From the NCBI RefSeq assembly GCF_042688385.1, contig NZ_JBHUPY010000007.1, positions 2,110 to 66,109 on the forward strand: a DNA stretch of 64,000 nucleotides. Reading direction: 5' to 3'. Below, piece after piece: positions 1 to 64,000 of this stretch (positions are counted from its first letter, which is position 1; the number at the start of each line of letters is the position of its first letter). The notes beneath the pieces are model-generated. The model worked only from the letters and a program-made list of their open reading frames with translations. It searched no databases and was not told the DNA's origin. Both the position numbers and the translations under genes were made by a program. This DNA comes from Herpetosiphon sp. NSE202 (GTDB lineage Bacteria > Chloroflexota > Chloroflexia > Chloroflexales > Herpetosiphonaceae).

Positions 1-1567
1 GAGCGCGCTCGACCACCCACTTGAGCACCCGCATATTTTCACCAAAGCCTGGCCACAGGAACTTGCCATTTTTATCCTTGCGGAACCAGTTGACACTGAA
101 GATCCGTGGTGGATTGGGAATTGTGCGGCCAAACTGCAACCAGTGGTTGAAGTAATCGGCCATATGGTAGCCCACAAATGGAAGCATTGCCATGGGGTCG
201 CGGCGCACTTCGCCAACTGCCGACATTGCTGCTGCTGTGGTTTCCGAACCCATCGTTGCTGCTTGATACACCCCATACGTCCAGTTGAACGCTTGGTAAA
301 CCAATGGCATCAAGGTGCTACGGCGGCCACCAAAGATAAAGGCTTCAATCGGCACACCTTGGGGATCTTCCCAAGCTGGGTCGATACTTGGGCACTGGCT
401 GGCTGGAGCCGTAAAGCGCGCATTAGCGTGAGCTGCTTTGCGGCCACAATCTGGTGTCCATTCTTGGCCCGTCCAGTCGATAGCCTTGGCAGGTGGAGTT
501 TTGGTCATGCCTTCCCACCAAATATCGCCATCTGGCGTGAGCGCTACGTTGGTAAAGATCGTATTTTTGCTCAAGGCCGCCATCGCATTTGGATTCGTTT
601 CCTCGGATGTGCCAGGTGCTACGCCAAAATAGCCACTTTCTGGATTGATTGCATACAGTTTGCCATCTTTGCCAGGCTTGATCCAAGCAATGTCATCGCC
701 AACCGTGGTCACTTTCCAGCCATCCATTGCGGTTGGCGGAATCAACATTGCAAAGTTGGTTTTGCCACAAGCGCTTGGGAAGGCCGCAGCCACATAGGTT
801 TTTTCACCAACAGGCGATTCGACACCCAGCACCAACATATGTTCGGCCAACCAACCTTCATCGCGAGCCATGTTCGAGGCAATCCGCAGCGCGAAGCATT
901 TCTTGCCAAGCAAAGCATTGCCGCCATAGCCACTACCATACGACCAAATCGAGCGTTCTTCAGGGAAGTGCACGATATATTTTTCTTTTTCGTTACACGG
1001 CCACGAAACATCAGCTTGGCCTGGTTCGAGTGGCGCACCAACCGAGTGCAAACAAGGAATAAAGTGGCCATTATCGCCCAGCACAGCATAGACATCGCTG
1101 CTCATGCGGGTCATAATTTTCATATTGACCACAACATAGGGCGAGTCAGTCAATTCGACCCCAATGTGAGCGATTGGCGATCCAAGTGGTCCCATGCTGA
1201 ATGGCACGACATACATGGTGCGCCCACGCATTGAGCCATCAAACAAACCGGTCAGTTTTTCCTTCATCTCCTTGGGCTGCATCCAATTATTGGTTGGGCC
1301 GGCATCGCCTTTGCTCAAACTACAAATATAGGTGCGATCTTCGACCCGAGCCACGTCGGAAGGATTAGAGCGAGCCAAAAAGCTATTGGGGCGTTTTTCG
1401 GGATTCAATGGAATAAACGTTCCAGACTCAACCAAGCGCCCACACATCAAAGCATATTCTTCGTCAGAACCATCACACCAATACACATCGTCGGGCTTGC
1501 ACAAGGCAACCATTTCTGCGACCCAACGTTTGAGTTCTTCATTGCGTACATAGGCTGGTGCGTTCAT
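1..1567 (-). CDS. pckG: Phosphoenolpyruvate carboxykinase (GTP-dependent); the C-terminus runs off the window start
   Basis: Translating the reverse complement from the ATG at 1567-1565 gives [16 protein letters not shown]...[13 protein letters not shown]...[15 protein letters not shown]...[10 protein letters not shown], which carries hallmark GTP-PEPCK motifs. The reading frame stays open to position 1. The plus-strand ORF 143..1234 is its antisense shadow. Confidence 0.9.
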
Positions 1568-1689
1568 AATACTGATTCCTCCAATGCTTCGCGATGTCGG
1601 GTTATTTGTAGCCCCTGCACGCCATCGCGAACCTGTCTATAGAATACCAGCCAGCCCTGAAACTTAAGGAAAAACTTCACAACCTAAGA

Positions 1690-2086
1690 CAGAGGGATGA
1701 CAACAAACGATAAAATTATGAAGGATGAGGGATGAAGGATGAACAATCTACGAAGCACGCGAAGATCGCGAAGCACGAATTTTTAGCCACAGATTCCCAC
1801 AGATTTCCCTAATTATGCTTCCCATAGCTCATAGCCTACAGCCGATAGCCTCATCCCTCTGCGCCTCTGCGTTAAAAATCTGATCCACGAAGGACACCAA
1901 GGCCACGAAGGGTTGAAACCGCGAAGGACGCGAAGATCGCGAAGCACGAATTTTTAGCCACAGATTGCCACAGATTAACCAACATTGAGGCTCTAGGCTA
2001 TGGGTTATAGGTTTTTGCCTTCTGCCTTTTGATTTTTGATTTTAGCTCTGTTCTTCATCCCTCATCCCTCATACTTCATCCTTAAA
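1690..2086. repeat. Modular word-mosaic interspersed element. Modules are (ggatgaa)n, cgaag/cgcgaag runs, 'cacgaatttttagccacagattcccacagatt' duplicated internally, atagcc words and 'ctctgcgcctctgcgttaaa'. The ends are inverted ggatgaggg/ccctcatcc repeats.
   Basis: The same oligo modules recur at 2787-3125, 14862-15075, 19895-20070, 23119-23480, 24205-24560, 43376-43570 and 56196-56505, in both orientations. Confidence 0.8.
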
Positions 2087-2683
2087 TTAGGGCGTTGCGG
2101 TTGGCGTTAAGCTCGGAAGCACGGTTCCGAGTGGGTCAAGCCACTGGCGCGTTTCGAGGTTGAACAGGAGATGGGTCGTATTGGTATACACATCCACGAT
2201 TGGATAATTAACTGTATGGATTTTGATTGATCCTATGCGTTGGGGAGTGTCATAGGCTGCAAGCCCATCGTTGTAAACGAGAATTCTACCCTGTTGTGGA
2301 TCAATATTCTGTGTGCCAGCCTGAACAGCGACATTTCTACGTTCGCTAATCCAACAATTGCTAGGTATAAAATTACGCCACAGCTCACAAGAATTAGATA
2401 GTTCATCTGGGTAGATAGTTGGTGTTGGAGGAAACGTGACGATTGGACGCGGTGTTGGTGATAAGGAAAGCTCGGTTGCGATACTAATAGCCACCTGGGT
2501 ATCAAACACAAATTTTTTCGCCAAGGTCGGGCTGGGGACAAGAGCAGTAGCGGTATGGACGACAGCTATCTGGCCACTTTGACTTGCTGGTTGCACTGCT
2601 GGCTGGTTGTTGGTTCGGCCACAGGCGGCGAGGATGAGCAACAATCCAACACTCAGGTTGATCGTTCGCTGAAGGCTACGCAT
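2087..2683 (-). CDS. Hypothetical lipoprotein
   Basis: ORF 2087..2728. The internal start MRSLQRTINLSVGLLLILAAC has a positive n-region, a hydrophobic core and an L-A-A-C lipobox. No recognisable catalytic motif. Confidence 0.5.
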   Translation of the reverse strand: MRSLQRTINLSVGLLLILAACGRTNNQPAVQPASQSGQIAVVHTATALVPSPTLAKKFVFDTQVAISIATELSLSPTPRPIVTFPPTPTIYPDELSNSCELWRNFIPSNCWISERRNVAVQAGTQNIDPQQGRILVYNDGLAAYDTPQRIGSIKIHTVNYPIVDVYTNTTHLLFNLETRQWLDPLGTVLPSLTPTATP

Positions 2684-2786
2684 CAAAAGCTCCACACACT
2701 CTCTGAAAAAGGCTTTGCTCGCCATCATTGCATAGGTGAATGCATTGTCTCAATGATAAGCAACTGAAAGTTGTCTGAGGTTATCG

Positions 2787-3125
2787 ATGTTGATCCACGA
2801 AGAGCACAAAGCTTGGGCTATTGGCTATTGGCTATTGGCTATCGAAACAATTGTTGCCATTTCAAAAAATCTCCGATAGCCCAGAGCCATCAGCCATACT
2901 TGCTCTGCGCCTCTGCGTTAATTCATTGATCCATAGGATACGAAGGGTTGAAACCGCGAAGAGCGCGAAGGACGCGAAGCACGATTGTTTAGCCACGAAT
3001 TCCACGAATTACACGAAGCTTTTTTCGCCACAGATTCCACAGATTATTATTCCCATAGCCAAGAGCCACATCCCCACGCGCTTTATGCTCTATGCTCTAT
3101 GTTCTATGTTCTTCATCCTTCTATT
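2787..3125. repeat. Word-mosaic interspersed element (gatccacgaag.., cgcgaag, ccacagatt, ctctgcgcctctgcgttaa, (gctctatg/gttctatg)n, ttcatcc)
   Basis: Shares modules with 1690-2086 and the other copies. The ATG-initiated ORF 2821.. is open through this element only by chance. Confidence 0.8.
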
Positions 3126-3168
3126 TCGGTGCTATCATAGCAAACGGCTTTGTTTCAGAGGATTTGCC

Positions 3169-3897
3169 GTGAGTTCAACGATTTTTTCCAATGTGATAAC
3201 GGTTTTGCACGAGCCTCAGCGCGAGGTCAATATTGGCTCGACAGTGCGGGCCTTGCTCAACACTGGCTTTCAACGCTTGCGCTTAGTTCAGCCAGTTTCC
3301 TACTCAATCGAACGGCTCGATGACATGGCGCATCGCAGCAGCCCGTTGGTCGAGCAAATCGAAACTTTTGCCAGCCTTGGCGAGGCCTTAGCCACTATTC
3401 CGTATGTGGTGGGCTTTAGTGGCCGCGCTCGTGGCGAACGACGCGCCGTCAGTTTGCCCGAATTCGCCCCAACTTTAGCCGCATTGGCGGCGAGCGCACC
3501 GCTAGCCTTGGTGTTTGGCCGTGAAGATCGCGGGCTAGATAACGCAGCGCTTGAGCAATGCAGCCAATTAATCAGCATTCCGGTCGATCCTAGCTATCCA
3601 TCGTTGAACTTGGCCGATGCTGTGCTGTTGGCGTTGTACACGTTGCGCGGCTTGGCAACCTCAGCCGAAGCCTTGCCCAAGGTTGAATTAGCCGACCAAG
3701 CAGCCCACGATCGCTTGCTCAATTTGCTTGATCAATTGTTGAGCCAGCTGAAATTCTCGCGGACTGCTGGCCAACAAGCGAGTGCCGTGCGCACGGTGCG
3801 CGATTTGCTAGCTCGCGCAACCCCAAGCCCCAGCGAAATAGCCCTCGTTACCGCGATGTGCCGCAAAATGCTAGCAGCCTTGCAAAATAATGAATGA
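3169..3897 (+). CDS. SpoU/TrmH-family RNA 2'-O-methyltransferase (TrmJ-like)
   Basis: NVITVLHEPQREVNIGSTVRALLNTGF matches the N-terminus of TrmJ/TrmH. LVFGREDRGL and SLNLADAVLLALY are SPOUT SAM-binding knot motifs. Start chosen at GTG 3169 after the repeat; the start is uncertain. Confidence 0.7.
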   Translation: MSSTIFSNVITVLHEPQREVNIGSTVRALLNTGFQRLRLVQPVSYSIERLDDMAHRSSPLVEQIETFASLGEALATIPYVVGFSGRARGERRAVSLPEFAPTLAALAASAPLALVFGREDRGLDNAALEQCSQLISIPVDPSYPSLNLADAVLLALYTLRGLATSAEALPKVELADQAAHDRLLNLLDQLLSQLKFSRTAGQQASAVRTVRDLLARATPSPSEIALVTAMCRKMLAALQNNE

Positions 3898-3905
3898 TTG
3901 CTAGG

Positions 3906-3952
3906 TTCCCTCACCCCAACCCCTCTCCCACTGAACGCGGGCGAGGGGCTTT
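3906..3952. repeat. Half copy of the GC-rich 'ccctcaccccaacccctctccc...cgggcgaggggc' palindromic element (PE family)
   Basis: One arm only. Full copies are at 6919, 8371, 15153, 26190, 27196, 31165, 40406, 43592 and 46012. Confidence 0.7.
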
Positions 3953-4043
3953 TCATTCTGTTGTAATCTGGTGTTTTCTTGCAAAAAGCCGACAATTGCT
4001 CTACACTCATTCGGCACGACGACTGCAATGAGGCACGCTGGTT

Positions 4044-5951
4044 ATGATCGATACAGACGCTCCAAATGCGGCAATTCTCGCGATTTTGCAAAATGATAAT
4101 GCTGTGGCTCAAGCCCAGGAGCTGCGAGCGTTTGGCGCAACGTGGCAAAGCCAAAACGCTGATCCTCAAATGTTGACCAAACTTGGCATCGATGCCGCTA
4201 CCCAAGCTCGGCTTGATCCCAGTGCGGTGGTAACTGATTTGCTGCTTGGCTATGCTGCCGCCCGCGAGGAACAGCGCACCCGCCATTGGCAAAACCACTT
4301 GATGCGCCGCGTGCAACAGCTCGATGGCTTGCATCGAATTATTAGCGCCGCCAACTCAACCCTTGATATTGATGCCTCGCTGCAAACTGTGGTCGATACG
4401 GTTAGCGATGTGATGCGGGTCGATGTTTGTTCGATTTATCTTTTCGATCAGCATCGGCGCATGCTGCGTTTGGTCGCAACTCGTGGGCTGAATCCCAAGG
4501 CGATTGGCACGGTTGAGGTTGAAATTGGGGTCGGCGTAACTGGTTGGGCTGGCGAATTAGGCAAGCCGGTGGCGATTTTCGATGTGCGCAACGAGCCGCG
4601 CTACCAGCTTGAACCGCTGCTCGAAGAATGGCATTTCCGCTCGCTGCTAGCAGTTCCCGTGATTTTATTTGCCAGCGAGCGCCACCATATCGAAACCCTG
4701 CAAGGCGTGATCACAGTGCAGAATCGCGATCCGCATGAGTTTTCGCAAGAGCAAACCTCATATCTCGAAGTGGTGGCGGGTGAAATTGCACTCTCAATTG
4801 CCAATGCGCAAATGTATCAACAAACTGATGCCCGTTTGCACCAAAAAATTCGTGAATTAACCACCTTGCAGCGCGTAACGGCGGCCTTGGCTTCAACCTT
4901 GGATGTTGATAATCTGCTGCATTTGATTGTTGAGCAAGCTGTTAAAATCGCTGATGTTGATCGCACCGATATTTTCCAAGTGCGACCAAATAATAAAGTT
5001 AAAATGTTGGCTTCGTATGGCCCTGGCCGCACTTCCGGCGTAGAAGATATGATTGTGCAAGTAATTCGTGAGCATCGGGCGATTGCCGTGCCCAATGCCT
5101 ACACCGACGAGCGTTGGTCGGGCGTGCAGGCAATTGCCTATCGCGAGGGCTTTCACTCGTTGTTTGCGCTGCCGATGCGCACTGGCAATCGAATTATTGG
5201 GGCCTTGTGTTTTTATAGTTATGCGCCGCGTCACATCGAATACGAACAAGTTCAATTGCTCACCACGTTTGCCGATGAAGGCGCAATTGCAATCGAAAAT
5301 GCCCGCTTGTATGAAGAAACTCAGCGCAATCTGACGATCAAATCGACCTTGCTGCAAGAGATTCATCATCGCGTGCGCAACAATTTGCAAACGATCTCGG
5401 CCTTGTTGCAAATGCAAGCCCGCCGTTTGAACACCGAAACTGAGGGTCGGCAGGCGCTTGATGATAGTGTGCGCCGCATCCATGCGATTGCTGCTGTGCA
5501 TAATTTGCTCAGCCACGATGGCGAAGGCCAAACCACCGTCCAAGATATTGCCAAGCAAATTGCCGAAAATATTCAGATGAGCTTGCCAACCGAAACTCCA
5601 GTCGAATTTTTGATCACTGGCGATTCGGTGTTGGTCAATGCGCGGGCAGCAACGGTGTTGGCGATTGTCATCAATGAATTAGTGCATAATGCGCTTGATC
5701 ACGGCCTGAGCGCCGAAGGCGGCATCATCGGCATCGATGGCTGGCTCGAAGCTGAACACGCGTGGGTGCAAGTCCGTGACGATGGCCCGACCAGACCAGA
5801 GCCAGTTAAACGCCGCGTCAGCACTGGGCTGGGGCTTGGCATTATCGAAACCTTGGTCAACACCGACCTTGGTGGCAGCTTTGAATTCAAACGCGAAGCC
5901 GAATGGACTCGCGCACTGATTAAATTTAGCCCTGATGAATTAGATGATTGA
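4044..5951 (+). CDS. Sensor histidine kinase with two GAF domains and a HisKA_2/HWE-type H-box
   Basis: There are two GAF-like blocks (VCSIYLFD.., DIFQVRPNN..) and the H-box EIHHRVRNNLQTISALLQMQ. A C-terminal HATPase region (VHNALDHG.., GLGLGI) is present. Confidence 0.85.
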   Translation: MIDTDAPNAAILAILQNDNAVAQAQELRAFGATWQSQNADPQMLTKLGIDAATQARLDPSAVVTDLLLGYAAAREEQRTRHWQNHLMRRVQQLDGLHRIISAANSTLDIDASLQTVVDTVSDVMRVDVCSIYLFDQHRRMLRLVATRGLNPKAIGTVEVEIGVGVTGWAGELGKPVAIFDVRNEPRYQLEPLLEEWHFRSLLAVPVILFASERHHIETLQGVITVQNRDPHEFSQEQTSYLEVVAGEIALSIANAQMYQQTDARLHQKIRELTTLQRVTAALASTLDVDNLLHLIVEQAVKIADVDRTDIFQVRPNNKVKMLASYGPGRTSGVEDMIVQVIREHRAIAVPNAYTDERWSGVQAIAYREGFHSLFALPMRTGNRIIGALCFYSYAPRHIEYEQVQLLTTFADEGAIAIENARLYEETQRNLTIKSTLLQEIHHRVRNNLQTISALLQMQARRLNTETEGRQALDDSVRRIHAIAAVHNLLSHDGEGQTTVQDIAKQIAENIQMSLPTETPVEFLITGDSVLVNARAATVLAIVINELVHNALDHGLSAEGGIIGIDGWLEAEHAWVQVRDDGPTRPEPVKRRVSTGLGLGIIETLVNTDLGGSFEFKREAEWTRALIKFSPDELDD

Positions 5952-5957
5952 GCCAGC

Positions 5958-6908
5958 ATGACCCAACTATCGCTCATTTGCACCGTCAAAAACGAAGCCG
6001 ATACTATTGCCGCTTTGCTTGATTCGATGTTGGCCCAAAGCCGCCAGCCCGATGAAATTGTGGTCAACGATTGTGGCTCGACCGATGCCACTGCGGCAAT
6101 TGTGCAAAGCTATATCGATCGCGGCGCAGCAATTCGGCTCGTCCATGGCGGGTTTAATATCTCTTCTGGCCGTAATAATGCGATTATGCATGCCCAAGGC
6201 CACTTGATTGCCTCCACCGATGCGGGCTTAGCGCTCGATCGCGAATGGCTCGAACGGATTGTCGCGCCGCTCGAAGCAGATCAAGCAGATTTAGTGGCGG
6301 GCTTTTATCAAGCAGCGCCGCGCAGCGACCTCGAAACCGCAATTGGCGCAACCAACTATCCACTAGCCGCAGAAGTTGATCCCAGTCGATTTTTGGCGGC
6401 TGGTCAATCGGTGGCGTTTCGCAAAGTTGTGTGGGAAACAGTTGGCGGCTATCCTGAATGGCTCGACCACTGCGAAGATTTAGTGTTTGATCAAGCGGCT
6501 ACTGCGGCGGGGTTTCGCAGCACAACGGTGCTTGATGCAGTTGTACATTTTCAGCCGCGCTCAAGTTTTCGCGCCCTCTTTCGCCAATATTTCTTCTATG
6601 CCCGCGGCGATGGCGTTGCTAACCTCTGGCCATTGCGCCAGGCAATTCGTTATGCAACCTATTTTGGTTTGTTGCTGTTGCTCCGTAACCTATTACAACG
6701 CCCATGGCTTGGCGTTTTATTGGGCCTCGGCCTTGCTGGCTACACCCGCAAACCCTATCGCCGCTTGTGGCGAGCAACCAAAGGCTGGGCATTCGCCCGT
6801 CGGCTCAAAACCCTCAGTTTACCGCCAATGATTCGCGTGGTTGGCGATGTCGCCAAAATGGTTGGCTATCCTGTTGGGTGGCTGGTGCGGCTGCGTAAAT
6901 TCAAATAA
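5958..6908 (+). CDS. Family 2 glycosyltransferase
   Basis: LSLICTVKNEADTI..DEIVVNDCGSTD...TDAG is a GT-A DxD-type fold. It starts 7 nt after the stop of the kinase gene. Confidence 0.8.
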   Translation: MTQLSLICTVKNEADTIAALLDSMLAQSRQPDEIVVNDCGSTDATAAIVQSYIDRGAAIRLVHGGFNISSGRNNAIMHAQGHLIASTDAGLALDREWLERIVAPLEADQADLVAGFYQAAPRSDLETAIGATNYPLAAEVDPSRFLAAGQSVAFRKVVWETVGGYPEWLDHCEDLVFDQAATAAGFRSTTVLDAVVHFQPRSSFRALFRQYFFYARGDGVANLWPLRQAIRYATYFGLLLLLRNLLQRPWLGVLLGLGLAGYTRKPYRRLWRATKGWAFARRLKTLSLPPMIRVVGDVAKMVGYPVGWLVRLRKFK

Positions 6909-6918
6909 TCGGGGTTGT

Positions 6919-7046
6919 AATCTTCCCTCACCCCAACCCGCTCCTGTGACGTGGACAAGGGGCTTTAATCTGGTGGTTCTCTCCCAATTCCATGGTAAAA
7001 ACGGATGCTCCCTCTCGCCCGCGTTTTCGTGGGAGAGGGAACGTTT
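6919..7046. repeat. PE-family inverted-repeat element
   Basis: Left arm ccctcaccccaaccc...ggggcttta and right arm ccctctcgcccgcgtt..gggagaggg. Confidence 0.8.
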
Positions 7047-7143
7047 CCAATCACTAAAACCCAACAAATGGCTGATTGACAAGCCCTAAGTACCTTTGAT
7101 AGCATCGGATTCTCTGGATTCTAGAAGATATAGGAGTGATGTG

Positions 7144-8364
7144 ATGCGTTATCGTCGAGGGTTGGCTTGGTTATTGTTGGGTTTGGTGGGCTGTAGTAGC
7201 GCCACTAGCCCGACCAGCCAACCACAACCAAGCGCCAATGTGATTGTCGCCGAGCCAAGCGCAATTCCTGCCGCAACCAGTGCCCCAACGGTTGCCGCCA
7301 CCCTGCAACCAAGCCCAACCGTGAGCAGCCAATTATTGCCTCAGCCGTTGTATGCGCTCTCGTCGCAACCAAATGGCGTGCAGATTGTGCGCCTCGAAAC
7401 CGATGGCAAAACACTTACGCCAATTACCAGCGAGCAAAATGGGGTCTTCGATTATCAGATCAGCAACCTCGGCCAAATTGCCTACATCGCCAACAACGAT
7501 TTAATTTTGGTCGATGCGCTGGGCCAAAATCGCGAGATATTGGTCGATGGACCAACCATCGACCCCCAAGCAGATACCAATGTCTTTCATCGTGATCAGC
7601 TCAATACGCCGCGCTGGTCGCCCGATGGCAGTTCGATTGCCTTTAGTTGGGGCGGTTTGCAAGTGCTCAATCTGATTGATCGTAAGCAAACTATGCTTCA
7701 ACCGCACACCAGCAACACAGATGCAGCCTTGGCCGATATTTATGATTATTCGGTGTTGTATGGGCCAAATAGTTGGTCGCCTGATGGCAGCAAAATTTTG
7801 GCTGCGGCAGGGTTTGTGCCCGAGGGTGGCAATTTAGTTTTGTTTGATTTGGCTACATCTGCGCCCCTAACGATTACCATCAATGGCAATTATCCATGTT
7901 GTCATGTGAGCTGGGAGCCAGATGGCAGCGCAATCAACGTCACGAACGAGGTTTTTGGCATGTTCCCAACTGGTTGGTGGCATATCAACCCCAGCACAGG
8001 CGAGGCCAAAGCCATGATCGATGGCGATAATGTTGCACCATTCCAGCCAGTTTCGAGCGTCTTTATGCAACCCGATGACAGTCATTTGGCCTTTGTTGGC
8101 ACGGTCGATAGCAATGATCCGATGGAAATTTCGGCTCCACTAACCCTCAGCCGAATTGGCTTGGATGGGAGCATCACGCCATTGCGCCAAGATAGCCAAA
8201 CCGTTGGCAGCGTCTTATGGTCGCCTGATGGCAGCGGCGCAGTCATCATCCCATCAATCATGGCTGAAACGCAATTGCAATGGGTTCCCAGCAATGGCAG
8301 CGCGATCGCCGATTTGGCACTAAGCGGGGCTAATATGCAATGGGCGATTGCGCTCGATCAATAG
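7144..8364 (+). CDS. TolB-like PD40 beta-propeller lipoprotein
   Basis: Signal peptide plus lipobox LVGCSS. WSPDGS motifs recur (RWSPDGSSIAF, SWSPDGSKIL, LWSPDGSG). GGAG lies 7 nt upstream of the ATG at 7144. Confidence 0.75.
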   Translation: MRYRRGLAWLLLGLVGCSSATSPTSQPQPSANVIVAEPSAIPAATSAPTVAATLQPSPTVSSQLLPQPLYALSSQPNGVQIVRLETDGKTLTPITSEQNGVFDYQISNLGQIAYIANNDLILVDALGQNREILVDGPTIDPQADTNVFHRDQLNTPRWSPDGSSIAFSWGGLQVLNLIDRKQTMLQPHTSNTDAALADIYDYSVLYGPNSWSPDGSKILAAAGFVPEGGNLVLFDLATSAPLTITINGNYPCCHVSWEPDGSAINVTNEVFGMFPTGWWHINPSTGEAKAMIDGDNVAPFQPVSSVFMQPDDSHLAFVGTVDSNDPMEISAPLTLSRIGLDGSITPLRQDSQTVGSVLWSPDGSGAVIIPSIMAETQLQWVPSNGSAIADLALSGANMQWAIALDQ

Positions 8365-8370
8365 TTAAAT

Positions 8371-8578
8371 TCCCTCACCCCAACCCCTCGCCCGCGTTCA
8401 GTGGGAGCGGGGGCTGCTTACAAGGGTAGGTAATAAGATCCCCTCACCCCAACCCCTCTCCCGTGGCGCGGGCGAGGGGCTTTAACGCGCTGGTTCTCCC
8501 GCAATTCCTTGGCGAAACATGGTTGGCTCCCCCTCGCCCGCGTTCAGTGGGAGAGGGGGCTGGGGGGTGAGGGAACAA
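8371..8578. repeat. Two adjacent PE-family elements
   Basis: ccctcaccccaacccctcgcccgcgttcagtgggagcggggg followed by a full ccctcaccccaacccctctcccgtggcgcgggcgaggggctttaa ... gcgttcagtgggagaggggg ctggggggtgaggg copy. Confidence 0.8.
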
Positions 8579-8580
8579 CC

Positions 8581-8799
8581 CTAATCATCCTCACGTCGCT
8601 CGTTTGGATTTGGCTCATCGAGTGGGAGGGGCGCAACCTGCAAGCCATCGCGATCGACATATAGCGGTGGCGTTGGCATCACCCCATTTTCAAAGGCTGG
8701 GTTTGGTGCAACCGGCGGCACAACTGTAGCGTCGGATGCTTGATCGCCAACATAGGTACGCTCAAATTCATCAGCATCTTTAAATAATTGGTCGCTCAT
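8581..8799 (-). CDS. Small hypothetical protein (72 aa, acidic)
   Basis: The ATG at 8799 is preceded by AGGAG. The product is MSDQLFKDADEFERTYVGDQ... It is divergent from the DUF4230 gene. Confidence 0.45.
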   Translation of the reverse strand: MSDQLFKDADEFERTYVGDQASDATVVPPVAPNPAFENGVMPTPPLYVDRDGLQVAPLPLDEPNPNERREDD

Positions 8800-8923
8800 A
8801 CAAACTCCTAACACAAATATCATCGCCCTACGCCCTAGGCTATAGCAGAAAATGCACCACGCCAGCATTTTTCGGCTATACTACCAAGTACCTATGATTG
8901 AGCTTCGCCAAAGGAGGCTCCAA

Positions 8924-9742
8924 ATGTACCGGCAACGGAATTCTGGCTGTATAAGTAGTTTGTTTTTTCTGCTCATCGGAGCACTTGGAATTATGGTTGT
9001 GCTTTCGATAACTGGCCTTTTTGACCCAATTGGCGTGTGGTTTAACAAGCCACAAACCGTCAACAATGCCCAAGGCCCAGCGATTGTGCAGCAATTACGT
9101 GCTCGTAACGAGTGGATCACCTTTTCATATCAGGCCGATCAAGTGATTGAGGCCCGTAACGAAGGCAACTTCTTCCAAGAGTTGCTGTATGGCGACCGGA
9201 TTTTGCTGCAAGCACGCGGCGAGGTCGGGCTTGGCATTGATATGAGCGAATTGCGCGATGATCAAATTGAGATCGACGGCAAATCGATTAAAATTACCTT
9301 GCCACCAACTCGGATCATCTACTCGCGCTTAGATAATGAAGCAACGCGAGTCTATGACCGCGAACGTGGTTGGCTCAGTCGGGGTGATGTCAATTTAGAA
9401 AGTAATGCTCGCAGTTTCGCTGAACAATCAATTATTCAGAGTGCTTGTGAAAACGGCGTGCTTGATCGCGCTGCAATCGAGGCCCAAAAAAATGTCAGCG
9501 ATTTATTGTATTCGCTCGACTATACCAATGTGACAGTGAATGTGAGCAAAGTTGGCGATTGTGCTGGCAGCGCCAATCAACCGGCTCCCCAACAGCCCAA
9601 TGCGCTTGAGCCAACCGCGCCAGCCAGTGTCCCGACCAATAGCACCGCCCAACCAAGCGTTGCGCCCCAACCAAACCTTGCGCCAACGCCAACCAGCAGC
9701 GGCGGTAGTCTTTCCGGAACTGCGGTTCCAATTAACCCTTAA
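8924..9742 (+). CDS. DUF4230-like membrane-anchored protein with a Pro/Ala/Gln-rich C-terminal tail
   Basis: AAGGAGG at 8911-8917 sits 6 nt before the ATG at 8924. There is an N-terminal TM helix. Motifs ARNEGNFF..GEVGLGIDMSEL..IKITLPP resemble DUF4230. Confidence 0.55.
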   Translation: MYRQRNSGCISSLFFLLIGALGIMVVLSITGLFDPIGVWFNKPQTVNNAQGPAIVQQLRARNEWITFSYQADQVIEARNEGNFFQELLYGDRILLQARGEVGLGIDMSELRDDQIEIDGKSIKITLPPTRIIYSRLDNEATRVYDRERGWLSRGDVNLESNARSFAEQSIIQSACENGVLDRAAIEAQKNVSDLLYSLDYTNVTVNVSKVGDCAGSANQPAPQQPNALEPTAPASVPTNSTAQPSVAPQPNLAPTPTSSGGSLSGTAVPINP

Positions 9743-9771
9743 AGTGATTAACACTAGAATTTGATGGAGCT

Positions 9772-11244
9772 ATGTTAGAACTTACTTTTGATGCTGATGC
9801 ACGGGCTTTATATGCCTACTTTACCGATATTAACGAAGGCGATGACGCGAGCCAGCTGGAAATTCCAGGGGTCTTTTTATTAGATGCCGCTGGGCAGATC
9901 GTTGGCGTGCAGTTGCAATTGGCTTCAGCACCGAAAAAAAGCTTTTTGCAATATGCCCAAGGCTTCGAAGAGCTACACTACAACGAAGAGAATCGCCAAT
10001 TAACCCTGAGCTTCGGCCAGCACGAAGTCGTCACCAGCGAGGAACTGCCCTACGAGGCGATTGTTGATCTCGATCGCAAAGGCCGCGCCTTGGGCATCGA
10101 AATCCAGGCGATGATTGAGTTTGGCATCAACGATCGGCTTGAAGCGCTGAACCCATGGTTGGTTGCTTTCGACGAAGATGGCGACGCTGAGTTCGACGAC
10201 GACGATGAATCTGACGACGAGCAACCAGAAGTCAAGGCTGCGCCACAGGCCGCTGCCGAGGTTGACGACGAGGACGAAGATGGGCCGGTTGTGCATCAAC
10301 TGCCAGTCAAACTCAACCCAAATTTACCCAAGCCCTTGCTGCCAACCGATCATGAAGTCCACAGTGGGTTCGTGGCCTTGGTCGGCAAGCCCAACGTCGG
10401 CAAATCGACCTTGTTGAATGCCTATCTTGGCCAAAAAGTCTCGATTGTTTCGCCGAAACCGCAAACAACGCGCGTGCCAGTGCGTGGCATTCTCAACGGC
10501 CCCGATGCCCAGATTATTTTCGTCGACACGCCAGGGATTCACAAACCACGGCATAAGCTTGGCAATTTTATGGTCGATGTGGCCAAAAAGGCAGTGCCAA
10601 ACGCCGATGTGATCTGCTTTATGGTCGATATTACTGTGCCACCCAACCGCATGGATCGCGAAATTGCCCAAATGGTTTTGCTTTCGCGCAAGCCCCATAT
10701 TTTGGTGCTCAACAAAGTCGATGCCACTGACGAGGCCGATAAGCATTTGCAAGAATATCGCGACCTTGCGCCATGGGAAATGGAAGTTGCCGTTTCGGCC
10801 CGCGATAAGCTTGGCATGGAAACCTTGCTCGAAGAAATCGTCAAGCGCTTGCCCGTTGGCCATCGCCTCTACCCAGAAGATCAACTTTCCGATGTTTCCG
10901 AGCGCACCTTGGTCGCCGAGATGATTCGCGAAAAGGTTATGCTCAACACCGAGGAAGAAATTCCGCACTCGGTCGCGGTCGAAGTTGAAGAATGGGAAGA
11001 TCGCGGCAAGGTGATTTACATTCGTGCCAACATTTCAGTCGAAAAAGATTCGCAAAAAGGCATCATCATTGGGGCCGGTGGCTCGATGCTACGCAAAATT
11101 GGCGCAACTTCACGCTTTGAAATCGAGCGCTCAATTGGTCGCCAAATCTATCTCGATCTGTGGATCAAGGTACGTGAAAATTGGCGACAAAAGCCCAATG
11201 AGCTGCGATGGCTCGGCTATGACGTAAAGTACTATAGGGATTAA
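9772..11244 (+). CDS. era: GTPase Era (G-domain plus C-terminal KH) fused to an N-terminal extension of about 190 aa: two DUF2283-like units and a poly-Asp/Glu linker
   Basis: The Era part has FVALVGKPNVGKSTLLN (G1), DTPG (G3), NKVD (G4) and a C-terminal KH domain. The N-terminus MLELTFDADARALYAYF...IPGVFLLDAAGQIVGVQL matches the DUF2283 consensus (xDxEADALYIxx..PGVxLDxDxxGxIVGIEI). The single ORF has no stop between the parts. Confidence 0.85.
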   Translation: MLELTFDADARALYAYFTDINEGDDASQLEIPGVFLLDAAGQIVGVQLQLASAPKKSFLQYAQGFEELHYNEENRQLTLSFGQHEVVTSEELPYEAIVDLDRKGRALGIEIQAMIEFGINDRLEALNPWLVAFDEDGDAEFDDDDESDDEQPEVKAAPQAAAEVDDEDEDGPVVHQLPVKLNPNLPKPLLPTDHEVHSGFVALVGKPNVGKSTLLNAYLGQKVSIVSPKPQTTRVPVRGILNGPDAQIIFVDTPGIHKPRHKLGNFMVDVAKKAVPNADVICFMVDITVPPNRMDREIAQMVLLSRKPHILVLNKVDATDEADKHLQEYRDLAPWEMEVAVSARDKLGMETLLEEIVKRLPVGHRLYPEDQLSDVSERTLVAEMIREKVMLNTEEEIPHSVAVEVEEWEDRGKVIYIRANISVEKDSQKGIIIGAGGSMLRKIGATSRFEIERSIGRQIYLDLWIKVRENWRQKPNELRWLGYDVKYYRD

Positions 11245-11273
11245 CCCCAATAGGCTAACCCTTTATGGACAAA

Positions 11274-11300
11274 TGGCAGGGGATACGCATCCCCTGCCTT
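11274..11300 (+). terminator. Possible hairpin terminator after era
   Basis: ggcagggga-tacgca-tcccctgcc is a 9-bp GC-rich stem followed by a T-containing tract. Confidence 0.4.
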
Positions 11301-11358
11301 AGTGATTTTATGCCATACTACAGTGTGTGGTATTTTTTTGTAATCCATGAGGCGGCCT

Positions 11359-14232
11359 ATGCACGATGTTGAGCGAATCCGTCAGAAAATTATCAACCTC
11401 CAAGCCCGCCGCGCCCAAGAGAATGACCAAGATCTGATCGAAGCCCTCGATCAAATGATTGGCCAACATCAACAGCAACTCAGCCAGCTCGCCCAACAAG
11501 CCGCCGTCGTTGCCGAAACGCCAGCCCCTGCTGCAACTCAAGGCCAAATCTATGGTTCCAGCGTTATGACCAACCTTGGTCATGTTTGGATAAATCAGGT
11601 TTTTAATGCACCGCTGAGCACTGGCGAACGCACCGATCAATTAATTTTGCACTATTTGGCCCATATTCAGGGCAACGCCGATCGCTTGGTGCTGGGAACC
11701 GATGTGCAGGATAGCGATCAGGAGCGCATGTCGTTGCAGCGAGTTTTTACCATGCTGCAAGCTGATTTTTATGGGCCTATTGCTGGCGATGCCTTGTTGC
11801 AATCGTTGCTCTTGGGCAGCCCGCAGCCGCGTCCGCAACTGCAAGATTCAATTCTCAAGGCGCTGAACCAAATTCAACACCAAAAAGCTGTGATTTTGGG
11901 CGTGCCAGGCGGCGGCAAAACCACCGTGGTTTCGTATTTAGCCTCTGCCCAAGCGGCAGCCTTGCTCGATCCAGCCAAAGCTGAGTTTTTGCATAGCCAA
12001 GGTTGGATGCATACCAAACTTGTGCCAGTGCGCGTGCGGCTCAAACATGTGCAACCGCCAGCCAACCCAGAGCAACAAACCGCCGACGCATTTTGGGAAG
12101 TTGTGACCGAGCTGCAATTGGCTGGACGCTTCGGCCAGCGTTCGATCAACAGCGATGTTGGTTTTCAGCGCGTCGAGATCGAGCGCCAACAACGCCTGCA
12201 AGATGCAATTGAAGAATTGTTGATCAACGGCAATGGCTTGCTGCTGCTCGATGGCCTTGATGAAGTGCAGCCCGAACATCTGGCCGCAGTCAAGCGCTGC
12301 ATCGAACATGCTCAGCGTATGTTTCACAAAAGCAGGATTATCGTTACCTGTCGGGTTTTTGATTATGAACACCCGCTGCCGCCGCCGTTTCCCTCGCGCC
12401 AGCTCTACGATTGGCCAACAATTCAATTGATGCCGTTTGATCTGACGGCGCAGCACGTCTATATCACCAATTACTATAGCGAATTGGGCCGCTTGCATGC
12501 CTCGCACGCCGATATTGTGAGCATTCGCAAAAAACACGCCAAACTGCACGCCGAATTGATGAAATCGGGGATGTTACATGAACTGACCCGCACGCCCTTG
12601 TTGCTGGCGTTGACCGTCCATGTCAATATGGTGCATACCGATTTACCGGAGAGCGAAGGCAAATTATTGCACATTTGTATCGACGAATTGCTCAAACGCC
12701 GCGCGCCCGAAGCAATTGCCGTTTCGCTCGAAGATCTGTACGATTTGGTGGCCTTGTTGGGCTATTATGCCCATAGCCAAGAGGAAATTCAGGGCAAAGC
12801 CTTGCTCAGCTTGCAGCAAATTAACACCGTCGTGCAGCGCTATTACAGCGATCGCTACCCGCATCCTAATCAAATTCATATGCTCTCGCAGGCAGTGGGC
12901 AATGCAACCTTGCGGCTGATCAATAGCAATGGCTTGTTGCAAGAAGCCAGTAACAATCAACAAGATAATCCGCATTATGATTTTGCCCATCGCTTGTTTC
13001 AGCAATTTTTGGCTGGCATGTATTTGCTCAATCAAGAGCGCCACGATGAATGTATCGAACGCTCTGGCAGTGAGCATTGGCGGGTTTGCCTGCATTACAT
13101 GGCCAATTTTGCGCCCTACATTCAAAAGCAAAGCTTTATTTTTGGGGTCATTCAAGATTTGCTTGGTGGCATGCCCGACGAACAGGTGCAAGGCTCGCAT
13201 TTGCTCTTGGCGATTGGCAAGCCCAAAGTTGCCAGCGCAGGGCGACGCAATCTCTGGCAACAAGCGATTAATCATCTCAAAAATATTGGCGGCCTGAGCG
13301 GCAGCAGTCGCGGTGTGCGGCGTTGGGCACCACCACGAATTGCCTTCCCAACCCGTATGCGTGCGGCCATGGTGTTGGGCGCAATTGGCGATACGCGCTT
13401 TATCGGCGAAGATGGAGCCTTGATTGCGCTCACCGAGCGGGTTGTCTGCATTAATCCAGGCAGCGTGGAGATTGATGATCCGCATGCGCGGCCCCAAACT
13501 TACAGCGTTGAGCGTTTTTGGATGAGCCGCTATTTGCTGACCAACCTTGAATATAGCCAATTTATCGCGGCCCGTGGCTACTTGGATGATCAATGGTGGC
13601 AACACGATGATGCCCGCCACTGGCGACGCGGCGACCCTTCGTGGTTGCATGGGTTGCCGCCATGGGCCGCGCCACGGCGCTTGCCCGATTTATGGCATAA
13701 CGAACGCTTTAATAACCCAACTCAGCCAATCGTCGGCATCAATTGGTATGAAGCCAATGCCTTTTGTGCTTGGCTGACCCAACAACTGCGGCCCCAACTC
13801 GATGCGCTTGGCCAAAATTTAGTGGTACGCTTGCCAAGCGAGGCCGAATGGCAACTAGCGGCCAGCCAACAGAGCAACCGTGAATATCCATGGGGCGATG
13901 AATGGCGCAACGATCATGCCAACACCAGCGAAAGCGATCTTGAGCAACCAACGCCGGTTGGCATGTTTCCCTATGGCACGTGGAGCGATGGCCCAATGGA
14001 TTTAGCGGGCAATGTGTGCGAATGGACAAATAGCGTTAATCGCGACCCTGAGCTTGACCCGCAAATAACCCGCAATCGGCGCTTGCAACATCGCGATTTG
14101 GTAGTGGCGGTGCGTGGTGGCTCGTGGTTTCATAATCGCTATTTTGCCCGTTGCCGTTCGCGGCTGCATCATCGCCCATTTAGCCATGGCCCCAACATTG
14201 GCGTGCGCTTAATTATTGGCCACGCAGAATAA
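11359..14232 (+). CDS. STAND NTPase with an N-terminal coiled-coil/helical domain, a NACHT core and a C-terminal FGE-sulfatase (SUMF1-like) domain
   Basis: Walker A VILGVPGGGKTT is at about 11899-11925. Walker B is LLLLDGLDEV, followed by the sensor-1 motif IIVTCRVFDY (NACHT signature). The C-terminal roughly 300 aa (RFWMSRYLLTNLEY...VGINWYEANAFCAWL...RLPSEAEWQLAA...GNVCEWT..VRGGSWF) is typical of the FGE-sulfatase fold. The start is ATG 11359 or 11347. Confidence 0.85.
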   Translation: MHDVERIRQKIINLQARRAQENDQDLIEALDQMIGQHQQQLSQLAQQAAVVAETPAPAATQGQIYGSSVMTNLGHVWINQVFNAPLSTGERTDQLILHYLAHIQGNADRLVLGTDVQDSDQERMSLQRVFTMLQADFYGPIAGDALLQSLLLGSPQPRPQLQDSILKALNQIQHQKAVILGVPGGGKTTVVSYLASAQAAALLDPAKAEFLHSQGWMHTKLVPVRVRLKHVQPPANPEQQTADAFWEVVTELQLAGRFGQRSINSDVGFQRVEIERQQRLQDAIEELLINGNGLLLLDGLDEVQPEHLAAVKRCIEHAQRMFHKSRIIVTCRVFDYEHPLPPPFPSRQLYDWPTIQLMPFDLTAQHVYITNYYSELGRLHASHADIVSIRKKHAKLHAELMKSGMLHELTRTPLLLALTVHVNMVHTDLPESEGKLLHICIDELLKRRAPEAIAVSLEDLYDLVALLGYYAHSQEEIQGKALLSLQQINTVVQRYYSDRYPHPNQIHMLSQAVGNATLRLINSNGLLQEASNNQQDNPHYDFAHRLFQQFLAGMYLLNQERHDECIERSGSEHWRVCLHYMANFAPYIQKQSFIFGVIQDLLGGMPDEQVQGSHLLLAIGKPKVASAGRRNLWQQAINHLKNIGGLSGSSRGVRRWAPPRIAFPTRMRAAMVLGAIGDTRFIGEDGALIALTERVVCINPGSVEIDDPHARPQTYSVERFWMSRYLLTNLEYSQFIAARGYLDDQWWQHDDARHWRRGDPSWLHGLPPWAAPRRLPDLWHNERFNNPTQPIVGINWYEANAFCAWLTQQLRPQLDALGQNLVVRLPSEAEWQLAASQQSNREYPWGDEWRNDHANTSESDLEQPTPVGMFPYGTWSDGPMDLAGNVCEWTNSVNRDPELDPQITRNRRLQHRDLVVAVRGGSWFHNRYFARCRSRLHHRPFSHGPNIGVRLIIGHAE

Positions 14233-14240
14233 GGAGCTTT

Positions 14241-14855
14241 ATGATGCAACTTTCGATGTTAGAGCAAATGAGCACCCAAAGCTTATACGATTTACGCGAA
14301 CAGCACCGCAAAAATTTGAATATTTTGGCGCAGCAGGCAGGCCAATGGGGTGCTGGCAGCGTACCGCCCGAAACCCAAGCCCAAATTAGCCAAACCCAAG
14401 CCATGCTCGAACAAATTAATTTGGTACTTGGGCAGCGCGGGCATAGCAACCAAAGCGATCCAGCCCGTGGAGCCTCGTTGCAGGCTGTGCTTGAACATTA
14501 TCGCCAGCAAGCGCCAGTCCAGAATACGGGCACGGTCAATCTCAATAACAGCTCTGTTTACGGCGTGGTAACGGGAGTCAATACGGGCACGATTACGGTC
14601 AATCAACACACAGGCCAAACAGCTTCAAGCCTGCAACAAGCAGCTCAGCTGATCCAACATTTGTTGCCCATGGCCCGCAGCCAACGCAGCCCGTTTCGCC
14701 ATGCCCTGAGCGATGCAGAATTAACTATCGGTGATGCGCTGAGTGCGCAGCGTAATGGCAATGATCCCCAGCCATTGATTCAGCAGGCTCGCGCTGATTT
14801 ACAAGCGTTTGGCGACTATCCAGAGATTCAGCAAGTATTGGGGTTGTTGCGGTAG
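14241..14855 (+). CDS. Hypothetical 204-aa protein, translationally coupled to the NACHT gene; its N-terminal helix resembles the N-terminus of the NACHT protein
   Basis: AAGGAG at 14231-14236 overlaps the NACHT stop (TAA 14230-14232). LAQQAGQWGAGSVPPETQAQISQTQAMLEQINLV aligns with NACHT LAQQAAVVAETPAPAATQGQIYGSSVMTNLGHVWINQV. Confidence 0.6.
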   Translation: MMQLSMLEQMSTQSLYDLREQHRKNLNILAQQAGQWGAGSVPPETQAQISQTQAMLEQINLVLGQRGHSNQSDPARGASLQAVLEHYRQQAPVQNTGTVNLNNSSVYGVVTGVNTGTITVNQHTGQTASSLQQAAQLIQHLLPMARSQRSPFRHALSDAELTIGDALSAQRNGNDPQPLIQQARADLQAFGDYPEIQQVLGLLR

Positions 14856-14861
14856 TAGTTG

Positions 14862-15075
14862 GGGATCGGGGGCTGGGGGTTGGGGGCTGAGGCTGGGGAT
14901 CGGGGATTAGGGATCAGGAGTTTAACGCAGAGGCGCAGAGCCACGAAAGTATGAAGGATGAGGGATGAAGGATGAAATCAAAAGGCAGAAGGCAAAAGCT
15001 TTTTTAACCACGAAGAGCACGAAGACATAGGGTTATGGGCTGTTGCCTGTTGGCTATCGGAACATGATTCGGGCA
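14862..15075. repeat. Word-mosaic element (ggggatcgggg/ggggctgg, tttaacgcagaggcgcagag, ggatgagggatgaaggatgaa, cacgaag, ggctat)
   Basis: Modules are shared with the other copies, in inverted orientation. Confidence 0.7.
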
Positions 15076-15152
15076 ATTCGTGACATTCGTGGCTAAAAAT
15101 GTTCATGGCTTTTGGCTATGTGTACTTGTGCATTGGCTTGGCAACCGTGTTC

Positions 15153-15362
15153 CCTCACCCCCCAGCCCCTCTCCCACTGAACGCGGGCGAGGGGAGCGCT
15201 TGTGTTTTCGACTAAGAACAATAGGATTAGATGGAAACCAATTATTACCCCACTGGACGCGGGCGAGGGGGAGCACGCATTTGTACCACGCCGTGCGGCA
15301 GAACCACGGCATTAAAGCCCCTCGCCCGCCACGTGGGAGAGGGGTTGGGGTGAGGGGATCTT
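15153..15362. repeat. PE-family element with an internal triplication of the cgggcgaggggag arm
   Basis: ccctcaccccccagcccctctcccactgaacgcgggcgagggg ... cccctcgcccgccacgtgggagaggggttggggtgagggg. Confidence 0.8.
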
Positions 15363-15519
15363 CACAACCTATCCTTGTAAGGATCGGGGGTCAGGGGCTA
15401 GGAATCGGATACGGGTGTAATTCCCAACATCTTTGACAGCCCACTCATGCTTCCGATAGCCAAAAGCCTATAGCCTTGTCCTTCGCGATACCCGATCCCC
15501 AACAACCGATCCCCAATTA

Positions 15520-16236
15520 CTACTGACCCCGATCTTCGAAGATGGCGGTGCGCACACCAGCCCAGCGTTCGCGGATCATGCCTGCGAGGGTGCGCAAACC
15601 CCAGTGTTCAGCGCGTTTGATGCCGGTGCTAAATGCAGCGATATTATTGGCGCGGCAGCTTGCTTGGGACGATTCACGCAAAATTGGCGTGAGGAAGGCT
15701 TGAGCGCCGCGATTGGCGGCCTCTTGCACGAGCGTTGGCGTAATTTGATTAACAATCGCTACCTTACGGATCGACTGCACGTTATTTTCCCAAACCTCAT
15801 CAACCCCGCCATACATATCCATCACCAAGCGTCGCCATTCGGCAGGCGTTACAGGTTTAGGCAAATCGCCGACCATGCCTAAGGGACGGCCACTTTTATC
15901 GGCCATGGGCGAGCGCCCGCGCAACCCCAAGACCTCGGCCAAACGTGGCACAAAGCCAATCGTTAAGCGTTCGTCAAAGGGTGCGCCTGCATATAACACC
16001 CCACGAGTTGGTGGCACGGTATCACGATCGAGTTGTTGTGGGCGATGCAAAAAGATCGCATCGAGATCTTCGTGTTCGAGCCACGATGGCAAGGTTGGCC
16101 ATGGATCGAGCGCAAAGCCCATGCGGCGAATTGGCCGCACCGACGAAATATAGATCGTACCCCGTTCTTCACTTGGAAAGTACTCGGTCTCTAGAATGGT
16201 TTGCAAGAAGGTAGAAAGTTCAGCGAGGTTTGGCAT
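15520..16236 (-). CDS. Conserved hypothetical protein, tentatively NIF3-like
   Basis: ORF with MPNLAELSTFLQ..; ..LDAIFLHRP.. resembles the NIF3 'DLIIxHHP' region. Weak call; no canonical metal ligands identified. Confidence 0.35.
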   Translation of the reverse strand: MPNLAELSTFLQTILETEYFPSEERGTIYISSVRPIRRMGFALDPWPTLPSWLEHEDLDAIFLHRPQQLDRDTVPPTRGVLYAGAPFDERLTIGFVPRLAEVLGLRGRSPMADKSGRPLGMVGDLPKPVTPAEWRRLVMDMYGGVDEVWENNVQSIRKVAIVNQITPTLVQEAANRGAQAFLTPILRESSQASCRANNIAAFSTGIKRAEHWGLRTLAGMIRERWAGVRTAIFEDRGQ

Positions 16237-16253
16237 GATGCAGACTCCAAGTA

Positions 16254-16290
16254 ACAACAAAAGGAAGCCCGGAGGGCTTCCCTTCCGTAA
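16254..16290 (-). terminator. Rho-independent terminator for the minus-strand operon ending with the Trm112-like gene
   Basis: On the minus strand: ggaagggaagccctccgggcttcc followed by ttttgttgtt. Confidence 0.6.
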
Positions 16291-16310
16291 TAGGGTTCCA
16301 CGCTGGAAAA

Positions 16311-16670
16311 TTAGGCCCGAATCAGGCTGGTATCTTTGTGCTTTTCGCCTTCATCGATCAACATAATTGGAATCCCATCTTCAATTGGGTAGCGGTAGCC
16401 ATTCCGTGGATTGAGCAACCATTCTTTGCCATTGGCATCGCTGTACAATTCAACTGGCTTTTTATCGACTGGGCAAGCCAAAATTTCCAGCAACTCTGGG
16501 CTAATTGAACGTTTGGTGTTACCTGCGCTGACGGCAGTGGTGTTTGAAGCCAAATTGCTGACCGGAGCCAACTCAAATGCTTGATCAGCCTTATATTGTT
16601 TATAAACCCGATAAACCAAGGCCCCTGCACCAGCGATGATACCGAAGCGCAACAATTTACCAAATTTCAT
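16311..16670 (-). CDS. Trm112-like (UPF0434/DUF343) small protein with an N-terminal TM helix
   Basis: LLEILACPVDKKPV...IEDGIPIMLIDE is the Trm112p zinc-ribbon-like motif. It overlaps the trpF stop by 4 nt. Confidence 0.65.
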   Translation of the reverse strand: MKFGKLLRFGIIAGAGALVYRVYKQYKADQAFELAPVSNLASNTTAVSAGNTKRSISPELLEILACPVDKKPVELYSDANGKEWLLNPRNGYRYPIEDGIPIMLIDEGEKHKDTSLIRA

Positions 16671-17338
16671 GCATTCCTCCTAGCAACACGCAGCGCATTC
16701 AAGGCTTGCTGCGCGATTTTCACAAATTGAATTATTTTGTTGAGATCTTTGTTTCCAGCGGTTTCGATGCCGCTGCTCACATCAACGCCCCATGGTTCAA
16801 CTGCTTGAATCGCTTGGGCGACATTGGTTGGTTCAAGCCCACCAGCGAGCAATAATGGCGTTGTTTGAGCCAATCGCCGCGCTGCTTGCCAATCAGCTAA
16901 TACACCAGCCCCACCGTATGAGCCTGGCACATGGGCATCGACCACCAAGCGAATTCGCTGCTGGTCTTGGGCTATATCATACCATGCTTGCTCGCTGTTT
17001 TTATTGCTTAAACGCACAGCTTTCAGCAATGGCAGCTCAATGTGCTCGCTGATGGCAATTGGTTCATCGCCGCTCAGCTGCACCACATCGAGGCCAACTG
17101 CTTGAGCAATTGCTTGAATTTCACTTGCAGGCGCATTAGCAAATACGCCGACCAACCGACAATCAGTTGCGGTCGCGCGCACTGCTTGGGCAATTTCCTG
17201 CGCTAAACTCACCTCAATTTGGCGTTTGCTGGGCGCAAAGATCATGCCAATCAGGTCTGCGCCTGCCGAAGCCGCTGTAACAGCGGCCTCGACACTACGC
17301 ACACCACAGATTTTAATCGCCTGCTGCGGCCAACTCAC
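16667..17338 (-). CDS. trpF: N-(5'-phosphoribosyl)anthranilate isomerase
   Basis: IKICGVRS...GADLIGMIF...VQLSGDE...DVSSGIE are PRAI signature regions. Confidence 0.85.
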   Translation of the reverse strand: MSWPQQAIKICGVRSVEAAVTAASAGADLIGMIFAPSKRQIEVSLAQEIAQAVRATATDCRLVGVFANAPASEIQAIAQAVGLDVVQLSGDEPIAISEHIELPLLKAVRLSNKNSEQAWYDIAQDQQRIRLVVDAHVPGSYGGAGVLADWQAARRLAQTTPLLLAGGLEPTNVAQAIQAVEPWGVDVSSGIETAGNKDLNKIIQFVKIAQQALNALRVARRNA

Positions 17339-17340
17339 GC

Positions 17341-19644
17341 TTACTCTCCGCTTTCGCTGGGCGTAACTTTTTTGCGGCGACGGGGCTTGGCTGGATCCGC
17401 AGGAGCTGGTGCTTCAGCAACTGGCTCAGCTTTTTTGCGACGAGTGGTTTTCTTAGGTTTTTCTTCGACAACTTCGGCAGTCTCAGCAGCTTTGCGCTTG
17501 CCACCACGTTTTTTGGGCTTTTCAGCCACTGGCTCGGCCGCAGCTTCAACTACTGGCTCAGCCACGACTTCGGCCACAGGCTCGCTGATGACTTCGCCAA
17601 CCGGCTCGGCCACAGCTTCAACCACTGGCTCGGCAACTGGCTCAGCCTGGTTATTGGCGGCAATTGCTTCGGCCACACTCAGCGGCACAATCGACTTGCG
17701 GCGGCGGCTTGGCTTACGTGGCTTGATTGCTGCATTGGTCGCAGCGCCCACGGGAACTTCATAATCGATTGGCTCAGCAAACGAATAATCTGCATCGTTA
17801 TCGGGCAATGGCTGCTCTTCAAAGCTTTCGGGCAAGGCCACTTCGTCGATTGGCGCAGTGTAATCGTCGTCAATCGCAATTGCTTGACCACCAATCATCG
17901 CTGGCAACAAGCGTGGCTCTTCGTCAACCAAATCGGGCAAGCTTGGGCCATCATCGAAGGCGGTATGTTCGCTTGGCTCAAAGCTTGAGCCAGCGGCATC
18001 ATGCTGTTCTGGGTTGAGCACAAGCCGATAGTGGGCTTTGGCTCCGCGATTTGAGCGTTGCACTTTGCCTTCATTAATCGCCTGCTTGATCAATTCCTTC
18101 AAGGCATTATTGGTCAATTCAAGTTCTGCGGTATTGCGCATTTCACGCAAATCGTTAAAGATGTCGGCAAACGGCACAGGCTCGCTGTAAACACCCATCA
18201 CTTGATAGAACAATTGCCATTCGCGCTCGCCAAAGCTAAAGCCTTCGGGTAACGCGGGAACCAAGACCGTTTCGCCCAGTTCATCGGGCACAATATCGGC
18301 GGTTGGTTGCTCGCTACGACTGCTGCCACGGCGGCGACGGCGGCGGCCATTGCGATCGCCACGATCGCTGCTTGCAGTTGCATCTTCGCCTTCGCCTAAT
18401 TCCATTGGCTCGTCGGCAATGCCAATCGTTTCGATTGTAATTGGCGCAATTGCTTCTGCTTGCAATTCAAGCTCTTGTTCAAGCTCGCGTTCTGCTTCAA
18501 CTGAAGGCAGATCTTCGGCAAACTGCGAGAGCTTGTAGGGATCTTCATCGGGCAAGAACACTTCGTTGACCGTGCCACTGGTGAAGATCTGAATCTTGCC
18601 GAGGCGTTCGGCTTCGCGCACAAAATCGGTAAATTTGGTGAATGGTTTGCCCTGAGCGTCGCGATAGCGGCTTTCCTTGAAGTTGGGCATCAACTCTTTC
18701 ATCAAGACTTTAAGCGAGCCAAACGAGGTGACATAGCCGCGTTTGCGGGCTAAGTGCAAGGCCTCGACCAACTTATCGTAGATCGCTGCATCGGGGTTGG
18801 TTGGGGTAGTGGCCACGACTGGCGTAATGCTCGGCGCTGGGCGAACGACAATTTCGGCTGGTTTTTCAACTGGCTTTTCAGTGCGTGGCTCTGGTTTTTC
18901 AGCCCGCGAATCAAGCCGCTCGAAATGTGGTTCGCTGTGTTTTTCTGGGCGTTCGCTGCGATCGCGGCGGCGTTCATCGCGGCCATTGCGCTCGCTGCGC
19001 TCACCACGGTCGCTACGTTCGTTGCGCTCGCTGCGGTCGCCACGTTCTGCGCGGTCGTTGCGCTCAACCCGTTCTGGGCGCTCAACGCGCTCGAAGGTTT
19101 TTTCGCTGCGATCGTGGCGTTCGTTGCGGCGGCCACCCATTGGGCGAATATCGACAATTTGCTCGTAGAACAAAAATTCATCGGCGCTTTGGGCAAGGTG
19201 GCTCGAAGCAGCGCCGCCAATCCCAACGATAATCACATCTTTGCCTTCTTGGCGCACACAGTTGACCAAAGCGATAAAATCGCGGTCGCCGGTGATAAAA
19301 ATATAGGCTCCGATGTTGGTGCGGGTGTAAAGCGTGCGCATGGCATCGATACACATGTGCATATCAACACTATTTTTGATGGGACGGCCCATGCGGCCTT
19401 CGTCCTTATCATAATAGTAGGTTGGCACATACATCGGCTCAATATTATTGGCAAATAAGGCGCTAGTAATGCGTGGGTAACGATACCAATCGGCGTAAGC
19501 GCGGGCTACAACAACACGGCCATAGTCTTCGCAGCGTTCCATCAAGGCTTCGAAATTGGGGGTAGCGTCGAACTTCTCGCGAACTGAAACATAAATGTTC
19601 TCGAAGTCGATAAAAACCGCAACATCCTGCTTGGGTTTGTTCAT
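17341..19644 (-). CDS. NYN (LabA-like) nuclease-domain protein with two OST-HTH/LOTUS-like domains and extensive low-complexity repeats
   Basis: The N-terminus has VAVFIDFENI...ITGDRDF (NYN). The central region is ER/DR-rich ((E/D)R(S/A)ER..). Two OST-HTH-like segments are present (YDKLVEALHLARKRGYVTSFGSLK.., FYQVMGVY..ELIKQAINEGKV). The C-terminus has (AEPV/VAEPV)n repeats and a lysine-rich tail. Confidence 0.7.
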   Translation of the reverse strand: MNKPKQDVAVFIDFENIYVSVREKFDATPNFEALMERCEDYGRVVVARAYADWYRYPRITSALFANNIEPMYVPTYYYDKDEGRMGRPIKNSVDMHMCIDAMRTLYTRTNIGAYIFITGDRDFIALVNCVRQEGKDVIIVGIGGAASSHLAQSADEFLFYEQIVDIRPMGGRRNERHDRSEKTFERVERPERVERNDRAERGDRSERNERSDRGERSERNGRDERRRDRSERPEKHSEPHFERLDSRAEKPEPRTEKPVEKPAEIVVRPAPSITPVVATTPTNPDAAIYDKLVEALHLARKRGYVTSFGSLKVLMKELMPNFKESRYRDAQGKPFTKFTDFVREAERLGKIQIFTSGTVNEVFLPDEDPYKLSQFAEDLPSVEAERELEQELELQAEAIAPITIETIGIADEPMELGEGEDATASSDRGDRNGRRRRRRGSSRSEQPTADIVPDELGETVLVPALPEGFSFGEREWQLFYQVMGVYSEPVPFADIFNDLREMRNTAELELTNNALKELIKQAINEGKVQRSNRGAKAHYRLVLNPEQHDAAGSSFEPSEHTAFDDGPSLPDLVDEEPRLLPAMIGGQAIAIDDDYTAPIDEVALPESFEEQPLPDNDADYSFAEPIDYEVPVGAATNAAIKPRKPSRRRKSIVPLSVAEAIAANNQAEPVAEPVVEAVAEPVGEVISEPVAEVVAEPVVEAAAEPVAEKPKKRGGKRKAAETAEVVEEKPKKTTRRKKAEPVAEAPAPADPAKPRRRKKVTPSESGE

Positions 19645-19894
19645 AGGGATTCCAATGTGCTCCTGGGTAGTTCTTTGTTTCTTGGCATGCCATTAAATTT
19701 CTGGCGAGTGATCGAGTACGGTCACCCATTACCGCTTAAAACTACCAACAATTAGACAAATACAATTTGATATGTGACGACATCAAACCAGTTGGAATGA
19801 TGTATTGCGTGGGCGGCATCGCCTCTCATGGGATACTCAACGCGGCTAGTATACCATATCATCGCTGTCTGTATAGCCCTGAATTTGTGCACAA

Positions 19895-20070
19895 GGGGTC
19901 AGGGGCTAGGAGTCAGGGGTCAGGGGCTAGGCTATTGGTTATAGACTATTGGCTATAGGATGACAAATCAGGATCATAGCAACATATCCGCCGCTAGTTC
20001 ATAGCCTGAAGCGCTTAGCCTTCGTAGGCGGTTGGGTTAAAGCCTAGCCCCTGATGCCTGAATCCTGGCC
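19895..20070. repeat. Word-mosaic element (ggggtcaggggctagg, ctattggctata, catagcc...)
   Basis: Shared modules. It includes an inverted copy of the ggggctagg/cctagcccc module. Confidence 0.65.
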
Positions 20071-20081
20071 CCTACTGACGT

Positions 20082-20110
20082 TTGACGCACATGCAATGGG
20101 TAGGTAGAAT
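20082..20110 (+). promoter_or_regulatory. Sigma70-like promoter candidate: TTGACG, 17-nt spacer, TAGAAT
   Basis: The -35 box ttgacg is at 20082-20087 and the -10 box tagaat at 20105-20110, with an exact 17-nt spacer. It lies 54 nt upstream of the UbiA-family gene. Confidence 0.5.
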
Positions 20111-20163
20111 GATCACTGCTAGGCGAAAGTGATTCGTCAGGCTCAAGGAGTAGAGTAATTTGT

Positions 20164-21096
20164 ATGCAACAGCCCTATAAAATAGCTCAACCGAAACTCT
20201 CAAAAATGCCCAAATATCTGTTTTTGACGATGCGGCCCAAACAGTGGGTCAAGAATATTTTTGTGTTTGCAGGCTTAATTTTTGCCAATGATATGCTCTT
20301 GACCAACCCCCAGAGCTTATTACGGGTGCTCGCAACCTTTGGCCTGTGGTGTTTAATCGCTAGCTCAATTTATCTCATCAACGATTTGGTCGATATTGAA
20401 AAAGATCGCGATCATCCCAAAAAGCGCTATCGCCCGCTGGCAAGTGGCCATCTTGCGCCAAGCAGCGCAATTATCGCAACCCTCATTTTTCTGGGCATTG
20501 GCTTGCCTTTGGCTTGGATGCTGAGCCGTGGCGTAGCAATTATTCTGGCCGTTTACGTGGTGATGCAATTGGCCTATTCGTTTCGGCTCAAGCATGTGGT
20601 GATTCTCGATGTGTTTATCATTGCCGCAGGCTTTGTCTTTCGCACAGTTTCGGGCGCGGTAGTGCTGCGCATCGATATTTCGCCATGGTTGTTGATTTGT
20701 ACTGGGCTGTTGTCGCTGTTTCTGGCGCTGGCCAAACGCCGCCACGAGTTGGTTTTGCTCGAAAGTGGTGCTGGCAGCCATCGCCGTGTGCTCGAAGAAT
20801 ATTCAACCGAGCTGCTGCAAGAAATGATTTCGCTGATTACCGCCAGCACCTTGATTGCCTATATTTTGTATACACTTAACCCAACCAATCCTCATGTGCC
20901 GACCAGTCCTTTTCCATTAATGTTGATCACCGTGCCATTTGTCATTTATGGTATTTTCCGCTACCTCTATTTGGTCTACAAAAAAGATGAAGGCGGTAGC
21001 CCAGAAGAATTGTTGCTTAAAGATTTGCCAATGTTAGCCGATATTGTGCTTTGGGGCATAACGGTTGTGGCAATTATGTATATCTTTCGCCAATAG
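20164..21096 (+). CDS. UbiA-family prenyl/phosphoribosyl transferase (decaprenyl-phosphate phosphoribosyltransferase-like)
   Basis: LTMRPKQWVKNIFVFAGLIFA...NDLVDIEKDRDHPKKRYRPLASG is the UbiA Asp-rich motif with the DPPR-synthase-type N-terminus. It has multiple TM segments. Confidence 0.75.
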   Translation: MQQPYKIAQPKLSKMPKYLFLTMRPKQWVKNIFVFAGLIFANDMLLTNPQSLLRVLATFGLWCLIASSIYLINDLVDIEKDRDHPKKRYRPLASGHLAPSSAIIATLIFLGIGLPLAWMLSRGVAIILAVYVVMQLAYSFRLKHVVILDVFIIAAGFVFRTVSGAVVLRIDISPWLLICTGLLSLFLALAKRRHELVLLESGAGSHRRVLEEYSTELLQEMISLITASTLIAYILYTLNPTNPHVPTSPFPLMLITVPFVIYGIFRYLYLVYKKDEGGSPEELLLKDLPMLADIVLWGITVVAIMYIFRQ

Positions 21097-21105
21097 GAGT
21101 TGGTT

Positions 21106-21570
21106 ATGCAAACACCTCGTTCACCGTGGTTGGATCGCCTGTTTAGCCTTGCAAACCTCGCGGTTATCCCAGGTTGGCTATTGATGATCGGCGCACCACG
21201 TTCACGCTGGACACAACGGGTGATCAACGATGATCGCTTTTTTATTGGGATGGGCGGTCTCTACGCAGCCATGTTGGGTGGCGCACTGGCTGAAAACGAT
21301 GGCAAAGGCTTCAATTTCAGCGCGATGCTCAATCCAACCCTCGATTCGATTGGCAAATTGTTTCAAGAAGGCGGCCCCAAGGGCACATTTGCTGGCTGGA
21401 CGCATTATTTAATCTTTGATTTCTTCGTTGGGCGGGCGATTTTGCGCGATGCTCAAGAGAAAAATATTCCCCATTGGCTGATTGTGCCAGCCTTGATTTG
21501 CACATTAATGAGCGGGCCATTGGGCTTGGCCTATTATCAAGTGCTGTTGCGCTTGCGAGGTGCAGCGTGA
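21106..21570 (+). CDS. Small integral membrane protein (ABA4-like/DUF4281 suspected)
   Basis: AGGAG at 21095-21099 sits 6 nt before the ATG at 21106. Three or four TM helices. Weak similarity call. Confidence 0.45.
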   Translation: MQTPRSPWLDRLFSLANLAVIPGWLLMIGAPRSRWTQRVINDDRFFIGMGGLYAAMLGGALAENDGKGFNFSAMLNPTLDSIGKLFQEGGPKGTFAGWTHYLIFDFFVGRAILRDAQEKNIPHWLIVPALICTLMSGPLGLAYYQVLLRLRGAA

Positions 21571-22073
21571 ACGAACGCCCAATTCGGCGCACGCCGCTGA
21601 TTCGTATGTCGGATATTGTGCTACCCGGCCAGACCAATAACCATGGCACGATGTTTGGTGGTGAAGTCTTGGCGATGATGGACCGCGCGGCAGCGATTGC
21701 CGCGATTCGCTTTTGCCGCCAACAAGTCGTCACCGCTTCGACCGAACGAATCGATTTTCGCACGCCGATTCATCATGGCGATTTGGTTGATATGCTGGCC
21801 AAAGTGATTTACACCGGCACGACTTCGCTGATTGTACGGATCGATGCCTGGGCCGAAGACCCAATTTCTGGCGAACGGCGCTGGTGTACGACCGGCTTTT
21901 ATTCGATGGTTTCGGTGGGCATTGATGGCCGACCGACTGCGATCCCGCGTTTGTTGGTCGAAACCGCAACCGAACAAGCCGATTGGGAGCATGGTGCGAA
22001 GATCAAAGCCTTAATTAGCGAACGGCTCAAAGCCAACGATGCGCCGATTCCCGCTGATCCGCTGACGTTATAA
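21567..22073 (+). CDS. Hotdog-fold acyl-CoA thioesterase (YciA-like)
   Basis: IVLPGQTNNHGTMFGGEVLAMMDRAAAIAA is a 4HBT motif. The start is either the GTG overlapping the upstream stop (GTGA) at 21567 or the ATG at 21606. Confidence 0.75.
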   Translation: MNERPIRRTPLIRMSDIVLPGQTNNHGTMFGGEVLAMMDRAAAIAAIRFCRQQVVTASTERIDFRTPIHHGDLVDMLAKVIYTGTTSLIVRIDAWAEDPISGERRWCTTGFYSMVSVGIDGRPTAIPRLLVETATEQADWEHGAKIKALISERLKANDAPIPADPLTL

Positions 22074-22137
22074 ATTGAAATTCTGCTAACGTGTTGGGCT
22101 AAATGCTCAACACGTTTTTTGATCGATGAGGTGAATT

Positions 22138-23118
22138 ATGCAAGCGATTGTGTTTGATCAAGCTGGCGATGCTGAGGTTTTGAAATTGGCCGAAGTTGCC
22201 GATTTGCAGCCGCAGGCTGGCGAATTGTTGATTCGGGTGCATGCTACCGCCGTCAACCGCGCCGATATTTTGCAGCGCCGTGGGATGTATCCAGCGCCAG
22301 CGGGAGCCTCGGAAATTTTAGGTTTAGAAATTGCTGGCGAAGTGATTGGCCATGGCGCAGGAGTTACAGCGCCAGCGCTGGGCACGCGAATTTGTGCCTT
22401 ATTACCAGGTGGCGGCTATGCCCAACAAGTGGTGATTCCGGCAGAATTGGCAATGCCAATTCCCGCTAATTTGAACTACGAACAAGCAGCTGCTATTCCC
22501 GAAGTCTGGATGACGGCTTATGACAACTTGTTTAACTGGGGTCGTTTGAGCGCTGGTGAACGCTTATTGGTGCATGGCGGCAGCTCAGGCATTGGCACGG
22601 CAGCGATTCAACTGGCAGGTTGGCGCGGTGCTGAAGTGATCATCACTGCTGGCTCGGAGCAAAAAATTGAGCGTTGCCGCGAGTTGGGTGCGCTTGCAGG
22701 CATCAATTATCGCACTGAAGACTGGCCCGAGCGCCTGCAAGAACTGACCAATCAACAAGGCGTTGACGTAGTGTTGGATATGCTAGGAGCCAGCTATTTC
22801 AACGATAACTTGGCCAGTTTGCGGGTTGGCGGGCGTTTGGTGATTATTGCAACCATGGGCGGGGCGCAAACCGAGCTTGATCTGCGCACGTTGATGCTCA
22901 AACGCTTGACGGTGTGTGGCACGACCTTGCGCGCACGCCCGGTTGCCGCCAAAGCTGCGCTGACCCAGCAAATGCTTCAGGATGTATTGCCCCGTTTTGC
23001 AGATGGCACATTTGAGCCAGTAATTGAAGCGGTCTTTGATTTGGCCGATGCTAGCGCTGCCCATCGTTTGCTAGAATCGAGCCAGCACGTGGGCAAAATT
23101 GTGCTGCGAGTGGGCTAG
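22138..23118 (+). CDS. qor: NADPH:quinone oxidoreductase (MDR/zeta-crystallin family)
   Basis: MQAIVFDQAGDAEVLKL...IRVHATAVNRADILQRRGMYP; nucleotide-binding region GGSSGIGTAAIQLA. Confidence 0.85.
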   Translation: MQAIVFDQAGDAEVLKLAEVADLQPQAGELLIRVHATAVNRADILQRRGMYPAPAGASEILGLEIAGEVIGHGAGVTAPALGTRICALLPGGGYAQQVVIPAELAMPIPANLNYEQAAAIPEVWMTAYDNLFNWGRLSAGERLLVHGGSSGIGTAAIQLAGWRGAEVIITAGSEQKIERCRELGALAGINYRTEDWPERLQELTNQQGVDVVLDMLGASYFNDNLASLRVGGRLVIIATMGGAQTELDLRTLMLKRLTVCGTTLRARPVAAKAALTQQMLQDVLPRFADGTFEPVIEAVFDLADASAAHRLLESSQHVGKIVLRVG

Positions 23119-23480
23119 GAGAACAGAGAGCATAGAACAGAGAGCATAGAACAGAGAGCATAGAACATAGTTTGATCCACAAAGGGCACGAATGACGGAA
23201 ACCGCGAAGACCACGAAGAGCGCGAAGAAGGGTTTAACGCAGAGGCGCAGAGAGAACCAGGCTATGGGCTTTTGACTATGGAGATTCTTGAGTTACTACC
23301 CATGTTCCGATAGCCTATAGCCATCAGCCAAAAGCCATCGTTCCTCTGCGCCTCTGCGCCTCTGCGTTAAATGTGATCCACGAAGGCTGTTTTCGCCACA
23401 GATTGGCACAGATTCGGAGGATTAAGCTTTTAACTTCATCCCTCATCCTTCATAATTCATAATTTCGTGGCTCTTTGCTC
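23119..23480. repeat. Word-mosaic element with TIR-like ends (gaacagagagcatagaac x3 at the left, gctctatgttctatag at the right)
   Basis: It contains gatccacaaagg, cgcgaag, tttaacgcagaggcgcagag, atagcc words, ctctgcgcctctgcgcctctgcgttaaa, ccacagattggcacagatt and ttcatccctcatcc. Confidence 0.8.
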
Positions 23481-23486
23481 TATGTT

Positions 23487-24197
23487 CTATAGTTTGGGCA
23501 AGGCTTGGTGGGGAAAGACTTTAACCGCCGAGCCTTTGGCCAAAACAACTGAATAGGGCCTTTCGTTGGCAAGCCAAGCCCACTGCGGGCCATAGATCGC
23601 GCCCCAATCGAAGTGCAGTTGGTAACGCTCCACGGGATACACATCCCACTCAGGGTGCTCAACACGATAGACAATCGGCTTGCCATTGCGCCTGCGCCCA
23701 AAACCCCATTCGTGTTCTTTGAAAAAATGTTCAGTGCTTGCGGCATCAGGGTGATAAAGCTGATTGCTGGCGGTCAGTTTGACCAAATTGGTTTGGCCTT
23801 GCCAGTATAGCGTGTGTTCAACCGTGATTTGGCTTGCACTGTGGTGGGTTTGGCTCTGCAACGGTGCGGCCACATATGGCTCGTTGTAGAGCAGATTCGC
23901 CAAGCTGGCAACCAACCATTGAGGCACAATTTCGCGTATAAACACTACCCCGCGTTGCTGGCCACGACGCACATAAAAACGCAAATTCATCTCGGCAAAA
24001 TTGCGAAAGCCGGGCCAAGCCACGCCTAAAACCTTGGTTTGCAGAAAATCAAACACTACCAAACTCACAAACGCCGAGCCATCACGCCGATCAAGCTCTA
24101 AGCCATTTGGCAAATAGGGCAGCAAAAGTTGATCTGGCACGGCATACGAGATTAAGCCAAGATTGGCCCATTGGGCCGCTAAAAACGCGAAGCTCAT
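23487..24197 (-). CDS. DUF2071 (YqjF-like) family protein
   Basis: The ATG at 24197 is preceded by AAGGAG (5-nt spacer). Sequence MSFAFLAAQWANLGLISYAVP...NFAEMNLRFYVRR. The longer ORF reaching 24284 runs into the repeat. Confidence 0.55.
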   Translation of the reverse strand: MSFAFLAAQWANLGLISYAVPDQLLLPYLPNGLELDRRDGSAFVSLVVFDFLQTKVLGVAWPGFRNFAEMNLRFYVRRGQQRGVVFIREIVPQWLVASLANLLYNEPYVAAPLQSQTHHSASQITVEHTLYWQGQTNLVKLTASNQLYHPDAASTEHFFKEHEWGFGRRRNGKPIVYRVEHPEWDVYPVERYQLHFDWGAIYGPQWAWLANERPYSVVLAKGSAVKVFPHQALPKL

Positions 24198-24204
24198 GTT
24201 TGCT

Positions 24205-24560
24205 CCTTGGTGGATTAGAGATCGGGGTTCAGGGGCTGTGGATTGGAAGGAGGGGCTAGGATTCAGGGGCCAGGGGTCAGTCACACATACTGCCCATAGC
24301 TCAAACTATGATCCCTAATTTTGCCACAGATTGGCACAGATTCTTAGGATTATGATTGTGCCAGCCCACAGCCCATAGCCAAAAGCCATTGTTCCTCTAC
24401 GCCGCTGCGTTAAATGCTGATCCACGAAGGACAAGAAGCATGGAACCGCGAAGATAGGACTTTTGCCTTCTGACTTTTGACTTTTGACTTGCCCCCTAGC
24501 CCTTTCATCCTTCATCCCTCATCCTTCGTCCTTCACTCTGTTCTCTGTTCGTCTGCTATA
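24205..24560. repeat. Word-mosaic element
   Basis: ggggttcaggggct.., ccacagattggcacagatt, catagcc words, ctctacgccgctgcgttaaa, gatccacgaagg, (cttttga)n, ttcatccttcatccctcatcc, ctctgttctctgttc. Confidence 0.8.
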
Positions 24561-24595
24561 CTGAGGCCAATGGTTCTTTAGCTTCGGTAGGCCGA

Positions 24596-25768
24596 TTGAT
24601 GCAACCTGCAAGCCTCAGTATTTTGACCCCAACCCCGCTGTATCCAGCCCATGCTGGCGCGAAAACCCATAGTCTCAATGCTTTACGCCAATTAAGTCAC
24701 TATTATACCGTCGATAGTTATTGTTTAACCAAGCAACCAGAAAGCGTCGATTGGGGGCCGCTAGCGCAATGGTGCCGCGATCTGCGGGCATTCGCGCCAA
24801 CTAAGCCAACGCGGCTCAACCTCGACCCGCCAGCGGTTGATTTGGAGTTTTCGCAGCCGATGTTGGATTATTTGCAGCAACGCTGGCTACAAGCGGCCCC
24901 AAATTTGCTACAACTTGAGGGCACGACAATGGCCCAATATGCGCCGTTTGCACGACGCTTGGGCGTGCAGGCAACTATTTGTACCGTGCACCAAGTTGGG
25001 TTTGTGGCCCAATGGCGACGCTTGCAACGCGAAAAAAGCTGGCCGCTGCGTGCGCGCCGCTTAGCAGGTTTGCTCAGTTTGTGGCTGTATGAGCAGCGTG
25101 CCTTGCGCCATTGCGATTTGCTCGTAACCTTGAGCGAAACCGATCAACAGACCTTGGCGCGTTGGCAGCCCAAATTAAAAATCGTAACCGTGCCTTCGGG
25201 CGTTGATTTAACTGAATGGCCATTATGTCGGCAGCCTCAAGCACCACAGCAAGTGCTATTTGTGGGCAATTATTTTCATCCGCCGAATGTTGAAGGTGCT
25301 TTGTGGCTGGCGCGTGAGGTCTGGCCATTGGTTCAAGCCCAAATGCCTGAGGCGCGTTTGATGCTGGCAGGCCGCAGCCCCACGCCTGAAATTCAACAAC
25401 TGGCGAGTGCTACAATTGAAGTGCCAGGCACAGTCGATGATTTGCGCGCAATTTATCGCCAAAGTCGAGTGGTGGCAGCGCCAATTTTCTGGGGCAGCGG
25501 CGTGCGGATTAAAATTCTCGAAGGCTTGGCGGCGGGCTTGCCGTTGGTAACAACTGCGCTTGCTGCGGAAGGCTTACCACTTAAACCCGAAGAACATGCC
25601 CTGTTTGCCGAGCGCCCAGCAGATTTTGCCGCCGCGCTTGTCCGCGTCTTGCAAAACCCAGCTTTGGGTACACAACTTGGTGACGCAGGCCGCCAGTTAA
25701 TTGCCGAGCGCTACGATTGGCGCGCAATTGGCCTGCAACTACAGCAACACTATCAGGCCTTACTTTAG
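24596..25768 (+). CDS. Family 4 glycosyltransferase (GT-B)
   Basis: VLFVGNYFHPPNVEGALWL ... GVRIKILEGLAAGLPLVTT is the GT4 C-terminal EX7E-type region. Confidence 0.8.
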   Translation: MMQPASLSILTPTPLYPAHAGAKTHSLNALRQLSHYYTVDSYCLTKQPESVDWGPLAQWCRDLRAFAPTKPTRLNLDPPAVDLEFSQPMLDYLQQRWLQAAPNLLQLEGTTMAQYAPFARRLGVQATICTVHQVGFVAQWRRLQREKSWPLRARRLAGLLSLWLYEQRALRHCDLLVTLSETDQQTLARWQPKLKIVTVPSGVDLTEWPLCRQPQAPQQVLFVGNYFHPPNVEGALWLAREVWPLVQAQMPEARLMLAGRSPTPEIQQLASATIEVPGTVDDLRAIYRQSRVVAAPIFWGSGVRIKILEGLAAGLPLVTTALAAEGLPLKPEEHALFAERPADFAAALVRVLQNPALGTQLGDAGRQLIAERYDWRAIGLQLQQHYQALL

Positions 25769-25782
25769 CCAGGAGCTTGAGC

Positions 25783-26121
25783 ATGGAAATGGATCATGTC
25801 GCGGTTGTTGTCAACAATATTGCTGAATCAACTGCATGGTATGTTGAGCAATGTGGAGCACAGGTCTTGTATGCTGACGATACATGGGCTTTTTTGCGGA
25901 TTGGCCAAGGCAAGTTGGCCTTGGTCATGGCCTATCAACACCCGCCGCATGTGGCGGTGCGCGTTGATGAAACCCAGCTGAATGCCCTTGCAGCGCAGCA
26001 CAATCAGCCGATTGATCGCCATCGCGATGGAACCAAAGGCTTTTATCTGCGCGATCCCAATGATAATGTGCTCGAAGTTATTTGCTATCCACCAGCAGAA
26101 ACGGTTTACACTGGGGGCTAG
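25783..26121 (+). CDS. VOC/glyoxalase-family protein
   Basis: MEMDHVAVVVNNIAESTAWY...HVAVRVDE...GFYLRDPNDNVLEV is the paired beta-alpha-beta-beta-beta module. Confidence 0.75.
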   Translation: MEMDHVAVVVNNIAESTAWYVEQCGAQVLYADDTWAFLRIGQGKLALVMAYQHPPHVAVRVDETQLNALAAQHNQPIDRHRDGTKGFYLRDPNDNVLEVICYPPAETVYTGG

Positions 26122-26189
26122 GGTTCAGGGTTCAGGGGTTAGGGTTCAGGCTATTGGCTATTTGTAATAGTTCATCAGGTTAACCACGG

Positions 26190-26330
26190 CTTGATCCCCT
26201 CACCCCCTCTCCCGCCTGCGAGCGACGGGGAACCGCTGAATCAGTGCTCCCCTCGCCCGCGTTCTCGTGGGAGAGGGGCTGGGGGTGAGGGCATGCACCT
26301 GGTTGCCAATCCAATGTACTAGTATAGCTA
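26190..26330. repeat. PE-family element plus a 'gcatgcacctggttgccaatccaatg' tail, forming a direct repeat with 27196-27336
   Basis: The two copies are near-identical over about 140 bp, in the same orientation, and flank the carbonic anhydrase gene. Confidence 0.8.
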
Positions 26331-26423
26331 TGGGCTACTGAACCTTCGCGCTTTTCGCGATCTTCGCGCTTTCAAGCCTTCGTGGTGCTTAGTAGTACTT
26401 CATGAATCAAATTTACGAGGAGC

Positions 26424-27143
26424 ATGATGACTGATTTTGCTGATGAAAACAAGGATCGCCAACTGCTTGATGCCATTCGTGGCCGAGCCTCGATGGAAGA
26501 TATTGCTAATCTGCGCAGCCCTGAAGTCAGTACACCTGCGGCAGCAATCGAGGCGCTAAAACTGGGCAACGAACGCTTTTTTAGTGGCGAAACCCAGCGC
26601 ACAGTAGTTAGCGTCAATCAACGCCGCTCGCAAATTATTAGCCAAACCCCATTTTCGGTGATTCTTGGCTGCTCGGATAGCCGCGTACCACCGCAGATGA
26701 TTTTCGACTGTAATTTGGGCGATTTGTTTGTGGTGCGGGTAGCAGGCCAAATTGTCGATCAAGCAACCCAAGGCAGCATTGAATATGCGATCTCGCATCT
26801 TAAGTGCAAGTTGATTGTGGTGATGGGCCATGAAGGTTGTGGCGCAGTGAAAGCAGCGCTTGCCAGCGACGAGCAAATTGCCAAAGAATCAGCCAATATT
26901 CGCTACCTGATCGACCAAATTCGGCCTGTGTGCCAGCGCTTGCCTGCAATTCGCGACGAAAAAGCTCGCATGCGTGAGGCCGTAACCCAACATGTGCGCG
27001 CCCAAGTAGCGCTTTTACGCCAAAATCCGGTTGTGGCGGCCTACGAAGCGGCTGGTACCATTGCCGTGATTGGAGCCTACTATGAGATTGGCAGCGGTGC
27101 TGTTGATTTCTTCGTCACCCCCGATGAACTAGCGTTTGATTAG
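26424..27143 (+). CDS. Beta-class carbonic anhydrase
   Basis: GCSDSRVPPQMIFDCNLGDLFVVRVAGQ and VMGHEGCGAV are the beta-CA zinc-ligand motifs (Cys/His/Cys). Confidence 0.9.
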   Translation: MMTDFADENKDRQLLDAIRGRASMEDIANLRSPEVSTPAAAIEALKLGNERFFSGETQRTVVSVNQRRSQIISQTPFSVILGCSDSRVPPQMIFDCNLGDLFVVRVAGQIVDQATQGSIEYAISHLKCKLIVVMGHEGCGAVKAALASDEQIAKESANIRYLIDQIRPVCQRLPAIRDEKARMREAVTQHVRAQVALLRQNPVVAAYEAAGTIAVIGAYYEIGSGAVDFFVTPDELAFD

Positions 27144-27195
27144 CAGCGCGGGGAAAAGAACATAGAGCAAAGATGTATCGGTACATTGCGTTAAC

Positions 27196-27336
27196 CACCG
27201 TCTGATCCCCTCACCCCCTAGCCCCCTCTCCCGTCGAACGGGCGAGGGGGAACCACGGAGTCGGTGCTCCCCTCGCCCGCGTTCAGTGGGAGAGGGGCTG
27301 GGGGTGAGGGCATGCACCTGGTTGCCAATCCAATGA
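27196..27336. repeat. PE-family element plus 'gcatgcacctggttgccaatccaatg' tail (direct-repeat partner of 26190-26330)
   Basis: See 26190-26330. Confidence 0.8.
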
Positions 27337-27453
27337 ACCAGTACACCTATATTCTATGTTCTTTGCTCTCCTGCCCCTTCATTTGCACAATGGAGTGCTA
27401 TCCGTAATAATGCAGCGTTAAAGCTACTCCAGTCATGGAAGGACACCTCGGAT

Positions 27454-28338
27454 ATGCCTTCGCCAGTGCCAGATGGACACGTTCGCGGCGCGTTGCTGCC
27501 AATTGGCGGTGCAATGGATTTGCAGCGCAGACGGTTAATTTTATTACGCTTCTTCGACCTAGCAGGCGGCACCAATGCCCGCATCGTGGTTATTCCCACT
27601 GCCTCGGAACTGCCTGATGGTGGCCGCGAATACCTTGAGGTCTTTGGCAATTTAGGCGTTGCCAGCGTCGATCTGCTGCCAGTGCGCGAACGGATCAACG
27701 CCAATGATCCCAAGGCGCTGGAAATTATTTCCCACGCAACGGGCATTTTCATGACCGGCGGCAATCAATTGAAGCTCACAGCGGTGCTTGGTGGCACACC
27801 AGTTGCCACTGCTATTCGGCGAGCTAACGCGCGGGGGGTTCCGGTGGCGGGCACCAGTGCAGGTGCTTCGGCGATGAGCGCCCATATGATTGCCTATGGA
27901 GCGAAGGGGCTTGTGCCACGGTATGGCATGGTCCAGTTTGGCCCAGGCCTTGGGCTAACTAATCGCGTCGTGCTTGACCAACACTTTGGCGCACGCCATC
28001 GGCTTGGGCGATTAATTGCGGCAGTCAGCTTTAATCCATTTCTGATTGGGCTAGGCCTCGATGAAAACACCGCCGCCGAGATCGATGATGATCATCTGAT
28101 GCAGGTGATTGGCGAAGGCTCAGTGACGGTGGTCGATGGCGCTGGCATTACCTATAGCAATATTCACCAGCTGAAAGTTGGCCAAAAAGAGGCCATCGTT
28201 GGCGTAAAATTGCATGTGCTGACCCGTGGTTGGTCGTATGATTTGATCAAACGCGAGGTCATTCCGCCAGTGGTGATGCCGCCCTTGCCTGTGGCTCCAC
28301 GGCTTGAGCAACCAGCTGCCGATAGCGATATTGTCTAA
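27454..28338 (+). CDS. cphB: Cyanophycinase (peptidase S51)
   Basis: LLPIGGAMD..., GTSAGASAM is the catalytic Ser motif of S51 cyanophycinase. It lies upstream of cphA. Confidence 0.85.
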   Translation: MPSPVPDGHVRGALLPIGGAMDLQRRRLILLRFFDLAGGTNARIVVIPTASELPDGGREYLEVFGNLGVASVDLLPVRERINANDPKALEIISHATGIFMTGGNQLKLTAVLGGTPVATAIRRANARGVPVAGTSAGASAMSAHMIAYGAKGLVPRYGMVQFGPGLGLTNRVVLDQHFGARHRLGRLIAAVSFNPFLIGLGLDENTAAEIDDDHLMQVIGEGSVTVVDGAGITYSNIHQLKVGQKEAIVGVKLHVLTRGWSYDLIKREVIPPVVMPPLPVAPRLEQPAADSDIV

Positions 28339-28463
28339 ACCTTGGTGCGTTAGCCGCTCGTGGTACAATACGGCGCAACGTGGTTCAACGCTGCGCCACC
28401 CACTTTCCCTATTTCCCCAAAATTCTCGCCTACCCATTGCCACTATTCTGTGGAGGTTTCCCG

Positions 28464-31148
28464 ATGAAAATTCTCGACACGCGCGTCTATCGTGGGCCGA
28501 ATTATTGGTTGTATAAGCCAGCCATCAACATGACGATTGATCTGGAGGAACTTGAGGCTTATCCAACCGATGTATTGGGTGATTTTGTTGATCGGTTGTT
28601 GGCGCTCGTGCCAAGTCTCGATGATCATCATTGTTCGTTGGGACGACCAGGTGGCTTTGTGGAGCGGCTGCGCAATGGCACATGGCTTGGGCATGTGATG
28701 GAGCATTTGGCGCTCGAATTGCAGTGTTTGGCTGGAACCTACGTCACCCAAGGCAAAACCCGTGGTACTGGCCAAGAGGGGCGGTATTTTGTTATTTTTC
28801 AATATGGTCAAGAGGATGTTGGCATTGAGGCCGCCAATTTGGCGCTGCGCTTAATTCAATTTTTGCTGCCAGCAGAATTGCCTTCAGCCATGCCCGCTGC
28901 CGACCGCGCGACCTTCGATCTGGTGCGTGAAAAGGAAGATCTGGCCCGTATGGCGGTGCGTTTGGCCTTTGGCCCTTCAACTGCTTCGTTGGTCAAGGCT
29001 GCCGAGGAGCGCGGAATTCCATGGTTGCGGCTCAACCAACATTCGCTGGTGCAATTTGGCCATGGCAAATATCAAAAACGGATTCAAGCGACGATTACCT
29101 CGCAAACCAGCCATATTGGGGTCGAAGTTGCCCAAGATAAGCAATTGACCAACAAATTGCTTGAGGATGCAGGCTTGCCTGTGCCGCGCCAACGCGTGGT
29201 ACGTTCAGCCGAGGGCGCGGTTGAAGCAGCGCGACGCTTGCGCTATCCTTTAGTGGTCAAGCCCTTGGATGCCTCGCATGGACGCGGGATTTCGATTGGC
29301 CTGACCACTGAGGCGGAAGTTGAAGTCGCGTTTGCTCAAGCCCAAGAGCATCGCTCATATGTGATTGTCGAAGAGTTAGTGCCTGGTAGCGATCATCGGG
29401 TGTTGGTGATTAATGGCGAGGTTGTCGCGGTTTCAGAGCGTGTGCCGGGCCATGTGGTTGGCGATGGTCAACACACGGTCGCCGAATTAGTCGAGATCGT
29501 CAATAGCGATCCACGGCGCGGCGTTGGCCACGAAAATGTTTTGACGCGGCTTGAAATTGATCATCAAGCTGAACGCTGCATGGAAAAAGCTGGCGTGAGC
29601 TTGGAAACGGTGCTTGAGGCAGGCCAATTGCTCTATTTGCGCTCAACAGGCAACCTTTCAACTGGCGGCACGGCGATCGATCGCACCGATATGATTCATT
29701 ATGAAAATGCCCAAATTGCGATTCGCGCCGCTAAAATCGTGGGCTTAGATGTGGCTGGGATCGATTTTATCATTCCCGACATTAGCCGTCCGGTCAGCGA
29801 AGTTGGCGGCGGAATTGTTGAAGTTAATGCAGCGCCAGGCTTTCGCATGCACGTTGCCCCATCAGAAGGCACACCACGCGATGCTGCAGGCCCAGTCATC
29901 GATATGTTGTTTCCGGCAGGCACGCCCAGCCGCATACCCTTGGCTGCATTAACTGGCACCAACGGCAAAACCACCACCGCCCGCATGACCGCTCACATTC
30001 TCAAAATGGCGGGCTACCACGTTGGCATGACGAGCACCGATGGCATTTATATCGATGGCGAGCGCGTGTTGCGCGGCGATATGACTGGGCCAAAATCGGC
30101 GCGCATGGTGCTGCGCGACCCAACCGTTGACGCAGCAGTGCTTGAAACAGCGCGGGGCGGCATTTTGCGCGAAGGCTTGGGCTACGACGAGGTTGATGTT
30201 GGGGCAATTCTCAATATCAGCGCTGATCACCTTGGCCTGCGTGGGATCGATACGCTTGAAGAAATGGCCAAAGTTAAATCGCTGATCATCGAAGTGATCA
30301 AGCGTGATGGCTGGGCCGTTTTGAATGCAGATGATCCGCTGGTGGTCAAAATGATCAAACGCACCCGTGCCAAACCCTTTTACTTCAGCTTTGACCCCGC
30401 CAATCCGTTGGTGCGCGAACAAGTGCAAAATGGCGGACGGGCGATTGTGGTCGAAAAAGGGGTCAACGGCGATATGGTGACGCTCTACGACAAAGGTCGG
30501 CATATTCCGCTTTTGTGGACGCACCTGATTCCTGCGACTTTGGAAGGCCGCGCTAAATTTAATGTTGCCAATGCCATGGCAGCATCAGCAATGGCCTATA
30601 GCTTGGGCATTAGCATCGAAAATATTCGCCAAGGCCTGCGCACCTTCACAACATCGTTCTACCAAACCCCAGGCCGTTTGAACGTTTTTGATGAGCATCC
30701 ATTCCGCGTGATTTTGGATTATGGGCATAATCCGGCGGCGGTCGGCAATCTGGTTGATGTGGTGCGCCAATTGCCCCGCGAAGGCAAAGCAATTTGTGTT
30801 ATTTCGGTGCCCGGCGATCGGCGCGAAGTTGATGCACGTGAGATTGGGCGCTTGCTCGGCTCAGGGGTGTTCGATCAGATTATCATCAAAGAAGATACCA
30901 GCTTGCGCGGACGCAAAGAGGGCGAAATGCCTGGCTACATTCGCGAGGGCTTGCTTGAGGCTGGCTTTGCTGAGAGCAATATTCAATACTATCGCCAAGA
31001 GCGCGAGGCCATTGCCTTGGCCTTAGATTCAGCACAGCGGGGCGATTTGCTGATGATTTTTGCCGATGAGCCAACCGATGCTTGGAAGCAAATTATCTAT
31101 TGGGGCAAGCCCCGCGATGCCCAAAGCAAAGTTGGACGCGTAATTTAG
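28464..31148 (+). CDS. cphA: Cyanophycin synthetase
   Basis: GGAGG sits before the ATG at 28464. MKILDTRVYRGPNYW is the canonical CphA N-terminus. An ATP-grasp region is followed by a Mur-ligase-like region (LTGTNGKTTT). Confidence 0.9.
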   Translation: MKILDTRVYRGPNYWLYKPAINMTIDLEELEAYPTDVLGDFVDRLLALVPSLDDHHCSLGRPGGFVERLRNGTWLGHVMEHLALELQCLAGTYVTQGKTRGTGQEGRYFVIFQYGQEDVGIEAANLALRLIQFLLPAELPSAMPAADRATFDLVREKEDLARMAVRLAFGPSTASLVKAAEERGIPWLRLNQHSLVQFGHGKYQKRIQATITSQTSHIGVEVAQDKQLTNKLLEDAGLPVPRQRVVRSAEGAVEAARRLRYPLVVKPLDASHGRGISIGLTTEAEVEVAFAQAQEHRSYVIVEELVPGSDHRVLVINGEVVAVSERVPGHVVGDGQHTVAELVEIVNSDPRRGVGHENVLTRLEIDHQAERCMEKAGVSLETVLEAGQLLYLRSTGNLSTGGTAIDRTDMIHYENAQIAIRAAKIVGLDVAGIDFIIPDISRPVSEVGGGIVEVNAAPGFRMHVAPSEGTPRDAAGPVIDMLFPAGTPSRIPLAALTGTNGKTTTARMTAHILKMAGYHVGMTSTDGIYIDGERVLRGDMTGPKSARMVLRDPTVDAAVLETARGGILREGLGYDEVDVGAILNISADHLGLRGIDTLEEMAKVKSLIIEVIKRDGWAVLNADDPLVVKMIKRTRAKPFYFSFDPANPLVREQVQNGGRAIVVEKGVNGDMVTLYDKGRHIPLLWTHLIPATLEGRAKFNVANAMAASAMAYSLGISIENIRQGLRTFTTSFYQTPGRLNVFDEHPFRVILDYGHNPAAVGNLVDVVRQLPREGKAICVISVPGDRREVDAREIGRLLGSGVFDQIIIKEDTSLRGRKEGEMPGYIREGLLEAGFAESNIQYYRQEREAIALALDSAQRGDLLMIFADEPTDAWKQIIYWGKPRDAQSKVGRVI

Positions 31149-31164
31149 ATCGCGGGATCAGTAG

Positions 31165-31745
31165 CAAGGTTCCCTCACCCCCCAACCCCCTCTCCCACTA
31201 GACGCGGGCGAGGGGGAGCACGCATTTTTACCGACTAATGGCGTAAGAACCATCGTTGACTCCCCCTCGCTCGGGCACGGGAGAGGGGTTGGGGTGAGGG
31301 GATCTTAACAACCGATCCCCAAATGTTCTATGTTCTATGTGTACTAGTTCATTAGGTTGGCAACCATGTCCCCTCACCCCCCAGCCCCCTCTCCCACGAA
31401 AACGCGGTCGAGGGGGAGCCGACCATGGTTCGCCAAGAAATTGCGTAAGAACCACGTGCTAAAGCCCTTCGCCTGCGCCACGGGAGAGGGGTTGGGGTGA
31501 GGGGATCTTAACAACCGATCCCCAAATGTTCTATGTTCTATGTTCTATGTGTACTAGTTCACTAGGTTGGCAACCATGTCCCCTCACCCCCCAACCCCCT
31601 CTCCCACGAAAACGCGGGCGAGGGGGAGCCGACCATGGTTCGCCAAGAAATTGCGTAAGAACCACGTGCTAAAGCCCCTCGCCCGCGCCACGGGAGAGGG
31701 GTTGGGGTGAGGGGATCTTAACAACCGATCCCAACCCCAAATATT
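31165..31745. repeat. About 2.7 tandem copies of a 210-bp composite unit (PE-family element plus 'gatccccaaatgttctatgttctatgtgtactagttcattaggttggcaaccatg')
   Basis: Copies are at about 31165-31366, 31367-31576 and 31577-31745 with over 90 percent identity. The array lies between the convergent cphA and rqcH genes. Confidence 0.85.
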
Positions 31746-33482
31746 CTATGTTCTTTTCTGCTCTTTCTTTGGCTCAACCCGCAAGGTACGTTCGGCGGTG
31801 TAACGCACCAAGCCTGGCGGGCCGCCTTTGATTTTGCGTACATGTTTGCGCAGCGAAATATCAACTTCAACCGCGCCATCGTTGCGCGCCGATGAATAGT
31901 AGGCTGCCAGTTGGGCTGCCTGTTCGAGCGTGCGTGGCGGCACGGTCGCCGCTTGCATACGAATGATCACATGGCCGCCAGTGCGTTCGCGGGCATGCAA
32001 CCAATAATCTTCTGGCTGACCAAGTTTGAAGGTCACTTCATCGTTTTGGTCGGCGCTACGGCCCACGAAAATTGTCCAGCCATCGGGCGAAATAACCCGC
32101 AATGGGCCACGGCCAACGCTCGAATTGGGCTTGTTCTTGGCTTTGCCAATGGTTTGGCGCAACCAGCCACCAGCAATCAACTCGCGCTCAAATTGCTCGA
32201 TTTCCGCAAAACTCTCGGCCAAACTTAGCAAATCGTTGGTTTGTTGCAAGTATTCTGCTTGGGCCTCGGTTTGCTCCAACAGCTGCGGCACATCTTCCAA
32301 CGCACCTTTGGCTTTGTCGTACTCGCGAAAACGGGCTTGAGCGTTCTCCACCGCAGACAATTTTGGGTCAAGCGTGATTACGCCTTGGTCAAGCAATAAT
32401 TCGCTTTGACCAGGCTTGATCGCGTAAATATAGCCAAAAATCATCTCGCCTTCCCAGCGCAATTGTTCAAGCTGTTCGACGCGCGCCAGTTGAGTGCGCA
32501 ATTGATCGGCCTTGGTTTTGGTGCGGCGTTGCGCTTCGGCCACCCGTTCGAGCAAGGCATCGCGGCGTTGCGCATGAGCCGTTACTTGATCAAGCTCGGC
32601 AAAGGCGGTCGCCAAAGCCTCGTTCATGCTTGGGTAGGCTTCGGTGTTTGCTTGGTGCTGCAAGGCAAAGGCGGCGATACCAATTGGCGTACCTTCGGCG
32701 TTGCGGGCTAAGGTTGGCTCAATCGTTGCGAGGCTGGTTAATTCGCGCAGCTGGTTGGCGATCTGCTCAAAATCAAGCGCTGGCGTAATTTCGACGCTGG
32801 TTGCACCAGTTGCGCGCCAAGCAATTTCGCGCCCAGTTTGCGGCGAAACCCCACTATATTCAGTTACCAAGGCTTTGGCCAAATCGCCGCCCAAAGCCGC
32901 AATCGCGGTGGCGGTTGCTATGCGTGGGTCGTTTTTGCCTTGGCTCGGTGGCCCTTCGTAGATACTGCGCGGCATAATTGGGCGCTGCGAACGTTGCGGG
33001 TTATAGTGGCGAATGCTTTCCAAAACCAAGCCATTATCATCAACCAAAATAATATTTGATGAATGGCCGATAATTTCTAGTACCAACTCACTATAACGCG
33101 GCGTAAGCATCACCTCATCGTCGTCATCGTCATCAGGCTCTAGTTCCTTGCGAGGAATTGGCATCTTGGCTATACTGAGCGAAATAACCCGTTCCAATGG
33201 CGCAGATTCGATCTTTGTGATTCGTCCGCCGCGAACATATTTGCGTAACAACAATAACAAAGGCGAATCGGCATTGGGGTCACGGGTTAGTTTGGTTGGC
33301 ACGGTATGCAGGCGGGCAAATTTGGCATTGGCCGAAAGCAACAGCTGGTGGCGCTGGCCATCGGCATAGACTTCAAAGCCCACACTATCGGGATTTGGCA
33401 AAACCACCTGTTGAATTTTGCCACCAACCAAAATCTGTAATTCAGCGACAATCGCTGCTACAACAAGCGCATCAATGTGCAT
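31746..33482 (-). CDS. rqcH: NFACT-family ribosome quality control protein (RqcH/FbpA-like)
   Basis: The ATG at 33482 has AAGGAG upstream. An N-terminal NFACT-N region is followed by coiled-coils and the C-terminal NFACT-R/DUF814 region (..GGHVIIR.., ..ISLRKHVRK..). Confidence 0.8.
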   Translation of the reverse strand: MHIDALVVAAIVAELQILVGGKIQQVVLPNPDSVGFEVYADGQRHQLLLSANAKFARLHTVPTKLTRDPNADSPLLLLLRKYVRGGRITKIESAPLERVISLSIAKMPIPRKELEPDDDDDDEVMLTPRYSELVLEIIGHSSNIILVDDNGLVLESIRHYNPQRSQRPIMPRSIYEGPPSQGKNDPRIATATAIAALGGDLAKALVTEYSGVSPQTGREIAWRATGATSVEITPALDFEQIANQLRELTSLATIEPTLARNAEGTPIGIAAFALQHQANTEAYPSMNEALATAFAELDQVTAHAQRRDALLERVAEAQRRTKTKADQLRTQLARVEQLEQLRWEGEMIFGYIYAIKPGQSELLLDQGVITLDPKLSAVENAQARFREYDKAKGALEDVPQLLEQTEAQAEYLQQTNDLLSLAESFAEIEQFERELIAGGWLRQTIGKAKNKPNSSVGRGPLRVISPDGWTIFVGRSADQNDEVTFKLGQPEDYWLHARERTGGHVIIRMQAATVPPRTLEQAAQLAAYYSSARNDGAVEVDISLRKHVRKIKGGPPGLVRYTAERTLRVEPKKEQKRT

Positions 33483-33565
33483 AGACGATTCTCCTTCATG
33501 GCTCAATCGTACTCAAGCATTGGCGGATCGTCAATAATTTAGCAACCCTTAGTTTAGGAGGCATT

Positions 33566-34198
33566 GTGTCACACCCAGAACTCAACCCGATTTTGCACAA
33601 CCAAGCTCCTGTGCCGCTGCTCGTCATTATTTCAGGCCCATCAGGGGTTGGCAAAGATACGGTGTTGATGCGGATGCGCGAATTTGGCATGCCCTTTCAT
33701 TTTGTGGTCACTACGACCAGCCGTGGCCAACGCCCAGGCGAAGTAGAGGGCTTTGATTATAATTTTATCTCCAAAGATGAATTTGAAACCATGATTGCCA
33801 ACAACGATTTGTTGGAGCATGCCGTGGTCTATGGCGAATACAAGGGCATTCCCAAATCGCAGGTGCGTGATGCGCTTGCCAGTGGCAAAGATGTAATTTT
33901 GCGGATCGACGTGCAGGGCGCTGCGACCATGCGCAAATTAGTGCCCGATGCAGTGTTGATCTTCATTGTGCCACCATCGAGTGCCGAATTGGCCAACCGC
34001 CTGCGCCTGCGCCGCACCGAATCGGCAGAAGGCTTAGAGCGGCGCATGGCCTTGGCCGAAGAAGAAATGGGCCGCGTCGATGAATTTGATTATGTCGTGA
34101 TGAACCCCGAATCACGGCCCGACGAAGCAGCAAGTATGATTCAAGCCATTATTCGGGCTGAAAAATCGCGCATTCGTCCGCGCCGAATTAAACTCTAA
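33566..34198 (+). CDS. gmk: Guanylate kinase
   Basis: LLVIISGPSGVGKDTV is the P-loop and TTSRGQRPGEVEGFDYNFISKDEF is the GMP-binding region. GTG start with AGGAGG upstream. Confidence 0.9.
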   Translation: MSHPELNPILHNQAPVPLLVIISGPSGVGKDTVLMRMREFGMPFHFVVTTTSRGQRPGEVEGFDYNFISKDEFETMIANNDLLEHAVVYGEYKGIPKSQVRDALASGKDVILRIDVQGAATMRKLVPDAVLIFIVPPSSAELANRLRLRRTESAEGLERRMALAEEEMGRVDEFDYVVMNPESRPDEAASMIQAIIRAEKSRIRPRRIKL

Positions 34199-34371
34199 AA
34201 CCTCGATTGGGCTTAATTGGCCAAACGTGGCTGGTTAAGCCCATTTCCTCAGCATCTCTTCATCAAAGTAGCACTTTCGGGCAAACCAAAAAACCTCTAT
34301 AATACTTATTAATCTATGCTCCACCGCAGGGTTGCATTGGAGTGTCTGTGTGGCTCCGAGGATTGAACAAC

Positions 34372-35217
34372 ATGACCACTGCATTGGTTACCGCCTCTAC
34401 ATCGAGCTTGCCAATGGAGCTTATTCAGCGCTATGGCATTGAATTAATTCCATTTACCATTCAGTTTGTCGATGGCAATCTGCGCGAAAGCGAAGATGTT
34501 TCACTCGATGAATTTTATCGCCGTTTAGTTCATGAAGATGTCATTCCGACAACTGCGCCTTCATCGGCAGGCCAGTTTATTAATTATTTTCGTCAACACC
34601 CAGCCGATGACATCATTGTGATTCATGTTGGGTCGATGCTGAGCCAAAGCTATGCCAACGCCATGCAAGCAGCTTCACGGGTTCAAGGCCGCATGATTTA
34701 TAACATCGATTCGCGCCAATTTGCGCTTGGCACCGGTTTATTGGTGCTCGAAGCCGCCGAAGCCATGGCCAACGGAGCTAGCGCCGCAGCGGTCGTTTCG
34801 CAAATCGAACATCAAATTCCGAATATTTTGACCGTGGCCTCACTCGAAACTGTGCGCTATTTGCGGCTGAGCGGTCGCTTGGGCCGCATCGGTGCAATGG
34901 CAGCTTCGCTCTTGGGTATCTACCCAATTTTGGGCCTCGACCGCAAAGGCCAAGCTGAAATGGTTGGCCGTGCTCGCTCACGCGCCGATTCGCTCACCAT
35001 GATGATTCAACAAGCAAAAGAGTTTGTGGGCAAAGCTAAAATTCGACGCATGGGCATTTTGCACACCAACGTGCAAGCAGAAGCAGAAGCCTTTGCCAAA
35101 CAGGTTGCCGAGCATTTCCCTGGCATTCCCTTGTTGATCTCCGATGCTGGCCCAGTTTTGGCTGTGCACGGCGGGCCGGGCGCATTGGGCATTTCAGTCT
35201 TGCGAGAAGAAGCCTAA
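34372..35217 (+). CDS. DegV-family fatty-acid-binding protein
   Basis: MTTALVTASTSSLPMELIQRYGIELIPF and the overall DegV layout. Confidence 0.8.
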   Translation: MTTALVTASTSSLPMELIQRYGIELIPFTIQFVDGNLRESEDVSLDEFYRRLVHEDVIPTTAPSSAGQFINYFRQHPADDIIVIHVGSMLSQSYANAMQAASRVQGRMIYNIDSRQFALGTGLLVLEAAEAMANGASAAAVVSQIEHQIPNILTVASLETVRYLRLSGRLGRIGAMAASLLGIYPILGLDRKGQAEMVGRARSRADSLTMMIQQAKEFVGKAKIRRMGILHTNVQAEAEAFAKQVAEHFPGIPLLISDAGPVLAVHGGPGALGISVLREEA

Positions 35218-35220
35218 ATT

Positions 35221-36105
35221 ATGCATTTGTTTCGGCGCGTGCCCAGCATTCACGATTTGGCGATGCGGCCACTGCTTGAGAGCGATCTCGCACCGCTCAT
35301 GGGTTTGCTTGAGCAAACTCCATGGGCTTCGCTTTCGATTCCTCACGATGAGTTTGGCCTAACCCTCAGCGATCAACTCAGCATTGTTTTGGAATACAAC
35401 GGCAAATTGTGGGGCTGCGTGCTGATGGGCTACGCAGTTGGTCCCATTGCTTGGATTCGCGCGCTGATCGTGCATCATTCGCTGCGCCCCGCCGATGCAG
35501 TAACGACCTTTTTGCAGGCCGCCGAAGGTTATGCCAAGGCCCGAGGTGTCGAGCGCTTGCTGCTGATGAGCGACGAACGCGATGCAAGCTGGCTCTTGCC
35601 GTGGGTCTTGCACGAAGGCTATCAGCAACAACTCGATGTCGTGGGCTATGAAAAACGGTCGATGCAGATTCCTGCTTGGGGCAATACTGGGGCGTGGATT
35701 CGCCCAGCAACGCATGCCGACGTGCCAATGATCGCCAAAATCGACGCTGCGGCCTTTGCCGCCGAATGGGTCAAAAGTAGCACAATTCTGGCTGGAGTTT
35801 TTCCAGTTGCGCCATTCTACATCGTGGCCGAACTTAATCAAACAATTGTGGGCTATGCCTTTGCAACCGTGCATCATGGCGGCATCATGGCCCATCTCGT
35901 GCGGATTGCGGTCGATCCGGCACTGCAAGGCCAAGGCATTGGGGTGCGGCTGTTGGCCGAATTGGTCGATTGGTGTAGTTTAAATGGCGTGCAGTTGCTT
36001 TCGCTCAATACCCAAAATACCAACCAACATGCCCAACGACTCTACGAGTGGTTTGGGTTTATGCGCAACGGCGAACGCCAAACTGTTTTAGTCAAAGATC
36101 TCTAA
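35221..36105 (+). CDS. GNAT-family N-acetyltransferase (two-lobed)
   Basis: The C-terminal lobe has VRIAVDPALQGQGIGVRLL...LYEWFGF, the acetyl-CoA-binding motif A. Confidence 0.7.
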   Translation: MHLFRRVPSIHDLAMRPLLESDLAPLMGLLEQTPWASLSIPHDEFGLTLSDQLSIVLEYNGKLWGCVLMGYAVGPIAWIRALIVHHSLRPADAVTTFLQAAEGYAKARGVERLLLMSDERDASWLLPWVLHEGYQQQLDVVGYEKRSMQIPAWGNTGAWIRPATHADVPMIAKIDAAAFAAEWVKSSTILAGVFPVAPFYIVAELNQTIVGYAFATVHHGGIMAHLVRIAVDPALQGQGIGVRLLAELVDWCSLNGVQLLSLNTQNTNQHAQRLYEWFGFMRNGERQTVLVKDL

Positions 36106-36135
36106 GCGTGGCTCTGTTTTCGGGAGGATTTTGAA

Positions 36136-37119
36136 ATGAAACATGTGCAAGATATAGCGCAGCGGCTGGCGGCCAACGTCGAAAAGGTGATCATCGGCAA
36201 ACGTGCTGCGGTGGATTTAACTCTGATTGCCTTGTTGTGTCGCGGCCATGTGCTGTTGGAAGATGTGCCTGGCGTGGGCAAAACCACCCTTGCCAAAGCA
36301 ATTGCCCGCAGCATTGGCTGTAGCTTCAAGCGCATTCAGTTCACCCCCGATCTCTTGCCAACCGATGTCAGCGGGGTTTCGATTTTCAATCAAAAATCGG
36401 GCGAATTTGAGTTTCGACCTGGGCCAATTATCGCCAACTTAGTGCTGGCCGATGAAATTAATCGCGCTACGCCCAAAACCCAATCGGCCTTGCTCGAAAG
36501 CATGGAAGAAGGTCAATTGACTGTCGACGGCATCACCCGCCCATTGCCCCAGCCCTTCATCGTGCTCGCCACCCAAAATCCAATCGAATACGAAGGTACC
36601 TTTCCCTTGCCCGAAGCCCAACTCGACCGCTTTTTGCTGCGAATTACCTTGGGCTATCCCGCCAAGGCCGATGAATTGGCGATCTTGGAGAGCCAACGCA
36701 AAGCCCACCCAATCGATGCTTTAGATCAAGTCGTTACAATTGAAGAGTTGCAACAGCTGCAAGCTGAAATTCGCGATGTCTATGTCGATGAGCAGATCAA
36801 AGAATATATTGTGGCAATTACCACCGCCACCCGTAATAATAGCGATGTCTATCTTGGCGCTAGCCCGCGTGGCTCGTTGGCGCTCTATCGCACTGCCCAA
36901 GCCTTAGCGGCCTTGCAAGGCCGCGATTATGTTATTCCCGATGATATTAAAGTCTTGGTCAAACCTGTCTTAGCGCACCGCATGATCATCAGCCCTGCAG
37001 CACGGATTCGCAACATTCATGCAGACGAATTGATTCACCAAATTGTGAGCCAAGTGCCCGTACCAGGCGCACGCGCTGGGCGACGATATGAGCGGCAGCA
37101 GCCAGCGGTTGCACAATAG
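36136..37119 (+). CDS. MoxR-family AAA+ ATPase
   Basis: [23 protein letters not shown] (Walker A), [10 protein letters not shown] (Walker B). Confidence 0.9.
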
Positions 37120-37128
37120 GGGCAGCAT

Positions 37129-38388
37129 ATGCGGGCATTAGGCATTCTCAGCTTGGCCGTCGTTCTATTTCTGACTGGGCTTTCGAGTAATATTCCCTTC
37201 TTTTATTACTTGACCTACACCCTGCTTGGGTTGTTGGTGATTGCCTATGCTTGGGCTTGGAGCAACCTCGAAGGCCTCGAGATTGAGCGCGAATCGAGCA
37301 CCACCCGCGCCCAAGTTGGCGAAACAGTGCGCGAACGCATCACCATTTACAATACCTGGCCATTGCCCAAGCTTTGGGTCGAAGTGCGCGATCACTCCGA
37401 TTTGCCGTCGCATGGCTCGGGCTTTGTGAGCTATATTCCAGGCCGAGAGAAACGACGTTGGATGGTGCGCACGCCCTGCACCTTGCGCGGCAAATGGCGC
37501 TTGGGGCCAGTTTCGGTACGCAGCGGCGATCCATTTGGTATCTTTCAACTGCACAAAATGGTCGATCTGACCCACGATCTCTTGGTCTATCCGGCAACCG
37601 TCGATTTGCCCAAATTCGAGTTACCAACTGCTGAGCTAATTGGCGGCCAAGATGTGCGTTCGCGCACGTTTCACGTTACGCCGAATGTTTCGACCGTGCG
37701 CCAATATGTGCCAGGCGATAGCTTCAACCGCATTCACTGGCGTTCAACCGCCCGTACTGGTGCGTTGATGGTCAAAGAGTTCGAGCTTGATCCCTCGGCA
37801 GATGTCTGGATCATCTTGGATATGGAAGAGCGTTTTCACCACGGCCAGCCCGATGCAGCGATTCCGGCGATTATCAAAAGCTTACAAGGCAAGATTGCAA
37901 TTCCCAATACCACCGAGGAATATAGCATTACCTTGGCAGCTTCGTTGGCCCGCCATTTGTTGCGGCTCAATCGCAGCGTCGGCTTATTGACCTACGGGGC
38001 ACAACGGGAAATTATTCTGCCTGAGCGCGAAGCTCGCCAGCTATATAAAATTTTAGAGCCATTGGCGATGCTGCATGCCACTAGCAACACCTCGTTAGCT
38101 GAATTATTGGCCGCTGAAAGCCAACGTTTTGGCCGTAATTCCTCGTTGTTGATCATCACGGCGGCGCTTGATGAGCGTTGGGTAGCGGCGGTACAACGCT
38201 TGGTCTATCGCGGTGCACGAGCTTCAATTATGTTTCTCGATGGCAAATCGTTTGGCGGCTGGCGCGACCCCGAGCCAACCTTTGCTCGCCTGGCCGAACT
38301 ACGGGTGCCAGTCTATCGCATTCATGCTGGCGATGGCTTAGATCGCGCCTTGGCCGAGCCAGCGATTCGCGCTATGGGGCGGAGTTAG
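37129..38388 (+). CDS. DUF58 (VWA-like) protein partnering MoxR
   Basis: VRQYVPGDSFNRIHWRSTARTGALMVKEFE is the DUF58 signature. It has N-terminal TM helices and lies immediately downstream of moxR. Confidence 0.85.
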   Translation: MRALGILSLAVVLFLTGLSSNIPFFYYLTYTLLGLLVIAYAWAWSNLEGLEIERESSTTRAQVGETVRERITIYNTWPLPKLWVEVRDHSDLPSHGSGFVSYIPGREKRRWMVRTPCTLRGKWRLGPVSVRSGDPFGIFQLHKMVDLTHDLLVYPATVDLPKFELPTAELIGGQDVRSRTFHVTPNVSTVRQYVPGDSFNRIHWRSTARTGALMVKEFELDPSADVWIILDMEERFHHGQPDAAIPAIIKSLQGKIAIPNTTEEYSITLAASLARHLLRLNRSVGLLTYGAQREIILPEREARQLYKILEPLAMLHATSNTSLAELLAAESQRFGRNSSLLIITAALDERWVAAVQRLVYRGARASIMFLDGKSFGGWRDPEPTFARLAELRVPVYRIHAGDGLDRALAEPAIRAMGRS

Positions 38389-38390
38389 CA

Positions 38391-39032
38391 ATGCCACACA
38401 ATCAACCAACTGTCGAATTACGCCCAGCCAACGCCAACGATTTGGCGATTTTGGGCGAATTGTTGCTCGATTTATATGATGCAGAATTGCCCGATTCGTT
38501 GCGTGGAGCCGATAGCCAACGCCAAGCCTTGTTGCGCTACACCTTGCATGCCAACAATTTTGCTGGCGTGCGCGGGCGCTATGTCGTGCGCAATCAAGCA
38601 GGCGAGATTGTCGGCATGGCAGGCATTCAATTCCCCAACGAGCCAGCCCCTGATCGAGTGCCACGCGGCACATTGAACATGGCGGTGCAATTGATTGGCC
38701 TGAAGCATACGCTGCATCTATTGAGCACCGTCGCGGCCTCGATGCTAATGCCACCACCAAAATTCAACCCCGACTATGCCTATATTCATGGGATTGTGGT
38801 GCGTGCCCAGCAGCGCGGCCAAGGCTATGGTGCGGCGATTATGCAGGCAGTTGAGCAGCAATTAGCGGCGCGCAAGGTTGCTGGCGCACAACTACAAGTG
38901 ATCGTTGATAACCAGCAAGCGGCCAAATTATACGAGCGCTTGGGCTATCGCACGGTCTATCGCTCACCAAAATGGCTCGATCGCGTGACGATTCCCAATA
39001 TTCTGATGCAAAAACCATTGACAACCGGCTAG
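38391..39032 (+). CDS. GNAT-family N-acetyltransferase
   Basis: GGAG sits 6 nt before the ATG at 38391. IHGIVVRAQQRGQGYGAAIM...LYERLGY. Confidence 0.75.
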   Translation: MPHNQPTVELRPANANDLAILGELLLDLYDAELPDSLRGADSQRQALLRYTLHANNFAGVRGRYVVRNQAGEIVGMAGIQFPNEPAPDRVPRGTLNMAVQLIGLKHTLHLLSTVAASMLMPPPKFNPDYAYIHGIVVRAQQRGQGYGAAIMQAVEQQLAARKVAGAQLQVIVDNQQAAKLYERLGYRTVYRSPKWLDRVTIPNILMQKPLTTG

Positions 39033-39062
39033 GCTAACCACATATGTTGAGGGAGGGAAATC

Positions 39063-39653
39063 ATGTACAAAATTTCAGCGGCGTTACCCGTTAAGCGCCA
39101 ACTACCACTATCAACCATAGGACTATGGATAGCGGCCCATCTGCCTGGCCTCTTTCTCATTGCTTGGCTCGCTCGGCTTGATGATGCAGCAATTCCTGAT
39201 ATTATGTTTATTCCATTAATGCTGATTGTATCTACTATCTTGATCCAAACTGGACAAGCAATGGTAATCAGCAAATTGACCAAAAAACGCCTATTTATTG
39301 CTTGGTGGCCGATTACGATCGTTTTATCGGTCGTGTTCCAACGCATGTTTGGCGCATCACTTTATTTTTTATGGCCATTTGCGACATTTCAAGCAACATT
39401 ATTTATAGCAATTGCCCAATTTATCATCGCAAAATACTATGGTTATACAATGCGTTTCTGGGTTGTGCTAAACCTTGGCGCATATGTTATGCATAAAGTG
39501 CTGCTCCATATTTTCGATTACTACAAGCATCTAGCAATATCAAACTATGCAGTTATGATTATCACAATTACAACCATGTTTATAACTAGCATAGGCTTAT
39601 TTTTTATCCAGCCAAACCACGAATCAAAATCAAGACTTAAAGGTTTGCTTTAA
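39063..39653 (+). CDS. Polytopic membrane protein, paralog A; the local sequence is AT-rich
   Basis: GAGGGAGGG RBS. Five or six TM helices. Motifs QTGQAMVISKLTKKR and C-terminal GLFFIQPNHES are shared with the downstream paralog. Confidence 0.6.
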   Translation: MYKISAALPVKRQLPLSTIGLWIAAHLPGLFLIAWLARLDDAAIPDIMFIPLMLIVSTILIQTGQAMVISKLTKKRLFIAWWPITIVLSVVFQRMFGASLYFLWPFATFQATLFIAIAQFIIAKYYGYTMRFWVVLNLGAYVMHKVLLHIFDYYKHLAISNYAVMIITITTMFITSIGLFFIQPNHESKSRLKGLL

Positions 39654-39718
39654 ACATACAACCAAAACAGAGTATATCCGCAAAACACAATCTAAATAAT
39701 TAAGCAAAGAGGTCGAGA

Positions 39719-40378
39719 ATGTATGAAGTTGCCCATGCCCGCTCACAACGACTGCGAATTCCAGTCGTCACATGGCTGTATTGGATTGGCGTGCATATTC
39801 CAGCGCTGCTTTTGAGTGTGTATAGTATGCTGTTTTTTGTGCAAGATCAGCCTGATGGCGGTGAAATTGTATATTTTGGATTATTTTTGCTTATGGAATT
39901 TGTTTGTATTGGAAGTATCAGCATTGGACAAGCTTGGATTTTGAAAAGAACAATTAATCCACAATTATTTTCATCATGGATTTCGAAAACAATGTTTACG
40001 GCCATGGGCTTTGGCATATTAAGTTTTATGCTGCAGCTTAATTCTATAATCGATAGAATGTATCAAACCCCTCGGACTATAGCTACAGTGCAACAGTTAT
40101 TACCTTCTCGATTAATCTTAATGACCCTGCTTGGTGGATTGATTGGTTTTGTTCAAGCACGAATTCTCCATAGCTATGGCTATCGTATGTGGCATTGGAT
40201 AGCAGTACAAGGGCTGAGTTATCTTTGTACAACGAGCATTATTGGCTGGTTGATGACCGATGTACGCTACATCTACTTAGCAGGAACAATTCCGATTGTT
40301 ATGGCTGGCGCTGGGATAATTAATAGTTTGGGGCTTTTTCTGATTCAGCCAATTCATAATCATGGGCAAAAACTATAA
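39719..40378 (+). CDS. Polytopic membrane protein, paralog B
   Basis: SIGQAWILKRT and C-terminal GLFLIQPIHNHGQ match paralog A. Six TM helices. Confidence 0.6.
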   Translation: MYEVAHARSQRLRIPVVTWLYWIGVHIPALLLSVYSMLFFVQDQPDGGEIVYFGLFLLMEFVCIGSISIGQAWILKRTINPQLFSSWISKTMFTAMGFGILSFMLQLNSIIDRMYQTPRTIATVQQLLPSRLILMTLLGGLIGFVQARILHSYGYRMWHWIAVQGLSYLCTTSIIGWLMTDVRYIYLAGTIPIVMAGAGIINSLGLFLIQPIHNHGQKL

Positions 40379-40405
40379 CCTAGCTGTAATAGTTCATTAC
40401 ACAGC

Positions 40406-40549
40406 CTGATCCCCTCACCCCAACCCCTCTCCCGTGGCGCGGGCGAGGGGCTTTAACTTCGTGGTTCTTGCGCAAAGCCTTGGTAAACACGGGTACTCCC
40501 CTCGCCCGCGTTCAGTGGGAGAGGGGCTGGGGGTGAGGGGAATCGATCA
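40406..40549. repeat. PE-family inverted-repeat element (canonical full copy)
   Basis: gatcccctcaccccaacccctctcccgtggcgcgggcgaggggctttaac...ctcgcccgcgttcagtgggagaggggctgggggtgagggg. Confidence 0.85.
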
Positions 40550-40575
40550 AGCGCTGATCCACGGTGGATTTTAAA

Positions 40576-41106
40576 TTAGGCCGACCAGCCCCAGCCAACC
40601 CCATCGGGCTTGGCAGCGGCACTGGGCATGGTGCGGGTCAAGCGCCAAACTTGACGGGTCGTTGGATCGGTAATTTGAAAAAGAGCTTGGGTTTCGGTTT
40701 GATCGATCAACAAAAATTCGAGGTTTAAATTTGAATGCGGATTATTGAGCCATTGCTCAATCTCTTGAATGTAGCGTTGAGGTTGCTGGGCAAAAAGCGC
40801 ATCGCCTTCGCCCAAGCCAAGGTTTGCCGCCTTGTGATCAAGCTCCAACATTATTGCGCTATTCAGCATATCGGCAATTTCGTGGGCACTGCTTTCCTCG
40901 CGATTGGTACGAATACACACATATTCGGCCAAATCGACCGGCTCGCCATGCTCTGCAACTGGGTGCAATGGAAACGTAGCCAAGGGGAAACCAAGCTGAT
41001 CGGGGTGGAGCGGTTCTGATACGGCGGTACAGACTTGCGAATCGGTCGCCGCAATCACCAACCATTGGTCGCTGGTTGGATGATGTAACAACATCCGGCG
41101 TTCCAT
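40576..41106 (-). CDS. Hypothetical protein (177 aa)
   Basis: GAGGAG sits 5 nt before the ATG at 41106. No recognisable motif. An AT-rich putative promoter region lies upstream (41107-41310). Confidence 0.5.
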   Translation of the reverse strand: MERRMLLHHPTSDQWLVIAATDSQVCTAVSEPLHPDQLGFPLATFPLHPVAEHGEPVDLAEYVCIRTNREESSAHEIADMLNSAIMLELDHKAANLGLGEGDALFAQQPQRYIQEIEQWLNNPHSNLNLEFLLIDQTETQALFQITDPTTRQVWRLTRTMPSAAAKPDGVGWGWSA

Positions 41107-41312
41107 AAAGACTCCTCTGCGCATCGTTGAGAAAGGAGAATCAACGTTATTTTGGATGTTTCTCGCAATGCGTGCTGTATTATAACCCAAGTTATAAAAA
41201 TAATTAATATATCGTTATGTATATAGCTCGCTACGGTAACATTCATCTGTGGCGTTAATACACCCAATTTGATATAGATTTGATCGATAAATAGCAAGAA
41301 CTGGCGCTTAAA

Positions 41313-41347
41313 ATAAAAATAACGTGGTAATCCACGTTATTTTTATC
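41313..41347 (-). terminator. Hairpin terminator for the upstream GNAT gene
   Basis: aaaataacgtgg-taat-ccacgttatttt is a perfect 12-bp stem flanked by T-runs on both strands. Confidence 0.6.
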
Positions 41348-41366
41348 AGTAACAACACGGATTAGG

Positions 41367-42251
41367 TTATTGTGCTACGACATCGCGACGTAAGCTAACC
41401 ATTTCATGAGATAAACGAAAGCCAACTTTTTCGTATAAACCGCGCGCCGTTGGATTATCTTGGTCAACAACTAATTCAAGTTCCTGAATCTCAGGTGCAC
41501 TAAAAATCCATTCCAAACAATGCTGCATAATCTTGGTGGCAATTCCACGGCCACGGGCAATCGGCGCAACACCAACAAATTCAATCCCTGCTTCGGCAAA
41601 TTCTGGTTGGCGCTCAGTATGAATATAGCCCAACAATTGTTCACCGTCACGCATAATAAATACTTGACGATCCTGATTAATTCGTTCGAGAATTTGGCTG
41701 CCGCTATAGTAAGTTTGGGGGAATAATTGATCATGCAATTCGCAGAAGGCTGCGTGTAATTCTGCTGGCAACGCTTCAACATCACTCTCGGTTGCATGAT
41801 CAGTTAATTGTGAACGTTTGTAGGCCAGAATTGCGTGGGTATTGCGCTGGTAAAATTGCTGACGCGCAGCCCAATCGCGTACAAATTGATTTTGCAAATT
41901 GCAAAACATATCAATCATGGTGACATGGGGCTTAAGTTCGGGCAATAATTCAGCCAGCAAGCGATCTGCAAGCTCAAAGCGCTCAGCGCCCAAGGCAATT
42001 GGCCCCCATAAGAAAGCACGGCCAGTATCCGAAATTTGCTCAAGGCCCATCAAGCCTTGCAATTGTTCATCGGCGCTAGCCAAAGCAAATTGCTGCTCAA
42101 TTGGGGCTTCTAGCTCACGCCATGTTTGGGCAATTTGGTCGGCTTGCGCGCCAGCAAAACCCAAGTGGGTGCTTGGTTCGCCCTGAAATTGGGCCATAAA
42201 CGCGGCTGCTTGGTCAATCTGGGCTGGTTGCATACGGCTAATCGTTGGCAT
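41367..42251 (-). CDS. GNAT-family N-acetyltransferase with an N-terminal extension
   Basis: GVAPIARGRGIATKIMQHCLEWIF...LYEKVGFR. Confidence 0.75.
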   Translation of the reverse strand: MPTISRMQPAQIDQAAAFMAQFQGEPSTHLGFAGAQADQIAQTWRELEAPIEQQFALASADEQLQGLMGLEQISDTGRAFLWGPIALGAERFELADRLLAELLPELKPHVTMIDMFCNLQNQFVRDWAARQQFYQRNTHAILAYKRSQLTDHATESDVEALPAELHAAFCELHDQLFPQTYYSGSQILERINQDRQVFIMRDGEQLLGYIHTERQPEFAEAGIEFVGVAPIARGRGIATKIMQHCLEWIFSAPEIQELELVVDQDNPTARGLYEKVGFRLSHEMVSLRRDVVAQ

Positions 42252-42302
42252 CTATCTACCTCACATTCGGCTAATTTGGTACTACGCTATTTTGTTGGTA
42301 TC

Positions 42303-43373
42303 ATGGCCAAACGAGATCATTCGTTGGATGGATTGGAGCGTACAGCGGTGGGAGCATGGAATATCATCGGAAATGAGTGGGCGGTCGAATTATTGCGCTT
42401 GGCAATTGCCCGTCATTCGGCCAGCCATGCCTATTTGCTCACCGGTTTGCCCAATATTGGCAAAGCAACCTTGGCCTTGCACATCGCCCAAGCGCTCAAT
42501 TGTGAGCACAACAATGGCGATGTTTGCGGTGAATGTCGCGCCTGCAAACGCATCGCCAAAGGTAATTTTCCCGATGTGCGGATTGTTGGCTTGGCCGAAC
42601 AAGCAGCCCAACAAAAAGCCAGCGAAAGCGTCAAAACCCGCTTGGGCATTGACACCGTGCGCGAATGGCAGGCCGATATTGCCCTGCGACCCTACGAAGG
42701 GCGACGGCGGGTTTTTATTATGCACGATGCTGAAACCATGACCGAACAAGCAGCCAATGCCTTGCTCAAAACCCTTGAAGAACCACCACCGTTTGCCACC
42801 TTGATTTTGGTTGCCAATAGCGCTGGCGATTTGTTGCCAACAATCACCTCACGCTGCCATGTGCTGAAATTGCGCCCAGTGCCACGCCAACAAGTGACCC
42901 AAGCATTAATCGAACGTTGGCAGATTGCGCCCGCCGATGCGGCGATTGTGGCCGCTTGGAGCGCAGGCCGCATTGGCTGGGCCGCGACGGTTGCCCAATC
43001 GCCCGACCTACTGCAAGCCCGCTCCGAACAACTTGAGAGTTTGATCGAATTGCCAAGTAAGCCATTGGTCGAGCGCTTCAAATGGGCCGAAAGCTGGAGC
43101 AAAGCCAATCGCGAGCGCGATGAACTTTTTGCCATGCTCGAATTATGGCAAGTGTGGTGGCGCGACGTGCTGCTGACCGCCGCTGGCACGCAACAAGGCC
43201 TAATTAATATCGATCGGGTTGAGGATTTGCAAGACCTCGCTCGCCTGCCCTTGCCAGCAATTCATAAAACGCTCAAAGGCATCAACGATGCAGTGACCCA
43301 AATTCGCGAGAATGTCAGCCCTCAATTGGCGCTCGAAGGGGTTTTGCTCAATTTAGCTGGAGCGAAGGGGTAG
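42303..43373 (+). CDS. holB: DNA polymerase III delta-prime subunit
   Basis: HAYLLTGLPNIGKATLALHIAQALNCE...CGECRACKRI is the Cys4 zinc module, followed by the RFC-like box VFIMHDAETM. Confidence 0.8.
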   Translation: MAKRDHSLDGLERTAVGAWNIIGNEWAVELLRLAIARHSASHAYLLTGLPNIGKATLALHIAQALNCEHNNGDVCGECRACKRIAKGNFPDVRIVGLAEQAAQQKASESVKTRLGIDTVREWQADIALRPYEGRRRVFIMHDAETMTEQAANALLKTLEEPPPFATLILVANSAGDLLPTITSRCHVLKLRPVPRQQVTQALIERWQIAPADAAIVAAWSAGRIGWAATVAQSPDLLQARSEQLESLIELPSKPLVERFKWAESWSKANRERDELFAMLELWQVWWRDVLLTAAGTQQGLINIDRVEDLQDLARLPLPAIHKTLKGINDAVTQIRENVSPQLALEGVLLNLAGAKG

Positions 43374-43375
43374 CG

Positions 43376-43570
43376 TTTGATCCACGAAGGGAACGAAGAG
43401 CACGAAGGACGGAAACCGCGAAGGACGCGAAGGACGCGAAGATGGGCTTTTGGCTCTAGGATTCATCCTTCATCCTTCGCTTCTCTGCGCCTCTGCGTTA
43501 AAAATTTGTCCACGAATTGCCCGAAGCATGTTCCGATAGCCTACAGCCTTGGATTCTAGTTCCTGAACCT
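43376..43570. repeat. Word-mosaic element
   Basis: gatccacgaaggg, cgaag/cgcgaag runs, ttcatccttcatcc, ctctgcgcctctgcgttaaaaa, catagcctacagcc. Confidence 0.75.
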
Positions 43571-43591
43571 TCCAAGAGTAGGTTGTTAAGA

Positions 43592-43730
43592 TCCCCTCAC
43601 CCCAACCCCTCTCCCGTGGCGCGGGCGAGGGGCTTTCATACTGTGGTTTTGCAACGATTCTTCGTTAATACTACGGCTCCCCCTCGCCCGCGTTCAGTGG
43701 GCGAGGGGGTTGGGGGTGAGGGGGCAAACC
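43592..43730. repeat. PE-family element, followed by (gttctatg)n at 43745-43785
   Basis: Canonical left arm and right arm ctcgcccgcgttcagtgggcgagggggttgggggtgaggg. Confidence 0.8.
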
Positions 43731-43788
43731 GTCTTTAATGCCATGCCCCCTATGTTCTATGTTCTATGCTCTATGTTCTATGTTCTTA

Positions 43789-44820
43789 TCACGGAACCCG
43801 CGTCATGCCGCCGATATCGCCTGGTTCTTCGATTAGAACTGGTGGATTGCCCGCCAAATCCATCTGCCAAAGGCCAGAGAACGTCCAAACATACAATAGC
43901 GAACCATCGAGCACAATCCGCGGATCTTCGAAGATTTCGCGATTGACTGCTTTGCCTTGGCCAGATGCAACATCGACCGACCAGACTTGCCAACCCAACC
44001 CATGCGCCGCCGCAGGCTTGACAAACCAATCGACCCAACTTGGCTGGCGTTGGCTAAGTGTCAACGGGCTTGCGGCCAGATAAATCGTTTTGCCATCTGG
44101 CGACCAAATCGGCGCTTCCAAGGCACTGACCAATTCTGGTTGGTCAAACAACACCCGTTCTTGCTTGGTTTGGAGATCGTAGAGATAGAGGGTTGGATAA
44201 ATGCCATCACGGGTGCGCACAAACGCCATTTGCCTGCCATCTGGCGAAATCGCAGGAAAGGTTCCGGTCATAACGATGGTTTGTTGCGTGCTGCTAGCAA
44301 CATCAATTGCGACGATTGAACTCCCAGATTGCAAAAAGACCCCATCGTTATCAAAGCGCAAGGTCTGATACACGCCATACAAGGTTTTGCCATCTGGCGA
44401 CCAAACCGGCGTATCGAGTGAATCATAAATTTGCTGGCCATCGCGTTTGCCAGCCTCGGGCACAAACAACGCTTTGCTGGCTCCGCCAGCAACCGAAAGT
44501 TGGTTGGCGTGATTGACTGGAACCACAAATGGCTGTTCTGCGCTTGGGGTTGGAACAGGAGGCCGATACGAATAGACCACGCTTTTGCCATCGGGGGCAA
44601 TGCTGGGGAAGGTTGAATAGGCATTGGGCGCTTCGTTGGTTAATTGCGTCCACTGTTTAGCGGGCAAATCGAAGCGCCACAAATCACCACCGCGCGAGAT
44701 AATCAGCGAAATAGTGCCAAGCGTGGGAGCAGCGGCAGCTGGCGGCGTGGCCGTCGGCGAGCTAGCAGCCCCACAACTCGACAAGAGAATACAAACAAGA
44801 ACACAAATCATGAATCGCAT
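43789..44820 (-). CDS. TolB-like PD40 beta-propeller lipoprotein
   Basis: Signal peptide plus lipobox LLSSCG. Repeated [VI]WSPDGKT motifs. Confidence 0.7.
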   Translation of the reverse strand: MRFMICVLVCILLSSCGAASSPTATPPAAAAPTLGTISLIISRGGDLWRFDLPAKQWTQLTNEAPNAYSTFPSIAPDGKSVVYSYRPPVPTPSAEQPFVVPVNHANQLSVAGGASKALFVPEAGKRDGQQIYDSLDTPVWSPDGKTLYGVYQTLRFDNDGVFLQSGSSIVAIDVASSTQQTIVMTGTFPAISPDGRQMAFVRTRDGIYPTLYLYDLQTKQERVLFDQPELVSALEAPIWSPDGKTIYLAASPLTLSQRQPSWVDWFVKPAAAHGLGWQVWSVDVASGQGKAVNREIFEDPRIVLDGSLLYVWTFSGLWQMDLAGNPPVLIEEPGDIGGMTRVP

Positions 44821-44823
44821 GCA

Positions 44824-45900
44824 TTATCGCTCGCGGAGATAGAGCGCGATATCAGTGCCTTGATTATTGCGCGGATCGATATAGGCCTTAGGAATAAACC
44901 CAACTCGCTCGAAACCTGCTTGCTCATAGGCCGCAGGCAACGCCGGATGATCAAGCGGCACATGCCCGATCAACTGGTTGGCAAAATGGTTGGCTGGTAA
45001 TTGGCGCAGCATTTCATTCAACAATATCGGTGCTTGCTCGATATGGCCTGCGGCCAAATAACAATCAACCAAAAGCTGATGTTGCTGGTAATAGGGGTTT
45101 GGCCATGGATAAACTGGTGGCATAATGCTGCCCCAGCCAACAATCGCCCCGCTAGCTGCGGTCAGGCCCGTTAATACCGCCACATCGCCCTCTTGCTGCT
45201 CGAAGGCTGGAAAGAAATCGTCGGCTCCAATGTTGGCATCACCAAGCATTTGCAAGCCGTAATGGCGCACAATCCGATTATCGGGCGCATTGAACAACGA
45301 TAATAACAATGGCACATCGGCCCGATCCGATGATCGCATAAAGACCGCGGTACTGGGCGCAAATAAATGCTTGAGGAAGTTTTCGGGCGAATCGCCATCG
45401 CTAATGCGCCATGCAATGCGATTGCCTGTGCGGCTACTTTCGCTCTCATTAATCGTCACAAAATGATACTGCTCATAAAACGACATGGCACTATCATTAT
45501 GTTCAGTGCTAATAATCAGCGCTTGGCCGCCACTTGCCTCAAAATCGTTAATCGCCAACTTCAACAACTTACTAGCCAAGCCCCGGCGACGATACGGCTC
45601 AGCTGTATAGACCCGATGAATCGAACCCAATTGTGGACAGAATTTTGAACGACACAGCAGCATAGCGCTCACAGGCCGTCCCTGCACTTGGGCCAAATAC
45701 CATACATCTTGGCTAAAGCGCAGCCCAACAAGGCGCAGGTGCATATCAAATGACCAACGCCATGCTACCGCCGGATCTTCACCCCATCGGTGATAAAGCT
45801 CCTCAAGCGGTTGGGCAAATTCAGAAGCAAGCGGTTGGATGCGCGAGAGGACTGCCTCAGTTCCTGCACCCAGAGCAATCCGCGCAACTTCTTCGTACAT
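44824..45900 (-). CDS. Tandem-GNAT acetyltransferase (two GNAT lobes)
   Basis: GGAGGG sits 8 nt before the ATG at 45900. VYTAEPYRRRGLASKLL is a motif A; a second lobe has MPPVYPWPN.. Confidence 0.65.
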   Translation of the reverse strand: MYEEVARIALGAGTEAVLSRIQPLASEFAQPLEELYHRWGEDPAVAWRWSFDMHLRLVGLRFSQDVWYLAQVQGRPVSAMLLCRSKFCPQLGSIHRVYTAEPYRRRGLASKLLKLAINDFEASGGQALIISTEHNDSAMSFYEQYHFVTINESESSRTGNRIAWRISDGDSPENFLKHLFAPSTAVFMRSSDRADVPLLLSLFNAPDNRIVRHYGLQMLGDANIGADDFFPAFEQQEGDVAVLTGLTAASGAIVGWGSIMPPVYPWPNPYYQQHQLLVDCYLAAGHIEQAPILLNEMLRQLPANHFANQLIGHVPLDHPALPAAYEQAGFERVGFIPKAYIDPRNNQGTDIALYLRER

Positions 45901-46011
45901 CAGCGACCCTCCAAGCTCGATAGCTCGTCTGTTGGTCGCATCATACTCTAGGCCTCGCTGCTTGTCCACTACAGCCGATAGCGCAGAGATTGCGACGACC
46001 CATGTCCGATC

Positions 46012-46224
46012 GTTCCCTCACCCCCCAGCCCCCTCTCCCACTGGACGCGGGCGAGGGGGAGCACAATGGGCAAGCCAAGGAATGGTGCAAGAACCACAGC
46101 GTTAAAGCCCCTCGCCCGTTGGACGGGAGTCATTCGAGATAGAAACCGCTATCTACAATTGGACGAACCACAGCGTTAAAGCCCCTCGCCCGTCCAACGG
46201 GCGAGGGGTTGGGGTGAGGGGATT
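46012..46224. repeat. PE-family element with a duplicated internal arm
   Basis: ccctcaccccccagccccctctcccactggacgcgggcgaggggg ... gttaaagcccctcgcccg (x2) ... gggcgaggggttggggtgagggg. Confidence 0.8.
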
Positions 46225-46458
46225 TTCAAATCTTACCCTTGGAAGTTTCTCTTACCTCGATTTCACTCAACGCTGAAGAAAAATTGGCGTGAGGGGAACT
46301 TATTTCAATCATTGACGTTATTCCTGCATAGGCATATGCGATTTTATTGATATGCCTTCGATTTACTTAGGTTGGGGGGTGCAATGAGGGAGGAATTGGG
46401 TTGATCATGGCCAACACCAGGCCCAGATTCTTGCAGCAGTATTCGGGACATACTGCCT

Positions 46459-48408
46459 TTGGAGGTATTAGTGGTTCATCGTTTGCTTCGTTGTAGCCTG
46501 CTCCTTGCGTTTGTCGTTGGAGCTATCGCCAGCCATCGCGCCACTCCGCTGGCCGCCCAAAGCCCACAGTCTAGCCCCAGCCAATTGGCAATTACTGGCC
46601 AAATTGGCGGCGACAGCTCGACCATGGTCGTTGCCGCCAACGCAGCCTATGTTGGCATCGGCCCCCGAATCGCCACCTATGATCTTAGCAACCCCGATCA
46701 GCCAAGCCTCTACAACCAAAGCGACATCTTACCAGCCACGGTGCAAGATTTAGCGCTTGGCGATGGATATTTGTACGCTGCCTTGGGCTATGGCCGCGAG
46801 CATGGCTTAGCAACCTTTTCATTAGCCACGCCGCTCACCCCAACCTTGGTCAGCTTTTATCAACTCGAATTATCGGCCATGACAGTTTTCAGCTATCAAA
46901 ATTATGTCTATGTGCAAGTTGATGATGGCTTGAAGGTATTTGACCTGACGAATCCGCGTCAACCACAGCTGGTCAATCAACTCAACCAGTATGGGATTGC
47001 CAACGTCACGATTCAAGGCAATCAGGCATTTTTGAACATTCAATCGTGGCTTGCTGGTTTCGATAGCCTCGATATTCTCGATTTGAGCGAGCCAATGACC
47101 CCAACGCTCAAAAGTTCAACTACGCTGGGCGATATTTTAGATATTGAAATTACCAATGATTTTGCGTATGTCAATACCCAACTAGGCCTGCGGGTGGTTG
47201 ATATTCGCAATGCGAGCAACCCAAGCATCATCAACCAAACCGATGCTGTTGCTGGCATGCAACTCGCAGTAAGCGATAATACCCTCGCCATGATTGGGCT
47301 GGATTTTGCCTTACACACCTGGGACATCACCAATCCCATCACGCCGACCGAAATCGCCGCCAGTAGCGAAACGATTCTTGGCTGGCCAACCAACTTAATT
47401 GCCAAACAACAACGTGGCTATGTGCTGACCCGTTCAGGCCAGCTGAATGTGTTCGATTGGAGCAATCGCCAAGCGCCCACACGGCTTACCCACAGCGAAA
47501 CCCCTGGTTGTAAAGAAAATGTGGCCTTGCAAGTCGTCGGCGATTATGCCTATGTTGCCGATTGGGGGCGTGGTTTGTGTATCGTCGATTTGCGCAACCC
47601 CAACCAACCAACGGTCGTTGGGCGCTTCGACCTCACAACCGAGCGCAATGCAGTCAGCGATATTGCCGTCCAAGGCTCATTGGTCTATATGGTCGATTGG
47701 AGCCATGGCATTTATGTGATCGATGTCAGCGACCCGACCGCACCAATCCAAGTCAGCTTCTTTACAACTGCTGGCTTTCCGGCGGCAATTGCGGTCAACG
47801 GCCCAATGGTCTATGTTGGCGAGTCGATCAACGATCAAGGGGTTGGTGGCAGCGTACGAATTTTTGATCTGACGGATTTGGCTAATCCAGTTGAGCACAG
47901 CCAGTTTTACACCAGCAAGGTTGCTCAACTCGCGGTGGTTGATCAAACCCTGTATGTGGCAGATAACGAGGGCGGCTTGCGGATTCTCGATGTGCGCAAC
48001 CCAGACAATATTCAAATGCTCGGCCAATATGCCGATAATTGGTTTGCGATGGATGTGGCAATCCAGGATAACCTTGCCTTTGTAGCAACCACCGCAGGCC
48101 TCGAAATTGTCGATATTAGCGACTCAACAGCGCCAACCGCAGTTAGCCGCTTGGAAAGTAGCTTGGTTGATGGCGTTGTGGTTGCCGATGATCAGCTGTA
48201 TATTGGCGTAGATGGTGGCATTCAGCAAATCGATATTCGCCAGCCAAGCAACCCCCAAATTGTTGCCAATTTACTGCTCGCTCGCGATTCGTGGATTCTG
48301 CCAGCGTTGCATGACGAGGCGATTGTGGCGCTAAGCTATCATGGTGGTGGCATGTTTGTGATTCGTGAACAACATCAACTCTTTCTGCCCGTTGTAAGCA
48401 AAAACTAA
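46459..48408 (+). CDS. Secreted LVIVD-repeat beta-propeller protein
   Basis: N-terminal signal peptide. Repeated GL(C/R)I(V/L)D(L/V)xNPxxP motifs (GLCIVDLRNPNQP, GIYVIDVSDPTAP, GLRILDVRNPDN, GLEIVDISDSTAP) match the LVIVD repeat. The start is ATG 46459 or GTG 46471. Confidence 0.75.
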   Translation: MEVLVVHRLLRCSLLLAFVVGAIASHRATPLAAQSPQSSPSQLAITGQIGGDSSTMVVAANAAYVGIGPRIATYDLSNPDQPSLYNQSDILPATVQDLALGDGYLYAALGYGREHGLATFSLATPLTPTLVSFYQLELSAMTVFSYQNYVYVQVDDGLKVFDLTNPRQPQLVNQLNQYGIANVTIQGNQAFLNIQSWLAGFDSLDILDLSEPMTPTLKSSTTLGDILDIEITNDFAYVNTQLGLRVVDIRNASNPSIINQTDAVAGMQLAVSDNTLAMIGLDFALHTWDITNPITPTEIAASSETILGWPTNLIAKQQRGYVLTRSGQLNVFDWSNRQAPTRLTHSETPGCKENVALQVVGDYAYVADWGRGLCIVDLRNPNQPTVVGRFDLTTERNAVSDIAVQGSLVYMVDWSHGIYVIDVSDPTAPIQVSFFTTAGFPAAIAVNGPMVYVGESINDQGVGGSVRIFDLTDLANPVEHSQFYTSKVAQLAVVDQTLYVADNEGGLRILDVRNPDNIQMLGQYADNWFAMDVAIQDNLAFVATTAGLEIVDISDSTAPTAVSRLESSLVDGVVVADDQLYIGVDGGIQQIDIRQPSNPQIVANLLLARDSWILPALHDEAIVALSYHGGGMFVIREQHQLFLPVVSKN

Positions 48409-48425
48409 ATTAACCAGCGAATAAG

Positions 48426-48475
48426 CAACTGTTGGCGCACAATCTGCTAGAGATTGGGCCAACAGTTGCTGCTTT
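48426..48475 (+). terminator. Hairpin terminator after the LVIVD gene
   Basis: gcaactgttggc ...23-nt loop... gccaacagttgc followed by tgctttta. Confidence 0.45.
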
Positions 48476-48674
48476 TAAGCATTTAACAAAAAACTTGCGT
48501 ATTTTGCACGAAGCTATGTTATAATGGCCCAAAGGTGCCGTTAGGAGGCACTACCACTGTGAAGAACCTCGTCGCTTGATGCACGTATTATCGTTCGGAT
48601 GTCCGCTGTACTCCCGATCATTCAAGCATGCACTGACGACCCCAACAGTAAGAACCACGACCTGTGGAGTAATA

Positions 48675-50927
48675 ATGGAACGTTTACATAAGTTTTTGGC
48701 GCGGGCCGGCGTAGATTCACGTCGGGCTTGCGAAGATTTGATGTTGGCTGGACGCGTATCGGTTAATGGGCGCGTTCAACGCGAATTAGGAACCCAGATC
48801 GACCCCGATAAAGATGACATTCGAGTTGATGGCGAACGAATTACCCCGCCAACCGAGCTTCATTACGTCTTATTGAACAAGCCAAGCAGCGTCATGACCA
48901 CGCTCAGTGACCCTGAAGGCCGCCAAACAGTCGCCGATTTGGTTAAATCACACAATCGTTTGTTTCCCGTAGGTCGCCTCGATTACGATAGCGAAGGGCT
49001 ATTGTTGATGACCGATGATGGCGATCTGACCTTTCGTTTGACCCACCCATCGTTTGAAGTCGAAAAAGAATATCAGGCCTTGTTAAATCAGACTCCATCA
49101 GTCGAGCAGTTGCGCGAGTGGCGCAATGGGGTTGAGCTTGACGATGGCAAAACCGCACCCGCTTGGATCGAAATGTTGAATGAAACACCCGATGGGACAT
49201 GGGTTCGGGTGGTTATTCACGAAGGCCGGAACCGCCAAATTCGCCGCGTGGCCGAAGCCCTTGGCCTCGAAGTCCGCCGCTTGATTCGCTTGCGCGAAGG
49301 CCCGCTCAGTTTAGGCGAATTAAAACCAGGTGAATGGCGTGCATTAACGCCAACCGAAATCGACCGCTTGCGCATGCACGGCAAGCAAAGCAAAGCTTGG
49401 ACTCCTGTCCGCCCACAAGAGAACGCCGAGGGTGGCAAACAGCGCCGCCAAGTGCGCCGCATTGATCGGTCTGGACAGTTGGTAGAACGTCGGGCTGATG
49501 TTGAACCGCGCTTACAACGAGCGCCTCACTTTACTTCACAGGAAAATACAATGTCATTTGAAGATTTCTCAATCGAAGAAGAACGCGCTAACGCCGATCG
49601 CCCAAGCCGTCGCCCAGAACCTCGCCGCGAAGGTGGATTTAGCGACCGTGGCCCCCGCCGTGATGGTGGCAGCCCCAGCGACCGTGGCCCCCGCCGTGAT
49701 TTTGGTGAGCGTGGCCCCCGCCGCGAAGGTGGATTTGGTGAGCGTGGCCCTCGCCGCGAAGGTGGCGATTTCGGTGACCGTGGCCCACGCCGCGAAGGTG
49801 GATTTAGCGAACGCGGCCCGCGTCGTGAAGGCGGTTTTGGCGAGCGCGGCCCACGTCGTGAAGGTGGCGGTTTTGGCGAACGTGGTCCACGCCGCGAAGG
49901 TGGCGATTTCGGTGACCGTGGCCCCCGCCGCGAAGGTGGCGGTTTTGGCGAACGTGGTCCACGCCGCGAAGGCGGCTTTGGCGAACGCGGTCCTCGCCGT
50001 GAAGGCGGCGATTTTGGCGAACGCGGCCTGCGCCGTGAAGGTGGATTTAGTGACCGTGGCCCTCGTCGCGAAGGTGGCGATTTCGGCGAACGCGGTCCTC
50101 GTCGCGATTTTGGTGACCGTGGCCCGCGCCGTGAAGGCGGCTTTGGCGAACGCGGCCCGCGCCGCGAAGGTGGCGATTTCGGTGACCGTGGCCCGCGCCG
50201 TGAAGGCGGCTTTGGCGAACGCGGTCCTCGTCGTGAAGGCGGCGGTTTTGGCGAACGCGGTCCTCGTCGTGAAGGCGGCGGTTTTGGCGAACGCGGTCCT
50301 CGTCGTGAAGGCGGCTTTGGCAAACGCGGCCCGCGCCGTGAAGGTGGCGGCTTTGGTGACCGTGGCCCGCGCCGTGAAGGTGGCGGCTTTGGTGACCGTG
50401 GCCCGCGCCGTGAAGGCGGCGGTTTTGGCGAACGCGGCCCGCGCCGTGAAGGCGGCGGCTTTGGTGACCGTGGCCCACGTCGCGATGCAAGTGGCTTCGA
50501 TCGCACCAATCGGCGCGAAGAATTTTTCGATGATCGACCCCGTGGCGAGCGCGGCTTAGCCCTTGATCGGGCGCATCGTGGCGATGATCGGCCTAAAAAT
50601 ACCTTTGGTGGTGGCCGACGCTCAAATAATCAAGGCTCGTTTGAACGCCGTGGCTTTGACAATCGTGGCCGCGATGATCGCCGTGGCTTTGATAACCGTG
50701 GCCGTGACGACCGCCGTGGCTTTGATGATCGCTCAGCTCCACGCCGCGATCAAGCTCCACGCCGTGATCAAGCCCCACGCGAAAATATCGCTGATCGTGG
50801 GCCAATTACTGCGCGGAATAACCCAGCACCTACGCCAGCGCCAAGCACTGAACAATCGGCTCAACCAGCACGTCGCATGCGCGTCGTTCGGCGTTTGAAA
50901 AAGGCAGGCGGTGATGAACAAGCTTAA
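48675..50927 (+). CDS. rluB: RluB-like pseudouridine synthase (S4 plus RsuA catalytic domain) with a repetitive Arg/Gly-rich C-terminal tail of about 470 aa
   Basis: GGAG sits 5 nt before the ATG at 48675. The S4 domain begins [23 protein letters not shown]. The catalytic region has [21 protein letters not shown] and the conserved Asp. After about residue 280 there are roughly 35 copies of (G)[12 protein letters not shown]. Confidence 0.85.
49600..50500 (+). repeat. Intragenic tandem repeat of 39/42 nt (cgtggcccccgccgcgaaggtggatttggtgag...) encoding ([12 protein letters not shown])n
   Basis: All three frames and the antisense are open across this region (spurious ORFs 49498..50559 and 49526..50509), which is diagnostic of short-period in-frame repeats. 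Confidence 0.85.
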
Positions 50928-51171
50928 ACAGGCCTTTCTCCAATTAGCAGTTGAACGCGATCGCACGCGGCGGCAAGCGCAACGCTACGCCGCTGAATCG
51001 CAACGTTGGCTTGAACGAATTGCGCTCGCAAAACGCTATGATGAGCCAGAATTGGCCCGTCAAGCTCGCGAACGCGCATTGCAAACCGCCCAAGCCGAAA
51101 TTCAACTGCGAACTGAATTAGCACGCCAAGACGTGCTCTTCGATCAATTGGCAGCGAGTCTCCAAGCTTAA
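50914..51171 (+). CDS. Small coiled-coil protein with a PspA/IM30-like motif
   Basis: [26 protein letters not shown] resembles the PspA central helix (W..KAE.AL.KG.EDLAR.AL). Its start overlaps the rluB stop. A strong terminator lies downstream. Confidence 0.45.
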
Positions 51172-51186
51172 TTCATCATTATTCCA

Positions 51187-51227
51187 AAGCACCAAACACT
51201 GCTTGAAGTTCAAGCAGTGTTTGGCAT
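51187..51227 (+). terminator. Rho-independent terminator
   Basis: caaacactgcttgaa-g-ttcaagcagtgtttg is a perfect 15-bp stem followed by cattta. Confidence 0.55.
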
Positions 51228-51325
51228 TTAACAAACTATGCTAAAATTCAGGCAGCATTCAGCATCCTTAGAGGAAGGAGCAACCTATCCGACGCATATC
51301 TTGGTCTTCAGCTTATTGGTGGCCA

Positions 51326-52840
51326 TTGCTCTTTTTCGCTCTCGCGATGGCTGGCGGCAGTTTATGGCTGGTCAATCCTGAAGATTTCTGGTGGCATCTC
51401 AAAATTGGCGATCTCATTCGTGAAACAGGCACGATTCCCGAGGTTGGGCTTTTTTCTGCCACCCAAGCCAATACCCCATTTTTCTATCAAAGCTGGTTGG
51501 CTGAAGTTATTTTTTCGTGGACATATCAGCTTGGTGGATTAGTGGCAATTTTACAATTGCGCAATATGTTATTAATTGCAACCTACGGATTATTACTCTG
51601 GCATAGCCTCCGCCGAGCAAAAGGCAATGGTCGCGCTGCCATGCTTGGCCTCGTATTTATGGTAATCGTCGCATTCAATAATTGGAATGTTCGGCCACAA
51701 ATGTTTTCATGGCTGCTTTTTGCTGCAACCTTTGTGATTGTCAGCGAAGTTGCCACTGAACGCTGGTCGACTAAAGCCTTATGGCTGCTGCCAATCATTG
51801 AAGTAGCGTGGGTTAACCTACATGGCGCGTTTACGCTTGGGCCGATTCTGGTCGGCGCAGCAGCAGTTGGCGCAATCATCGATCGGCGGCGCGATCATCC
51901 TGAAGCGCCAATTTACGCGACAATGCGGGCACTCTGGCTGGCCTTTGCAGCAATGCTTGCAGCAACCCTGATCAATCCCCGGGGCTGGGGAGTTTTAGTC
52001 TATGTCGGGAAGCTGTTAACCGATCCATCGAGCCAAGAACTTATCAGCGAATGGGCTTCGCCTTTATCCACCCTGAGCAAACCCGTTTCGCAGTTTTTGC
52101 TTGCAGTAGTCTTTATTGCTGTGGTCATGATCGTGGTGGTTTGGAAAAAAATGCGCACTGCTGATCTCTTGATCATCGGCACAATGATTGGATTAACCTT
52201 GACTGGCATTCGCTATCAGCTGTGGTTTGGCATGGTCGCAGGCCCAATTATCGCCGAAGCCTTGGTCCAGCGCGGACGTTTGAAATTGATCAAGCGCAAT
52301 CCCCCCGCACCCAAAGCAATTGCCTGGTTAACGATCGCGCTGGCTGTCGTTGGCTTGCTGGTGCAGCCACTCATTCGGATTTGGTTGCCAATACCTGCTG
52401 CATTAAATGGCGCAAGCGGCGATTTGCCTTATGCCGAATTAGCCACCGCAGCAACGCCAATTCAAGCAGTAGCCTTTCTGCAAGCCAACCCACCAAGCCA
52501 AGCCTATTATCATGAAATGCGCTATAGCAGCTATTTGATCTGGCAGGCTGGCGAACAATTGCCAGTGTTTGTTGATACGCGGGTTGAGTTGTACCCAATT
52601 GCCCAATGGAATGAATATAAGTGCATTATGGCGGGCAATGATTGGGAACGCCTCTTAGCGAAATATACGATGAATACCATTATGGTTGATCGCGAAATCG
52701 GCAAAGATCTGGTTAGCGCCGTCCAAGCCAACCCCGCGTGGCAAGAGGTTTACGCCGATCAACAAACCTTGATTTACGAGCGCGATTCGCAAATTGCCCA
52801 ACCATCCAATCAGCCAGTTCTCTGTCCTGCAACCAATTAG
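51326..52840 (+). CDS. Polytopic membrane protein, putative GT-C-type glycosyl/arabinosyl-transferase-like; start uncertain
   Basis: More than 10 TM helices. The N-terminal motif NPEDFWWHLKIGDLI is typical of DUF2079/GT-C-like membrane proteins. The start is TTG 51326 or ATG 51347. Confidence 0.45.
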   Translation: MLFFALAMAGGSLWLVNPEDFWWHLKIGDLIRETGTIPEVGLFSATQANTPFFYQSWLAEVIFSWTYQLGGLVAILQLRNMLLIATYGLLLWHSLRRAKGNGRAAMLGLVFMVIVAFNNWNVRPQMFSWLLFAATFVIVSEVATERWSTKALWLLPIIEVAWVNLHGAFTLGPILVGAAAVGAIIDRRRDHPEAPIYATMRALWLAFAAMLAATLINPRGWGVLVYVGKLLTDPSSQELISEWASPLSTLSKPVSQFLLAVVFIAVVMIVVVWKKMRTADLLIIGTMIGLTLTGIRYQLWFGMVAGPIIAEALVQRGRLKLIKRNPPAPKAIAWLTIALAVVGLLVQPLIRIWLPIPAALNGASGDLPYAELATAATPIQAVAFLQANPPSQAYYHEMRYSSYLIWQAGEQLPVFVDTRVELYPIAQWNEYKCIMAGNDWERLLAKYTMNTIMVDREIGKDLVSAVQANPAWQEVYADQQTLIYERDSQIAQPSNQPVLCPATN

Positions 52841-52854
52841 TACAAGGAAATTGC

Positions 52855-53139
52855 ATGCAACCGTCTGATCAGCAGCCACGTTCGCTCAATCGTGCCAACT
52901 TAAGCCCCGAAGAGCGCAAATTGCGCCGTTCGATCGCTTTGGCAATGCTTTTTTCGCCAACCATGTGTGTCTTGCCATTATTGGCTTTTACCGCAGGTCA
53001 AAGTAAGTATGGCGTGGTGATTTGGGCCGTCTGGTTGCTGATCACAATTGCTTTAGTGGCAGTTATTTGGCGGGCTGCAAGCGGGCTGCGCAAAATCGCC
53101 GAACAACGGCTACACAACGAATCAACATCCAATAACTAA
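52855..53139 (+). CDS. Small membrane protein (94 aa, two TM helices)
   Basis: AAGGA lies before the ATG at 52855. A terminator hairpin follows. Confidence 0.4.
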   Translation: MQPSDQQPRSLNRANLSPEERKLRRSIALAMLFSPTMCVLPLLAFTAGQSKYGVVIWAVWLLITIALVAVIWRAASGLRKIAEQRLHNESTSNN

Positions 53140-53146
53140 ACCAAAA

Positions 53147-53207
53147 CTGCATCTGCCTTGCTTGATTTCAACGAATAGAGGGCGATGCAGTTTTCTTTTT
53201 AGAATTG
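53147..53207 (+). terminator. Hairpin terminator
   Basis: aaaactgcatc ...loop... gatgcagtttt followed by cttttt. Confidence 0.45.
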
Positions 53208-53215
53208 GGTGGCTT

Positions 53216-53770
53216 ATGCTAGGACAATCGGTCGAGCGCAGTTTGTTGGTTATTGATGAAACTGATCAGCAGCTGGATTTACTGCAACGCTATCAGAACC
53301 GTTCAATGTTGTTAATGCTGATGCGCCATCTTGGCTGTGGCCTCTGCCGCCAACAGCTCTATCGCTTGCGCGACTATCAACAGCGCTTTGCAAATGCCGA
53401 TTGCGAAATTGCAATCATTACGATGGGCGATGCAGCCATGGCCAAGGGCTTTCGTCAGCTCAACCAGCTGCCATTTGCCGTCTATTCCGACCCCAAGCAA
53501 CAGGTCTACGAAGCCTTTGAAATTGGCCAAGGTTCGCTCTGGACGGTCGCAGGGCCACATGTTTTAGCCCGCCAAATGCTGCTAGCCTTCAAAGGCATTC
53601 CTTCATCGGTCAACCTTGCTGCCGAATCAATTCGCCGCCTTGGCGGAATCGTGTTGCTCAATCCGCAAGCAGAAATTGCCTTTCACCATGTTGCCAACCC
53701 AATTCATCGCTACCCGCCTTGGGAAGACATTTTGCACCTACTGGAACAGCCTCAACAACGAGCTGCTTAA
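53216..53770 (+). CDS. Thioredoxin-fold peroxiredoxin-like protein (AhpC/TSA_2-like), paralog 1
   Basis: MLLMLMRHLGCGLCRQQL has a CxxC motif. The downstream gene is a paralog (HHVANPIHRYPPWEDIL versus HHVANPIYRYPEWSSVL). Confidence 0.65.
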   Translation: MLGQSVERSLLVIDETDQQLDLLQRYQNRSMLLMLMRHLGCGLCRQQLYRLRDYQQRFANADCEIAIITMGDAAMAKGFRQLNQLPFAVYSDPKQQVYEAFEIGQGSLWTVAGPHVLARQMLLAFKGIPSSVNLAAESIRRLGGIVLLNPQAEIAFHHVANPIHRYPPWEDILHLLEQPQQRAA

Positions 53771-53842
53771 GCTGAATACATCCTTTTAGCGCTTGCTACA
53801 CGTAGGGTTAGATAGTGAATAGTGGAGCGCTAGGATACGATT

Positions 53843-54385
53843 ATGACAGCAGTAGCAACAACATCGATGGTCGATTTATGGATTTTAAATGAAGCAGGCG
53901 AACGAGTAGAATTTGAACAACTCTGGCAAGAAAAGCCGGTTTTGGTCTTTTTTATGCGCAATATTGGCTGTGGCATTTGCCGCCAAACGCTCTTGAAGCT
54001 GCGCGATCATGCTGCTGACTTCGAAAAGGCTGGGTGGCAAGTTGCGGTGCTGATGATGGGCAACGCCGAATTAGTGTCGCGATTCCGTTCGATGTATAAC
54101 ATTCCCTTCCCAATTTATATCGACCAAAGTTTGCAAGTGTACGATTATTTCGATATTGGCGAAGGTTCGTGGTTTGAAGTGCTCTCGCCACAAGTGTTGA
54201 TTCGCCAAGCGCGGCTGTTGGTTGGTGGCATGGAGTTGTTGAATGGCTCTGGCTCAATGCGCCGACTTGGGGGCACGGTCGCGATCAATCGGGCAGGCGA
54301 AGTTGTCTATCACCATGTCGCCAACCCAATTTATCGCTACCCAGAATGGTCAAGTGTCTTGCAGGCTTTGCCAAAGGCTAGCTAA
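53843..54385 (+). CDS. Thioredoxin-fold peroxiredoxin-like protein, paralog 2
   Basis: VLVFFMRNIGCGICRQTL has a CxxC motif. The C-terminus is near-identical to paralog 1. Confidence 0.65.
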   Translation: MTAVATTSMVDLWILNEAGERVEFEQLWQEKPVLVFFMRNIGCGICRQTLLKLRDHAADFEKAGWQVAVLMMGNAELVSRFRSMYNIPFPIYIDQSLQVYDYFDIGEGSWFEVLSPQVLIRQARLLVGGMELLNGSGSMRRLGGTVAINRAGEVVYHHVANPIYRYPEWSSVLQALPKAS

Positions 54386-55164
54386 AGCCAAACCAAGCCA
54401 TAGCTAATTAAGCCAGGTTGTTGCTGCAAACCAAGCTTTTGGGCCAGCCGATATGAAGCAAGATTTTTGCTTGAACATTCCCAATGGGCTTGCAGCCCAC
54501 GCCCGCGGCAGGCAGCAAGCATAGCGCTTGCCAAATGAAACCCTAAGCCTTGTTTTTGATAGGCTTCCAAGGTTTCGATGCCTAAGCCGCAGCGTTGCGC
54601 GCTTAGATATTCGGCGGTGCACCAGGCAACAATTGTTTGTTCAACACAGATTGCCAAACCCAAACCATTGGCTAAAAATCGCTCAAGGCTCGGCCACATC
54701 CAGCTAATTTCTTGGATAATTGGCTGAGCACTTGGCAGTTGCAAGAGTTCAGCATCAAGCTGGCGCAGTGCAAATTGGCTGGCCAATGGACTATTGACTA
54801 GGGTTTGCTCTTGATCGCGAAAGAAATAGCTGTTGCTTGGCTGGGCTTGGTAGGGGCTAAGCAAATCACTCAATTCTAGTTGGCTATTGCGCAGCAACCG
54901 CAGCTTAATCACATGGCGCGCTGGCATAGCGGGAACGACTGTTTGCAACCAGTGTTGGTTGAATTCAGCTTGATTGAGCGCACGCTCGCCCGCCAAATAC
55001 AGCACATTGTTAGCTTGATCCCAACAACTGCTCCAGGTTGCAGCGTGCCAGTAGCAGCCTTGCGAATTGCCAGCAGCCAGCGCGGCATAGACCAAGCCAA
55101 ATTGGGGATCAGGCGGAAAACGACGATCGTTGGCAAGTTCGGCTAAGGGTCGTTGTTCAATCAT
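54382..55164 (-). CDS. GNAT-family acetyltransferase
   Basis: The C-terminal lobe QKQGLGFHLASAML...LAQKLGL matches GNAT motif A/B. Confidence 0.65.
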   Translation of the reverse strand: MIEQRPLAELANDRRFPPDPQFGLVYAALAAGNSQGCYWHAATWSSCWDQANNVLYLAGERALNQAEFNQHWLQTVVPAMPARHVIKLRLLRNSQLELSDLLSPYQAQPSNSYFFRDQEQTLVNSPLASQFALRQLDAELLQLPSAQPIIQEISWMWPSLERFLANGLGLAICVEQTIVAWCTAEYLSAQRCGLGIETLEAYQKQGLGFHLASAMLAACRGRGLQAHWECSSKNLASYRLAQKLGLQQQPGLISYGLVWL

Positions 55165-55294
55165 CGCAACCTCATCTCGATTGATTAACCCTTAGCTTAC
55201 CACCATTATGTCTTTTCGATTGAGATCCACGCTCCGTTTCAGCATAATCAACTCAATGGATTGTTCCGATCAAGCTACGCTTCGCTGCTTGTTA

Positions 55295-56092
55295 TTAGGC
55301 AAATGCTTGCTGAGCCAAAGCCTTGGTTTCAACCCAATTGAGCGCATAATCGGCCACTTCTTGCCAGTTTGGCTGGCCCACAATATAGTGGTTGCGCCCA
55401 ACAAATTGCTTGAAATCGGTCAAACTTGGGCTGTGGCGATATTTGCGATAGTTGCTGTAATTCAGCGAGGCAGGAATAATATGGTCAATTTCGCCAGCAA
55501 TCAACAGCAGCGGCGCATGCTCGGCCTTGAAATCGACCTTGCTGACGCTGGTCAACGATTGACGCAAGTTTTTGAGCGATTCAGGCACAACTTGGCTTTG
55601 ATAAATTGCCTGTTGCTCGGCCAGTGGCATGCCATTAACAAACGTATATTGAAAATGCTCGAATGGCATCGAGTAGGGCTTGTTGGCTGAACGTAATGGA
55701 TTCATCATCGGCAAGGCCGATTTGATAAACGACCATTTGGTGCTGATCACGCCCTGCGGCGGCGCAGAATCGATCGCCACGCCAGCCCTAATTAATTGCC
55801 GATTCGCCAGAATTTGGGTAATCAGGCCGCCCATTGAGTGGCCAATGACAATTGGTTCTTCGGGCAGGCTCTGCACAAATTGAGCATGAAAATCGATACT
55901 TTCGCGTAAATCGTGCTGCGCCAAAGCTGGATCATTGGCCTGTTGCTGCAATGCAGCCACACTATGATCGCGGCCTGGCCAAGCAGGCGTTAAAACTGTA
56001 TAACCCTTGGCTTGATAGTGTTCAACCCATGGTTGCCATGAGTGCTTGGTAACAAATAAACCGTGAATCAACACAATCGTTGGCTTTGCCAT
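55295..56092 (-). CDS. Alpha/beta-fold hydrolase
   Basis: MAKPTIVLIHGLF...VIGHSMGG is the nucleophile elbow GxSxG. Confidence 0.8.
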   Translation of the reverse strand: MAKPTIVLIHGLFVTKHSWQPWVEHYQAKGYTVLTPAWPGRDHSVAALQQQANDPALAQHDLRESIDFHAQFVQSLPEEPIVIGHSMGGLITQILANRQLIRAGVAIDSAPPQGVISTKWSFIKSALPMMNPLRSANKPYSMPFEHFQYTFVNGMPLAEQQAIYQSQVVPESLKNLRQSLTSVSKVDFKAEHAPLLLIAGEIDHIIPASLNYSNYRKYRHSPSLTDFKQFVGRNHYIVGQPNWQEVADYALNWVETKALAQQAFA

Positions 56093-56195
56093 ATGAATCC
56101 ATCCATTTCTACAAAGCGATATTAGTCGCAACGCGATAGCTGAATGGATTCTAGCCCAGCCTCAAGGGACAAAATGTCCTTTGGCCATGTGTTAA

Positions 56196-56505
56196 AGAGC
56201 ATAGAACATAGAACATAGAACATAGAACATAGGGATTGCAGTATTGATCCACGAAGGGCACGAAGGCACACAAAGGATCGGAACCGCGAAGAACGCGAAG
56301 ATCGCGAAGTGTACGCAGGCTATAGGCGATAGGCTTTTGGCGATAGGCTTTTGGCTTTTGCTATTCCAACCCATGTCCGAAAGCCAATAGCCCAAAGCCT
56401 ATCGCCATCGGTTCTCTGCGCCTCTGCGTTAAAACCCGACCCCACGTTTTTCATCCTTCATCCTTCATCCTTCATCCTTCATCCTTCATCCCTCATCCCT
56501 TACTA
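56196..56505. repeat. Word-mosaic element ((catagaac)x4 ... gatccacgaaggg, cgcgaag, (ggcgataggcttttg)x2, ctctgcgcctctgcgttaaaa, (ttcatcc)x7)
   Basis: Shares modules with the other copies and has simple-repeat termini. Confidence 0.8.
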
Positions 56506-57447
56506 TTAGTTGCTATGATTAATCCCCAAGGGTAGGCCAATTTCGGCATAAATGGCTTGGCTCTCAGCATTGGCAGGCAAAAAAGCCACAATTTGTGGAA
56601 AATCAAATTGAAAATAGCCCGCCGACATTAATAAAGGTCGCAACCAAGCTCGCTTGGGCGTTGGCTGGGTATGCGGAATTAGCGCCTCAAGCACAATCGT
56701 TGGTGATTCAAAGCCGCCGCTTGGGGGCAGAATTGGTTTATCAAGGCTGACGGTTGGCCAGTGGCTGGCAAATTCGGGCAATTGTAACAAGCGTGCAACC
56801 AATTGTTGATACCACGGCTCATATTGACACAGCAGATTGGCCTGTTTAAAGCCATAGATCGTTTTGCGCAGCATATGCTGCCACGAAGCCCGATTCTGAA
56901 TCAACTGCTGGTAGAGCGGCAAGGTGGGATCGCATAAGAGACCCAAAACATTCAACTGGGTTGGATCAATCGCCGCCAGCATTTCGGGAGTTATGCCAAA
57001 TAAATTGAGTAAATGCTGATTGAAATAGTGCATCTGCCAATCGCGATTAATCACAAACGCTGGCATGCTCAGTTGCTGCACAATTTCAATCGTAATTTCA
57101 AGAATTGGGCTGAGTGCCGCGCCGGTCAGATACGGCATAATTGGCGAGCTATCAGCGGCAATTAATAAGCGATTGCGCTCCTCGATTGTACAATTCAGAT
57201 AATCGCCAATATCCATTACCACTTCGCGGCGCGGCGGGCGCGTAATGCGGCCTTTGCGCATCTGTTTGTAGCTGCTATAGACCATATCTTCGAGTTCGGT
57301 GCGGTTCCAAGTGCGTGGCCCCCAAGGGTCGTCGTGTTGCCAACGATTGTGCGGCACGTTGCCCTGTTGACGACGCGCTAACAATTCTTCAACGACCCCG
57401 ACAAACGCCAGACAATCGGGATGCACCAGTTGTTGCCCAAGCGCCAT
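56506..57447 (-). CDS. MmyB-like regulator ligand-binding-domain protein
   Basis: DYLNCTIEERNRLLIAAD and PAFVINRDWQMHYFNQHLLNLFG resemble the MmyB-family HTH end and C-terminal ligand-binding domain. Confidence 0.45.
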   Translation of the reverse strand: MALGQQLVHPDCLAFVGVVEELLARRQQGNVPHNRWQHDDPWGPRTWNRTELEDMVYSSYKQMRKGRITRPPRREVVMDIGDYLNCTIEERNRLLIAADSSPIMPYLTGAALSPILEITIEIVQQLSMPAFVINRDWQMHYFNQHLLNLFGITPEMLAAIDPTQLNVLGLLCDPTLPLYQQLIQNRASWQHMLRKTIYGFKQANLLCQYEPWYQQLVARLLQLPEFASHWPTVSLDKPILPPSGGFESPTIVLEALIPHTQPTPKRAWLRPLLMSAGYFQFDFPQIVAFLPANAESQAIYAEIGLPLGINHSN

Positions 57448-57529
57448 AGACCCTCCCTAATACCCAACTTGTCAAGTTCAAACAAGTACAGTATACTTTA
57501 TTTAAACGTTTAAATAGATGAGGCCAACG

Positions 57530-58462
57530 ATGGCAACGATTAAGGATGTTGCGCAATTAGCAGGGGTTTCATTTGCCACGGTATCGTATGTCTTGAACGA
57601 CAGCATGCCGGTGAGCGAAGCCACGCGCAACAAAGTGCTAGCCGCAGTCACAAAGCTCGGCTATCAACCCCATCGTCAAGGCCGCAATCTACAACGTCAA
57701 CGCACCTTAACCATCGGTGTGCTGCTCCCTCAAGCCAATCTCTTATGTGAAGTTGATTTAGCAACTTGGCTGCTCGAAGCAACCAATGCTGCAACCAGCG
57801 CAGGCTATAGTCTGTTATTGCAACCAGCAGATAGTCAAGCTCGCGGCGATTTGGCTGATGGTTGGATTAGCTTTGGTACGCCCCTCGACCCCCAATTGCC
57901 CCAAGTTTGGGCACTCGCGCCGCCGTTTGATCAACCAGCCGTCTTGTGTGACGCAGCGTTTGCAGCACAGCGCGCGGTCGAAACCTTGACCCATTCGGGT
58001 ATGCGGCGGATTGGCCTGATTACGCTGCCGCGTAGCATTCCAGGCTCGGCGCGTTGGTATCTTGGCTATCGGCGCGCGTTACGGCGGGCGGGCCTTGGCT
58101 TCGACCCAGGCTTAGTGGTTGAGCCAGCAGCCAATCGTTTTCACGATGGCGTAGCGGCCTACGAAACGCTTGCCGCCAGCGAAAACGACTACGATGGCTT
58201 GATTGTCTGTGGCCACCAATTAGCAACCGGAGTTGTGATGGTCGATCACGCCAAAGTGCCAGTGATTGTAAGCCATAGCAGCAGCCAACGCGGCATCTCC
58301 GGCTTTCGCTGGCCAACCGAACTCTGGGCGCACACCTTGGTTCGCAAACTCCTACAACAGCTTGATGGAGCTGCCATTGCCCACCGCACATGGCTTAACC
58401 CAAGCTTGGTCATTGGTTCATTAGGTTTCAAGGAGGATCTCGATGGCTTCAATTACGTTTGA
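57530..58462 (+). CDS. LacI-family transcriptional regulator
   Basis: [23 protein letters not shown] is the LacI HTH, followed by a periplasmic-binding-protein-like sugar-binding core. Confidence 0.85.
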
Positions 58463-59546
58463 TCACGTTGATAAAGTCTTTGGCGATGTCCATGTGCTCA
58501 AAGATCTCAACATTGATATTCCCGACCAAGAATTTTTGGTGCTGGTTGGCCCTTCAGGCTGTGGTAAATCAACCGCGTTGCGCTGTTTGGCTGGCCTCGA
58601 AGAAATCACCGGCGGCCAAATTATGATCGGGGATCGCGTGGTCAACAATGTTGCGCCCAAAGATCGCGATATTGCCATGGTGTTCCAAAGCTATGCCTTG
58701 TATCCGCACATGACCGTGTTTGATAACATGGCTTTTGGCTTGAAACTGCGCAAAGTGCCCAAGCCCGAAATTAAACGCCGCGTCGAAGAAGCTGCCGAAA
58801 TGATGGCGATCGGCCACTTGCTTGATCGCAAGCCACGCCAACTTTCGGGTGGTCAACGCCAGCGGGTTGCCTTGGGCCGCGCAATCGTCCGCGACCCAGC
58901 CGTCTTCTTGATGGACGAACCACTCTCAAACTTGGATGCCAAGTTGCGGGTGCAAACGCGGGCTGAAATTAGCAAGCTGCACCAACGGCTCAAAACCACC
59001 TTCATCTATGTGACCCACGACCAAACCGAAGCTATGACCATGGGTTCGCGGATTGCGGTTATGCGTGATGGATTGTTGCAACAACTCGATAGCCCGCAAA
59101 CCTTGTACGATCATCCAGTGAACAAATTTGTGGCAGGCTTCATTGGTTCGCCTTCGATGAACTTCATCAAAGGTACCTTGACCAAAGGCGATGGCCGCTT
59201 GTTCTTCGATGGCGGCAGCTTCGCGGTGCCAATTCCCAACAGCCGACGCGCTCATATCGAATCGCATGTTGGCAAAGAAGTTGAGCTTGGTGTGCGCCCA
59301 GAAGACGTGCACGATGCAGCGCTCTTGCCACCAGGCATTAATGGCGATGCAGTCGTCGAAACCACCGTCGATGTGACCGAACCAATGGGTAGCGAAATCT
59401 ACGCTTACCTGCAAAGCGGCCAACACTCGATCATCGGGCGCTTCGACCCCCGAACGTCAGCCCGCCCAGGCCAGCCAATTCGGGCAGTCTACGATATGGA
59501 AAAAATGCATATCTTCGATATCGCCACCGAAAAAGCTTTAGTCTAA
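58443..59546 (+). CDS. Sugar ABC-transporter ATP-binding protein (MalK/MsmK-like) with a C-terminal TOBE domain
   Basis: GPSGCGKST (Walker A), [14 protein letters not shown] (signature), [11 protein letters not shown] (Walker B). No permease or binding-protein genes are adjacent. Confidence 0.9.
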
Positions 59547-59552
59547 ACATAG

Positions 59553-59600
59553 GCTTCGGCGAAGCCTAAACATCAGCGCAGCATGGTTCATGCTGCGCTG
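59553..59600 (+). terminator. Rho-independent terminator
   Basis: atcagcgcagcatg-gtt-catgctgcgctgat is a perfect 14-bp stem followed by ttgcgttt. Confidence 0.6.
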
Positions 59601-59695
59601 ATTTGCGTTTAAATTCACCCTTGACAATCACTATAATTCCTTTAAACTCATGCTTTAAACCTAACATATAAAAACATCCCACAAGGAGGTTGTTT

Positions 59696-60865
59696 ATGAA
59701 CAAGCCTATCATACAAATACAGTATGATCAAATGCAGCAGATCGCCAAACGCTTCGATCAACAAATGCAAAAGGTTAATAATATCAATCAAATGCTTCAA
59801 CAGACGGTAGCTAACCTAAGGAATGGTGCTTGGCAAGGTCAAGCAGCCCAAGCATTCTTCAAAGAGTTTGAGACCGAAATTACCCCAACACTTCAACGCT
59901 TGGTTCAGGTTTTTGAGACCCACCAATCAGTAACCATCGAAATTGGTAAACTCTTCAAAACTCACGAAGAGGAAGCCGCACGCTTATTTCAGCATGAACC
60001 CAATGGGGTAATGGCAAGTAAACAACGTGGCAAAGGGGTCTTTGCTAGCCCACCAAACGAAGATCCAGAAGTCGCTGATGTTCATGATCCAAGTCGCGAT
60101 TTCAAAATATTTGGTCACACAATTTTCAAATATGAATATGCTCCTCAATACAAAACATTTAAAGGTCAAATTAGTCCTGACGGGATTAGTTCCAGCGATG
60201 TAAAACAGGGAAGTCTTGGCGATTGTTACTTTATGGCTGCTCTAGCCTCGGTTGCCCAGCAAAATCCTAATTTGATTAAAAATGCGATTGCTGATAATGG
60301 TGATGGTACCTATACTGTCACCCTGTATGAAAAGGGGAAACCAGTACAAATAACCGTTGATTCAGATTTCCCAGTGCGCCAAGATTCAAAGGGCAACCCA
60401 ACCATGATTCCAGCATATGCCAATACTGGCAGTACCAATGATGAATTATGGCCAATGATTCTAGAAAAGGCCTATGCGCAACATACCAAAAATAGCTATG
60501 AAAAAATTGAGGGTGGATGGCCAGGCGATGCGGTTGAATTATTAACTGGTAAGGCTCCAACTGAAATCAGCACCGCAGCATCAACTCCTGAACAAACCAA
60601 AACCGTCTTACAAGACTTAAATACTCGGATTAGCAACGGTGATAGTGTTACAGTTGCAACCCGCTCTGAAGGTTTGTTTGAAAGTTCATCAGGTTGGCCA
60701 TCAAAGGTCGTCCCTAATCATGCATACTCAATTGAAAAAGTCGATGTTGCCAACGGCATGATTTATCTGCATAATCCATGGGGAACAATGCATAATCCTC
60801 AACCAATGAGCCTTGATGATTTTAATAAATACTATACCTATACTGCGGTAAATCAGCTTAAGTAA
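59696..60865 (+). CDS. WXG100 (ESAT-6-like) N-terminal domain fused to a calpain-type cysteine protease (peptidase C2) domain; putative T7SS-exported polymorphic toxin
   Basis: AAGGAGG at 59683-59689 sits 6 nt before the ATG. The N-terminal 95 aa form a helical hairpin with W-x-G (LRNGAWQGQAAQAF). The C-terminus has QGSLGDCYFMAALAS (calpain Cys motif QGxLGDCW), NHAYSI (His) and HNPWG (Asn, calpain RNPWG). The region is conspicuously AT-rich. Confidence 0.8.
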   Translation: MNKPIIQIQYDQMQQIAKRFDQQMQKVNNINQMLQQTVANLRNGAWQGQAAQAFFKEFETEITPTLQRLVQVFETHQSVTIEIGKLFKTHEEEAARLFQHEPNGVMASKQRGKGVFASPPNEDPEVADVHDPSRDFKIFGHTIFKYEYAPQYKTFKGQISPDGISSSDVKQGSLGDCYFMAALASVAQQNPNLIKNAIADNGDGTYTVTLYEKGKPVQITVDSDFPVRQDSKGNPTMIPAYANTGSTNDELWPMILEKAYAQHTKNSYEKIEGGWPGDAVELLTGKAPTEISTAASTPEQTKTVLQDLNTRISNGDSVTVATRSEGLFESSSGWPSKVVPNHAYSIEKVDVANGMIYLHNPWGTMHNPQPMSLDDFNKYYTYTAVNQLK

Positions 60866-60889
60866 TATTTTAATTGAAGGATAAAAGTT

Positions 60890-61306
60890 ATGCGTTTTAG
60901 GCTATTATTAAGCATTTTTATCATCATAATGAGCGGATGTGGTACTACCCAACAGGAGCAAGCAACCATGACAAGCGAAGCAACGCGTTTTATTCAACAA
61001 ATGACGGTTAGCCAAGGCACACTCTATCGCACCGAAAATCAATTTGGCATTGGTCTAGAGTTTGTTGAAAATGGCGAATATACCGATGAGCAAGGCCAAA
61101 GCCAAAAGGGCGTATTTGCTCGCATTTCGGTCGGTGATGAAACCCAAACCGACCCTACATATCGTGCCGCGAGCATTATTGTGCATGAAGGCAGTATTTT
61201 CGAGGCTGGCGGACGCTACGAGGTGATTGAACTGCATAAAGGTTCATCAAATGGCATGCCTGGCTCGAATAGTAGTTATATGGTTTTTGGCAAATTAGCC
61301 GATTAA
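60890..61306 (+). CDS. Small lipoprotein (138 aa) immediately downstream of the WXG100-calpain gene; candidate immunity/inhibitor protein
   Basis: MRFRLLLSIFIIIMSGCG is a signal peptide plus lipobox. The gene is AT-rich and lies 24 nt after the toxin stop. Confidence 0.55.
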   Translation: MRFRLLLSIFIIIMSGCGTTQQEQATMTSEATRFIQQMTVSQGTLYRTENQFGIGLEFVENGEYTDEQGQSQKGVFARISVGDETQTDPTYRAASIIVHEGSIFEAGGRYEVIELHKGSSNGMPGSNSSYMVFGKLAD

Positions 61307-61384
61307 TTTCAGCCCTATCAACGGTATAATAAAAACTGGTGGATGTCACAATCCATCAGTTTTCATTTTAGTGGAATCAAATCT

Positions 61385-62038
61385 ATGCCAAACCAAGCCT
61401 TCGTTGCGGCGCTCCAAGCGCAACTCGCCAATTTAAACCACGATGATGAAGCGCGCGCACGGCTGTTGCCAACCTTCGATAATGGCAACCCGAGCCGTAA
61501 TTTATTGCCTCCAGCCAACATCCAGCCACGGCATGGCGCTGTACTGGCCTTGCTCTACCCTGAGGCCGAGCAATTATTTGTGCCATTAACCGTGCGCAGT
61601 GGCAACTTGCGCAGCCATACTGGCGAAATCTCGCTGCCTGGCGGCTCGATTGACCCAAGCGATGCCAGCCCCGAGGCCGCCGCCCTGCGCGAAGCCCACG
61701 AAGAAATTGGCCTACACATCGATCAGCCGACAATTATTGGGCGGCTCAGCGAGTTGTATGTGCCAGTTAGTAATTTTCTGATTACGCCAATTGTGGCATG
61801 GCTTGATCATGCTCCCAATTTAGCGCCAAATCCCAGCGAGGTTGCTGCCGTGCTGCATTTGCCATTACACCAGCTTTGGGCCGCCGATGCGGTGCAAACC
61901 GAAGAGCGAATGATCCGCGGCGTAGCCTTGCAAGTGCCCCACTACCCCTATGGCGAGCACAAAATTTGGGGCGCAACCTCAATTATTCTGACCCAATTAG
62001 CCTTACGCGCCCAAGCTGCGCTGCAACAAATAGTATAA
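61385..62038 (+). CDS. NUDIX hydrolase, CoA pyrophosphatase-like (NudL)
   Basis: ISLPGGSIDPSDASPEAAALREAHEEIGL is a Nudix box with the CoAse-type upstream motif. Confidence 0.75.
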   Translation: MPNQAFVAALQAQLANLNHDDEARARLLPTFDNGNPSRNLLPPANIQPRHGAVLALLYPEAEQLFVPLTVRSGNLRSHTGEISLPGGSIDPSDASPEAAALREAHEEIGLHIDQPTIIGRLSELYVPVSNFLITPIVAWLDHAPNLAPNPSEVAAVLHLPLHQLWAADAVQTEERMIRGVALQVPHYPYGEHKIWGATSIILTQLALRAQAALQQIV

Positions 62039-62069
62039 TGGCGACCTAATCACTTAGCGTTGAGAGCCA

Positions 62070-63107
62070 ATGAAACGGATTCTTGTTTGTACAGCCCAAG
62101 TGCCTTTTGCCCGTGGTGGAGCCGAATTGCTGGCCGAAGGGCTGGTAACCGCCTTGCGTCACGCTGGCCACGAAGCCGATTTGGTGGCACTGCCCTTCAC
62201 GCGCACGCCGCATCGCGAGTTGCTCAATAGCGCATTGGCCTGGCGCATGCTCGATCTCAGCCACGTCGAAGATCAGCCTGTCGATCAAGTTATCTGTACC
62301 AAATTCCCCTCATATGCGGTTGCGCACCCCAAAAAAGTGGTTTGGTTGGTGCATCAACATCGCCAACTCTACGATTGGCGCGGCACAAACTGGAGCGATT
62401 GGGGCAGCCAACCTGATGATGATCACCTAGCTCGTACATTAACCAAGCTCGATCACCAAGCCTTAGCTGAAGCCAAACGCCGTTTTAGTATCTCCAAAAT
62501 TGTCAGCCAGCGCTTGCAACGCTTCAACGATCTCGCCAGCACGCCACTATATCCACCTTCGATTTATAGCGGGCGCTTGCGCCAAGGCCGCTACGAACCC
62601 TATATTTTGAGCATTTCGCGGCTGGATCAGGCCAAACGGCTCAATCTTTTGCTGCATGCCTTGACCTACACCGAGCAACCAGTTAAGGCGATTATCGGTG
62701 GCCGCGGCCCAGCGATGGCCGAGCTTCAAGCCCTAGCCAAACAGCTTGACCTTGAACAACGGGTTGAGTTTCGCGGCTGGATGGATGATCAAACATTAAT
62801 TGATTTGTATGCTGATGCCCGCGCCGTGTTTTATGCTCCCATCGACGAGGATTTTGGCTTTGCCACCATCGAAGCACTTGAGGCTGCCAAGCCAGTGCTG
62901 ACCGCCCAAGATTCGGGCACGGTTTTAGAATTTATTCACGATGGCAAAACCGGCTTTGTAGCTCCCGCCGAGCCTCGCGCCATGGCCGCGCGGCTTGATG
63001 CACTTTGGCAGTCGCCAGCCTTGGCAGCCCAACTTGGCAGCAATGGCCCAGCAATGGTTGCCAATATTCGCTGGGAGCATGTCGTCAAGCAGCTAGTTTT
63101 AGCGTGA
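62070..63107 (+). CDS. Family 4 glycosyltransferase
   Basis: MKRILVCTAQVPFARGGAEL...; C-terminal EX7E region FGFATIEALEAAKPVLTA. Confidence 0.8.
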   Translation: MKRILVCTAQVPFARGGAELLAEGLVTALRHAGHEADLVALPFTRTPHRELLNSALAWRMLDLSHVEDQPVDQVICTKFPSYAVAHPKKVVWLVHQHRQLYDWRGTNWSDWGSQPDDDHLARTLTKLDHQALAEAKRRFSISKIVSQRLQRFNDLASTPLYPPSIYSGRLRQGRYEPYILSISRLDQAKRLNLLLHALTYTEQPVKAIIGGRGPAMAELQALAKQLDLEQRVEFRGWMDDQTLIDLYADARAVFYAPIDEDFGFATIEALEAAKPVLTAQDSGTVLEFIHDGKTGFVAPAEPRAMAARLDALWQSPALAAQLGSNGPAMVANIRWEHVVKQLVLA

Positions 63108-64000
63108 TTATTCTTTGTAGGTGCGGCCTTTCCAGGTTACGCCGCGCCCCGACCAAATGCGCCACGCTGCTTCTGCCGCTAGCAGCATATAACAGACAAT
63201 TCCCAAGGGAAAAAGCAGCGCATGGCGACGCGACAAGCCATATAATTGCTGCATAAAGCGACCCCAACTCCAAAATGCAAAGCCATTTAACAGCGTAGCC
63301 ATGCCACTCAACAAAAGTTTTGGCCAGAATGTCCAGCGGCGCAGCCAAGCCCACATGCTCAGCAAAGCCAAGCCAAATGGCACAACTCCAACCAAAATCT
63401 GGCGGAAACCAGCCCACGAAGAACGTGCACCGCCATTGCGCAAGCCAGCAATTGCATTTTTAACTAAGCCCTCGCGTACCTCGCTGCCATTGGTGTACAT
63501 GCGCACTCGCAGCAACTCGCCAGCATACACCGCCTTCATCACGCCGCCAGCCCGCACAATTGCTTGGGCCAACTCAACATCCTCAAGCACCCGATCGCGC
63601 ACTGCTGCATGGCCGCCAGCACGCAGGTAGGCGCTGCGCCGCACCAAAATAAACTGGCCATTCGCCAAAACCACGCCGGAGCCAGGCGTATTAACTTTGC
63701 TTACGGGATAGGCCGCCTGAATAATTGAGAAAAACGCAGGCAACAAGGTTTTTTCCCAAAAACTGCCAAGCTCCGAGAAAGGCAAAAATGTCAGCAAATC
63801 GAGCTTTTCTGCTTCAGCATAGGCCAACGCTTGGGCCAACATCGCAGGCTGCGGCTTGGTATCAGCATCAAGAAATAGCAACCATTCGCTCGAACTGGCC
63901 TCGGCCAATTGCCAACAAGCCCAGCATTTGCCAGTCCAGCCAGCAGGTAATGGTTGGCCTTGCAACAAGCGCACCCGTTGATCGTGGGCCGCAACTTCGG
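63108..64000 (-). CDS. Family 2 glycosyltransferase with C-terminal TM helices; the N-terminus lies beyond the window end
   Basis: ..LLFLDADTKP.. (DxD), ..VLANGQFILVRR.. The frame is open to position 64000. Confidence 0.75.
   Translation of the reverse strand, partial: EVAAHDQRVRLLQGQPLPAGWTGKCWACWQLAEASSSEWLLFLDADTKPQPAMLAQALAYAEAEKLDLLTFLPFSELGSFWEKTLLPAFFSIIQAAYPVSKVNTPGSGVVLANGQFILVRRSAYLRAGGHAAVRDRVLEDVELAQAIVRAGGVMKAVYAGELLRVRMYTNGSEVREGLVKNAIAGLRNGGARSSWAGFRQILVGVVPFGLALLSMWAWLRRWTFWPKLLLSGMATLLNGFAFWSWGRFMQQLYGLSRRHALLFPLGIVCYMLLAAEAAWRIWSGRGVTWKGRTYKE

Follow-up and report, generated by a model that had tools for sequence, protein, structure and literature searches.

The two genes and their products

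Within the window, a 64,000-nucleotide (nt) stretch of DNA from Herpetosiphon sp. NSE202, two adjacent genes encode a NACHT protein with a C-terminal FGE-sulfatase (FGS) domain and a small partner protein (Table 1). Both open reading frames (ORFs) are real, and the small gene is co-transcribed and translationally coupled with the NACHT-FGS gene. The sequence-only reading had described a tightly coupled two-gene STAND module with an 8-nt gap and a Shine-Dalgarno sequence lying over the NACHT stop codon, and each of these elements is borne out; by their coordinates, other Herpetosiphon loci have the same 8-nt spacing. Translation of the NACHT-FGS ORF likely begins at 11359, judging from a GAGG 6 nt upstream and from the MHDVERIR that opens its homologs, although the ORF list also holds an ATG at 11347 that would yield 961 amino acids (aa). 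In the small gene, the second ATG (14244) is the start used by homologs.

TABLE 1 Features of the NACHT-FGS locus, in window coordinates
Feature	Position	Strand	Evidence or remark
Terminator-like hairpin and T-run	11310..11333	+	After era, directly before the NACHT-FGS start; consensus scan, a pattern match only
NACHT-FGS gene	11359..14232	+	957 aa; ORF list, homolog starts, AF2 model, Foldseek
NACHT N-terminal helical hairpin, aa 2-51	11362..11511	+	AF2 helices 2-20 and 24-51, pLDDT 80-96
NACHT-side shared motif, aa 63-84, QIYGSSVMTNLGHVWINQVFNA	11545..11610	+	Aligns to the small-protein motif
Post-motif helix, aa 92-107 (..LILHYLAHIQ..)	11632..11679	+	hhalign to small protein; AF2 helix 92-107
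NOD module (NBD, helical and winged-helix domains), aa about 134-645	11758..13293	+	Motifs, Foldseek
Walker A GVPGGGKTT	11899-11925	+	Sequence motif
Walker B LLLLDGLDE	12238-12264	+	Sequence motif
TCR (IIVTCR)	12346-12354	+	Sequence motif
HEAT-like LGxxGDxRF element	N-terminal to FGS domain of NACHT protein	+	
FGE-sulfatase (FGS, SUMF1-like) C-terminal domain	13441..14214	+	Pfam PF03781, E = 1.6e-38, 258 aa
Shine-Dalgarno AAGGAG of small gene	14231-14236	+	Overlaps NACHT stop TAA 14230-14232; read from sequence
Small partner gene	14241..14855	+	204 aa; ORF list
Small-family N-domain, aa 1-90	14241..14510	+	Helical hairpin and RG..S.DP.PG...hY; conserved P0070-P0080
Small-side shared motif region, aa 95-127, NTGTVNLNNSSVYGVVTGVNTGTITVNQHTGQT	14523..14621	+	Conservation, AF2, composition
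C-terminal four-helix bundle, aa 130-202	14628..14846	+	AF2 pLDDT about 80

The NACHT-FGS protein is a STAND NTPase of the NACHT/NLR type. Because its own Pfam NACHT score (18.0 bits) falls below the gathering cut-off of 26.7, this identity is drawn from its motifs, from homologs that pass the cut-off and from fold comparison. The Walker A, Walker B and IIVTCR motifs named in the sequence-only reading are all present, and neither the Walker motifs nor the sensor arginine varies among 43 NACHT homologs (invariant positions G181, G184, G186, K187, T189, D298-E302 and R332). Foldseek comparison of the AF2 model (mean pLDDT 84.7) returned NLRC4 as the best match (E = 6e-13), together with NOD2, NLRP3 and FGE-fold proteins. 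The C-terminal domain is an FGE-sulfatase domain, as had been proposed, with PDB profile matches to ToxD, EgtB, PorK and FGE. A search for an enzymatic effector domain in this protein found none, in agreement with the earlier claim, and a Pfam search with its N-terminal hairpin gave no match.

The small protein has no family match in Pfam, NCBIfam or PADLOC, nor was a database family found for its N-domain, in which AF2 places helices at residues 12-34 and 43-68. It lacks a transmembrane (TM) segment (maximum KD19, 0.43), a hydrophobic helix of the Bell or HeLo type and any enzymatic or recognisable toxic domain, and it gave no informative fold match. Its family comprises 11 representatives, with orthologs 85 to 98% identical in Herpetosiphon.

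Conservation and genomic setting

The pair is kept in five Herpetosiphon genomes and in one related Chloroflexia MAG (L010), and the genomes with the pair include H. giganteus, H. llansteffanensis, H. geysericola and H. aurantiacus. In all five Herpetosiphon genomes and the MAG, the order of the locus is era, NACHT-FGS, small gene and NIF3-Trm112-trpF-NYN; syntenic relatives keep the small gene. The pair also occurs in two more distant Herpetosiphonaceae lineages; at loci L011, L012, L017 and L018, the NACHT protein is 45 to 46% identical and the small protein 35 to 37%. Between species, NACHT-FGS is 95 to 99% identical, above Era, NYN and PRAI (for example, 95.4% for NACHT versus 89.4% for Era). 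The flanks of the locus contain no defence genes, PADLOC returned no matches for the pair, and neither motif pattern (see below) was found in the viral contigs searched. This housekeeping setting and high conservation are unlike those of typical conflict systems and weaken the defence label that the locus had first been given.

The NACHT side also occurs by itself. For a motif-bearing NACHT-FGS paralog (L013/L004), the 1 kb upstream and the 7.8 kb downstream contain no partner, nor can one be seen for the homologous beta-rich N-terminal segment of the wider clade of Oscillochloris and Viridilinea, for which reason the NACHT-side motif may have a partner-independent role. The Oscillochloris paralogs reside in an island with integrase, resolvase and relaxase genes.

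A short motif shared by the two proteins

Similarity between the two proteins is reproducible between NACHT residues 58-109 and small-protein residues 95-145. The shared element is a roughly 20-aa beta-type (strand-forming) motif plus the one helix after it, internal in both proteins and shorter than a folded domain; the motif, in which N, G, T, V and Q abound, spans residues 63-84 of the NACHT protein (YGSSVMTNLGHVWINQ) and 95-127 of the small protein (VYGVVTGVNTGTITVNQ). Alignment of the two profiles with hhalign gave a 51-column match (E = 8.6e-4, score 28.5, probability 24%), within which the NACHT helix at residues 92-107 falls. That score was reached by none of 200 global and none of 150 local column shuffles (maxima of 19.5 and 17.9, respectively), and the reversed template scored 15.8. 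By BLASTP, three pairs showed similarity at E = 0.001-0.003, and in the L011 pair, 11 of 18 identities within the motif constitute the sole similarity between the two proteins. Pairwise shuffling yielded P values of 0.002-0.003 for Herpetosiphon and of about 0.05 for the L011 and L012 pairs. Among the 73 ORFs of the window, the NACHT N-terminus ranks first against the small protein, and across all loci the motif expression matches these two genes only. At E <= 10, the NACHT-side motif escaped a profile HMM (pHMM) built from nine small-side motifs.

The motif is the best-conserved block of both proteins (on the NACHT side, within the N-terminal 150 aa). Eight NACHT residues (N72, L73, G74, H75, W77, N79, Q80 and F82) do not vary among homologs with as little as 40% identity, thirteen small-protein positions from V106 to G125 are invariant at 35% overall identity, and Herpetosiphonaceae pairs whose NACHT proteins are only 45% identical share the motif in the same way. 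In the AF2 monomers, the motif has low confidence on both sides (pLDDT of 39-68 in the NACHT protein and below 50 in the small protein), and the flanking helices are confident. The small-side motif region is enriched in N (3.0x), T (2.5x) and G (2.5x) and depleted in P (0.09x), K (0.21x) and L (0.39x).

Relatives of the small protein

The motif and four-helix bundle of the small protein (residues 94-204) together form a mobile, conserved, adaptor-like module (module M) that is elsewhere fused to a caspase. A caspase (Peptidase_C14) protein at locus L022 has a C-terminus homologous to this module (hhalign, 97%, E = 1e-10, 112 columns), the N-domain of the small protein occupying the place of the caspase. 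The sequence-only reading had found nothing recognisable in the C-terminus and described it as Gln/Thr/Asn-rich; no database family matches the whole protein, but the last 110 aa are this conserved mobile module rather than an orphan tail. Genes of the N-domain family adjoin STAND, caspase, EAD7 and EAD10 genes: some relatives carry EAD7 beside an nSTAND1-EAD7-kinase, and others lie downstream of a protein ending in TPRs or adjoin caspases, neighborhoods that speak for the earlier idea of coupling between sensor and partner. Locus L022 also offers a second, independent case of coupling through a motif that is likewise internal: a different 24-aa motif (G.RGV.IGG.A..A.I.TGD.N) is common there to four proteins (z = 7-36), namely a member of the small family, the caspase and, within their EAD10 N-termini, an nSTAND2 ATPase and a TPR protein. 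None of the Pfam EADs scores against either window protein, and EAD10-like N-termini match the NACHT N-terminus over only 10 columns (hhalign, E = 0.037).

A model for the pair and its alternatives

The reading we favor, at slightly less than an even chance, is that the locus is an NLR-type signalling module of the filamentous Chloroflexi bacterium Herpetosiphon, in which a STAND sensor and a motif-coupled partner communicate by motif-mediated recruitment. The FGS domain would act as the ligand sensor, and binding of a ligand would free the NACHT protein to oligomerise in an NTP-dependent manner. The NACHT N-terminus, with no enzyme but a predicted helical hairpin followed by an exposed, roughly 20-aa beta-type motif and a single helix, would thereby present clustered motifs. 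These could recruit and convert the motif of the small protein via homotypic beta-strand pairing, most likely by amyloid-like (cross-beta) templating of the HET-S/NWD2 and Bab/Agp kind, with simple beta-augmentation as the other option; amyloid-like templating is possibly the mode of action of the pair. Pairing would then assemble or activate the helical domains of the small protein as the output.

The sequence-only reading had also envisaged homotypic coupling, but through a shared N-terminal alpha-helical, EAD-like domain; its general idea fits, and the element that is shared proved to be the internal beta-type motif. In favor of helical coupling are the LAQQAG.../LAQQAA... alignment (BLASTP of NACHT 40-74 with small-protein 21-55, 14 of 35 identities, E = 0.001), a gapped local alignment of NACHT 1-128 with small-protein 14-171 in the Herpetosiphon pair, and the confident AF2 hairpin that opens both proteins. 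However, the profiles of the NACHT N-terminus and the small-family N-domain are not significantly similar (E = 0.071, probability 0.8%, in another register), where the earlier reading had proposed a profile alignment of residues 20-90, and this result largely refutes a shared helical domain. Moreover, the LAQQA segment is not kept in NACHT homologs at 40 to 48% identity, the helix similarity is confined to Herpetosiphon and absent from the L011 and L012 pairs, and neither protein matches a Pfam EAD, making this explanation highly improbable. What was first observed at the locus is thus partly confirmed and its interpretation partly supported.

Physical coupling via the motif might also be lacking altogether, the similarity being a relic of partial duplication or a coincidence and the small protein merely co-transcribed. 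The failure of the small-side pHMM on the NACHT side, the borderline P values in L011 and L012, the hhalign probability and the ancestry of the NACHT-side segment in a wider, partnerless clade would all suit this account. It is nonetheless a poor candidate, as the similarity coincides exactly with the best-conserved block of both proteins, is kept and even higher (11 of 18) in pairs diverged to 35 to 45% identity, beats all 350 column shuffles and has a parallel with another motif at L022. Alternatively, the small protein could be a stoichiometric regulator (a cap, inhibitor or chaperone) that binds the NACHT motif by beta-augmentation and keeps the sensor off or stabilises it, with neither templating nor a separate effector output. 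The shared motif and the close operon linkage count equally for regulation and for recruitment, the partner's lack of a toxic, enzymatic or TM element fits a regulator, and strong core-like conservation suits a regulated housekeeping sensor; the partnerless NACHT-FGS relatives with an N-terminal beta segment suggest a NACHT N-terminus capable of acting by itself, with the partner as its modulator. Yet fusion of module M to a caspase and of the N-domain to EAD7 beside STAND kinases is the syntax of effectors and adaptors, not of inhibitors, and cross-beta motifs typically have the composition seen here, so that we consider a regulator unlikely.

As to biological role, it is a tenable, if tentative, proposition that the pair is a core cellular sensor of Herpetosiphon rather than an anti-phage or conflict system, responding, for example, to a conserved endogenous or environmental ligand or controlling development or cell fate at the level of the filament. 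The constant locus order, the defence-free flanks and negative PADLOC result, the conservation of NACHT-FGS above its neighbors and the absence of both motif patterns from the viral contigs searched all point this way. Against it stand the STAND-FGS architecture and the partner's relatives, which belong to networks interpreted as conflict or programmed-cell-death systems (PMC8195603; PMC7159879), as well as the integrase, resolvase and relaxase island of the Oscillochloris paralogs.

Comparison with known systems

STAND NTPase-FGS conflict systems were described by Kaur, Iyer, Burroughs and Aravind (eLife 2021, PMC8195603), and FGE-sulfatase-like STAND sensors also appear in a later report (Nature 2026, PMC13581612). 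Like these systems, which are enriched in multicellular bacteria, the Herpetosiphon protein has a central NACHT-clade STAND NTPase, a C-terminal FGS (C-type-lectin-fold) domain and an N-terminus that would serve output or coupling. Their listed N-termini include bDLD3, EAD1, 2, 7 and 8, TIR and caspase (PMC8195603), whereas the Herpetosiphon N-terminus is a hairpin with a short beta-type motif and matches no listed EAD or effector. In further contrast, its partner is separately encoded and of an unannotated family, and the locus is core-like, outside a variable island.

Coupling by EADs, especially EAD7 and EAD10 (Kaur et al. 2020, PMC7159879; Pfam PF19960 and PF19954), likewise places a small non-enzymatic element on an NTPase core and on a neighboring stand-alone protein. 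The resemblance extends to the relatives of the small protein, which carry EAD7 or, at L022, have the beta-half of EAD10 in common with STAND and TPR N-termini, and to module M, which is swapped between caspase and N-domain like EAD-linked modules. Unlike EADs, the shared element is sub-domain in size, and both window proteins score for no Pfam EAD.

NLR-associated amyloid pairs include HET-S/NWD2 in fungi, the Bell/NLR BASS1-10 pairs of filamentous bacteria (Dyrka et al. 2020, bioRxiv 10.1101/2020.01.06.895854) and Bab/Agp (BASS11) in E. coli (Ibarlosa et al. 2024, bioRxiv 10.1101/2024.11.07.622273). Formal tests of the pair for BASS, Bell and EAD membership were all negative, and one pHMM does not cover both sides, which the Dyrka-type definition asks for, because the small-side model misses the NACHT side. 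The partner lacks a Bell, HeLo or Bab domain and a hydrophobic N-terminal helix, the NLR gene comes first, the sensor is FGS in place of TPR or WD, and the motif is internal in both proteins, whereas canonical BASS motifs sit at the NLR N-terminus and the partner C-terminus. On the side of likeness are the collinear genes no more than 10 bp apart in a filamentous host, the ~20-aa motif common to a small partner and the N-terminal part of an NLR-like sensor, and what may be a half-repeat in the partner (NTGTVNLN and NTGTITVN). The motif is also N/G/V/Q-rich and P/K/L-poor, matching the bias of BASS motifs, in which N, G, V and Q are enriched and P, K and L depleted (bioRxiv 10.1101/2020.01.06.895854). 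Overall, the pair resembles the motif- or adaptor-coupled sensor/partner pairs of multicellular bacteria and fungi.

Two tandem ORFs with a NACHT-type sensor

Two ORFs lie in tandem on the plus strand, the first carrying NACHT motifs, just where the sequence-only reading had placed them. The larger encodes NACHT-FGS, a STAND NTPase of the NACHT type with a C-terminal FGE-sulfatase-like (FGS) domain, and likely starts at 11359, because GAGG lies 6 nt 5' of this codon and orthologs begin MHDVERIR. The small gene directly 3' of it begins 8 nt past the TAA stop of NACHT-FGS, with an AAGGAG overlapping that stop, so that the tight spacing and the Shine-Dalgarno sequence over the stop are as originally described.

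The NACHT clade is recognized here by a Walker A of the form GxxGxGK[ST], a Walker B of the form hhhhDGxDE, and a downstream TCR-like sensor arginine, and NACHT-FGS has all three (GVPGGGKTT, LLLLDGLDE, and IIVTCR). The window protein scores 18.0 bits against Pfam PF05729 (NACHT), under the gathering cut-off of 26.7; the cut-off is passed by the homologs P0009 (30.9 bits) and P0013 (29.5 bits), which are about 30% identical, and P0008 (26.1 bits) falls narrowly under it. A PDB sequence-profile search returned no NLR matches, and a fold comparison was required: with the AF2 model (pLDDT 84.7), the best Foldseek matches are NLRC4 (4kxf, E = 6e-13), NOD2 (5irm), and NLRP3 (7alv), so that the NOD fold (NBD, HD1, WHD, and HD2) resembles that of solved NLRs. 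Because homologs pass the cut-off, 43 homologs keep the P-loop, Walker B, and sensor arginine unchanged (G181, G184, G186, K187, T189, D298-E302, and R332), and the fold matches NLRs, the NACHT identity of the protein is secure despite its sub-cut-off Pfam score.

The assignment of the C terminus to the FGE-sulfatase family is borne out by Pfam PF03781, which matches the last 258 aa as a full domain (E = 1.6e-38, 133 bits, profile positions 5 to 254 of 255); PDB profile and fold searches match this domain to ToxD, EgtB, PorK, and FGE. In true formylglycine-generating enzymes, the catalytic cysteine pair is the CxxxxC that follows GGS[YF]. The segment in NACHT-FGS reads RGGSWFHNRYFARC and contains no CxxxxC, and the domain is probably non-catalytic. 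At least 40 homologs have the NACHT plus FGE-sulfatase architecture. Caspase, CHAT, TIR_2, DUF4062, or Metallophos domains occur in homologs; the N-terminal 110 aa of the window protein match no Pfam family at E < 0.1 and no recognized effector-associated domain (EAD) or effector domain.

Features of the window locus and of related loci (L, loci in other genomes or MAGs; positions are nucleotides of each locus, or residues where marked aa)
Feature	Position	Strand	Description
Window Era GTPase	9772-11244		490 aa
NACHT-FGS ORF	11347/11359..14232	+	957 aa from 11359
Small gene ORF	14241..14855	+	204 aa
Small-side motif with possible half-repeat	14523-14621		NTGTVNLN and NTGTITVN
Small gene to NIF3 intergenic region	14852-15523		670 nt, nested inverted repeats
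Outermost 33-nt arms of that region	14852-14884 and 15491-15523
NYN-domain protein	17341-19644	-	767 aa
Split NACHT-FGS, L001 (same contig as L010)	5116-7990		two ORFs, 284 + 678 aa
Inserted ORF, L011	4421-4909		162-aa reverse-transcriptase-like fragment; no Pfam match
Inserted ORF, L012	3580-3975		DUF559 endonuclease-like protein, E = 5e-30
Tandem NACHT-FGS paralogs, L020	3048-16531		Oscillochloris sp. ZM17-4
Four-way motif locus, L022	957-8711
L022 motif, caspase	294 (aa)		GDRSVAIGGNANGATIITGDSN
L022 motif, P0071	92 (aa)		GNRGVAIGGNADNAQISTGDNN
L022 motif, EAD10-TPR	41 (aa)		GPRGVGINGDAPGAMIITGDNA
L022 motif, EAD10-nSTAND2	40 (aa)		GDRGVGIGGDAPNALIITGDGN

The element common to sensor and partner

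BLASTP of the NACHT N terminus against the small protein yields two collinear segments: NACHT 40-74 with small 21-55 (E = 0.001), which is the helix on which the sequence-only reading had based a common N-terminal domain, and NACHT 68-104 with small 106-142 (E = 0.002). Only the second survives profile comparison (A2 against A1, E = 0.003). With more diverse profiles of the NACHT N terminus (A5) and the small protein (A4), hhalign aligns NACHT 58-109 with small 95-145 over 51 columns (E = 8.6e-4), with a core of QIYGSSVMTNLGHVWINQVF (NACHT 63-82) against SVYGVVTGVNTGTITVNQHT (small 105-124). The helical homology failed when A5 was compared with A7, the profile of the small-family N-domain (E = 0.071, probability 0.8%), and is missing from the distant L011 and L012 pairs. 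The proposed architecture and the idea of homotypic coupling between sensor and partner are right in outline, with the common element misidentified: the surviving profile match lies in a motif rather than in the helix.

The hhalign score of 28.5 exceeds every control, including 200 global column shuffles (12.7 +/- 2.2, maximum 19.5), 150 shuffles limited to residues 95-145 (maximum 17.9), and the reversed template (15.8), and therefore reflects residue order beyond composition. Smith-Waterman shuffles give p values of about 0.002 to 0.003 for the Herpetosiphon pairs, and the NACHT N terminus ranks first of the 73 window ORFs against the small protein. At L011 and L012, the motif is the sole similarity between NACHT and small protein, matching at 11 of 18 positions in the former (61%, E = 0.001; VYGANLLSNLGHIWINQT against VYGAVTGSNHGTINVNQT) and at 10 of 17 in the latter, with a shuffle p of only about 0.05. 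It is the top-conserved block of both families, with 13 invariant positions from V106 to G125 in the small protein and N72, L73, G74, H75, W77, N79, Q80, and F82 invariant in NACHT, and a regular expression for it, run on the window and on all loci, matched NACHT-FGS and small genes only. A pHMM of the small side (9 sequences, 30 columns) recovered no NACHT N terminus at E <= 10 among 2737 ORFs.

The motif is enriched in N (3.0x), T (2.5x), G (2.5x), V (1.9x), and Q (1.6x) and depleted in P (0.09x), K (0.21x), and L (0.39x). It is internal in both proteins (aa 95-127 of 204 and aa 63-84 of 957) and unstructured in both AF2 monomers, with confident flanks. On the small side it may contain a half-repeat, weaker in the L011 and L012 orthologs, which recalls HET-s-type motifs, whose effector side has two pseudo-repeats.

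The small-protein family and module M

AF2 models the small protein as a helical hairpin (12-68), a disordered stretch that includes the motif (69-127), and a four-helix bundle (130-202, with a pLDDT of about 80). It has no TM segment and no hydrophobic helix; a PDB sequence-profile search matches only designed helical repeats, and Foldseek with the AF2 model finds nothing at E <= 0.001. An identity with PDC-M14B was rejected, as one member alone matched (E = 1.4e-4) and other members did not reproduce it.

An exhaustive HMMER search delimits a small family, P0070 to P0079, with a conserved N-domain of about 90 aa (SYxYL..L..lR..hRrNL..L..QA..FG..vP....NQI...I..iN.eL..RG..S.DP.PG....i.hY) followed by variable G/N/T/Q-rich segments. 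In P0077 (E = 5e-6) and P0080, EAD7 stands in place of these segments, and the neighbors include a TPR giant and an nSTAND1-EAD7-protein kinase. P0078 comes after a protein with TPRs at its end, P0072 after a gene of at least 757 aa, and P0073 before a caspase fragment; P0071 lies 23 nt past a 499-aa Peptidase_C14 protein at a locus (L022) that also has EAD10-TPR and EAD10-nSTAND2 genes; the exception is P0079, which adjoins a DUF4011 helicase.

Interpretation turns on two results from L022. The C terminus of its caspase, which contains VSGGTVHGPVTGLNQGTVNY, is homologous to residues 94-204 of the small protein (hhalign 97%, E = 1e-10, 112 columns). The small protein belongs to no family in Pfam, NCBIfam, or PADLOC; its C-terminal part, in which the sequence-only reading recognized nothing, has this homolog on a caspase. 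On this sequence homology, residues 94-204, comprising the motif and the helical bundle and here called module M, are a mobile unit joined to either the N-domain or a caspase; Kaur et al. (PMC7159879) describe such a syntax for effector-associated adaptors. The other result is a second, different motif of 24 aa (G.RGV.IGG.A..A.I.TGD.N) common to four L022 proteins; where Pfam EAD10 matches, this motif makes up the C-terminal half. Its placement is as in Herpetosiphon, helix-motif-helix at the NTPase N terminus and mid-protein in partners.

Conservation and synteny

A genome scan finds NACHT-FGS of the NLGHVWINQ type in Herpetosiphonaceae only: H. giganteus, H. llansteffanensis, H. geysericola, H. 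aurantiacus DSM 785, one related Chloroflexia MAG (L010), and the more distant MAGs L011, L012, and L013. Every Herpetosiphon locus reads era, NACHT-FGS, small gene, and then NIF3, Trm112, trpF, and NYN on the opposite strand, so the small gene is kept downstream of NACHT-FGS throughout these syntenic relatives, as the pairing had predicted. In five Herpetosiphon genomes and the related MAG, the pair always lies between era and NIF3, with NACHT-FGS identities of 95 to 99%, above those of Era. Between the window and H. aurantiacus, identity is 95.4% for NACHT-FGS, 89.4% for Era, 87.2% for NYN, 86.4% for the small protein, and 80.3% for PRAI; that NACHT-FGS is better conserved than its housekeeping neighbors Era, NYN, and PRAI is unusual for an NLR-like gene.

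At L011 and L012, NACHT is 45 to 46% identical, and a small homolog of 221 to 222 aa (35 to 37% identical) lies downstream beyond one inserted ORF. A paralog in the L011 MAG (L013/L004) has the motif and no partner nearby. In the Oscillochloris/Viridilinea NACHT-FGS clade, a homologous segment that is beta-rich (..VSVVGHADNVTFPPP..YL) aligns in register (hhalign E = 0.013), again with no partner seen beside it; a 244-aa call next to the Oscillochloris paralogs translates as Arg/Pro/Gly-rich, is probably spurious, and was rejected as a partner. Because these partnerless proteins carry the motif or its homologous segment, the NACHT-side element looks ancestral and the matching partner specific to Herpetosiphonaceae. 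A search with the small-side motif as a degenerate nucleotide pattern hit contigs of the L011 organism only, and neither motif was found in viral contigs.

Several features of these loci stand apart from the pair itself. The spacer between the small gene and NIF3, which also holds two inner pairs of inverted repeats and G-rich direct repeats (GGATCGGGG...), varies from about 150 to 665 nt across Herpetosiphon species, and this variation suggests a MITE- or REP-like insertion. The window Era has an N-terminal extension of about 190 aa, conserved at all Herpetosiphon loci, which contains a long acidic linker (DDDDESDDE...DDEDEDG) as well as DUF2283. In the NYN-domain protein, a long low-complexity repeat is rich in ER/SD (ERSDRGERSERN...), and the C-terminal tail consists of AEPV repeats. 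Oscillochloris sp. ZM17-4 has 3 or 4 tandem NACHT-FGS paralogs interspersed with integrase, resolvase, and relaxase genes; in contrast to Herpetosiphon, the setting there is that of a mobile island. In MAG MFD03066.bin.1.57, the small gene is intact and NACHT-FGS is split between two called ORFs, through either a frameshift that makes it a pseudogene or a fault in the assembly.

Mechanism and role

The pair is a real, conserved two-gene NACHT-FGS module, and the best-supported account of it is a STAND sensor with a partner recruited via a shared short beta-type motif. The NACHT sensor would oligomerize in an NTP-driven step, after which it might template the partner in a cross-beta form, as in HET-S/NWD2 and Bab/Agp; we infer that the partner would bind and exert an output activity. 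Simple beta-augmentation instead of templating is a close alternative, in which the same motif would do the joining. Cross-beta templating is favored because the motif has a BASS-like composition (BASS, bacterial amyloid signaling sequence), is unstructured in AF2, and occurs in a filamentous host, Herpetosiphon being a filamentous bacterium.

The sequence-only reading had also proposed a candidate defense or conflict system. The STAND-FGS architecture is present; the locus is core-like, which is atypical for conflict systems, its NACHT-FGS identity is above that of Era, no defense genes occur among the neighbors, and PADLOC returned no matches. The role may be one of housekeeping or developmental sensing. 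A much bolder account would make the YG-x7-N-x-G-x-h-x-h-N-Q element a previously undescribed Chloroflexi amyloid (cross-beta) motif family that joins a NACHT receptor with an FGS sensor to a new kind of output protein other than Bell (the novel N-domain of about 90 aa plus the mobile module M, found also on caspases), the whole being an NLR signalosome domesticated in Herpetosiphon as a core, highly conserved pair that serves as an NLR/amyloid switch for housekeeping or filament-level cell fate rather than strain-variable phage defense; this is unlikely.

NLR-like receptors that template a short motif onto a separate executioner occur in fungi, actinobacteria, cyanobacteria, and, recently, an E. 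coli anti-phage system, and to our knowledge all of them use a membrane-targeting domain of the HeLo, Bell, or Bab type as the executioner. Should the coupling prove real, the motif-templating principle extends to an FGS-sensor NACHT in Chloroflexi, and the N-domain and module M are two unannotated building blocks within the EAD/caspase/STAND networks of multicellular bacteria. A filamentous genus that can be cultured would then also offer a rare case of such a module behaving as a conserved pair of core genes, so that the physiological role of bacterial NLR/partner pairs, a long-open question, would become directly testable by knock-out.

Comparison with known systems

STAND-FGS proteins are already known with bDLD3, EAD1, 2, 7, or 8, or effector N termini (Kaur et al. 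2021, PMC8195603), and FGE-sulfatase-like STAND sensors are noted in a 2026 Nature paper (PMC13581612). The window protein resembles the STAND-FGS conflict systems in fusing a STAND NTPase to a C-terminal FGS domain but differs in having no recognized N-terminal EAD or effector, and its locus differs in showing no variable presence, defense-island or mobile context, or rapid evolution.

The likeness to BASS pairs (Dyrka et al. [quoted passage not shown] In BASS pairs, however, one pHMM finds both sides at E <= 0.01, whereas the small-side pHMM misses NACHT, and the partner is a Bell or effector protein with a C-terminal motif and the NLR motif is extreme N-terminal, whereas the window motif is internal in both proteins. 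The small protein has no similarity to Bell or Bab.

Neither window protein matches Pfam EAD7 (PF19960) or EAD10 (PF19954) at E <= 10 on the excised regions, and EAD10 membership of the NACHT N terminus was rejected; at L022, N termini score 25.3 and 20.3 bits against EAD10. The archetypal EAD10 protein of Kaur et al. is EAD10-TPR-GreA/B-C-PIN, and Agp, whose N terminus is the experimentally amyloid-forming BASS11, has the same architecture, which suggests, by analogy, that EAD10 and BASS11 may overlap. The L022 motif may likewise link EAD10 to BASS11-type amyloid motifs.

With no Pfam EAD, no Bell or Bab, an internal motif, and a pHMM that does not bridge the two sides, the window pair falls outside the documented members of BASS1-11 and of every EAD family. 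It would work like the STAND-FGS, BASS, and EAD systems, and its newness lies mainly in the undescribed N-domain, module M, and core-gene behavior.

Follow-up and report, generated by a model that had tools for sequence, protein, structure and literature searches.

Resident intergenic mosaics of short tandem words in Herpetosiphon share an inner word layer with arrays that flank GxxExxY genes

In Herpetosiphon sp. NSE202, reiterated short words (element E5 in Table 1) take up all of the DNA that separates the stop codon of a quinone oxidoreductase gene (plus strand) from that of a DUF2071 gene (minus strand), which raises the question of what such a sequence is, whether it moves, and where its words come from. 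We analyzed a window of 64,000 nucleotides, that is, the whole stretch of DNA in which this spacer lies, and found at least 10 intergenic mosaics of common short tandem words. When exact or near-exact copies in the window were counted against dinucleotide shuffles, CTCTGCGCCTCTGCGTTAA occurred 8 times (0.00 expected), TGATCCACGAAG 7 times (0.22 expected), GCCACAGATTNNCACAGATT 4 times (0.00 expected) and GGATGARGGATGA 19 times (0.17 expected). TRF detected 7-, 8-, 9-, 10- and 14-nt arrays at every locus, those of period 7 being AGAACAT, TTCATCC, GGCTATT, GACTTTT and AGGGGTC. The original prediction was that of an interspersed, non-coding modular family with inverted simple-repeat ends, lying in both orientations at nine or more loci. 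This description holds: modules were present at every locus that it listed, the shuffle counts and TRF arrays being in agreement, and further loci were added, namely E7, the minimal mosaic of Table 1 and A' words within 31172-31745.

The window contained 65 word arrays in 8.8 kb of intergenic DNA versus 1 in 54.9 kb of coding DNA. Mosaics, a palindromic MITE nested among them, or both were found in 14 of the 17 intergenic regions of at least 300 bp, which bears out the view that they are a major structural feature of this genome, and together they made up about two-thirds of the intergenic DNA of the window. Numerous contigs from four named species, H. aurantiacus, H. geysericola, H. giganteus and H. 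llansteffanensis, contained these modules too, so that they are neither restricted to the window nor parts of a single IS or prophage. The mosaics are a trap for gene callers, since they are traversed by spurious ORFs and N-terminal extensions.

The mosaics are resident, non-coding intergenic filler, in which two layers of short tandem words are laid out as nested inverted arrays. The inner layer (modules B, C and E) consists of 8-10-nt words of the form C-R-C-R-R-A-K (CGCAGAG, CGCGAAG/CACGAAG and CACAGAT), with a TTAA-like leader before each array. Module C reads TTTAA-CGCAGAGG-CGCAGAG, module B reads GAAAC-CGCGAAGGA-CGCGAAG... and TGATC-CACGAAG, and module E reads TTTAGC-CACAGATT-nC-CACAGATT. 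The outer layer (A, D, F, G and H) consists of heptamers analogous to the STRR heptamer repeats of cyanobacteria. It had been proposed that the modules are shared but freely ordered. The first part stands, and the second gives way to a recurrent inner syntax, in which B (TGATCCACGAAG.. and CGCGAAG words) is followed by E (TTTTAGCCACAGATTnnCACAGATT) or by D (GGCTAT words and a loop), then by D' (ATAGCC words) and C' (CTCTGCGCCTCTGCGTTAAA); unit order and linkers are conserved across the four named Herpetosiphon species. In the window, all B modules (7/7) and all E modules (4/4) lie on the plus strand. At 20 Herpetosiphon loci, however, unit orientation agreed with the local coding strand in 11 cases and disagreed in 9, and therefore the uniformity in the window does not establish a replication-strand rule.

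Table 1. Mosaic elements of the window and the modules of E5 (positions in the window; lower-case and primed letters as used for module orders in the text)
Feature	Positions	Strand	Description
Element E1	1690..2086		F B E D' C' B E D G a F'; convergent genes on either side
Element E2	2787..3125		B D loop D' C' B B E d a f; divergent spacer
Element E3	14856..15110		H C B F G B D b; directly after stop codon
Element E4	19893..20075		H (CAGGGGC words) and D words, then d and h words; divergent spacer
Element E5	23119..23489		A B C D loop D' C' B E F' b A'
E5 module A	23120..23167	+	(AGAACAGAGAGCAT) x3.4 with CATAGAAC words; outer left array; begins 1 nt past TAG stop; TRF
E5 module B	23171..23231	+	TTTGATCCACAAAGG, then CACGAA / CGCGAAG / CACGAAG 9-nt words (CRCRRAK class)
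E5 module C	23233..23252	+	TTTAACGCAGAGGCGCAGAG; left arm of inner hairpin; perfect 20-nt pair with 23352-23371
E5 module D, loop, D'	23260..23342		GGCTAT/GGCTTTTG words, 26-nt loop, ATAGCC/AAAAGCC words; hairpin centre
E5 module C'	23343..23371	+	(CCTCTGCG) x3, then TTAAA; right arm; TRF
E5 second B head and module E	23374..23434	+	TGATCCACGAAGG, then GCCACAGATTGGCACAGATT with linker
E5 outer right arrays	23435..23489	-	F' (TTCATCC words), b (TTTCGTGG), A' (GCTCTATGTTCTA); inverted relative to left side
Element E6	24205..24560		H E D' C' (degenerate) B g h F' a; divergent spacer
Element E7	26120..26385		H and D words, MITE copy 26166-26332, b words (CTTCGCG, CTTCGTG)
Minimal mosaic with MITE	27144..27453		A word(s), MITE copy, then a word(s)
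Element E9	43376..43786		B D F' C' B'' D', MITE 43569-43745, then A' array; downstream of holB
Element E10	56196..56499		A B D loop D' C' F'(x7)

The position of E5 had been predicted correctly, and its end was moved from 23480 to 23489, the last A' word holding the stop codon of the minus-strand DUF2071 gene. Its inverted termini are real, since the outer arms (23132-23150 and 23472-23490) are 89% complementary over 19 nt, and they enclose a perfect 20-nt inverted pair (TTTAACGCAGAGGCGCAGAG and CTCTGCGCCTCTGCGTTAAA); a 42-nt pair has 74% complementarity. Such a clean C/C' pair was found only in E5; elsewhere C' is solitary or faces a diverged E array with weak pairing. The other elements vary this plan: E1 has two tandem B-E units enclosed by inverted GGATGAA arrays, E4 consists of the heptamer layer only, and E3 is followed by a MITE copy (15115-15400) and by h/d/b words that reach 15519. 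In E7, the first H word contains the TAG stop of the upstream gene, and the A' array of E9 stops 2 nt short of a stop codon.

We compared the window with H. geysericola and H. giganteus at no fewer than seven orthologous spacers, where the flanking proteins share 94-95% amino acid identity in both species; the coding blocks of H. geysericola mostly have 93-96% nucleotide identity to the window, with one block at 87.8%. An element was present at every orthologous site compared in the three species. The outer, gene-proximal arrays and the adjacent promoter or stop regions are conserved, whereas the interiors of the mosaics have been restructured by module swaps, unit duplications and insertions of the separate TIR-bearing MITE. 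For E5, the order is A B [C D loop d] c B E f b a in the window, A B B D(MITE)D loop d c B E f b a in H. giganteus and A B [E f b] c B E* f b a in H. geysericola, and the segment with the second B head and module E is conserved in both relatives. The promoter-proximal 70 nt beyond E6 (24561-24595) are kept in all three species but the E6 mosaic is not, and the spacers orthologous to the minimal mosaic hold H/D/A words instead of the MITE. Between species with 94-95% identical flanking proteins, the mosaics are the fastest-evolving part of the genome, and for this reason they are practical strain markers and likely substrates of rearrangement. The earlier idea of a recombination scaffold is compatible with these data, in that module swapping fits it and a difference in gene order has its breakpoints in mosaic-bearing spacers. 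In a relative with 78% identity, the gene order is only partly conserved and the spacers beside homologous genes hold just vestigial words, which speaks for a lineage-specific expansion of the mosaics.

It had also been suggested that the elements derive from transposition as MITEs. In this view, the mosaics would be non-autonomous MITEs whose terminal inverted repeats are simple repeats and whose transposase, supplied in trans, has its gene at another place in the genome, and the inverted terminal arrays (the 19-nt arms of E5 and GGATGAA...TTCATCC in E1), the many dispersed copies in both orientations in four species and the limitation of the elements to spacers are all in keeping with this. 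However, the ends vary from copy to copy, with A, F or H words in some and none of these in others, and are arrays of variable length, not constant TIRs. No duplicated flank was seen at the mosaics in the orthologous spacers of the three species, nor was there any filled/empty polymorphism, all sites compared being occupied, with their outer arrays kept and their interiors rearranged. The window contains no transposase, and no neighboring protein recurred at the 116 loci described below. Clean MITE behavior, with a TIR and presence/absence variation, is instead the property of a second, unrelated repeat, the palindromic CCCTCACCCC...GGGGTGAGGG MITE, which is interleaved with the mosaics and inserts into them. 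A MITE origin of whole mosaics is thus quite improbable in our view, and their present-day cut-and-paste transposition is unlikely.

The inverted layout bears on a further possibility, that of transcribed RNA. Because the words form nested inverted arrays, a long imperfect hairpin can arise from either strand, and the use of the same words in both orientations gives rise to this potential. The folds were stronger than those of shuffled sequences (z -5.69 for E5, with -125.8 kcal/mol; z -4.17 for E10; z -4.10 for E1). The elements abut or overlap stop codons and occupy convergent spacers entirely, so that one could take them for selected cis-acting stem-loops, acting from either strand to end, insulate or stabilize transcripts or serving as RNase III sites, comparable to REP/BIME or rRNA IVS stems; for the IVS/S23p element, it is known that RNase III cuts the inverted repeats on either side of an ORF (PMC4990558). 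Yet the mosaics are equally frequent in divergent (promoter) spacers, and a promoter and terminator scan of 22900-24700 gave nothing above shuffles, with neither terminator-like U tracts nor promoter enrichment. The arms of the D-loop-D' hairpins paired within their own copy no better than with swapped copies (p = 0.39), and the consensus structure of eight aligned E-D'-C' units was weak (-1.85 kcal/mol), with no compensatory pair. In the related flanks of GxxExxY genes, the G.U strand asymmetry of arm pairing, as a test of RNA-level selection, was 20 versus 20. Moreover, the interiors differ in close species while the adjacent promoter and stop regions are conserved. At the gathering score, Rfam searches matched neither the window nor any of 18 loci from other phyla, and over 22900-24700 they gave nothing relevant at E-values up to 5; a tRNA/tmRNA search found none. 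Of the proposal of a transcribed RNA, the strong folds therefore remain, without covariation, strand asymmetry or a conserved consensus structure. We regard selected stem-loops as unlikely, although the strong folding energies would be compatible with a functional RNA or DNA structure.

Concerning the origin of the words, the heptamers A, D, F and G occurred only in Herpetosiphon and one related Chloroflexia MAG, and H heptamers also in two other loci, whereas C-type words were found everywhere. The 19-mer CTCTGCGCCTCTGCGTTAA, which in E5 belongs to module C', occurred in more than 116 stretches of a 596 Gb collection, for which we estimated about 4 chance matches. It is common to more than 15 phyla, including Chloroflexota, Verrucomicrobiota, Kiritimatiellia, Lentisphaerota, Planctomycetota, Acidobacteriota, Gemmatimonadota, Desulfobacterota, Nitrospinota, Chlamydiota, Proteobacteria and Poribacteria. 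Of 110 matches, 47 had a forward array at most 220 nt upstream, where a left arm would lie. Among 116 loci, two had GxxExxY (PD-(D/E)XK) genes bracketed by arrays, and no other protein family recurred beside the C/C' arrays; ORFs between distant arm pairs were housekeeping genes or belonged to no family.

We then viewed the relation from the side of the gene. Metagenome GxxExxY loci had a forward array upstream in 52 of 64 cases and a reverse array downstream in 47 of 64, and both inverted flanks were present at 44 of 64 loci compared with 7 of 93 control pieces. The flank words include CGCAGAG, CACAGAT and CGCGAAG, with a period of 8 and the leader TTTAA. In 53 of 66 GxxExxY cases, the gene's own two flanks were more complementary to each other than swapped flanks were (p = 3e-9), and the word sets vary between GxxExxY lineages yet agree on both arms. 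The inner-layer arrays are thus members of a class that is found in many bacterial phyla and that elsewhere forms mutually complementary inverted flanks of small GxxExxY genes. In the window, the arrays have at least two tandem 8-9-nt CRCRRAK words with a TTAA-type leader, as in the class that we define here as GxxExxY-cassette flanking arrays. An HMM built from 80 GxxExxY sequences found no such gene in the window or in 22 Herpetosiphon loci (about 280 kb in total), and no solved structure for GxxExxY was found by sequence. A blastn search of E5 against plasmids gave no match. Viral contigs gave 4 matches for each of two modules, and on these numbers phages are not the main carriers. The family had originally been called undescribed. 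This is right insofar as neither Rfam nor our literature search provided a description of the Herpetosiphon repeats, the cross-phylum 19-mer or arrays flanking GxxExxY genes; it needs revision insofar as the heptamers resemble cyanobacterial STRR/LSSR and the 8-10-mers belong to the cross-phylum class.

The reading that we favor, and to which we would give about an even chance, is that the mosaics are resident selfish or neutral derivatives, devoid of genes, of the ends of GxxExxY-type cassettes together with STRR-like arrays, and that they diversify by slippage and ectopic recombination. It is the common words and leaders that suggest descent from such cassettes. Orphan or non-autonomous descendants of cassette ends, lacking the gene, would have been seeded into hundreds of spacers and may then have changed in place in several ways: by replication slippage of the arrays, by tandem duplication of a unit of about 100-190 bp, and, as the module patterns suggest, by ectopic recombination or gene conversion between copies, with the common modules as homology anchors. 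Insertion of the separate TIR-MITE into D/A words would be a further change. If the arrays have a role in the cell, for example as RNA stem-loops where transcripts end or as sites bound by proteins, it would be secondary.

Words common to several phyla could instead mean a shared binding protein and not common descent. The arrays would then be multi-site platforms for one or more sequence-specific proteins (nucleoid-associated, single-strand-binding or a trans-acting GxxExxY-like protein), and their vocabulary would reflect specificity. Fixed periods of 7, 8 and 9 nt with conserved word cores and variable spacers, the identical 19-mer in many phyla, and GxxExxY word sets that are lineage-specific but matched on both arms would all be expected of such platforms, and a like proposal exists for TAACTGA repeats (PMC4679880). 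On the other hand, no candidate protein was identified in the window, double-stranded DNA has a helical repeat that periods of 7-9 nt do not fit, and the conserved non-word linkers and unit order point to copying of whole segments. We consider a binding platform distinctly unlikely.

Very improbable, in our judgment, is that the mosaics are either integron attC-like sites (CALIN) or unrelated microsatellites produced by local polymerase slippage. The cores of attC sites are RYYYAAC...GTTRRRY, and the ends of the C hairpin, GTTTAAC...GTTAAAT, resemble them (GTTTAAC at 23232 and GTTAAAT at 23366). This fit is confined to some copies, since most C' ends, with GTTAAAA or GTTAATT, do not match GTTRRRY; the elements stand singly between housekeeping genes, and the window has no integrase, ORF-attC arrays or cassette arrays. 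As to slippage, heptanucleotides are the commonest long simple repeats in prokaryotes and have been attributed to it (Mrazek 2007, as summarized in PMC4679880). Independent slippage cannot explain the mosaics, however, because many loci, in several species, share one multi-module order together with its linkers. CRISPR arrays were also considered and rejected: the units here are 7-14 nt long and directly tandem, versus the required identical repeats of 24-48 nt with unique spacers of similar length.

Returning to cassette ends as the possible source of the mosaics, more than 15 phyla have one and the same 19-nt hairpin arm, and its word class forms arm-specific inverted flanks at about 70% of the sampled GxxExxY genes. 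The GxxExxY family is listed with unknown function and 'multiple transfers' (PMC3424549). Two orphan observations, this abundant family and the 'odd words' of environmental spacers, are thereby joined into one testable hypothesis of a widespread mobile or selfish element. Tentatively, and as a possibility that we hold well short of even, CRCRRAK arrays with TTAA leaders might be the ends of a hitherto unrecognized class of tiny mobile cassettes that span phyla, whose sole gene is a GxxExxY nuclease recognizing its own arms, the arms co-varying with the cassette; the Herpetosiphon mosaics would then be a graveyard or non-autonomous swarm of such ends that has expanded into most long spacers. 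If true, this would give a role to the large GxxExxY family and add a new type of bacterial transposable or homing element. As far as the sequences can tell, the match between the inner words and the inverted GxxExxY flanks points to an undescribed and widely shared kind of repeat element.

Among known systems, MITEs are similarly small, non-coding and dispersed, with inverted ends and AT-containing termini, and the mosaics differ from them in their inconstant ends, the lack of visible target-site duplications, their residence at orthologous loci in three species and their remodeled interiors. The BIMEs and REP sequences of enterobacteria are intergenic mosaics in which a small number of short motifs alternate in orientation; they form hairpins, are abundant and vary from strain to strain. 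They share all these features with the mosaics, which, unlike them, are made of tandem words, have no 35-40-nt REP palindrome and also occur in divergent spacers; no RAYT or Y1 transposase was found in the window. In the intervening sequences of 23S rRNA that carry an S23p (four-helix-bundle) ORF, inverted repeats form a stem, and these sequences are acquired horizontally (PMC4990558). Their layout, a small selfish ORF bracketed by inverted repeats, is analogous to that of GxxExxY cassettes. They lie, however, inside rRNA and are excised by RNase III, whereas the mosaics lie in mRNA spacers, contain no ORF and give no evidence of RNA processing.

The cyanobacterial STRR and other prokaryotic long simple sequence repeats (LSSR), and the TAACTGA repeats of Beggiatoaceae, cyanobacteria and Bacteroidetes, have no known function, and slippage and horizontal spread are suspected (PMC4679880). 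Like the mosaics, they are short tandem heptamers, mostly in 2-7 copies and mainly intergenic, with many different units per genome, a patchy taxonomic distribution and filamentous gliding hosts. The units of STRR1-3 are CCCCAGT, TTGGTCA and CAACAGT; to our knowledge, none of the Herpetosiphon heptamer units is a published STRR unit. The units here are AGAACAT, GGATGAA, GGCTATT, GACTTTT and CAGGGGC, the host is Herpetosiphon (Chloroflexota) and not a cyanobacterium, and the heptamers are joined with 8-10-nt CRCRRAK arrays in a recurrent syntax and nested inverted order that we have not found described for STRRs. Finally, in comparison with GxxExxY (TIGR04256 / PF13366 PDDEXK_3) mini-genes, the mosaics have no GxxExxY ORF between or beside their arms in the window or in about 280 kb of Herpetosiphon DNA, and they concatenate three word types and mix them with heptamers. 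With the arrays that flank those genes they nevertheless share the words CGCAGAG, CGCGAAG and CACAGAT, the 8-9-nt period, the TTAA-type leader, the identical arm TTAACGCAGAGGCGCAGAG and, as seen cleanly in E5, an inverted layout.

The words that the original prediction had picked out at 23119-23480 and at the other loci it listed are present when the sequence is read, and Tandem Repeats Finder showed tandem arrays with periods of 7, 8, 9, 10 and 14 at each locus. The modules into which these words fall (see table) are much commoner in the window than chance predicts. When compared with dinucleotide-preserving shuffles, CTCTGCGCCTCTGCGTTAA occurred in 8 copies with up to 2 mismatches against 0.00 expected, TGATCCACGAAG in 7 against 0.22, GCCACAGATTNNCACAGATT in 4 against 0.00 and GGATGARGGATGA in 19 against 0.17. 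An 8-unit alignment showed module E (CACAGAT words after TTTAGC) to be a diverged equivalent of module C, the left arm, where CGCAGAG words follow TTTAAC. The plus strand of the window carries all seven TGATCCACGAAG heads and all four double CCACAGATT arrays, irrespective of the orientation of the flanking genes; across 20 Herpetosiphon loci, unit orientation did not track the local coding strand (11 vs 9).

Arrays of at least two words were found 65 times in intergenic DNA (8.8 kb) and once in coding DNA (54.9 kb), as counted on a hand-made gene map of the window. Mosaics, a second repeat (a palindromic MITE) or both occupy 14 of the 17 spacers of at least 300 bp, whether convergent, divergent or tandem, and the spacers with neither are short. 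Several arrays touch or include stop codons: E5, the element under study, starts 1 nt past a TAG and has the stop of the neighbouring gene inside its last word, and at 26119 a TAG stop lies within the first CTAGGG word. ORFs that cross the elements either are extensions from upstream start codons or lack a family. The genes beside the mosaics are ordinary housekeeping genes (quinone oxidoreductase, DUF2071, glycosyltransferase, carbonic anhydrase, holB, cyanophycin synthetase, Era and others), with no transposase or nuclease among those flanking mosaics in the window. The finding is genuine and a major feature of the genome, and the original description of it holds in substance.

Word modules, module orders and located features (lower-case letter or prime, reverse complement)
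Feature	Location	Sequence, order or content	Period
Module A		CATAGAAC / AGAACAT	7 or 14
Module B		TGATCCACGAAGG, then CACGAAG/CGCGAAG words	9
Module C		TTAACGCAGAGGCGCAGAG	8
Module D		GGCTATN / GGCTTTTG	7
Module E		TTTTAGCCACAGATTnnCACAGATT	9-10
Module F		GGATGAA/G	7
Module G		CAAAAGNC / GACTTTT	7
Module H		CAGGGGC	7
E5	23119..23489	A B C D loop D' C' B E F' b A'	
E5, as compared between species	23119..23489	A B [C D loop d] c B E f b a	
E5, H. giganteus		A B B D(MITE)D loop d c B E f b a	
E5, H. geysericola		A B [E f b] c B E* f b a	
E10	56196..56499	A B D loop D' C' F'	
E1	1690..2086	F B E D' C' B E D G a F'	
Palindromic MITE	6913-7039, 8372-8573, 15115-15400, 26166-26332, 27170-27349, 43569-43745, 46007-46290		
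Palindromic MITE	31172-31745	210-bp unit (MITE core + ATGTTCT words), 2.7 tandem copies, between convergent genes; orthologous spacer a 275 bp word mosaic (H. geysericola) or 189 bp with one MITE (H. giganteus)	
Palindromic MITE	40377-40545 (repeat at 40390-40545)	e-b word mosaic in H. geysericola	
Array-bracketed GxxExxY genes	L008 4100-4830; L108 5650-6280		
Pseudouridine synthase ORF (S4 + PseudoU_synth_2)	48576-50927	long C-terminal tail of in-frame 18/36-nt repeats (49600-50780), GC-rich (0.60-0.64), register unlike H. geysericola orthologue	
Two paralogous ORFs of ~200 aa, putative membrane proteins	39029-40378	low-GC stretch (0.39); single gene in H. geysericola (L129 7462-8118); looks like a local duplication or insertion	
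NYN-domain protein gene	17341-19644	internal 9/24/27/36-nt tandem repeats (17521-17647, 18986-19092); orthologues of 755, 767 and 771 aa	
ORF with N-terminal WXG100 and calpain-type cysteine protease domains	59690-60865	low-GC (0.41) stretch	

The inverted ends attributed to 23119-23480 proved real: 19-nt arms at 23132-23150 and 23472-23490 are 89% complementary, a perfect 20-nt inverted pair (TTTAACGCAGAGGCGCAGAG / CTCTGCGCCTCTGCGTTAAA) lies inside these outer arms, and E5 also holds a 42-nt inverted pair of 74% complementarity. The module orders of E5, E10 and E1 therefore display nested inverted symmetry in every element, and three elements fold far more strongly than shuffles (z -5.69, -4.17 and -4.10). 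The order of the modules, which had been called variable, turned out to be constrained. Among 30 C'-anchored copies from four Herpetosiphon species and the window, two unit types recur, namely a 'linear' unit, B-E-linker (GATTATGTTCC)-D'-C', often in tandem iteration, and a 'hairpin' unit, B-D-loop-D'-C'. The mosaics, which occur genus-wide, are non-coding, spacer-confined and hairpin-forming and follow a recurrent syntax. As an account of elements with such a syntax, independent microsatellites or attC sites seem scarcely credible.

We also considered whether the mosaics are a selected RNA or DNA structure, as the strong folds might suggest. Eight aligned E-D'-C' units are conserved in sequence, linker included; their consensus fold is weak (-1.85 kcal/mol) and has no compensatory pairs. 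For D-loop-D' hairpins, pairing between the two arms of one copy is no better than pairing with arms taken from other copies, and therefore the hairpin potential is a generic result of the same words occurring in both orientations. No Rfam family matched the elements in the window or in 18 loci from other phyla, no tRNA was found in the window, and promoter- or terminator-like sites between 22900 and 24700 did not exceed shuffles. Moreover, the mosaic interiors are unconserved although the flanking proteins compared are 94-95% identical, whereas adjacent regulatory sequence is conserved. This argues against a selected structure, which we consider unlikely, and against arrays that serve as a protein-binding platform, which we regard as quite improbable.

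To follow the elements between species, we compared orthologous regions of H. geysericola (L129, L130) and H. giganteus (L131) spacer by spacer. The quinone oxidoreductase of the window is 94-95% identical to those of both species, holB is 98% identical to that of H. geysericola, and coding DNA is ~93-96% identical to the latter across 21 kb, which assigns the window to Herpetosiphon. If the mosaics were classical MITEs, as had been proposed, presence/absence differences would be expected; every mosaic-bearing spacer is filled in all three species and no target-site duplication was seen at the mosaics there, so that this explanation appears very unlikely. The gene-proximal arrays and the adjoining stop and promoter regions are conserved (the 70 nt upstream of the glycosyltransferase gene are near-identical in the three species), and the mosaic interiors differ, as the orders of E5 illustrate. 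At E9, downstream of holB, alignment is confined to module B on the left and the A' array on the right, the remainder having been replaced. The mosaics, hypervariable in their interiors, reside at orthologous sites, and this occupancy pattern is that of resident DNA rapidly remodelled by slippage, unit duplication and module exchange, not of whole-element hopping. In a relative with 78% protein identity (L117), only isolated, vestigial words occur in the spacers adjoining homologous genes; its genes are arranged in another order, and the breakpoints match spacers bearing mosaics in the window. In L117 6001-9206, compared with 23487-27143 of the window, the DUF2071 gene lies on the opposite side of the glycosyltransferase-glyoxalase-carbonic anhydrase block.

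The MITE reading does hold for the second repeat, which is abundant, has TIRs and, when the window, H. geysericola and H. giganteus are compared, is truly present at some sites and absent at others. It often lies directly after CTATG of a D or A word and is therefore nested in the word mosaics. Its palindromic core (CCCTCACCCC..CCCTCTCCC..GGGAGAGGGG..GGGGTGAGGG, 95-133 bp) stands, in the full form of ~200 bp, between TIRs TGTA(C/A)T(A/G)GT(T/A)CATT and AATG(A/T)AC(C/T)AGTACA.

A scan of the 19-mer CTCTGCGCCTCTGCGTTAA against 185,579 species genomes gave at least 116 stretches, compared with ~4 expected by chance by our own estimate from the 596 Gb collection on both strands. Nineteen of the stretches listed are from Herpetosiphon. 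The others listed come from other Chloroflexota, Verrucomicrobiota, Kiritimatiellia, Lentisphaerota, Planctomycetota, Acidobacteriota, Gemmatimonadota, Desulfobacterota and Geobacteraceae, Nitrospinota, Chlamydiales, Beta- and Gammaproteobacteria, Poribacteria, Marinimicrobia, Armatimonadota and Ignavibacteria, and several copies per MAG are common among them. By reading, many non-Herpetosiphon copies are a simple hairpin, TTAA-(CGCAGAGN)n - short loop - (NCTCTGCG)n-TTAA, and 47 of the 110 non-Herpetosiphon matches listed have a forward array within 220 nt upstream, in the left-arm position. Words of the 8-10-nt CRCRRAK class (C, E, some B, CGCAAAG) span phyla. The heptamer layer has a mostly lineage-specific range: modules A, D, F and G are restricted to Herpetosiphon and one related Chloroflexia MAG, and tandem H words occur additionally in two other loci.

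No neighbouring gene recurs at the 116 loci listed, apart from two ORFs of 136-141 aa, each bracketed by arrays that run forward upstream and in reverse downstream. Both encode GxxExxY proteins, a small PD-(D/E)XK nuclease family (TIGR04256 at 1e-39, PF13366 PDDEXK_3). A metagenome scan with the two proteins yielded 80 loci (L133-L212), 64 of which had at least 200 nt on each side. A forward CRCRRAK array lay within 250 nt upstream in 52 of these 64, a reverse array downstream in 47 and arrays on both sides in 44; the controls gave 7 of 93 for distal pieces and 9.8% for random window pieces. The flank words were CGCAAAG (95), CGCAGAG (34), CGCAAGG (29), CACAGAT (27), CGCCAAG (15) and CGCGAAG (13), with period 8 in 118 of 142 cases and TTTAA as the commonest leader; in low-GC contigs the arms are TCACACAGATCTCACAGAT. 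Complementarity is higher between the two flanks of one gene than between flanks of different GxxExxY genes (53/66, p = 3e-9), and thus the arms co-vary; the pairing has no strand asymmetry (20 vs 20), and therefore gives no specific pointer to RNA. In these cassettes (L133-L212, L008, L108) the arrays are cassette-specific inverted 8-nt CRCRRAK words with TTAA leaders, and extra empty hairpins often stand in tandem on either side. Contigs L157 (CGCAGAG) and L164 (GACAAAG), which are unrelated, carry a cassette at the same place with different words, upstream of a gene read as purE-like from its N-terminal sequence.

By their words, period and leader, Herpetosiphon modules B, C and E fall into one class with the inverted arms of GxxExxY mini-cassettes, and the 8-10-mer layer is common to mosaics and cassette arms across phyla. 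When the window and ~280 kb of Herpetosiphon DNA were scanned with a profile of the 80 proteins, no GxxExxY gene emerged; in the DNA scanned, the arrays are orphan. We propose that the mosaics may descend from GxxExxY-type cassette ends that lost, or never had, the gene. These ends would first have been amplified; slippage, tandem duplication of units and ectopic recombination or conversion, for which the shared modules could act as anchors, would later have made them diverge, and the palindromic MITE would add insertions, preferentially beside CTATG of D/A words. We hold this overall picture, of resident spacer mosaics descended from cassette ends and diversified in place, to be about evenly balanced between right and wrong; it and its rivals are not all mutually exclusive.

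The searchable literature, with incomplete coverage, yielded no description of any of twelve array strings, of Herpetosiphon repeats or of repeats around GxxExxY genes. Enterobacterial BIMEs are mosaics built from REP units, with RAYT; the mosaic principle is alike, but the Herpetosiphon elements have no REP units, and no RAYT lies in the window. The heptamer layer works like the TAACTGA repeats of Beggiatoaceae (PMC4679880) and, as far as that paper describes them in its summary of Mrazek 2007, the STRR or long simple sequence repeats of cyanobacteria, although the mosaics differ from both in units, host and nested combination with other arrays. PDDEXK_3 has been listed with function unknown and 'multiple transfers' between divisions (PMC3424549), and the arm-gene-arm layout of GxxExxY cassettes recalls the 23S rRNA intervening sequences with an S23p ORF that are excised by RNase III (PMC4990558). 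The mosaics are interspersed intergenic repeats with an unexpected cross-phylum tie, as read from the arm sequences, to GxxExxY nuclease cassettes, and this tie merits follow-up.

Follow-up and report, generated by a model that had tools for sequence, protein, structure and literature searches.

The PIT element of Hoyne et al. 2000, a potential intrastrand triplex motif, was given the name TMECO by Holder et al. 2015 (PMC4666352) and overlaps BoxC of E. coli. Its three blocks are a C-rich one, the G-rich complement of that block, and a further G-rich block in mirror arrangement to the first. In the commonest E. coli type a mismatch of CCCTCGCCC opposite GGGAGAGGG is accompanied by the third block GGGTGAGGG (PMC4666352, Table 1). 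The strict form of the motif was reported from proteobacteria only, with 3610 copies counted in 262 of their genomes; other G/C-rich triplex motifs were reported from cyanobacteria, and inverted TMECO pairs occur in E. coli (PMC4666352). As a single strand the motif adopts a stable triplex in vitro, but the double-stranded form gave no triplex signal and a DMS footprint in vivo revealed no protection. The same study assigned TMECO no function, found loci bearing it to be genetically more variable than control loci, and cited earlier work in which PIT motifs had neither promoter nor terminator activity in E. coli. Among palindromic repeats of the REP class, the Chloroflexi listed with GTAG REPs do not include Herpetosiphon, and our search of the literature on Herpetosiphon repeats returned no report.

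Here we describe a repeat family in a stretch of 64,000 nucleotides from Herpetosiphon sp. NSE202, called the window in the following. On balance we lean towards a dispersed, non-autonomous palindromic repeat of the REP/BIME-REPIN-like kind that is tolerated at gene 3' ends. Within the window GGGGTGAGGG occurs 31 times when up to one mismatch is allowed (2.2 expected) and CGGGCGAGGGG 33 times (1.1 expected); no shuffle equalled either count. A family profile built from six copies was used to scan the 64-kb window. This provided 15 non-overlapping matches across 10 intergenic regions, with a match at every position at which the initial annotation had placed a copy. The canonical unit is ~135 nt long and consists of two inverted arms with a ~45-nt spacer between them and the third blocks directed outward. 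The sizes of about 130-210 bp proposed originally hold at their upper end for compound or tandem copies, while the unit itself measures ~100-140 nt.

The focal copy is a full-length doublet (40408-40543, + strand) between the convergent genes 39719-40378 (+) and 40576-41190 (-); an exact-protein look-up of the 39719-40378 product returned no record. Its left arm has the layout CCCTCACCCC-AA-CCCCTCTCCC-GTGGCG-CGGGCGAGGGG and its right arm the layout CCCCTCGCCCG-CGTTCAGT-GGGAGAGGGG-CT-GGGGGTGAGGG, separated by a spacer of 46 nt (CTTTAAC..GTGGTTCT..). Conserved islands in the spacer are CTTTAA, GTGGTTCT and CAATT. Since this central part is asymmetric, the copies have an orientation, in correction of the earlier description. 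The reverse complementarity between the two arms is exact, and either arm is internally palindromic, just as had been described. The 10-bp palindrome within an arm contains a single mismatch, which is T opposite C on the left and G opposite A on the right. Once the two arms pair with each other in the long inter-arm hairpin, this mismatch becomes a perfect pair.

Beside full copies the family comprises short-spacer variants, solo or partial arms, a degenerate copy, an arm duplication and a tandem triplet. A solo arm (3907-3948, -; profile positions 92-136) lies 10 nt past the stop of the SpoU methylase gene 2821-3897, and a degenerate full copy with a decayed left arm (6924-7039, +) lies 16 nt past the stop of gene 5958-6908. 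The partial arm at 8357-8416 (+) begins at the stop codon of gene 7096-8364 and carries the linker CTTACAAGGGTAGGTAATAA in place of the third block; the full-length doublet 8437-8576 (+) is the top match to the profile. The convergent spacer 14856-15519 holds the right half of a copy (15149-15225, -) and a nearly full copy (15248-15360, -; profile positions 1-114). An ORF of 118 aa (15080-15436) that spans both of them gave no match in Pfam; it seems to be a spurious product of the repeats and was treated as such in the intergenic statistics.

Two short-spacer variants follow, one at 26194-26290 (+) with a ~16-nt spacer and the outer inverted repeat GTTCAT..GGTTAACCAC / GGTTGCCAA..ATGTAC, the other at 27204-27309 (+). 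Three tandem doublets (31169-31304, 31368-31507 and 31578-31717, all -), each a profile match, are located between cphA (28380-31148, +) and NFACT/rqcH (31746-33506, -), two gene calls that Pfam upheld. The 200-nt units 2 and 3 of this triplet are 98% identical, which points to local tandem duplication. A further full doublet (43590-43724, +) occupies a convergent spacer downstream of holB (42126-43373). In the divergent spacer 45970-46458 a copy without the first 21 profile positions (46012-46129, -) is the sole one of the window in a promoter-type region. The neighbouring profile match at 46159-46223 (-) is an arm duplication that corresponds to the left half of this copy. Beyond 46223 the window contains no copies. 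At gathering thresholds Rfam gave no match in the whole window, and a permissive Rfam search around the focal copy returned only sub-threshold, miRNA-precursor-like hairpin matches. A tRNA-derived, SINE-like repeat was ruled out, as a tRNA/tmRNA scan of the window found none.

In block order and mismatch type, the arms are a known motif, the three-block potential intrastrand triplex of the PIT/TMECO/BoxC type. A TMECO pattern with relaxed loops (CCCTCNCCC..GGGNGAGGG..GGGNGAGGG) matched 17 arms in the window and was absent from all 50 shuffles, and the arms share the 'mm' mismatch of the E. coli types A mm and B mm. The strict published pattern (loops N3-6 and N3) matched twice in the E. coli hrpB-mrcB spacer but nowhere in the window, because the loops of the Herpetosiphon arms are longer (7-10 and 4-6 nt). 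In a BLAST search of E. coli genomes the element matched nothing; it is the pattern, and no similarity that could be aligned, which relates it to BoxC. The arm sequence had been called distinctive, a description that we withdraw for a published motif that is present across phyla. What is particular to this lineage is, on the matches obtained, the amplified outward doublet with its own ~45-nt spacer; the arm itself is known and pan-bacterial.

The predicted folding of the element was calculated with Watson-Crick pairing only. On either strand the RNA of the focal copy forms a single long hairpin with a stem of ~45 bp, at -96 kcal/mol (z -7.3 and -8.4). As single-stranded DNA the doublet reaches -49 kcal/mol (z -8.3), compared with ~-11 kcal/mol for each arm alone. 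Applying RNAalifold to 37 copies provided 29 predicted pairs, none with a compensatory change, and no consensus structure for the spacer. The conservation of secondary structure between copies that the initial annotation had asked for is thus found in so far as the hairpin is kept, but it is kept because the sequence is conserved (0 of 29 pairs compensatory). No U-tract follows the hairpin, and a terminator scan detected no terminator-like site at any element end; it reported a weak 5-bp hairpin with a T-run at 40552-40566, outside the focal element. Together with the inactivity of the motif as a terminator in E. coli (Holder et al., citing earlier work), the lack of a U-tract leaves the terminator role that had been suggested unsupported.

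Across copies the six 10-nt blocks are 95-99% identical, and loops and spacer 67-79%. Since the copies were found by pattern and profile, this conservation of the blocks is in part due to ascertainment. The contrast between blocks and loops also appears in a pair of copies defined as orthologous by synteny (27204-27309 and H. gulosus L076 8768-8871), in which the six blocks are nearly identical and loops and spacer have diverged. The variable parts are ~65% identical, equally within and between genomes, and only 16 of 37 copies have their nearest neighbour in their own genome. The family is old and vertically persistent.

The position of the copies with respect to genes was evaluated for the window together with 57 Herpetosiphon loci, which were picked for carrying a copy and in which gene calls are longest-ORF approximations. 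In this set the element occupies 27/45 convergent, 42/193 tandem and 4/56 divergent spacers (convergent versus divergent, Fisher p=1e-8). Of 41 tandem cases, 30 place it closer to the upstream stop (p=0.004), and the distance is often no more than 0-30 nt. Its orientation relative to transcription is unbiased (13 versus 20). Apart from one match that overlaps a long ORF in locus L037, all copies in the window and the Herpetosiphon loci are intergenic. The family is hence extragenic and enriched at gene 3' ends, and the lack of such enrichment, by which the initial annotation would have been refuted, is not seen. The statement that it marks most operon boundaries was too strong: the window has 23 intergenic regions that measure 100 nt or more, and a copy is carried by 10 of them (4/5 convergent, 5/15 tandem and 1/3 divergent).

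Such positions could also reflect selection by the host. The element would then act as RNA, either as a bidirectional terminator or insulator or as a stabiliser of mRNA 3' ends at operon ends, like REP in E. coli. The enrichment in convergent spacers and the closeness to stop codons argue for this, as do the high stability of the hairpin on either strand, the independence of orientation, which suits a symmetric hairpin, and the conserved blocks with their drifting loops. Block conservation, 3'-end bias and stop-codon proximity could equally be compatible with a host function. Against it stand the missing U-tract and the empty terminator scan at the elements, the 0 of 29 pairs with compensatory change and the lack of promoter or terminator activity of the motif in E. 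coli (PMC4666352, citing earlier work). Furthermore, one copy lies in a divergent promoter region, and orthologous spacers of close relatives have no copy or a different number of copies. We consider a host-selected RNA element unlikely.

The turnover of copies was followed at orthologous loci that were retrieved via cphA homologues. The cphA product of the window is 96% identical to the proteins of H. aurantiacus, H. gulosus and a related MAG. The spacer after cphA contains three copies in the window, one in H. gulosus and none in H. aurantiacus DSM 785 or the MAG. In DSM 785 it is filled by 250 nt of other repeat modules, and in the MAG it is a clean 90-nt empty site. Over the 22.7 kb covered, DSM 785 (CP000875) appears poor in copies. 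A hairpin CCCCACCG..CGGTGGGG holds the H. gulosus copy in its loop; this copy is bounded by an outer inverted repeat TTACAAGGGTAGG..CCTACCCTTGTAA, which is flanked by a 9-bp direct repeat CTGATCTCG. The focal copy adjoins the orthologue of the same downstream gene and is inserted ~15 nt off in the hairpin CCCCACCG..CGGTGGGG. This offset within a shared hairpin indicates that the two copies are independent insertions. H. giganteus and H. llansteffanensis have unequal numbers of copies in orthologous spacers, and between orthologous copies one arm has decayed. Copies have thus been gained, lost, tandemly duplicated and degraded between close relatives, and their turnover is rapid.

The ends of synteny blocks inside the window, as compared with relatives, all fall into repeat-rich intergenic regions. 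Four of these regions carry the element (27144-27453, 31149-31745, 40379-40575 and 43374-43788), and the block common to the window, H. gulosus and the MAG stops at the copy 43590-43724. Copies persist mainly downstream of genes and occupy the ends of synteny blocks. In comparison with H. gulosus and the MAG (L076/L077), a 9.4-kb block from rqcH to 39719-40378 intervenes between cphA and 40576-41190. This block (31149-40575) has element copies on both sides, at 31169-31717 and 40408-40543. The PEPCK gene, which follows holB in the relatives, is found here at the start of the window (1-1567).

The analogy to REP/BIME drawn at the outset is apt, as the palindromic units occur singly, as inverted doublets and in tandem clusters, and the family is extragenic and enriched at 3' ends. 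Correia-type repeats, to which it had also been likened, are marked by a TA duplication and an IHF site. Both are absent here, and we drop this likeness. A phmmer search with E. coli RayT, a single distant query, detected no homologue in the window, the 57 Herpetosiphon loci and the orthologous loci (~0.6 Mb of Herpetosiphon DNA, the equivalent of ~10% of a single genome), and the same query found none in viral loci of ~1 Mb. When the Herpetosiphon loci (~0.6 Mb) were compared all against all for multi-copy ORFs or insertion sequences, only orthologues were returned, and the viral loci showed no multi-copy ORF either. The extra 1.4 kb beside the triple array of L068 encodes a 475-aa ORF without RayT match, which by eye resembles a membrane protein. 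The GTAG/CGTC tag of RAYT-type REPs is absent from the arm consensus; GTAG is found only in an optional linker CAAGGGTAGGTT, ~12 nt from the arm. The failure to find a mobilising enzyme in ~0.6 Mb of Herpetosiphon and ~1 Mb of viral DNA, as well as the missing tag, argue against the REPIN-like reading.

A different mode of spread would be that of a classical MITE, an internally deleted insertion sequence whose DDE transposase cuts in a staggered way and leaves target-site duplications. For 41 full copies flanking direct repeats were not in excess over controls with mismatched flanks, tandem and heptamer contexts aside. This speaks against a DDE-type MITE and is consistent with REP-like behaviour. 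Two copies are exceptions. The H. gulosus copy has its 9-bp repeat CTGATCTCG around TTACAAGGGTAGG..CCTACCCTTGTAA and is matched by a clean empty site of the MAG; this case would suit a DDE-type MITE and keeps that explanation alive. The L017 copy has a 7-bp repeat around its outer inverted repeat. The terminal inverted arms and a size below 300 nt would likewise suit a MITE. Contrary to it, the Herpetosiphon loci searched contain no transposase or multi-copy ORF, and the outer inverted repeat is present in a minority of copies, where it often abuts other arms, more in the manner of a BIME linker than of a terminus. We regard an origin as a classical MITE as quite improbable. A linker or terminal module CTT(A/T)CAAGGGTAGGTT(G)TTAA and its complement bracket some copies (8417-8436 in the window; L076 12762-12950; L017 3790-3990; also L038, L043, L061 and L067). 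It is the outer inverted repeat of the only clean insertion, the one with the 9-bp direct repeat, and may be a separate element or a BIME-type linker.

The elements contain 21 of the 24 G-quadruplex motifs in the window. Intergenic runs of G-rich heptamers (GGGGTCA / GGGGCTA / GGGTTCA) at 15387-15410, 19895-19930 and 26113-26150 are part of the few such motifs outside the elements. The concentration inside the elements is in favour of an action at the DNA level, with the six CCCTCNCCC sites bound by a putative protein, or with the element as programmed non-B DNA (triplex, cruciform, G-quadruplex). Proposed roles of such an element would be in nucleoid organisation, supercoiling, replication or recombination. 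Also in its favour, the constrained unit is the three-block motif, which retains its third block in solo arms too, where a partner for pairing is missing, and the motif is conserved across phyla. On the other side, copies are dispensable at orthologous sites, and we know of no protein that binds the motif. The stable triplex of the single strand in vitro agrees with this proposal, but the missing triplex signal of the duplex and the missing DMS protection in vivo (PMC4666352) do not. A DNA-level function of this kind appears to us quite improbable.

We return to the REP/BIME-REPIN-like repeat as the reading we prefer. The unit is the pan-bacterial triplex motif, with two direct and one inverted CCCTCNCCC that give a 10-bp hairpin and a mirror-repeat third block. 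Two such arms in inverted arrangement, third blocks outward around the lineage-specific ~45-nt spacer, would fold into one long hairpin. Spreading may proceed as single-stranded hairpin DNA by means of a putative trans-acting enzyme of RAYT/HUH-like type or, alternatively, by copying linked to replication or recombination. Copies would survive where their insertion spares promoters, and any of them would be dispensable at its particular locus. As side effects, the transcribed hairpin would shield the 3' ends of upstream mRNAs, while as DNA the element would readily adopt cruciform, triplex or G-quadruplex structures and thereby promote rearrangement.

To follow the family beyond the window, we searched a collection of species-representative genomes with a pattern specific to the composite (CGGGCGAGGGGCTTT N5-7 TGGTTCT). 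It matched at least 57 stretches, and the matches listed all belong to Herpetosiphon giganteus, H. llansteffanensis or a Chloroflexia MAG. One of the H. llansteffanensis loci (L053) is 90% identical in nucleotide sequence to the window over 7.5 kb (49640-57215). An origin from a cyanobacterium, at which cphA and STRR-like heptamers had hinted, is rejected on the strength of the composite matches, the L053 identity and the 96% identity of the cphA product to Herpetosiphon proteins. Viral contigs contained no match to the composite pattern, and a BLAST search of plasmids gave no match covering at least 80% of the element query. The arm is distributed more widely. Exact left-arm patterns matched 13 and 104 stretches of viral contigs (median GC 62%), and BLAST located the arm at 82-91% identity in replicons of Cupriavidus, Azospirillum, Xanthomonas and Pseudanabaena. 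Solo arms dominate in ~1 Mb of viral loci, where 133 of them compare with 7 inward and 3 outward doublets. Outward doublets also occur in Cupriavidus and a few viral contigs, with spacers unrelated to that of Herpetosiphon.

Several of these sites have features of their own. In the viral contig L001 arms at 5103-5141 and 6867-6905 lie between ORFs that by eye resemble terminase and portal genes; given this placement between phage-like genes, phages could move the motif between hosts. The viral contig L008 has several arms in 2720-2843 and 6746-7325, including one inward doublet, and the triplex-motif arm is also present in L084-L184, which together with L001 and L008 make up more than 100 high-GC viral contigs. 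On plasmid AZO_p3 of Azospirillum lipoferum 4B (L081, 509040-509581) a solo arm is 91% identical to the Herpetosiphon left arm, extends this identity through the GGGGCTTT continuation and has the end of a transposase gene of IS110-like type (ISAli16) at a distance of ~250 nt. Palindromic repeats are known targets of IS110-family elements. On plasmid pPg_02 of Pseudanabaena galeata (L083, 153884-154426) arms and related CCCCTCTCCC hairpins are found inside a 4.8-kb CDS annotated as 'DUF559 domain-containing protein', which looks like an annotation drawn through repeat DNA.

It is conceivable, though we would call it doubtful, that the three-block motif serves as the recognition substrate of a putative trans-acting enzyme or binding protein common to several phyla, with phages as carriers. 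If this were true, Herpetosiphon, with the outward doublet at ~1 copy per 4-6 kb, would offer a natural setting for finding such a factor, and the factor could explain the BoxC/PIT elements of E. coli.

The intergenic regions of the window contain further repeats. A second, mosaic repeat system is found at 1729-2079, 2865-3113, 23113-23496, 24357-24529, 43367-43513 and 56182-56503. It is built from 9-mer runs (CGCGAAGGA / CACGAAGGG), a block CTCTGCGCCTCTGCGTTAAAA, runs of GGCTAT / AGCCAT and STRR-like tandem arrays of heptamers (ATGTTCT, TTCATCC). In relatives these modules are reordered, e.g. in L072 12686-12935 and L077 15584-15909. Many element copies are enclosed by another inverted repeat, TGTACTAGTTCAT..GGTTGGCAACC (15120-15147, 26160-26190, 26292-26331, 27180-27203, 27311-27350, 31340-31367, 31550-31577 and 40380-40405). 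As this repeat is itself flanked by inverted heptamer arrays, whole intergenic regions are nested palindromes. Repeats also occur within genes. In ORF 48576-50927 (783 aa) ~18 in-frame tandem repeats with a period of 33/36 nt (49623-50528) indicate a repetitive protein of 11-12-residue units; over this repeat region the L053 orthologue is only 81% identical. In ORF 17341-19644 (- strand, 767 aa) a 9-nt periodicity (GCGCTCGCT-like) at 18977-19084 indicates a tripeptide-repeat region.

With these results a repeat family of a predatory Chloroflexota bacterium is tied to the PIT/TMECO/BoxC triplex motif, and the Herpetosiphon doublets lend this motif a REPIN-like architecture. Gain, loss, independent insertion and the coincidence with synteny breakpoints support the published link with genome instability. 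Their density and the polymorphism between species make Herpetosiphon a practical organism for seeking the copier or binder of the motif. Nearly every G-quadruplex predicted in the window is due to these elements. Among the expected practical effects are spurious ORFs, as at 15080-15436, and hindered assembly from short reads.

Compared with intrinsic terminators, the element shares a GC-rich hairpin close downstream of stop codons, whereas its stem of ~45 bp exceeds their 5-15 bp and is not followed by a U-tract. With MITEs such as Correia/NEMIS of Neisseria and Nezha of cyanobacteria it has in common a small size, an intergenic location, terminal inverted repeats, a hairpin when transcribed and presence/absence polymorphism. 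It differs from them in having no constant target-site duplication, no sequence relation and, in the loci searched, no parent insertion sequence. Its termini are a motif common to phyla, whereas those of MITEs are the ends of a transposase-bearing element.

The resemblance to REP and REPIN sequences (Bertels & Rainey 2011, PMC3116915; Di Nocera et al. 2013, PMC3733652) extends further. It includes a ~40-nt imperfect palindromic unit, spaced inverted doublets that give a long hairpin in which the mismatch within the unit becomes a perfect pair, and solo units, tandem clusters and mosaic linkers. Both are extragenic with a 3'-end bias, lack a target duplication, and are old and vertically persistent. 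In contrast to REP/REPIN-RAYT systems, the Herpetosiphon element has no GTAG/CGTC at the foot of the hairpin and no RAYT gene in the ~0.6 Mb of Herpetosiphon DNA searched. A third mirror block, which REPs do not have, is part of its unit.

With PIT/TMECO the arms share the block order CCCTCNCCC, loop, GGGNGAGGG, loop, GGGNGAGGG and the mismatch type that is commonest in E. coli K-12 (CCCTCGCCC versus GGGAGAGGG, third block GGGTGAGGG). Both are multi-copy, intergenic, found also in inverted pairs and linked to variable or rearranged loci. The loops comprise 7-10 and 4-6 nt in Herpetosiphon and 3-6 and 3 nt in TMECO, and the Herpetosiphon stems of 10-11 nt are a further difference. The third blocks point outward around a conserved spacer of ~45 nt, but inward around one of ~17 nt in the hrpB-mrcB pair of E. 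coli. Finally, the host belongs to the Chloroflexota, as opposed to the proteobacteria from which TMECO was reported, and the density is far higher, with 15 matches in the 64 kb of the Herpetosiphon window compared with 23 in the whole E. coli K-12 genome.
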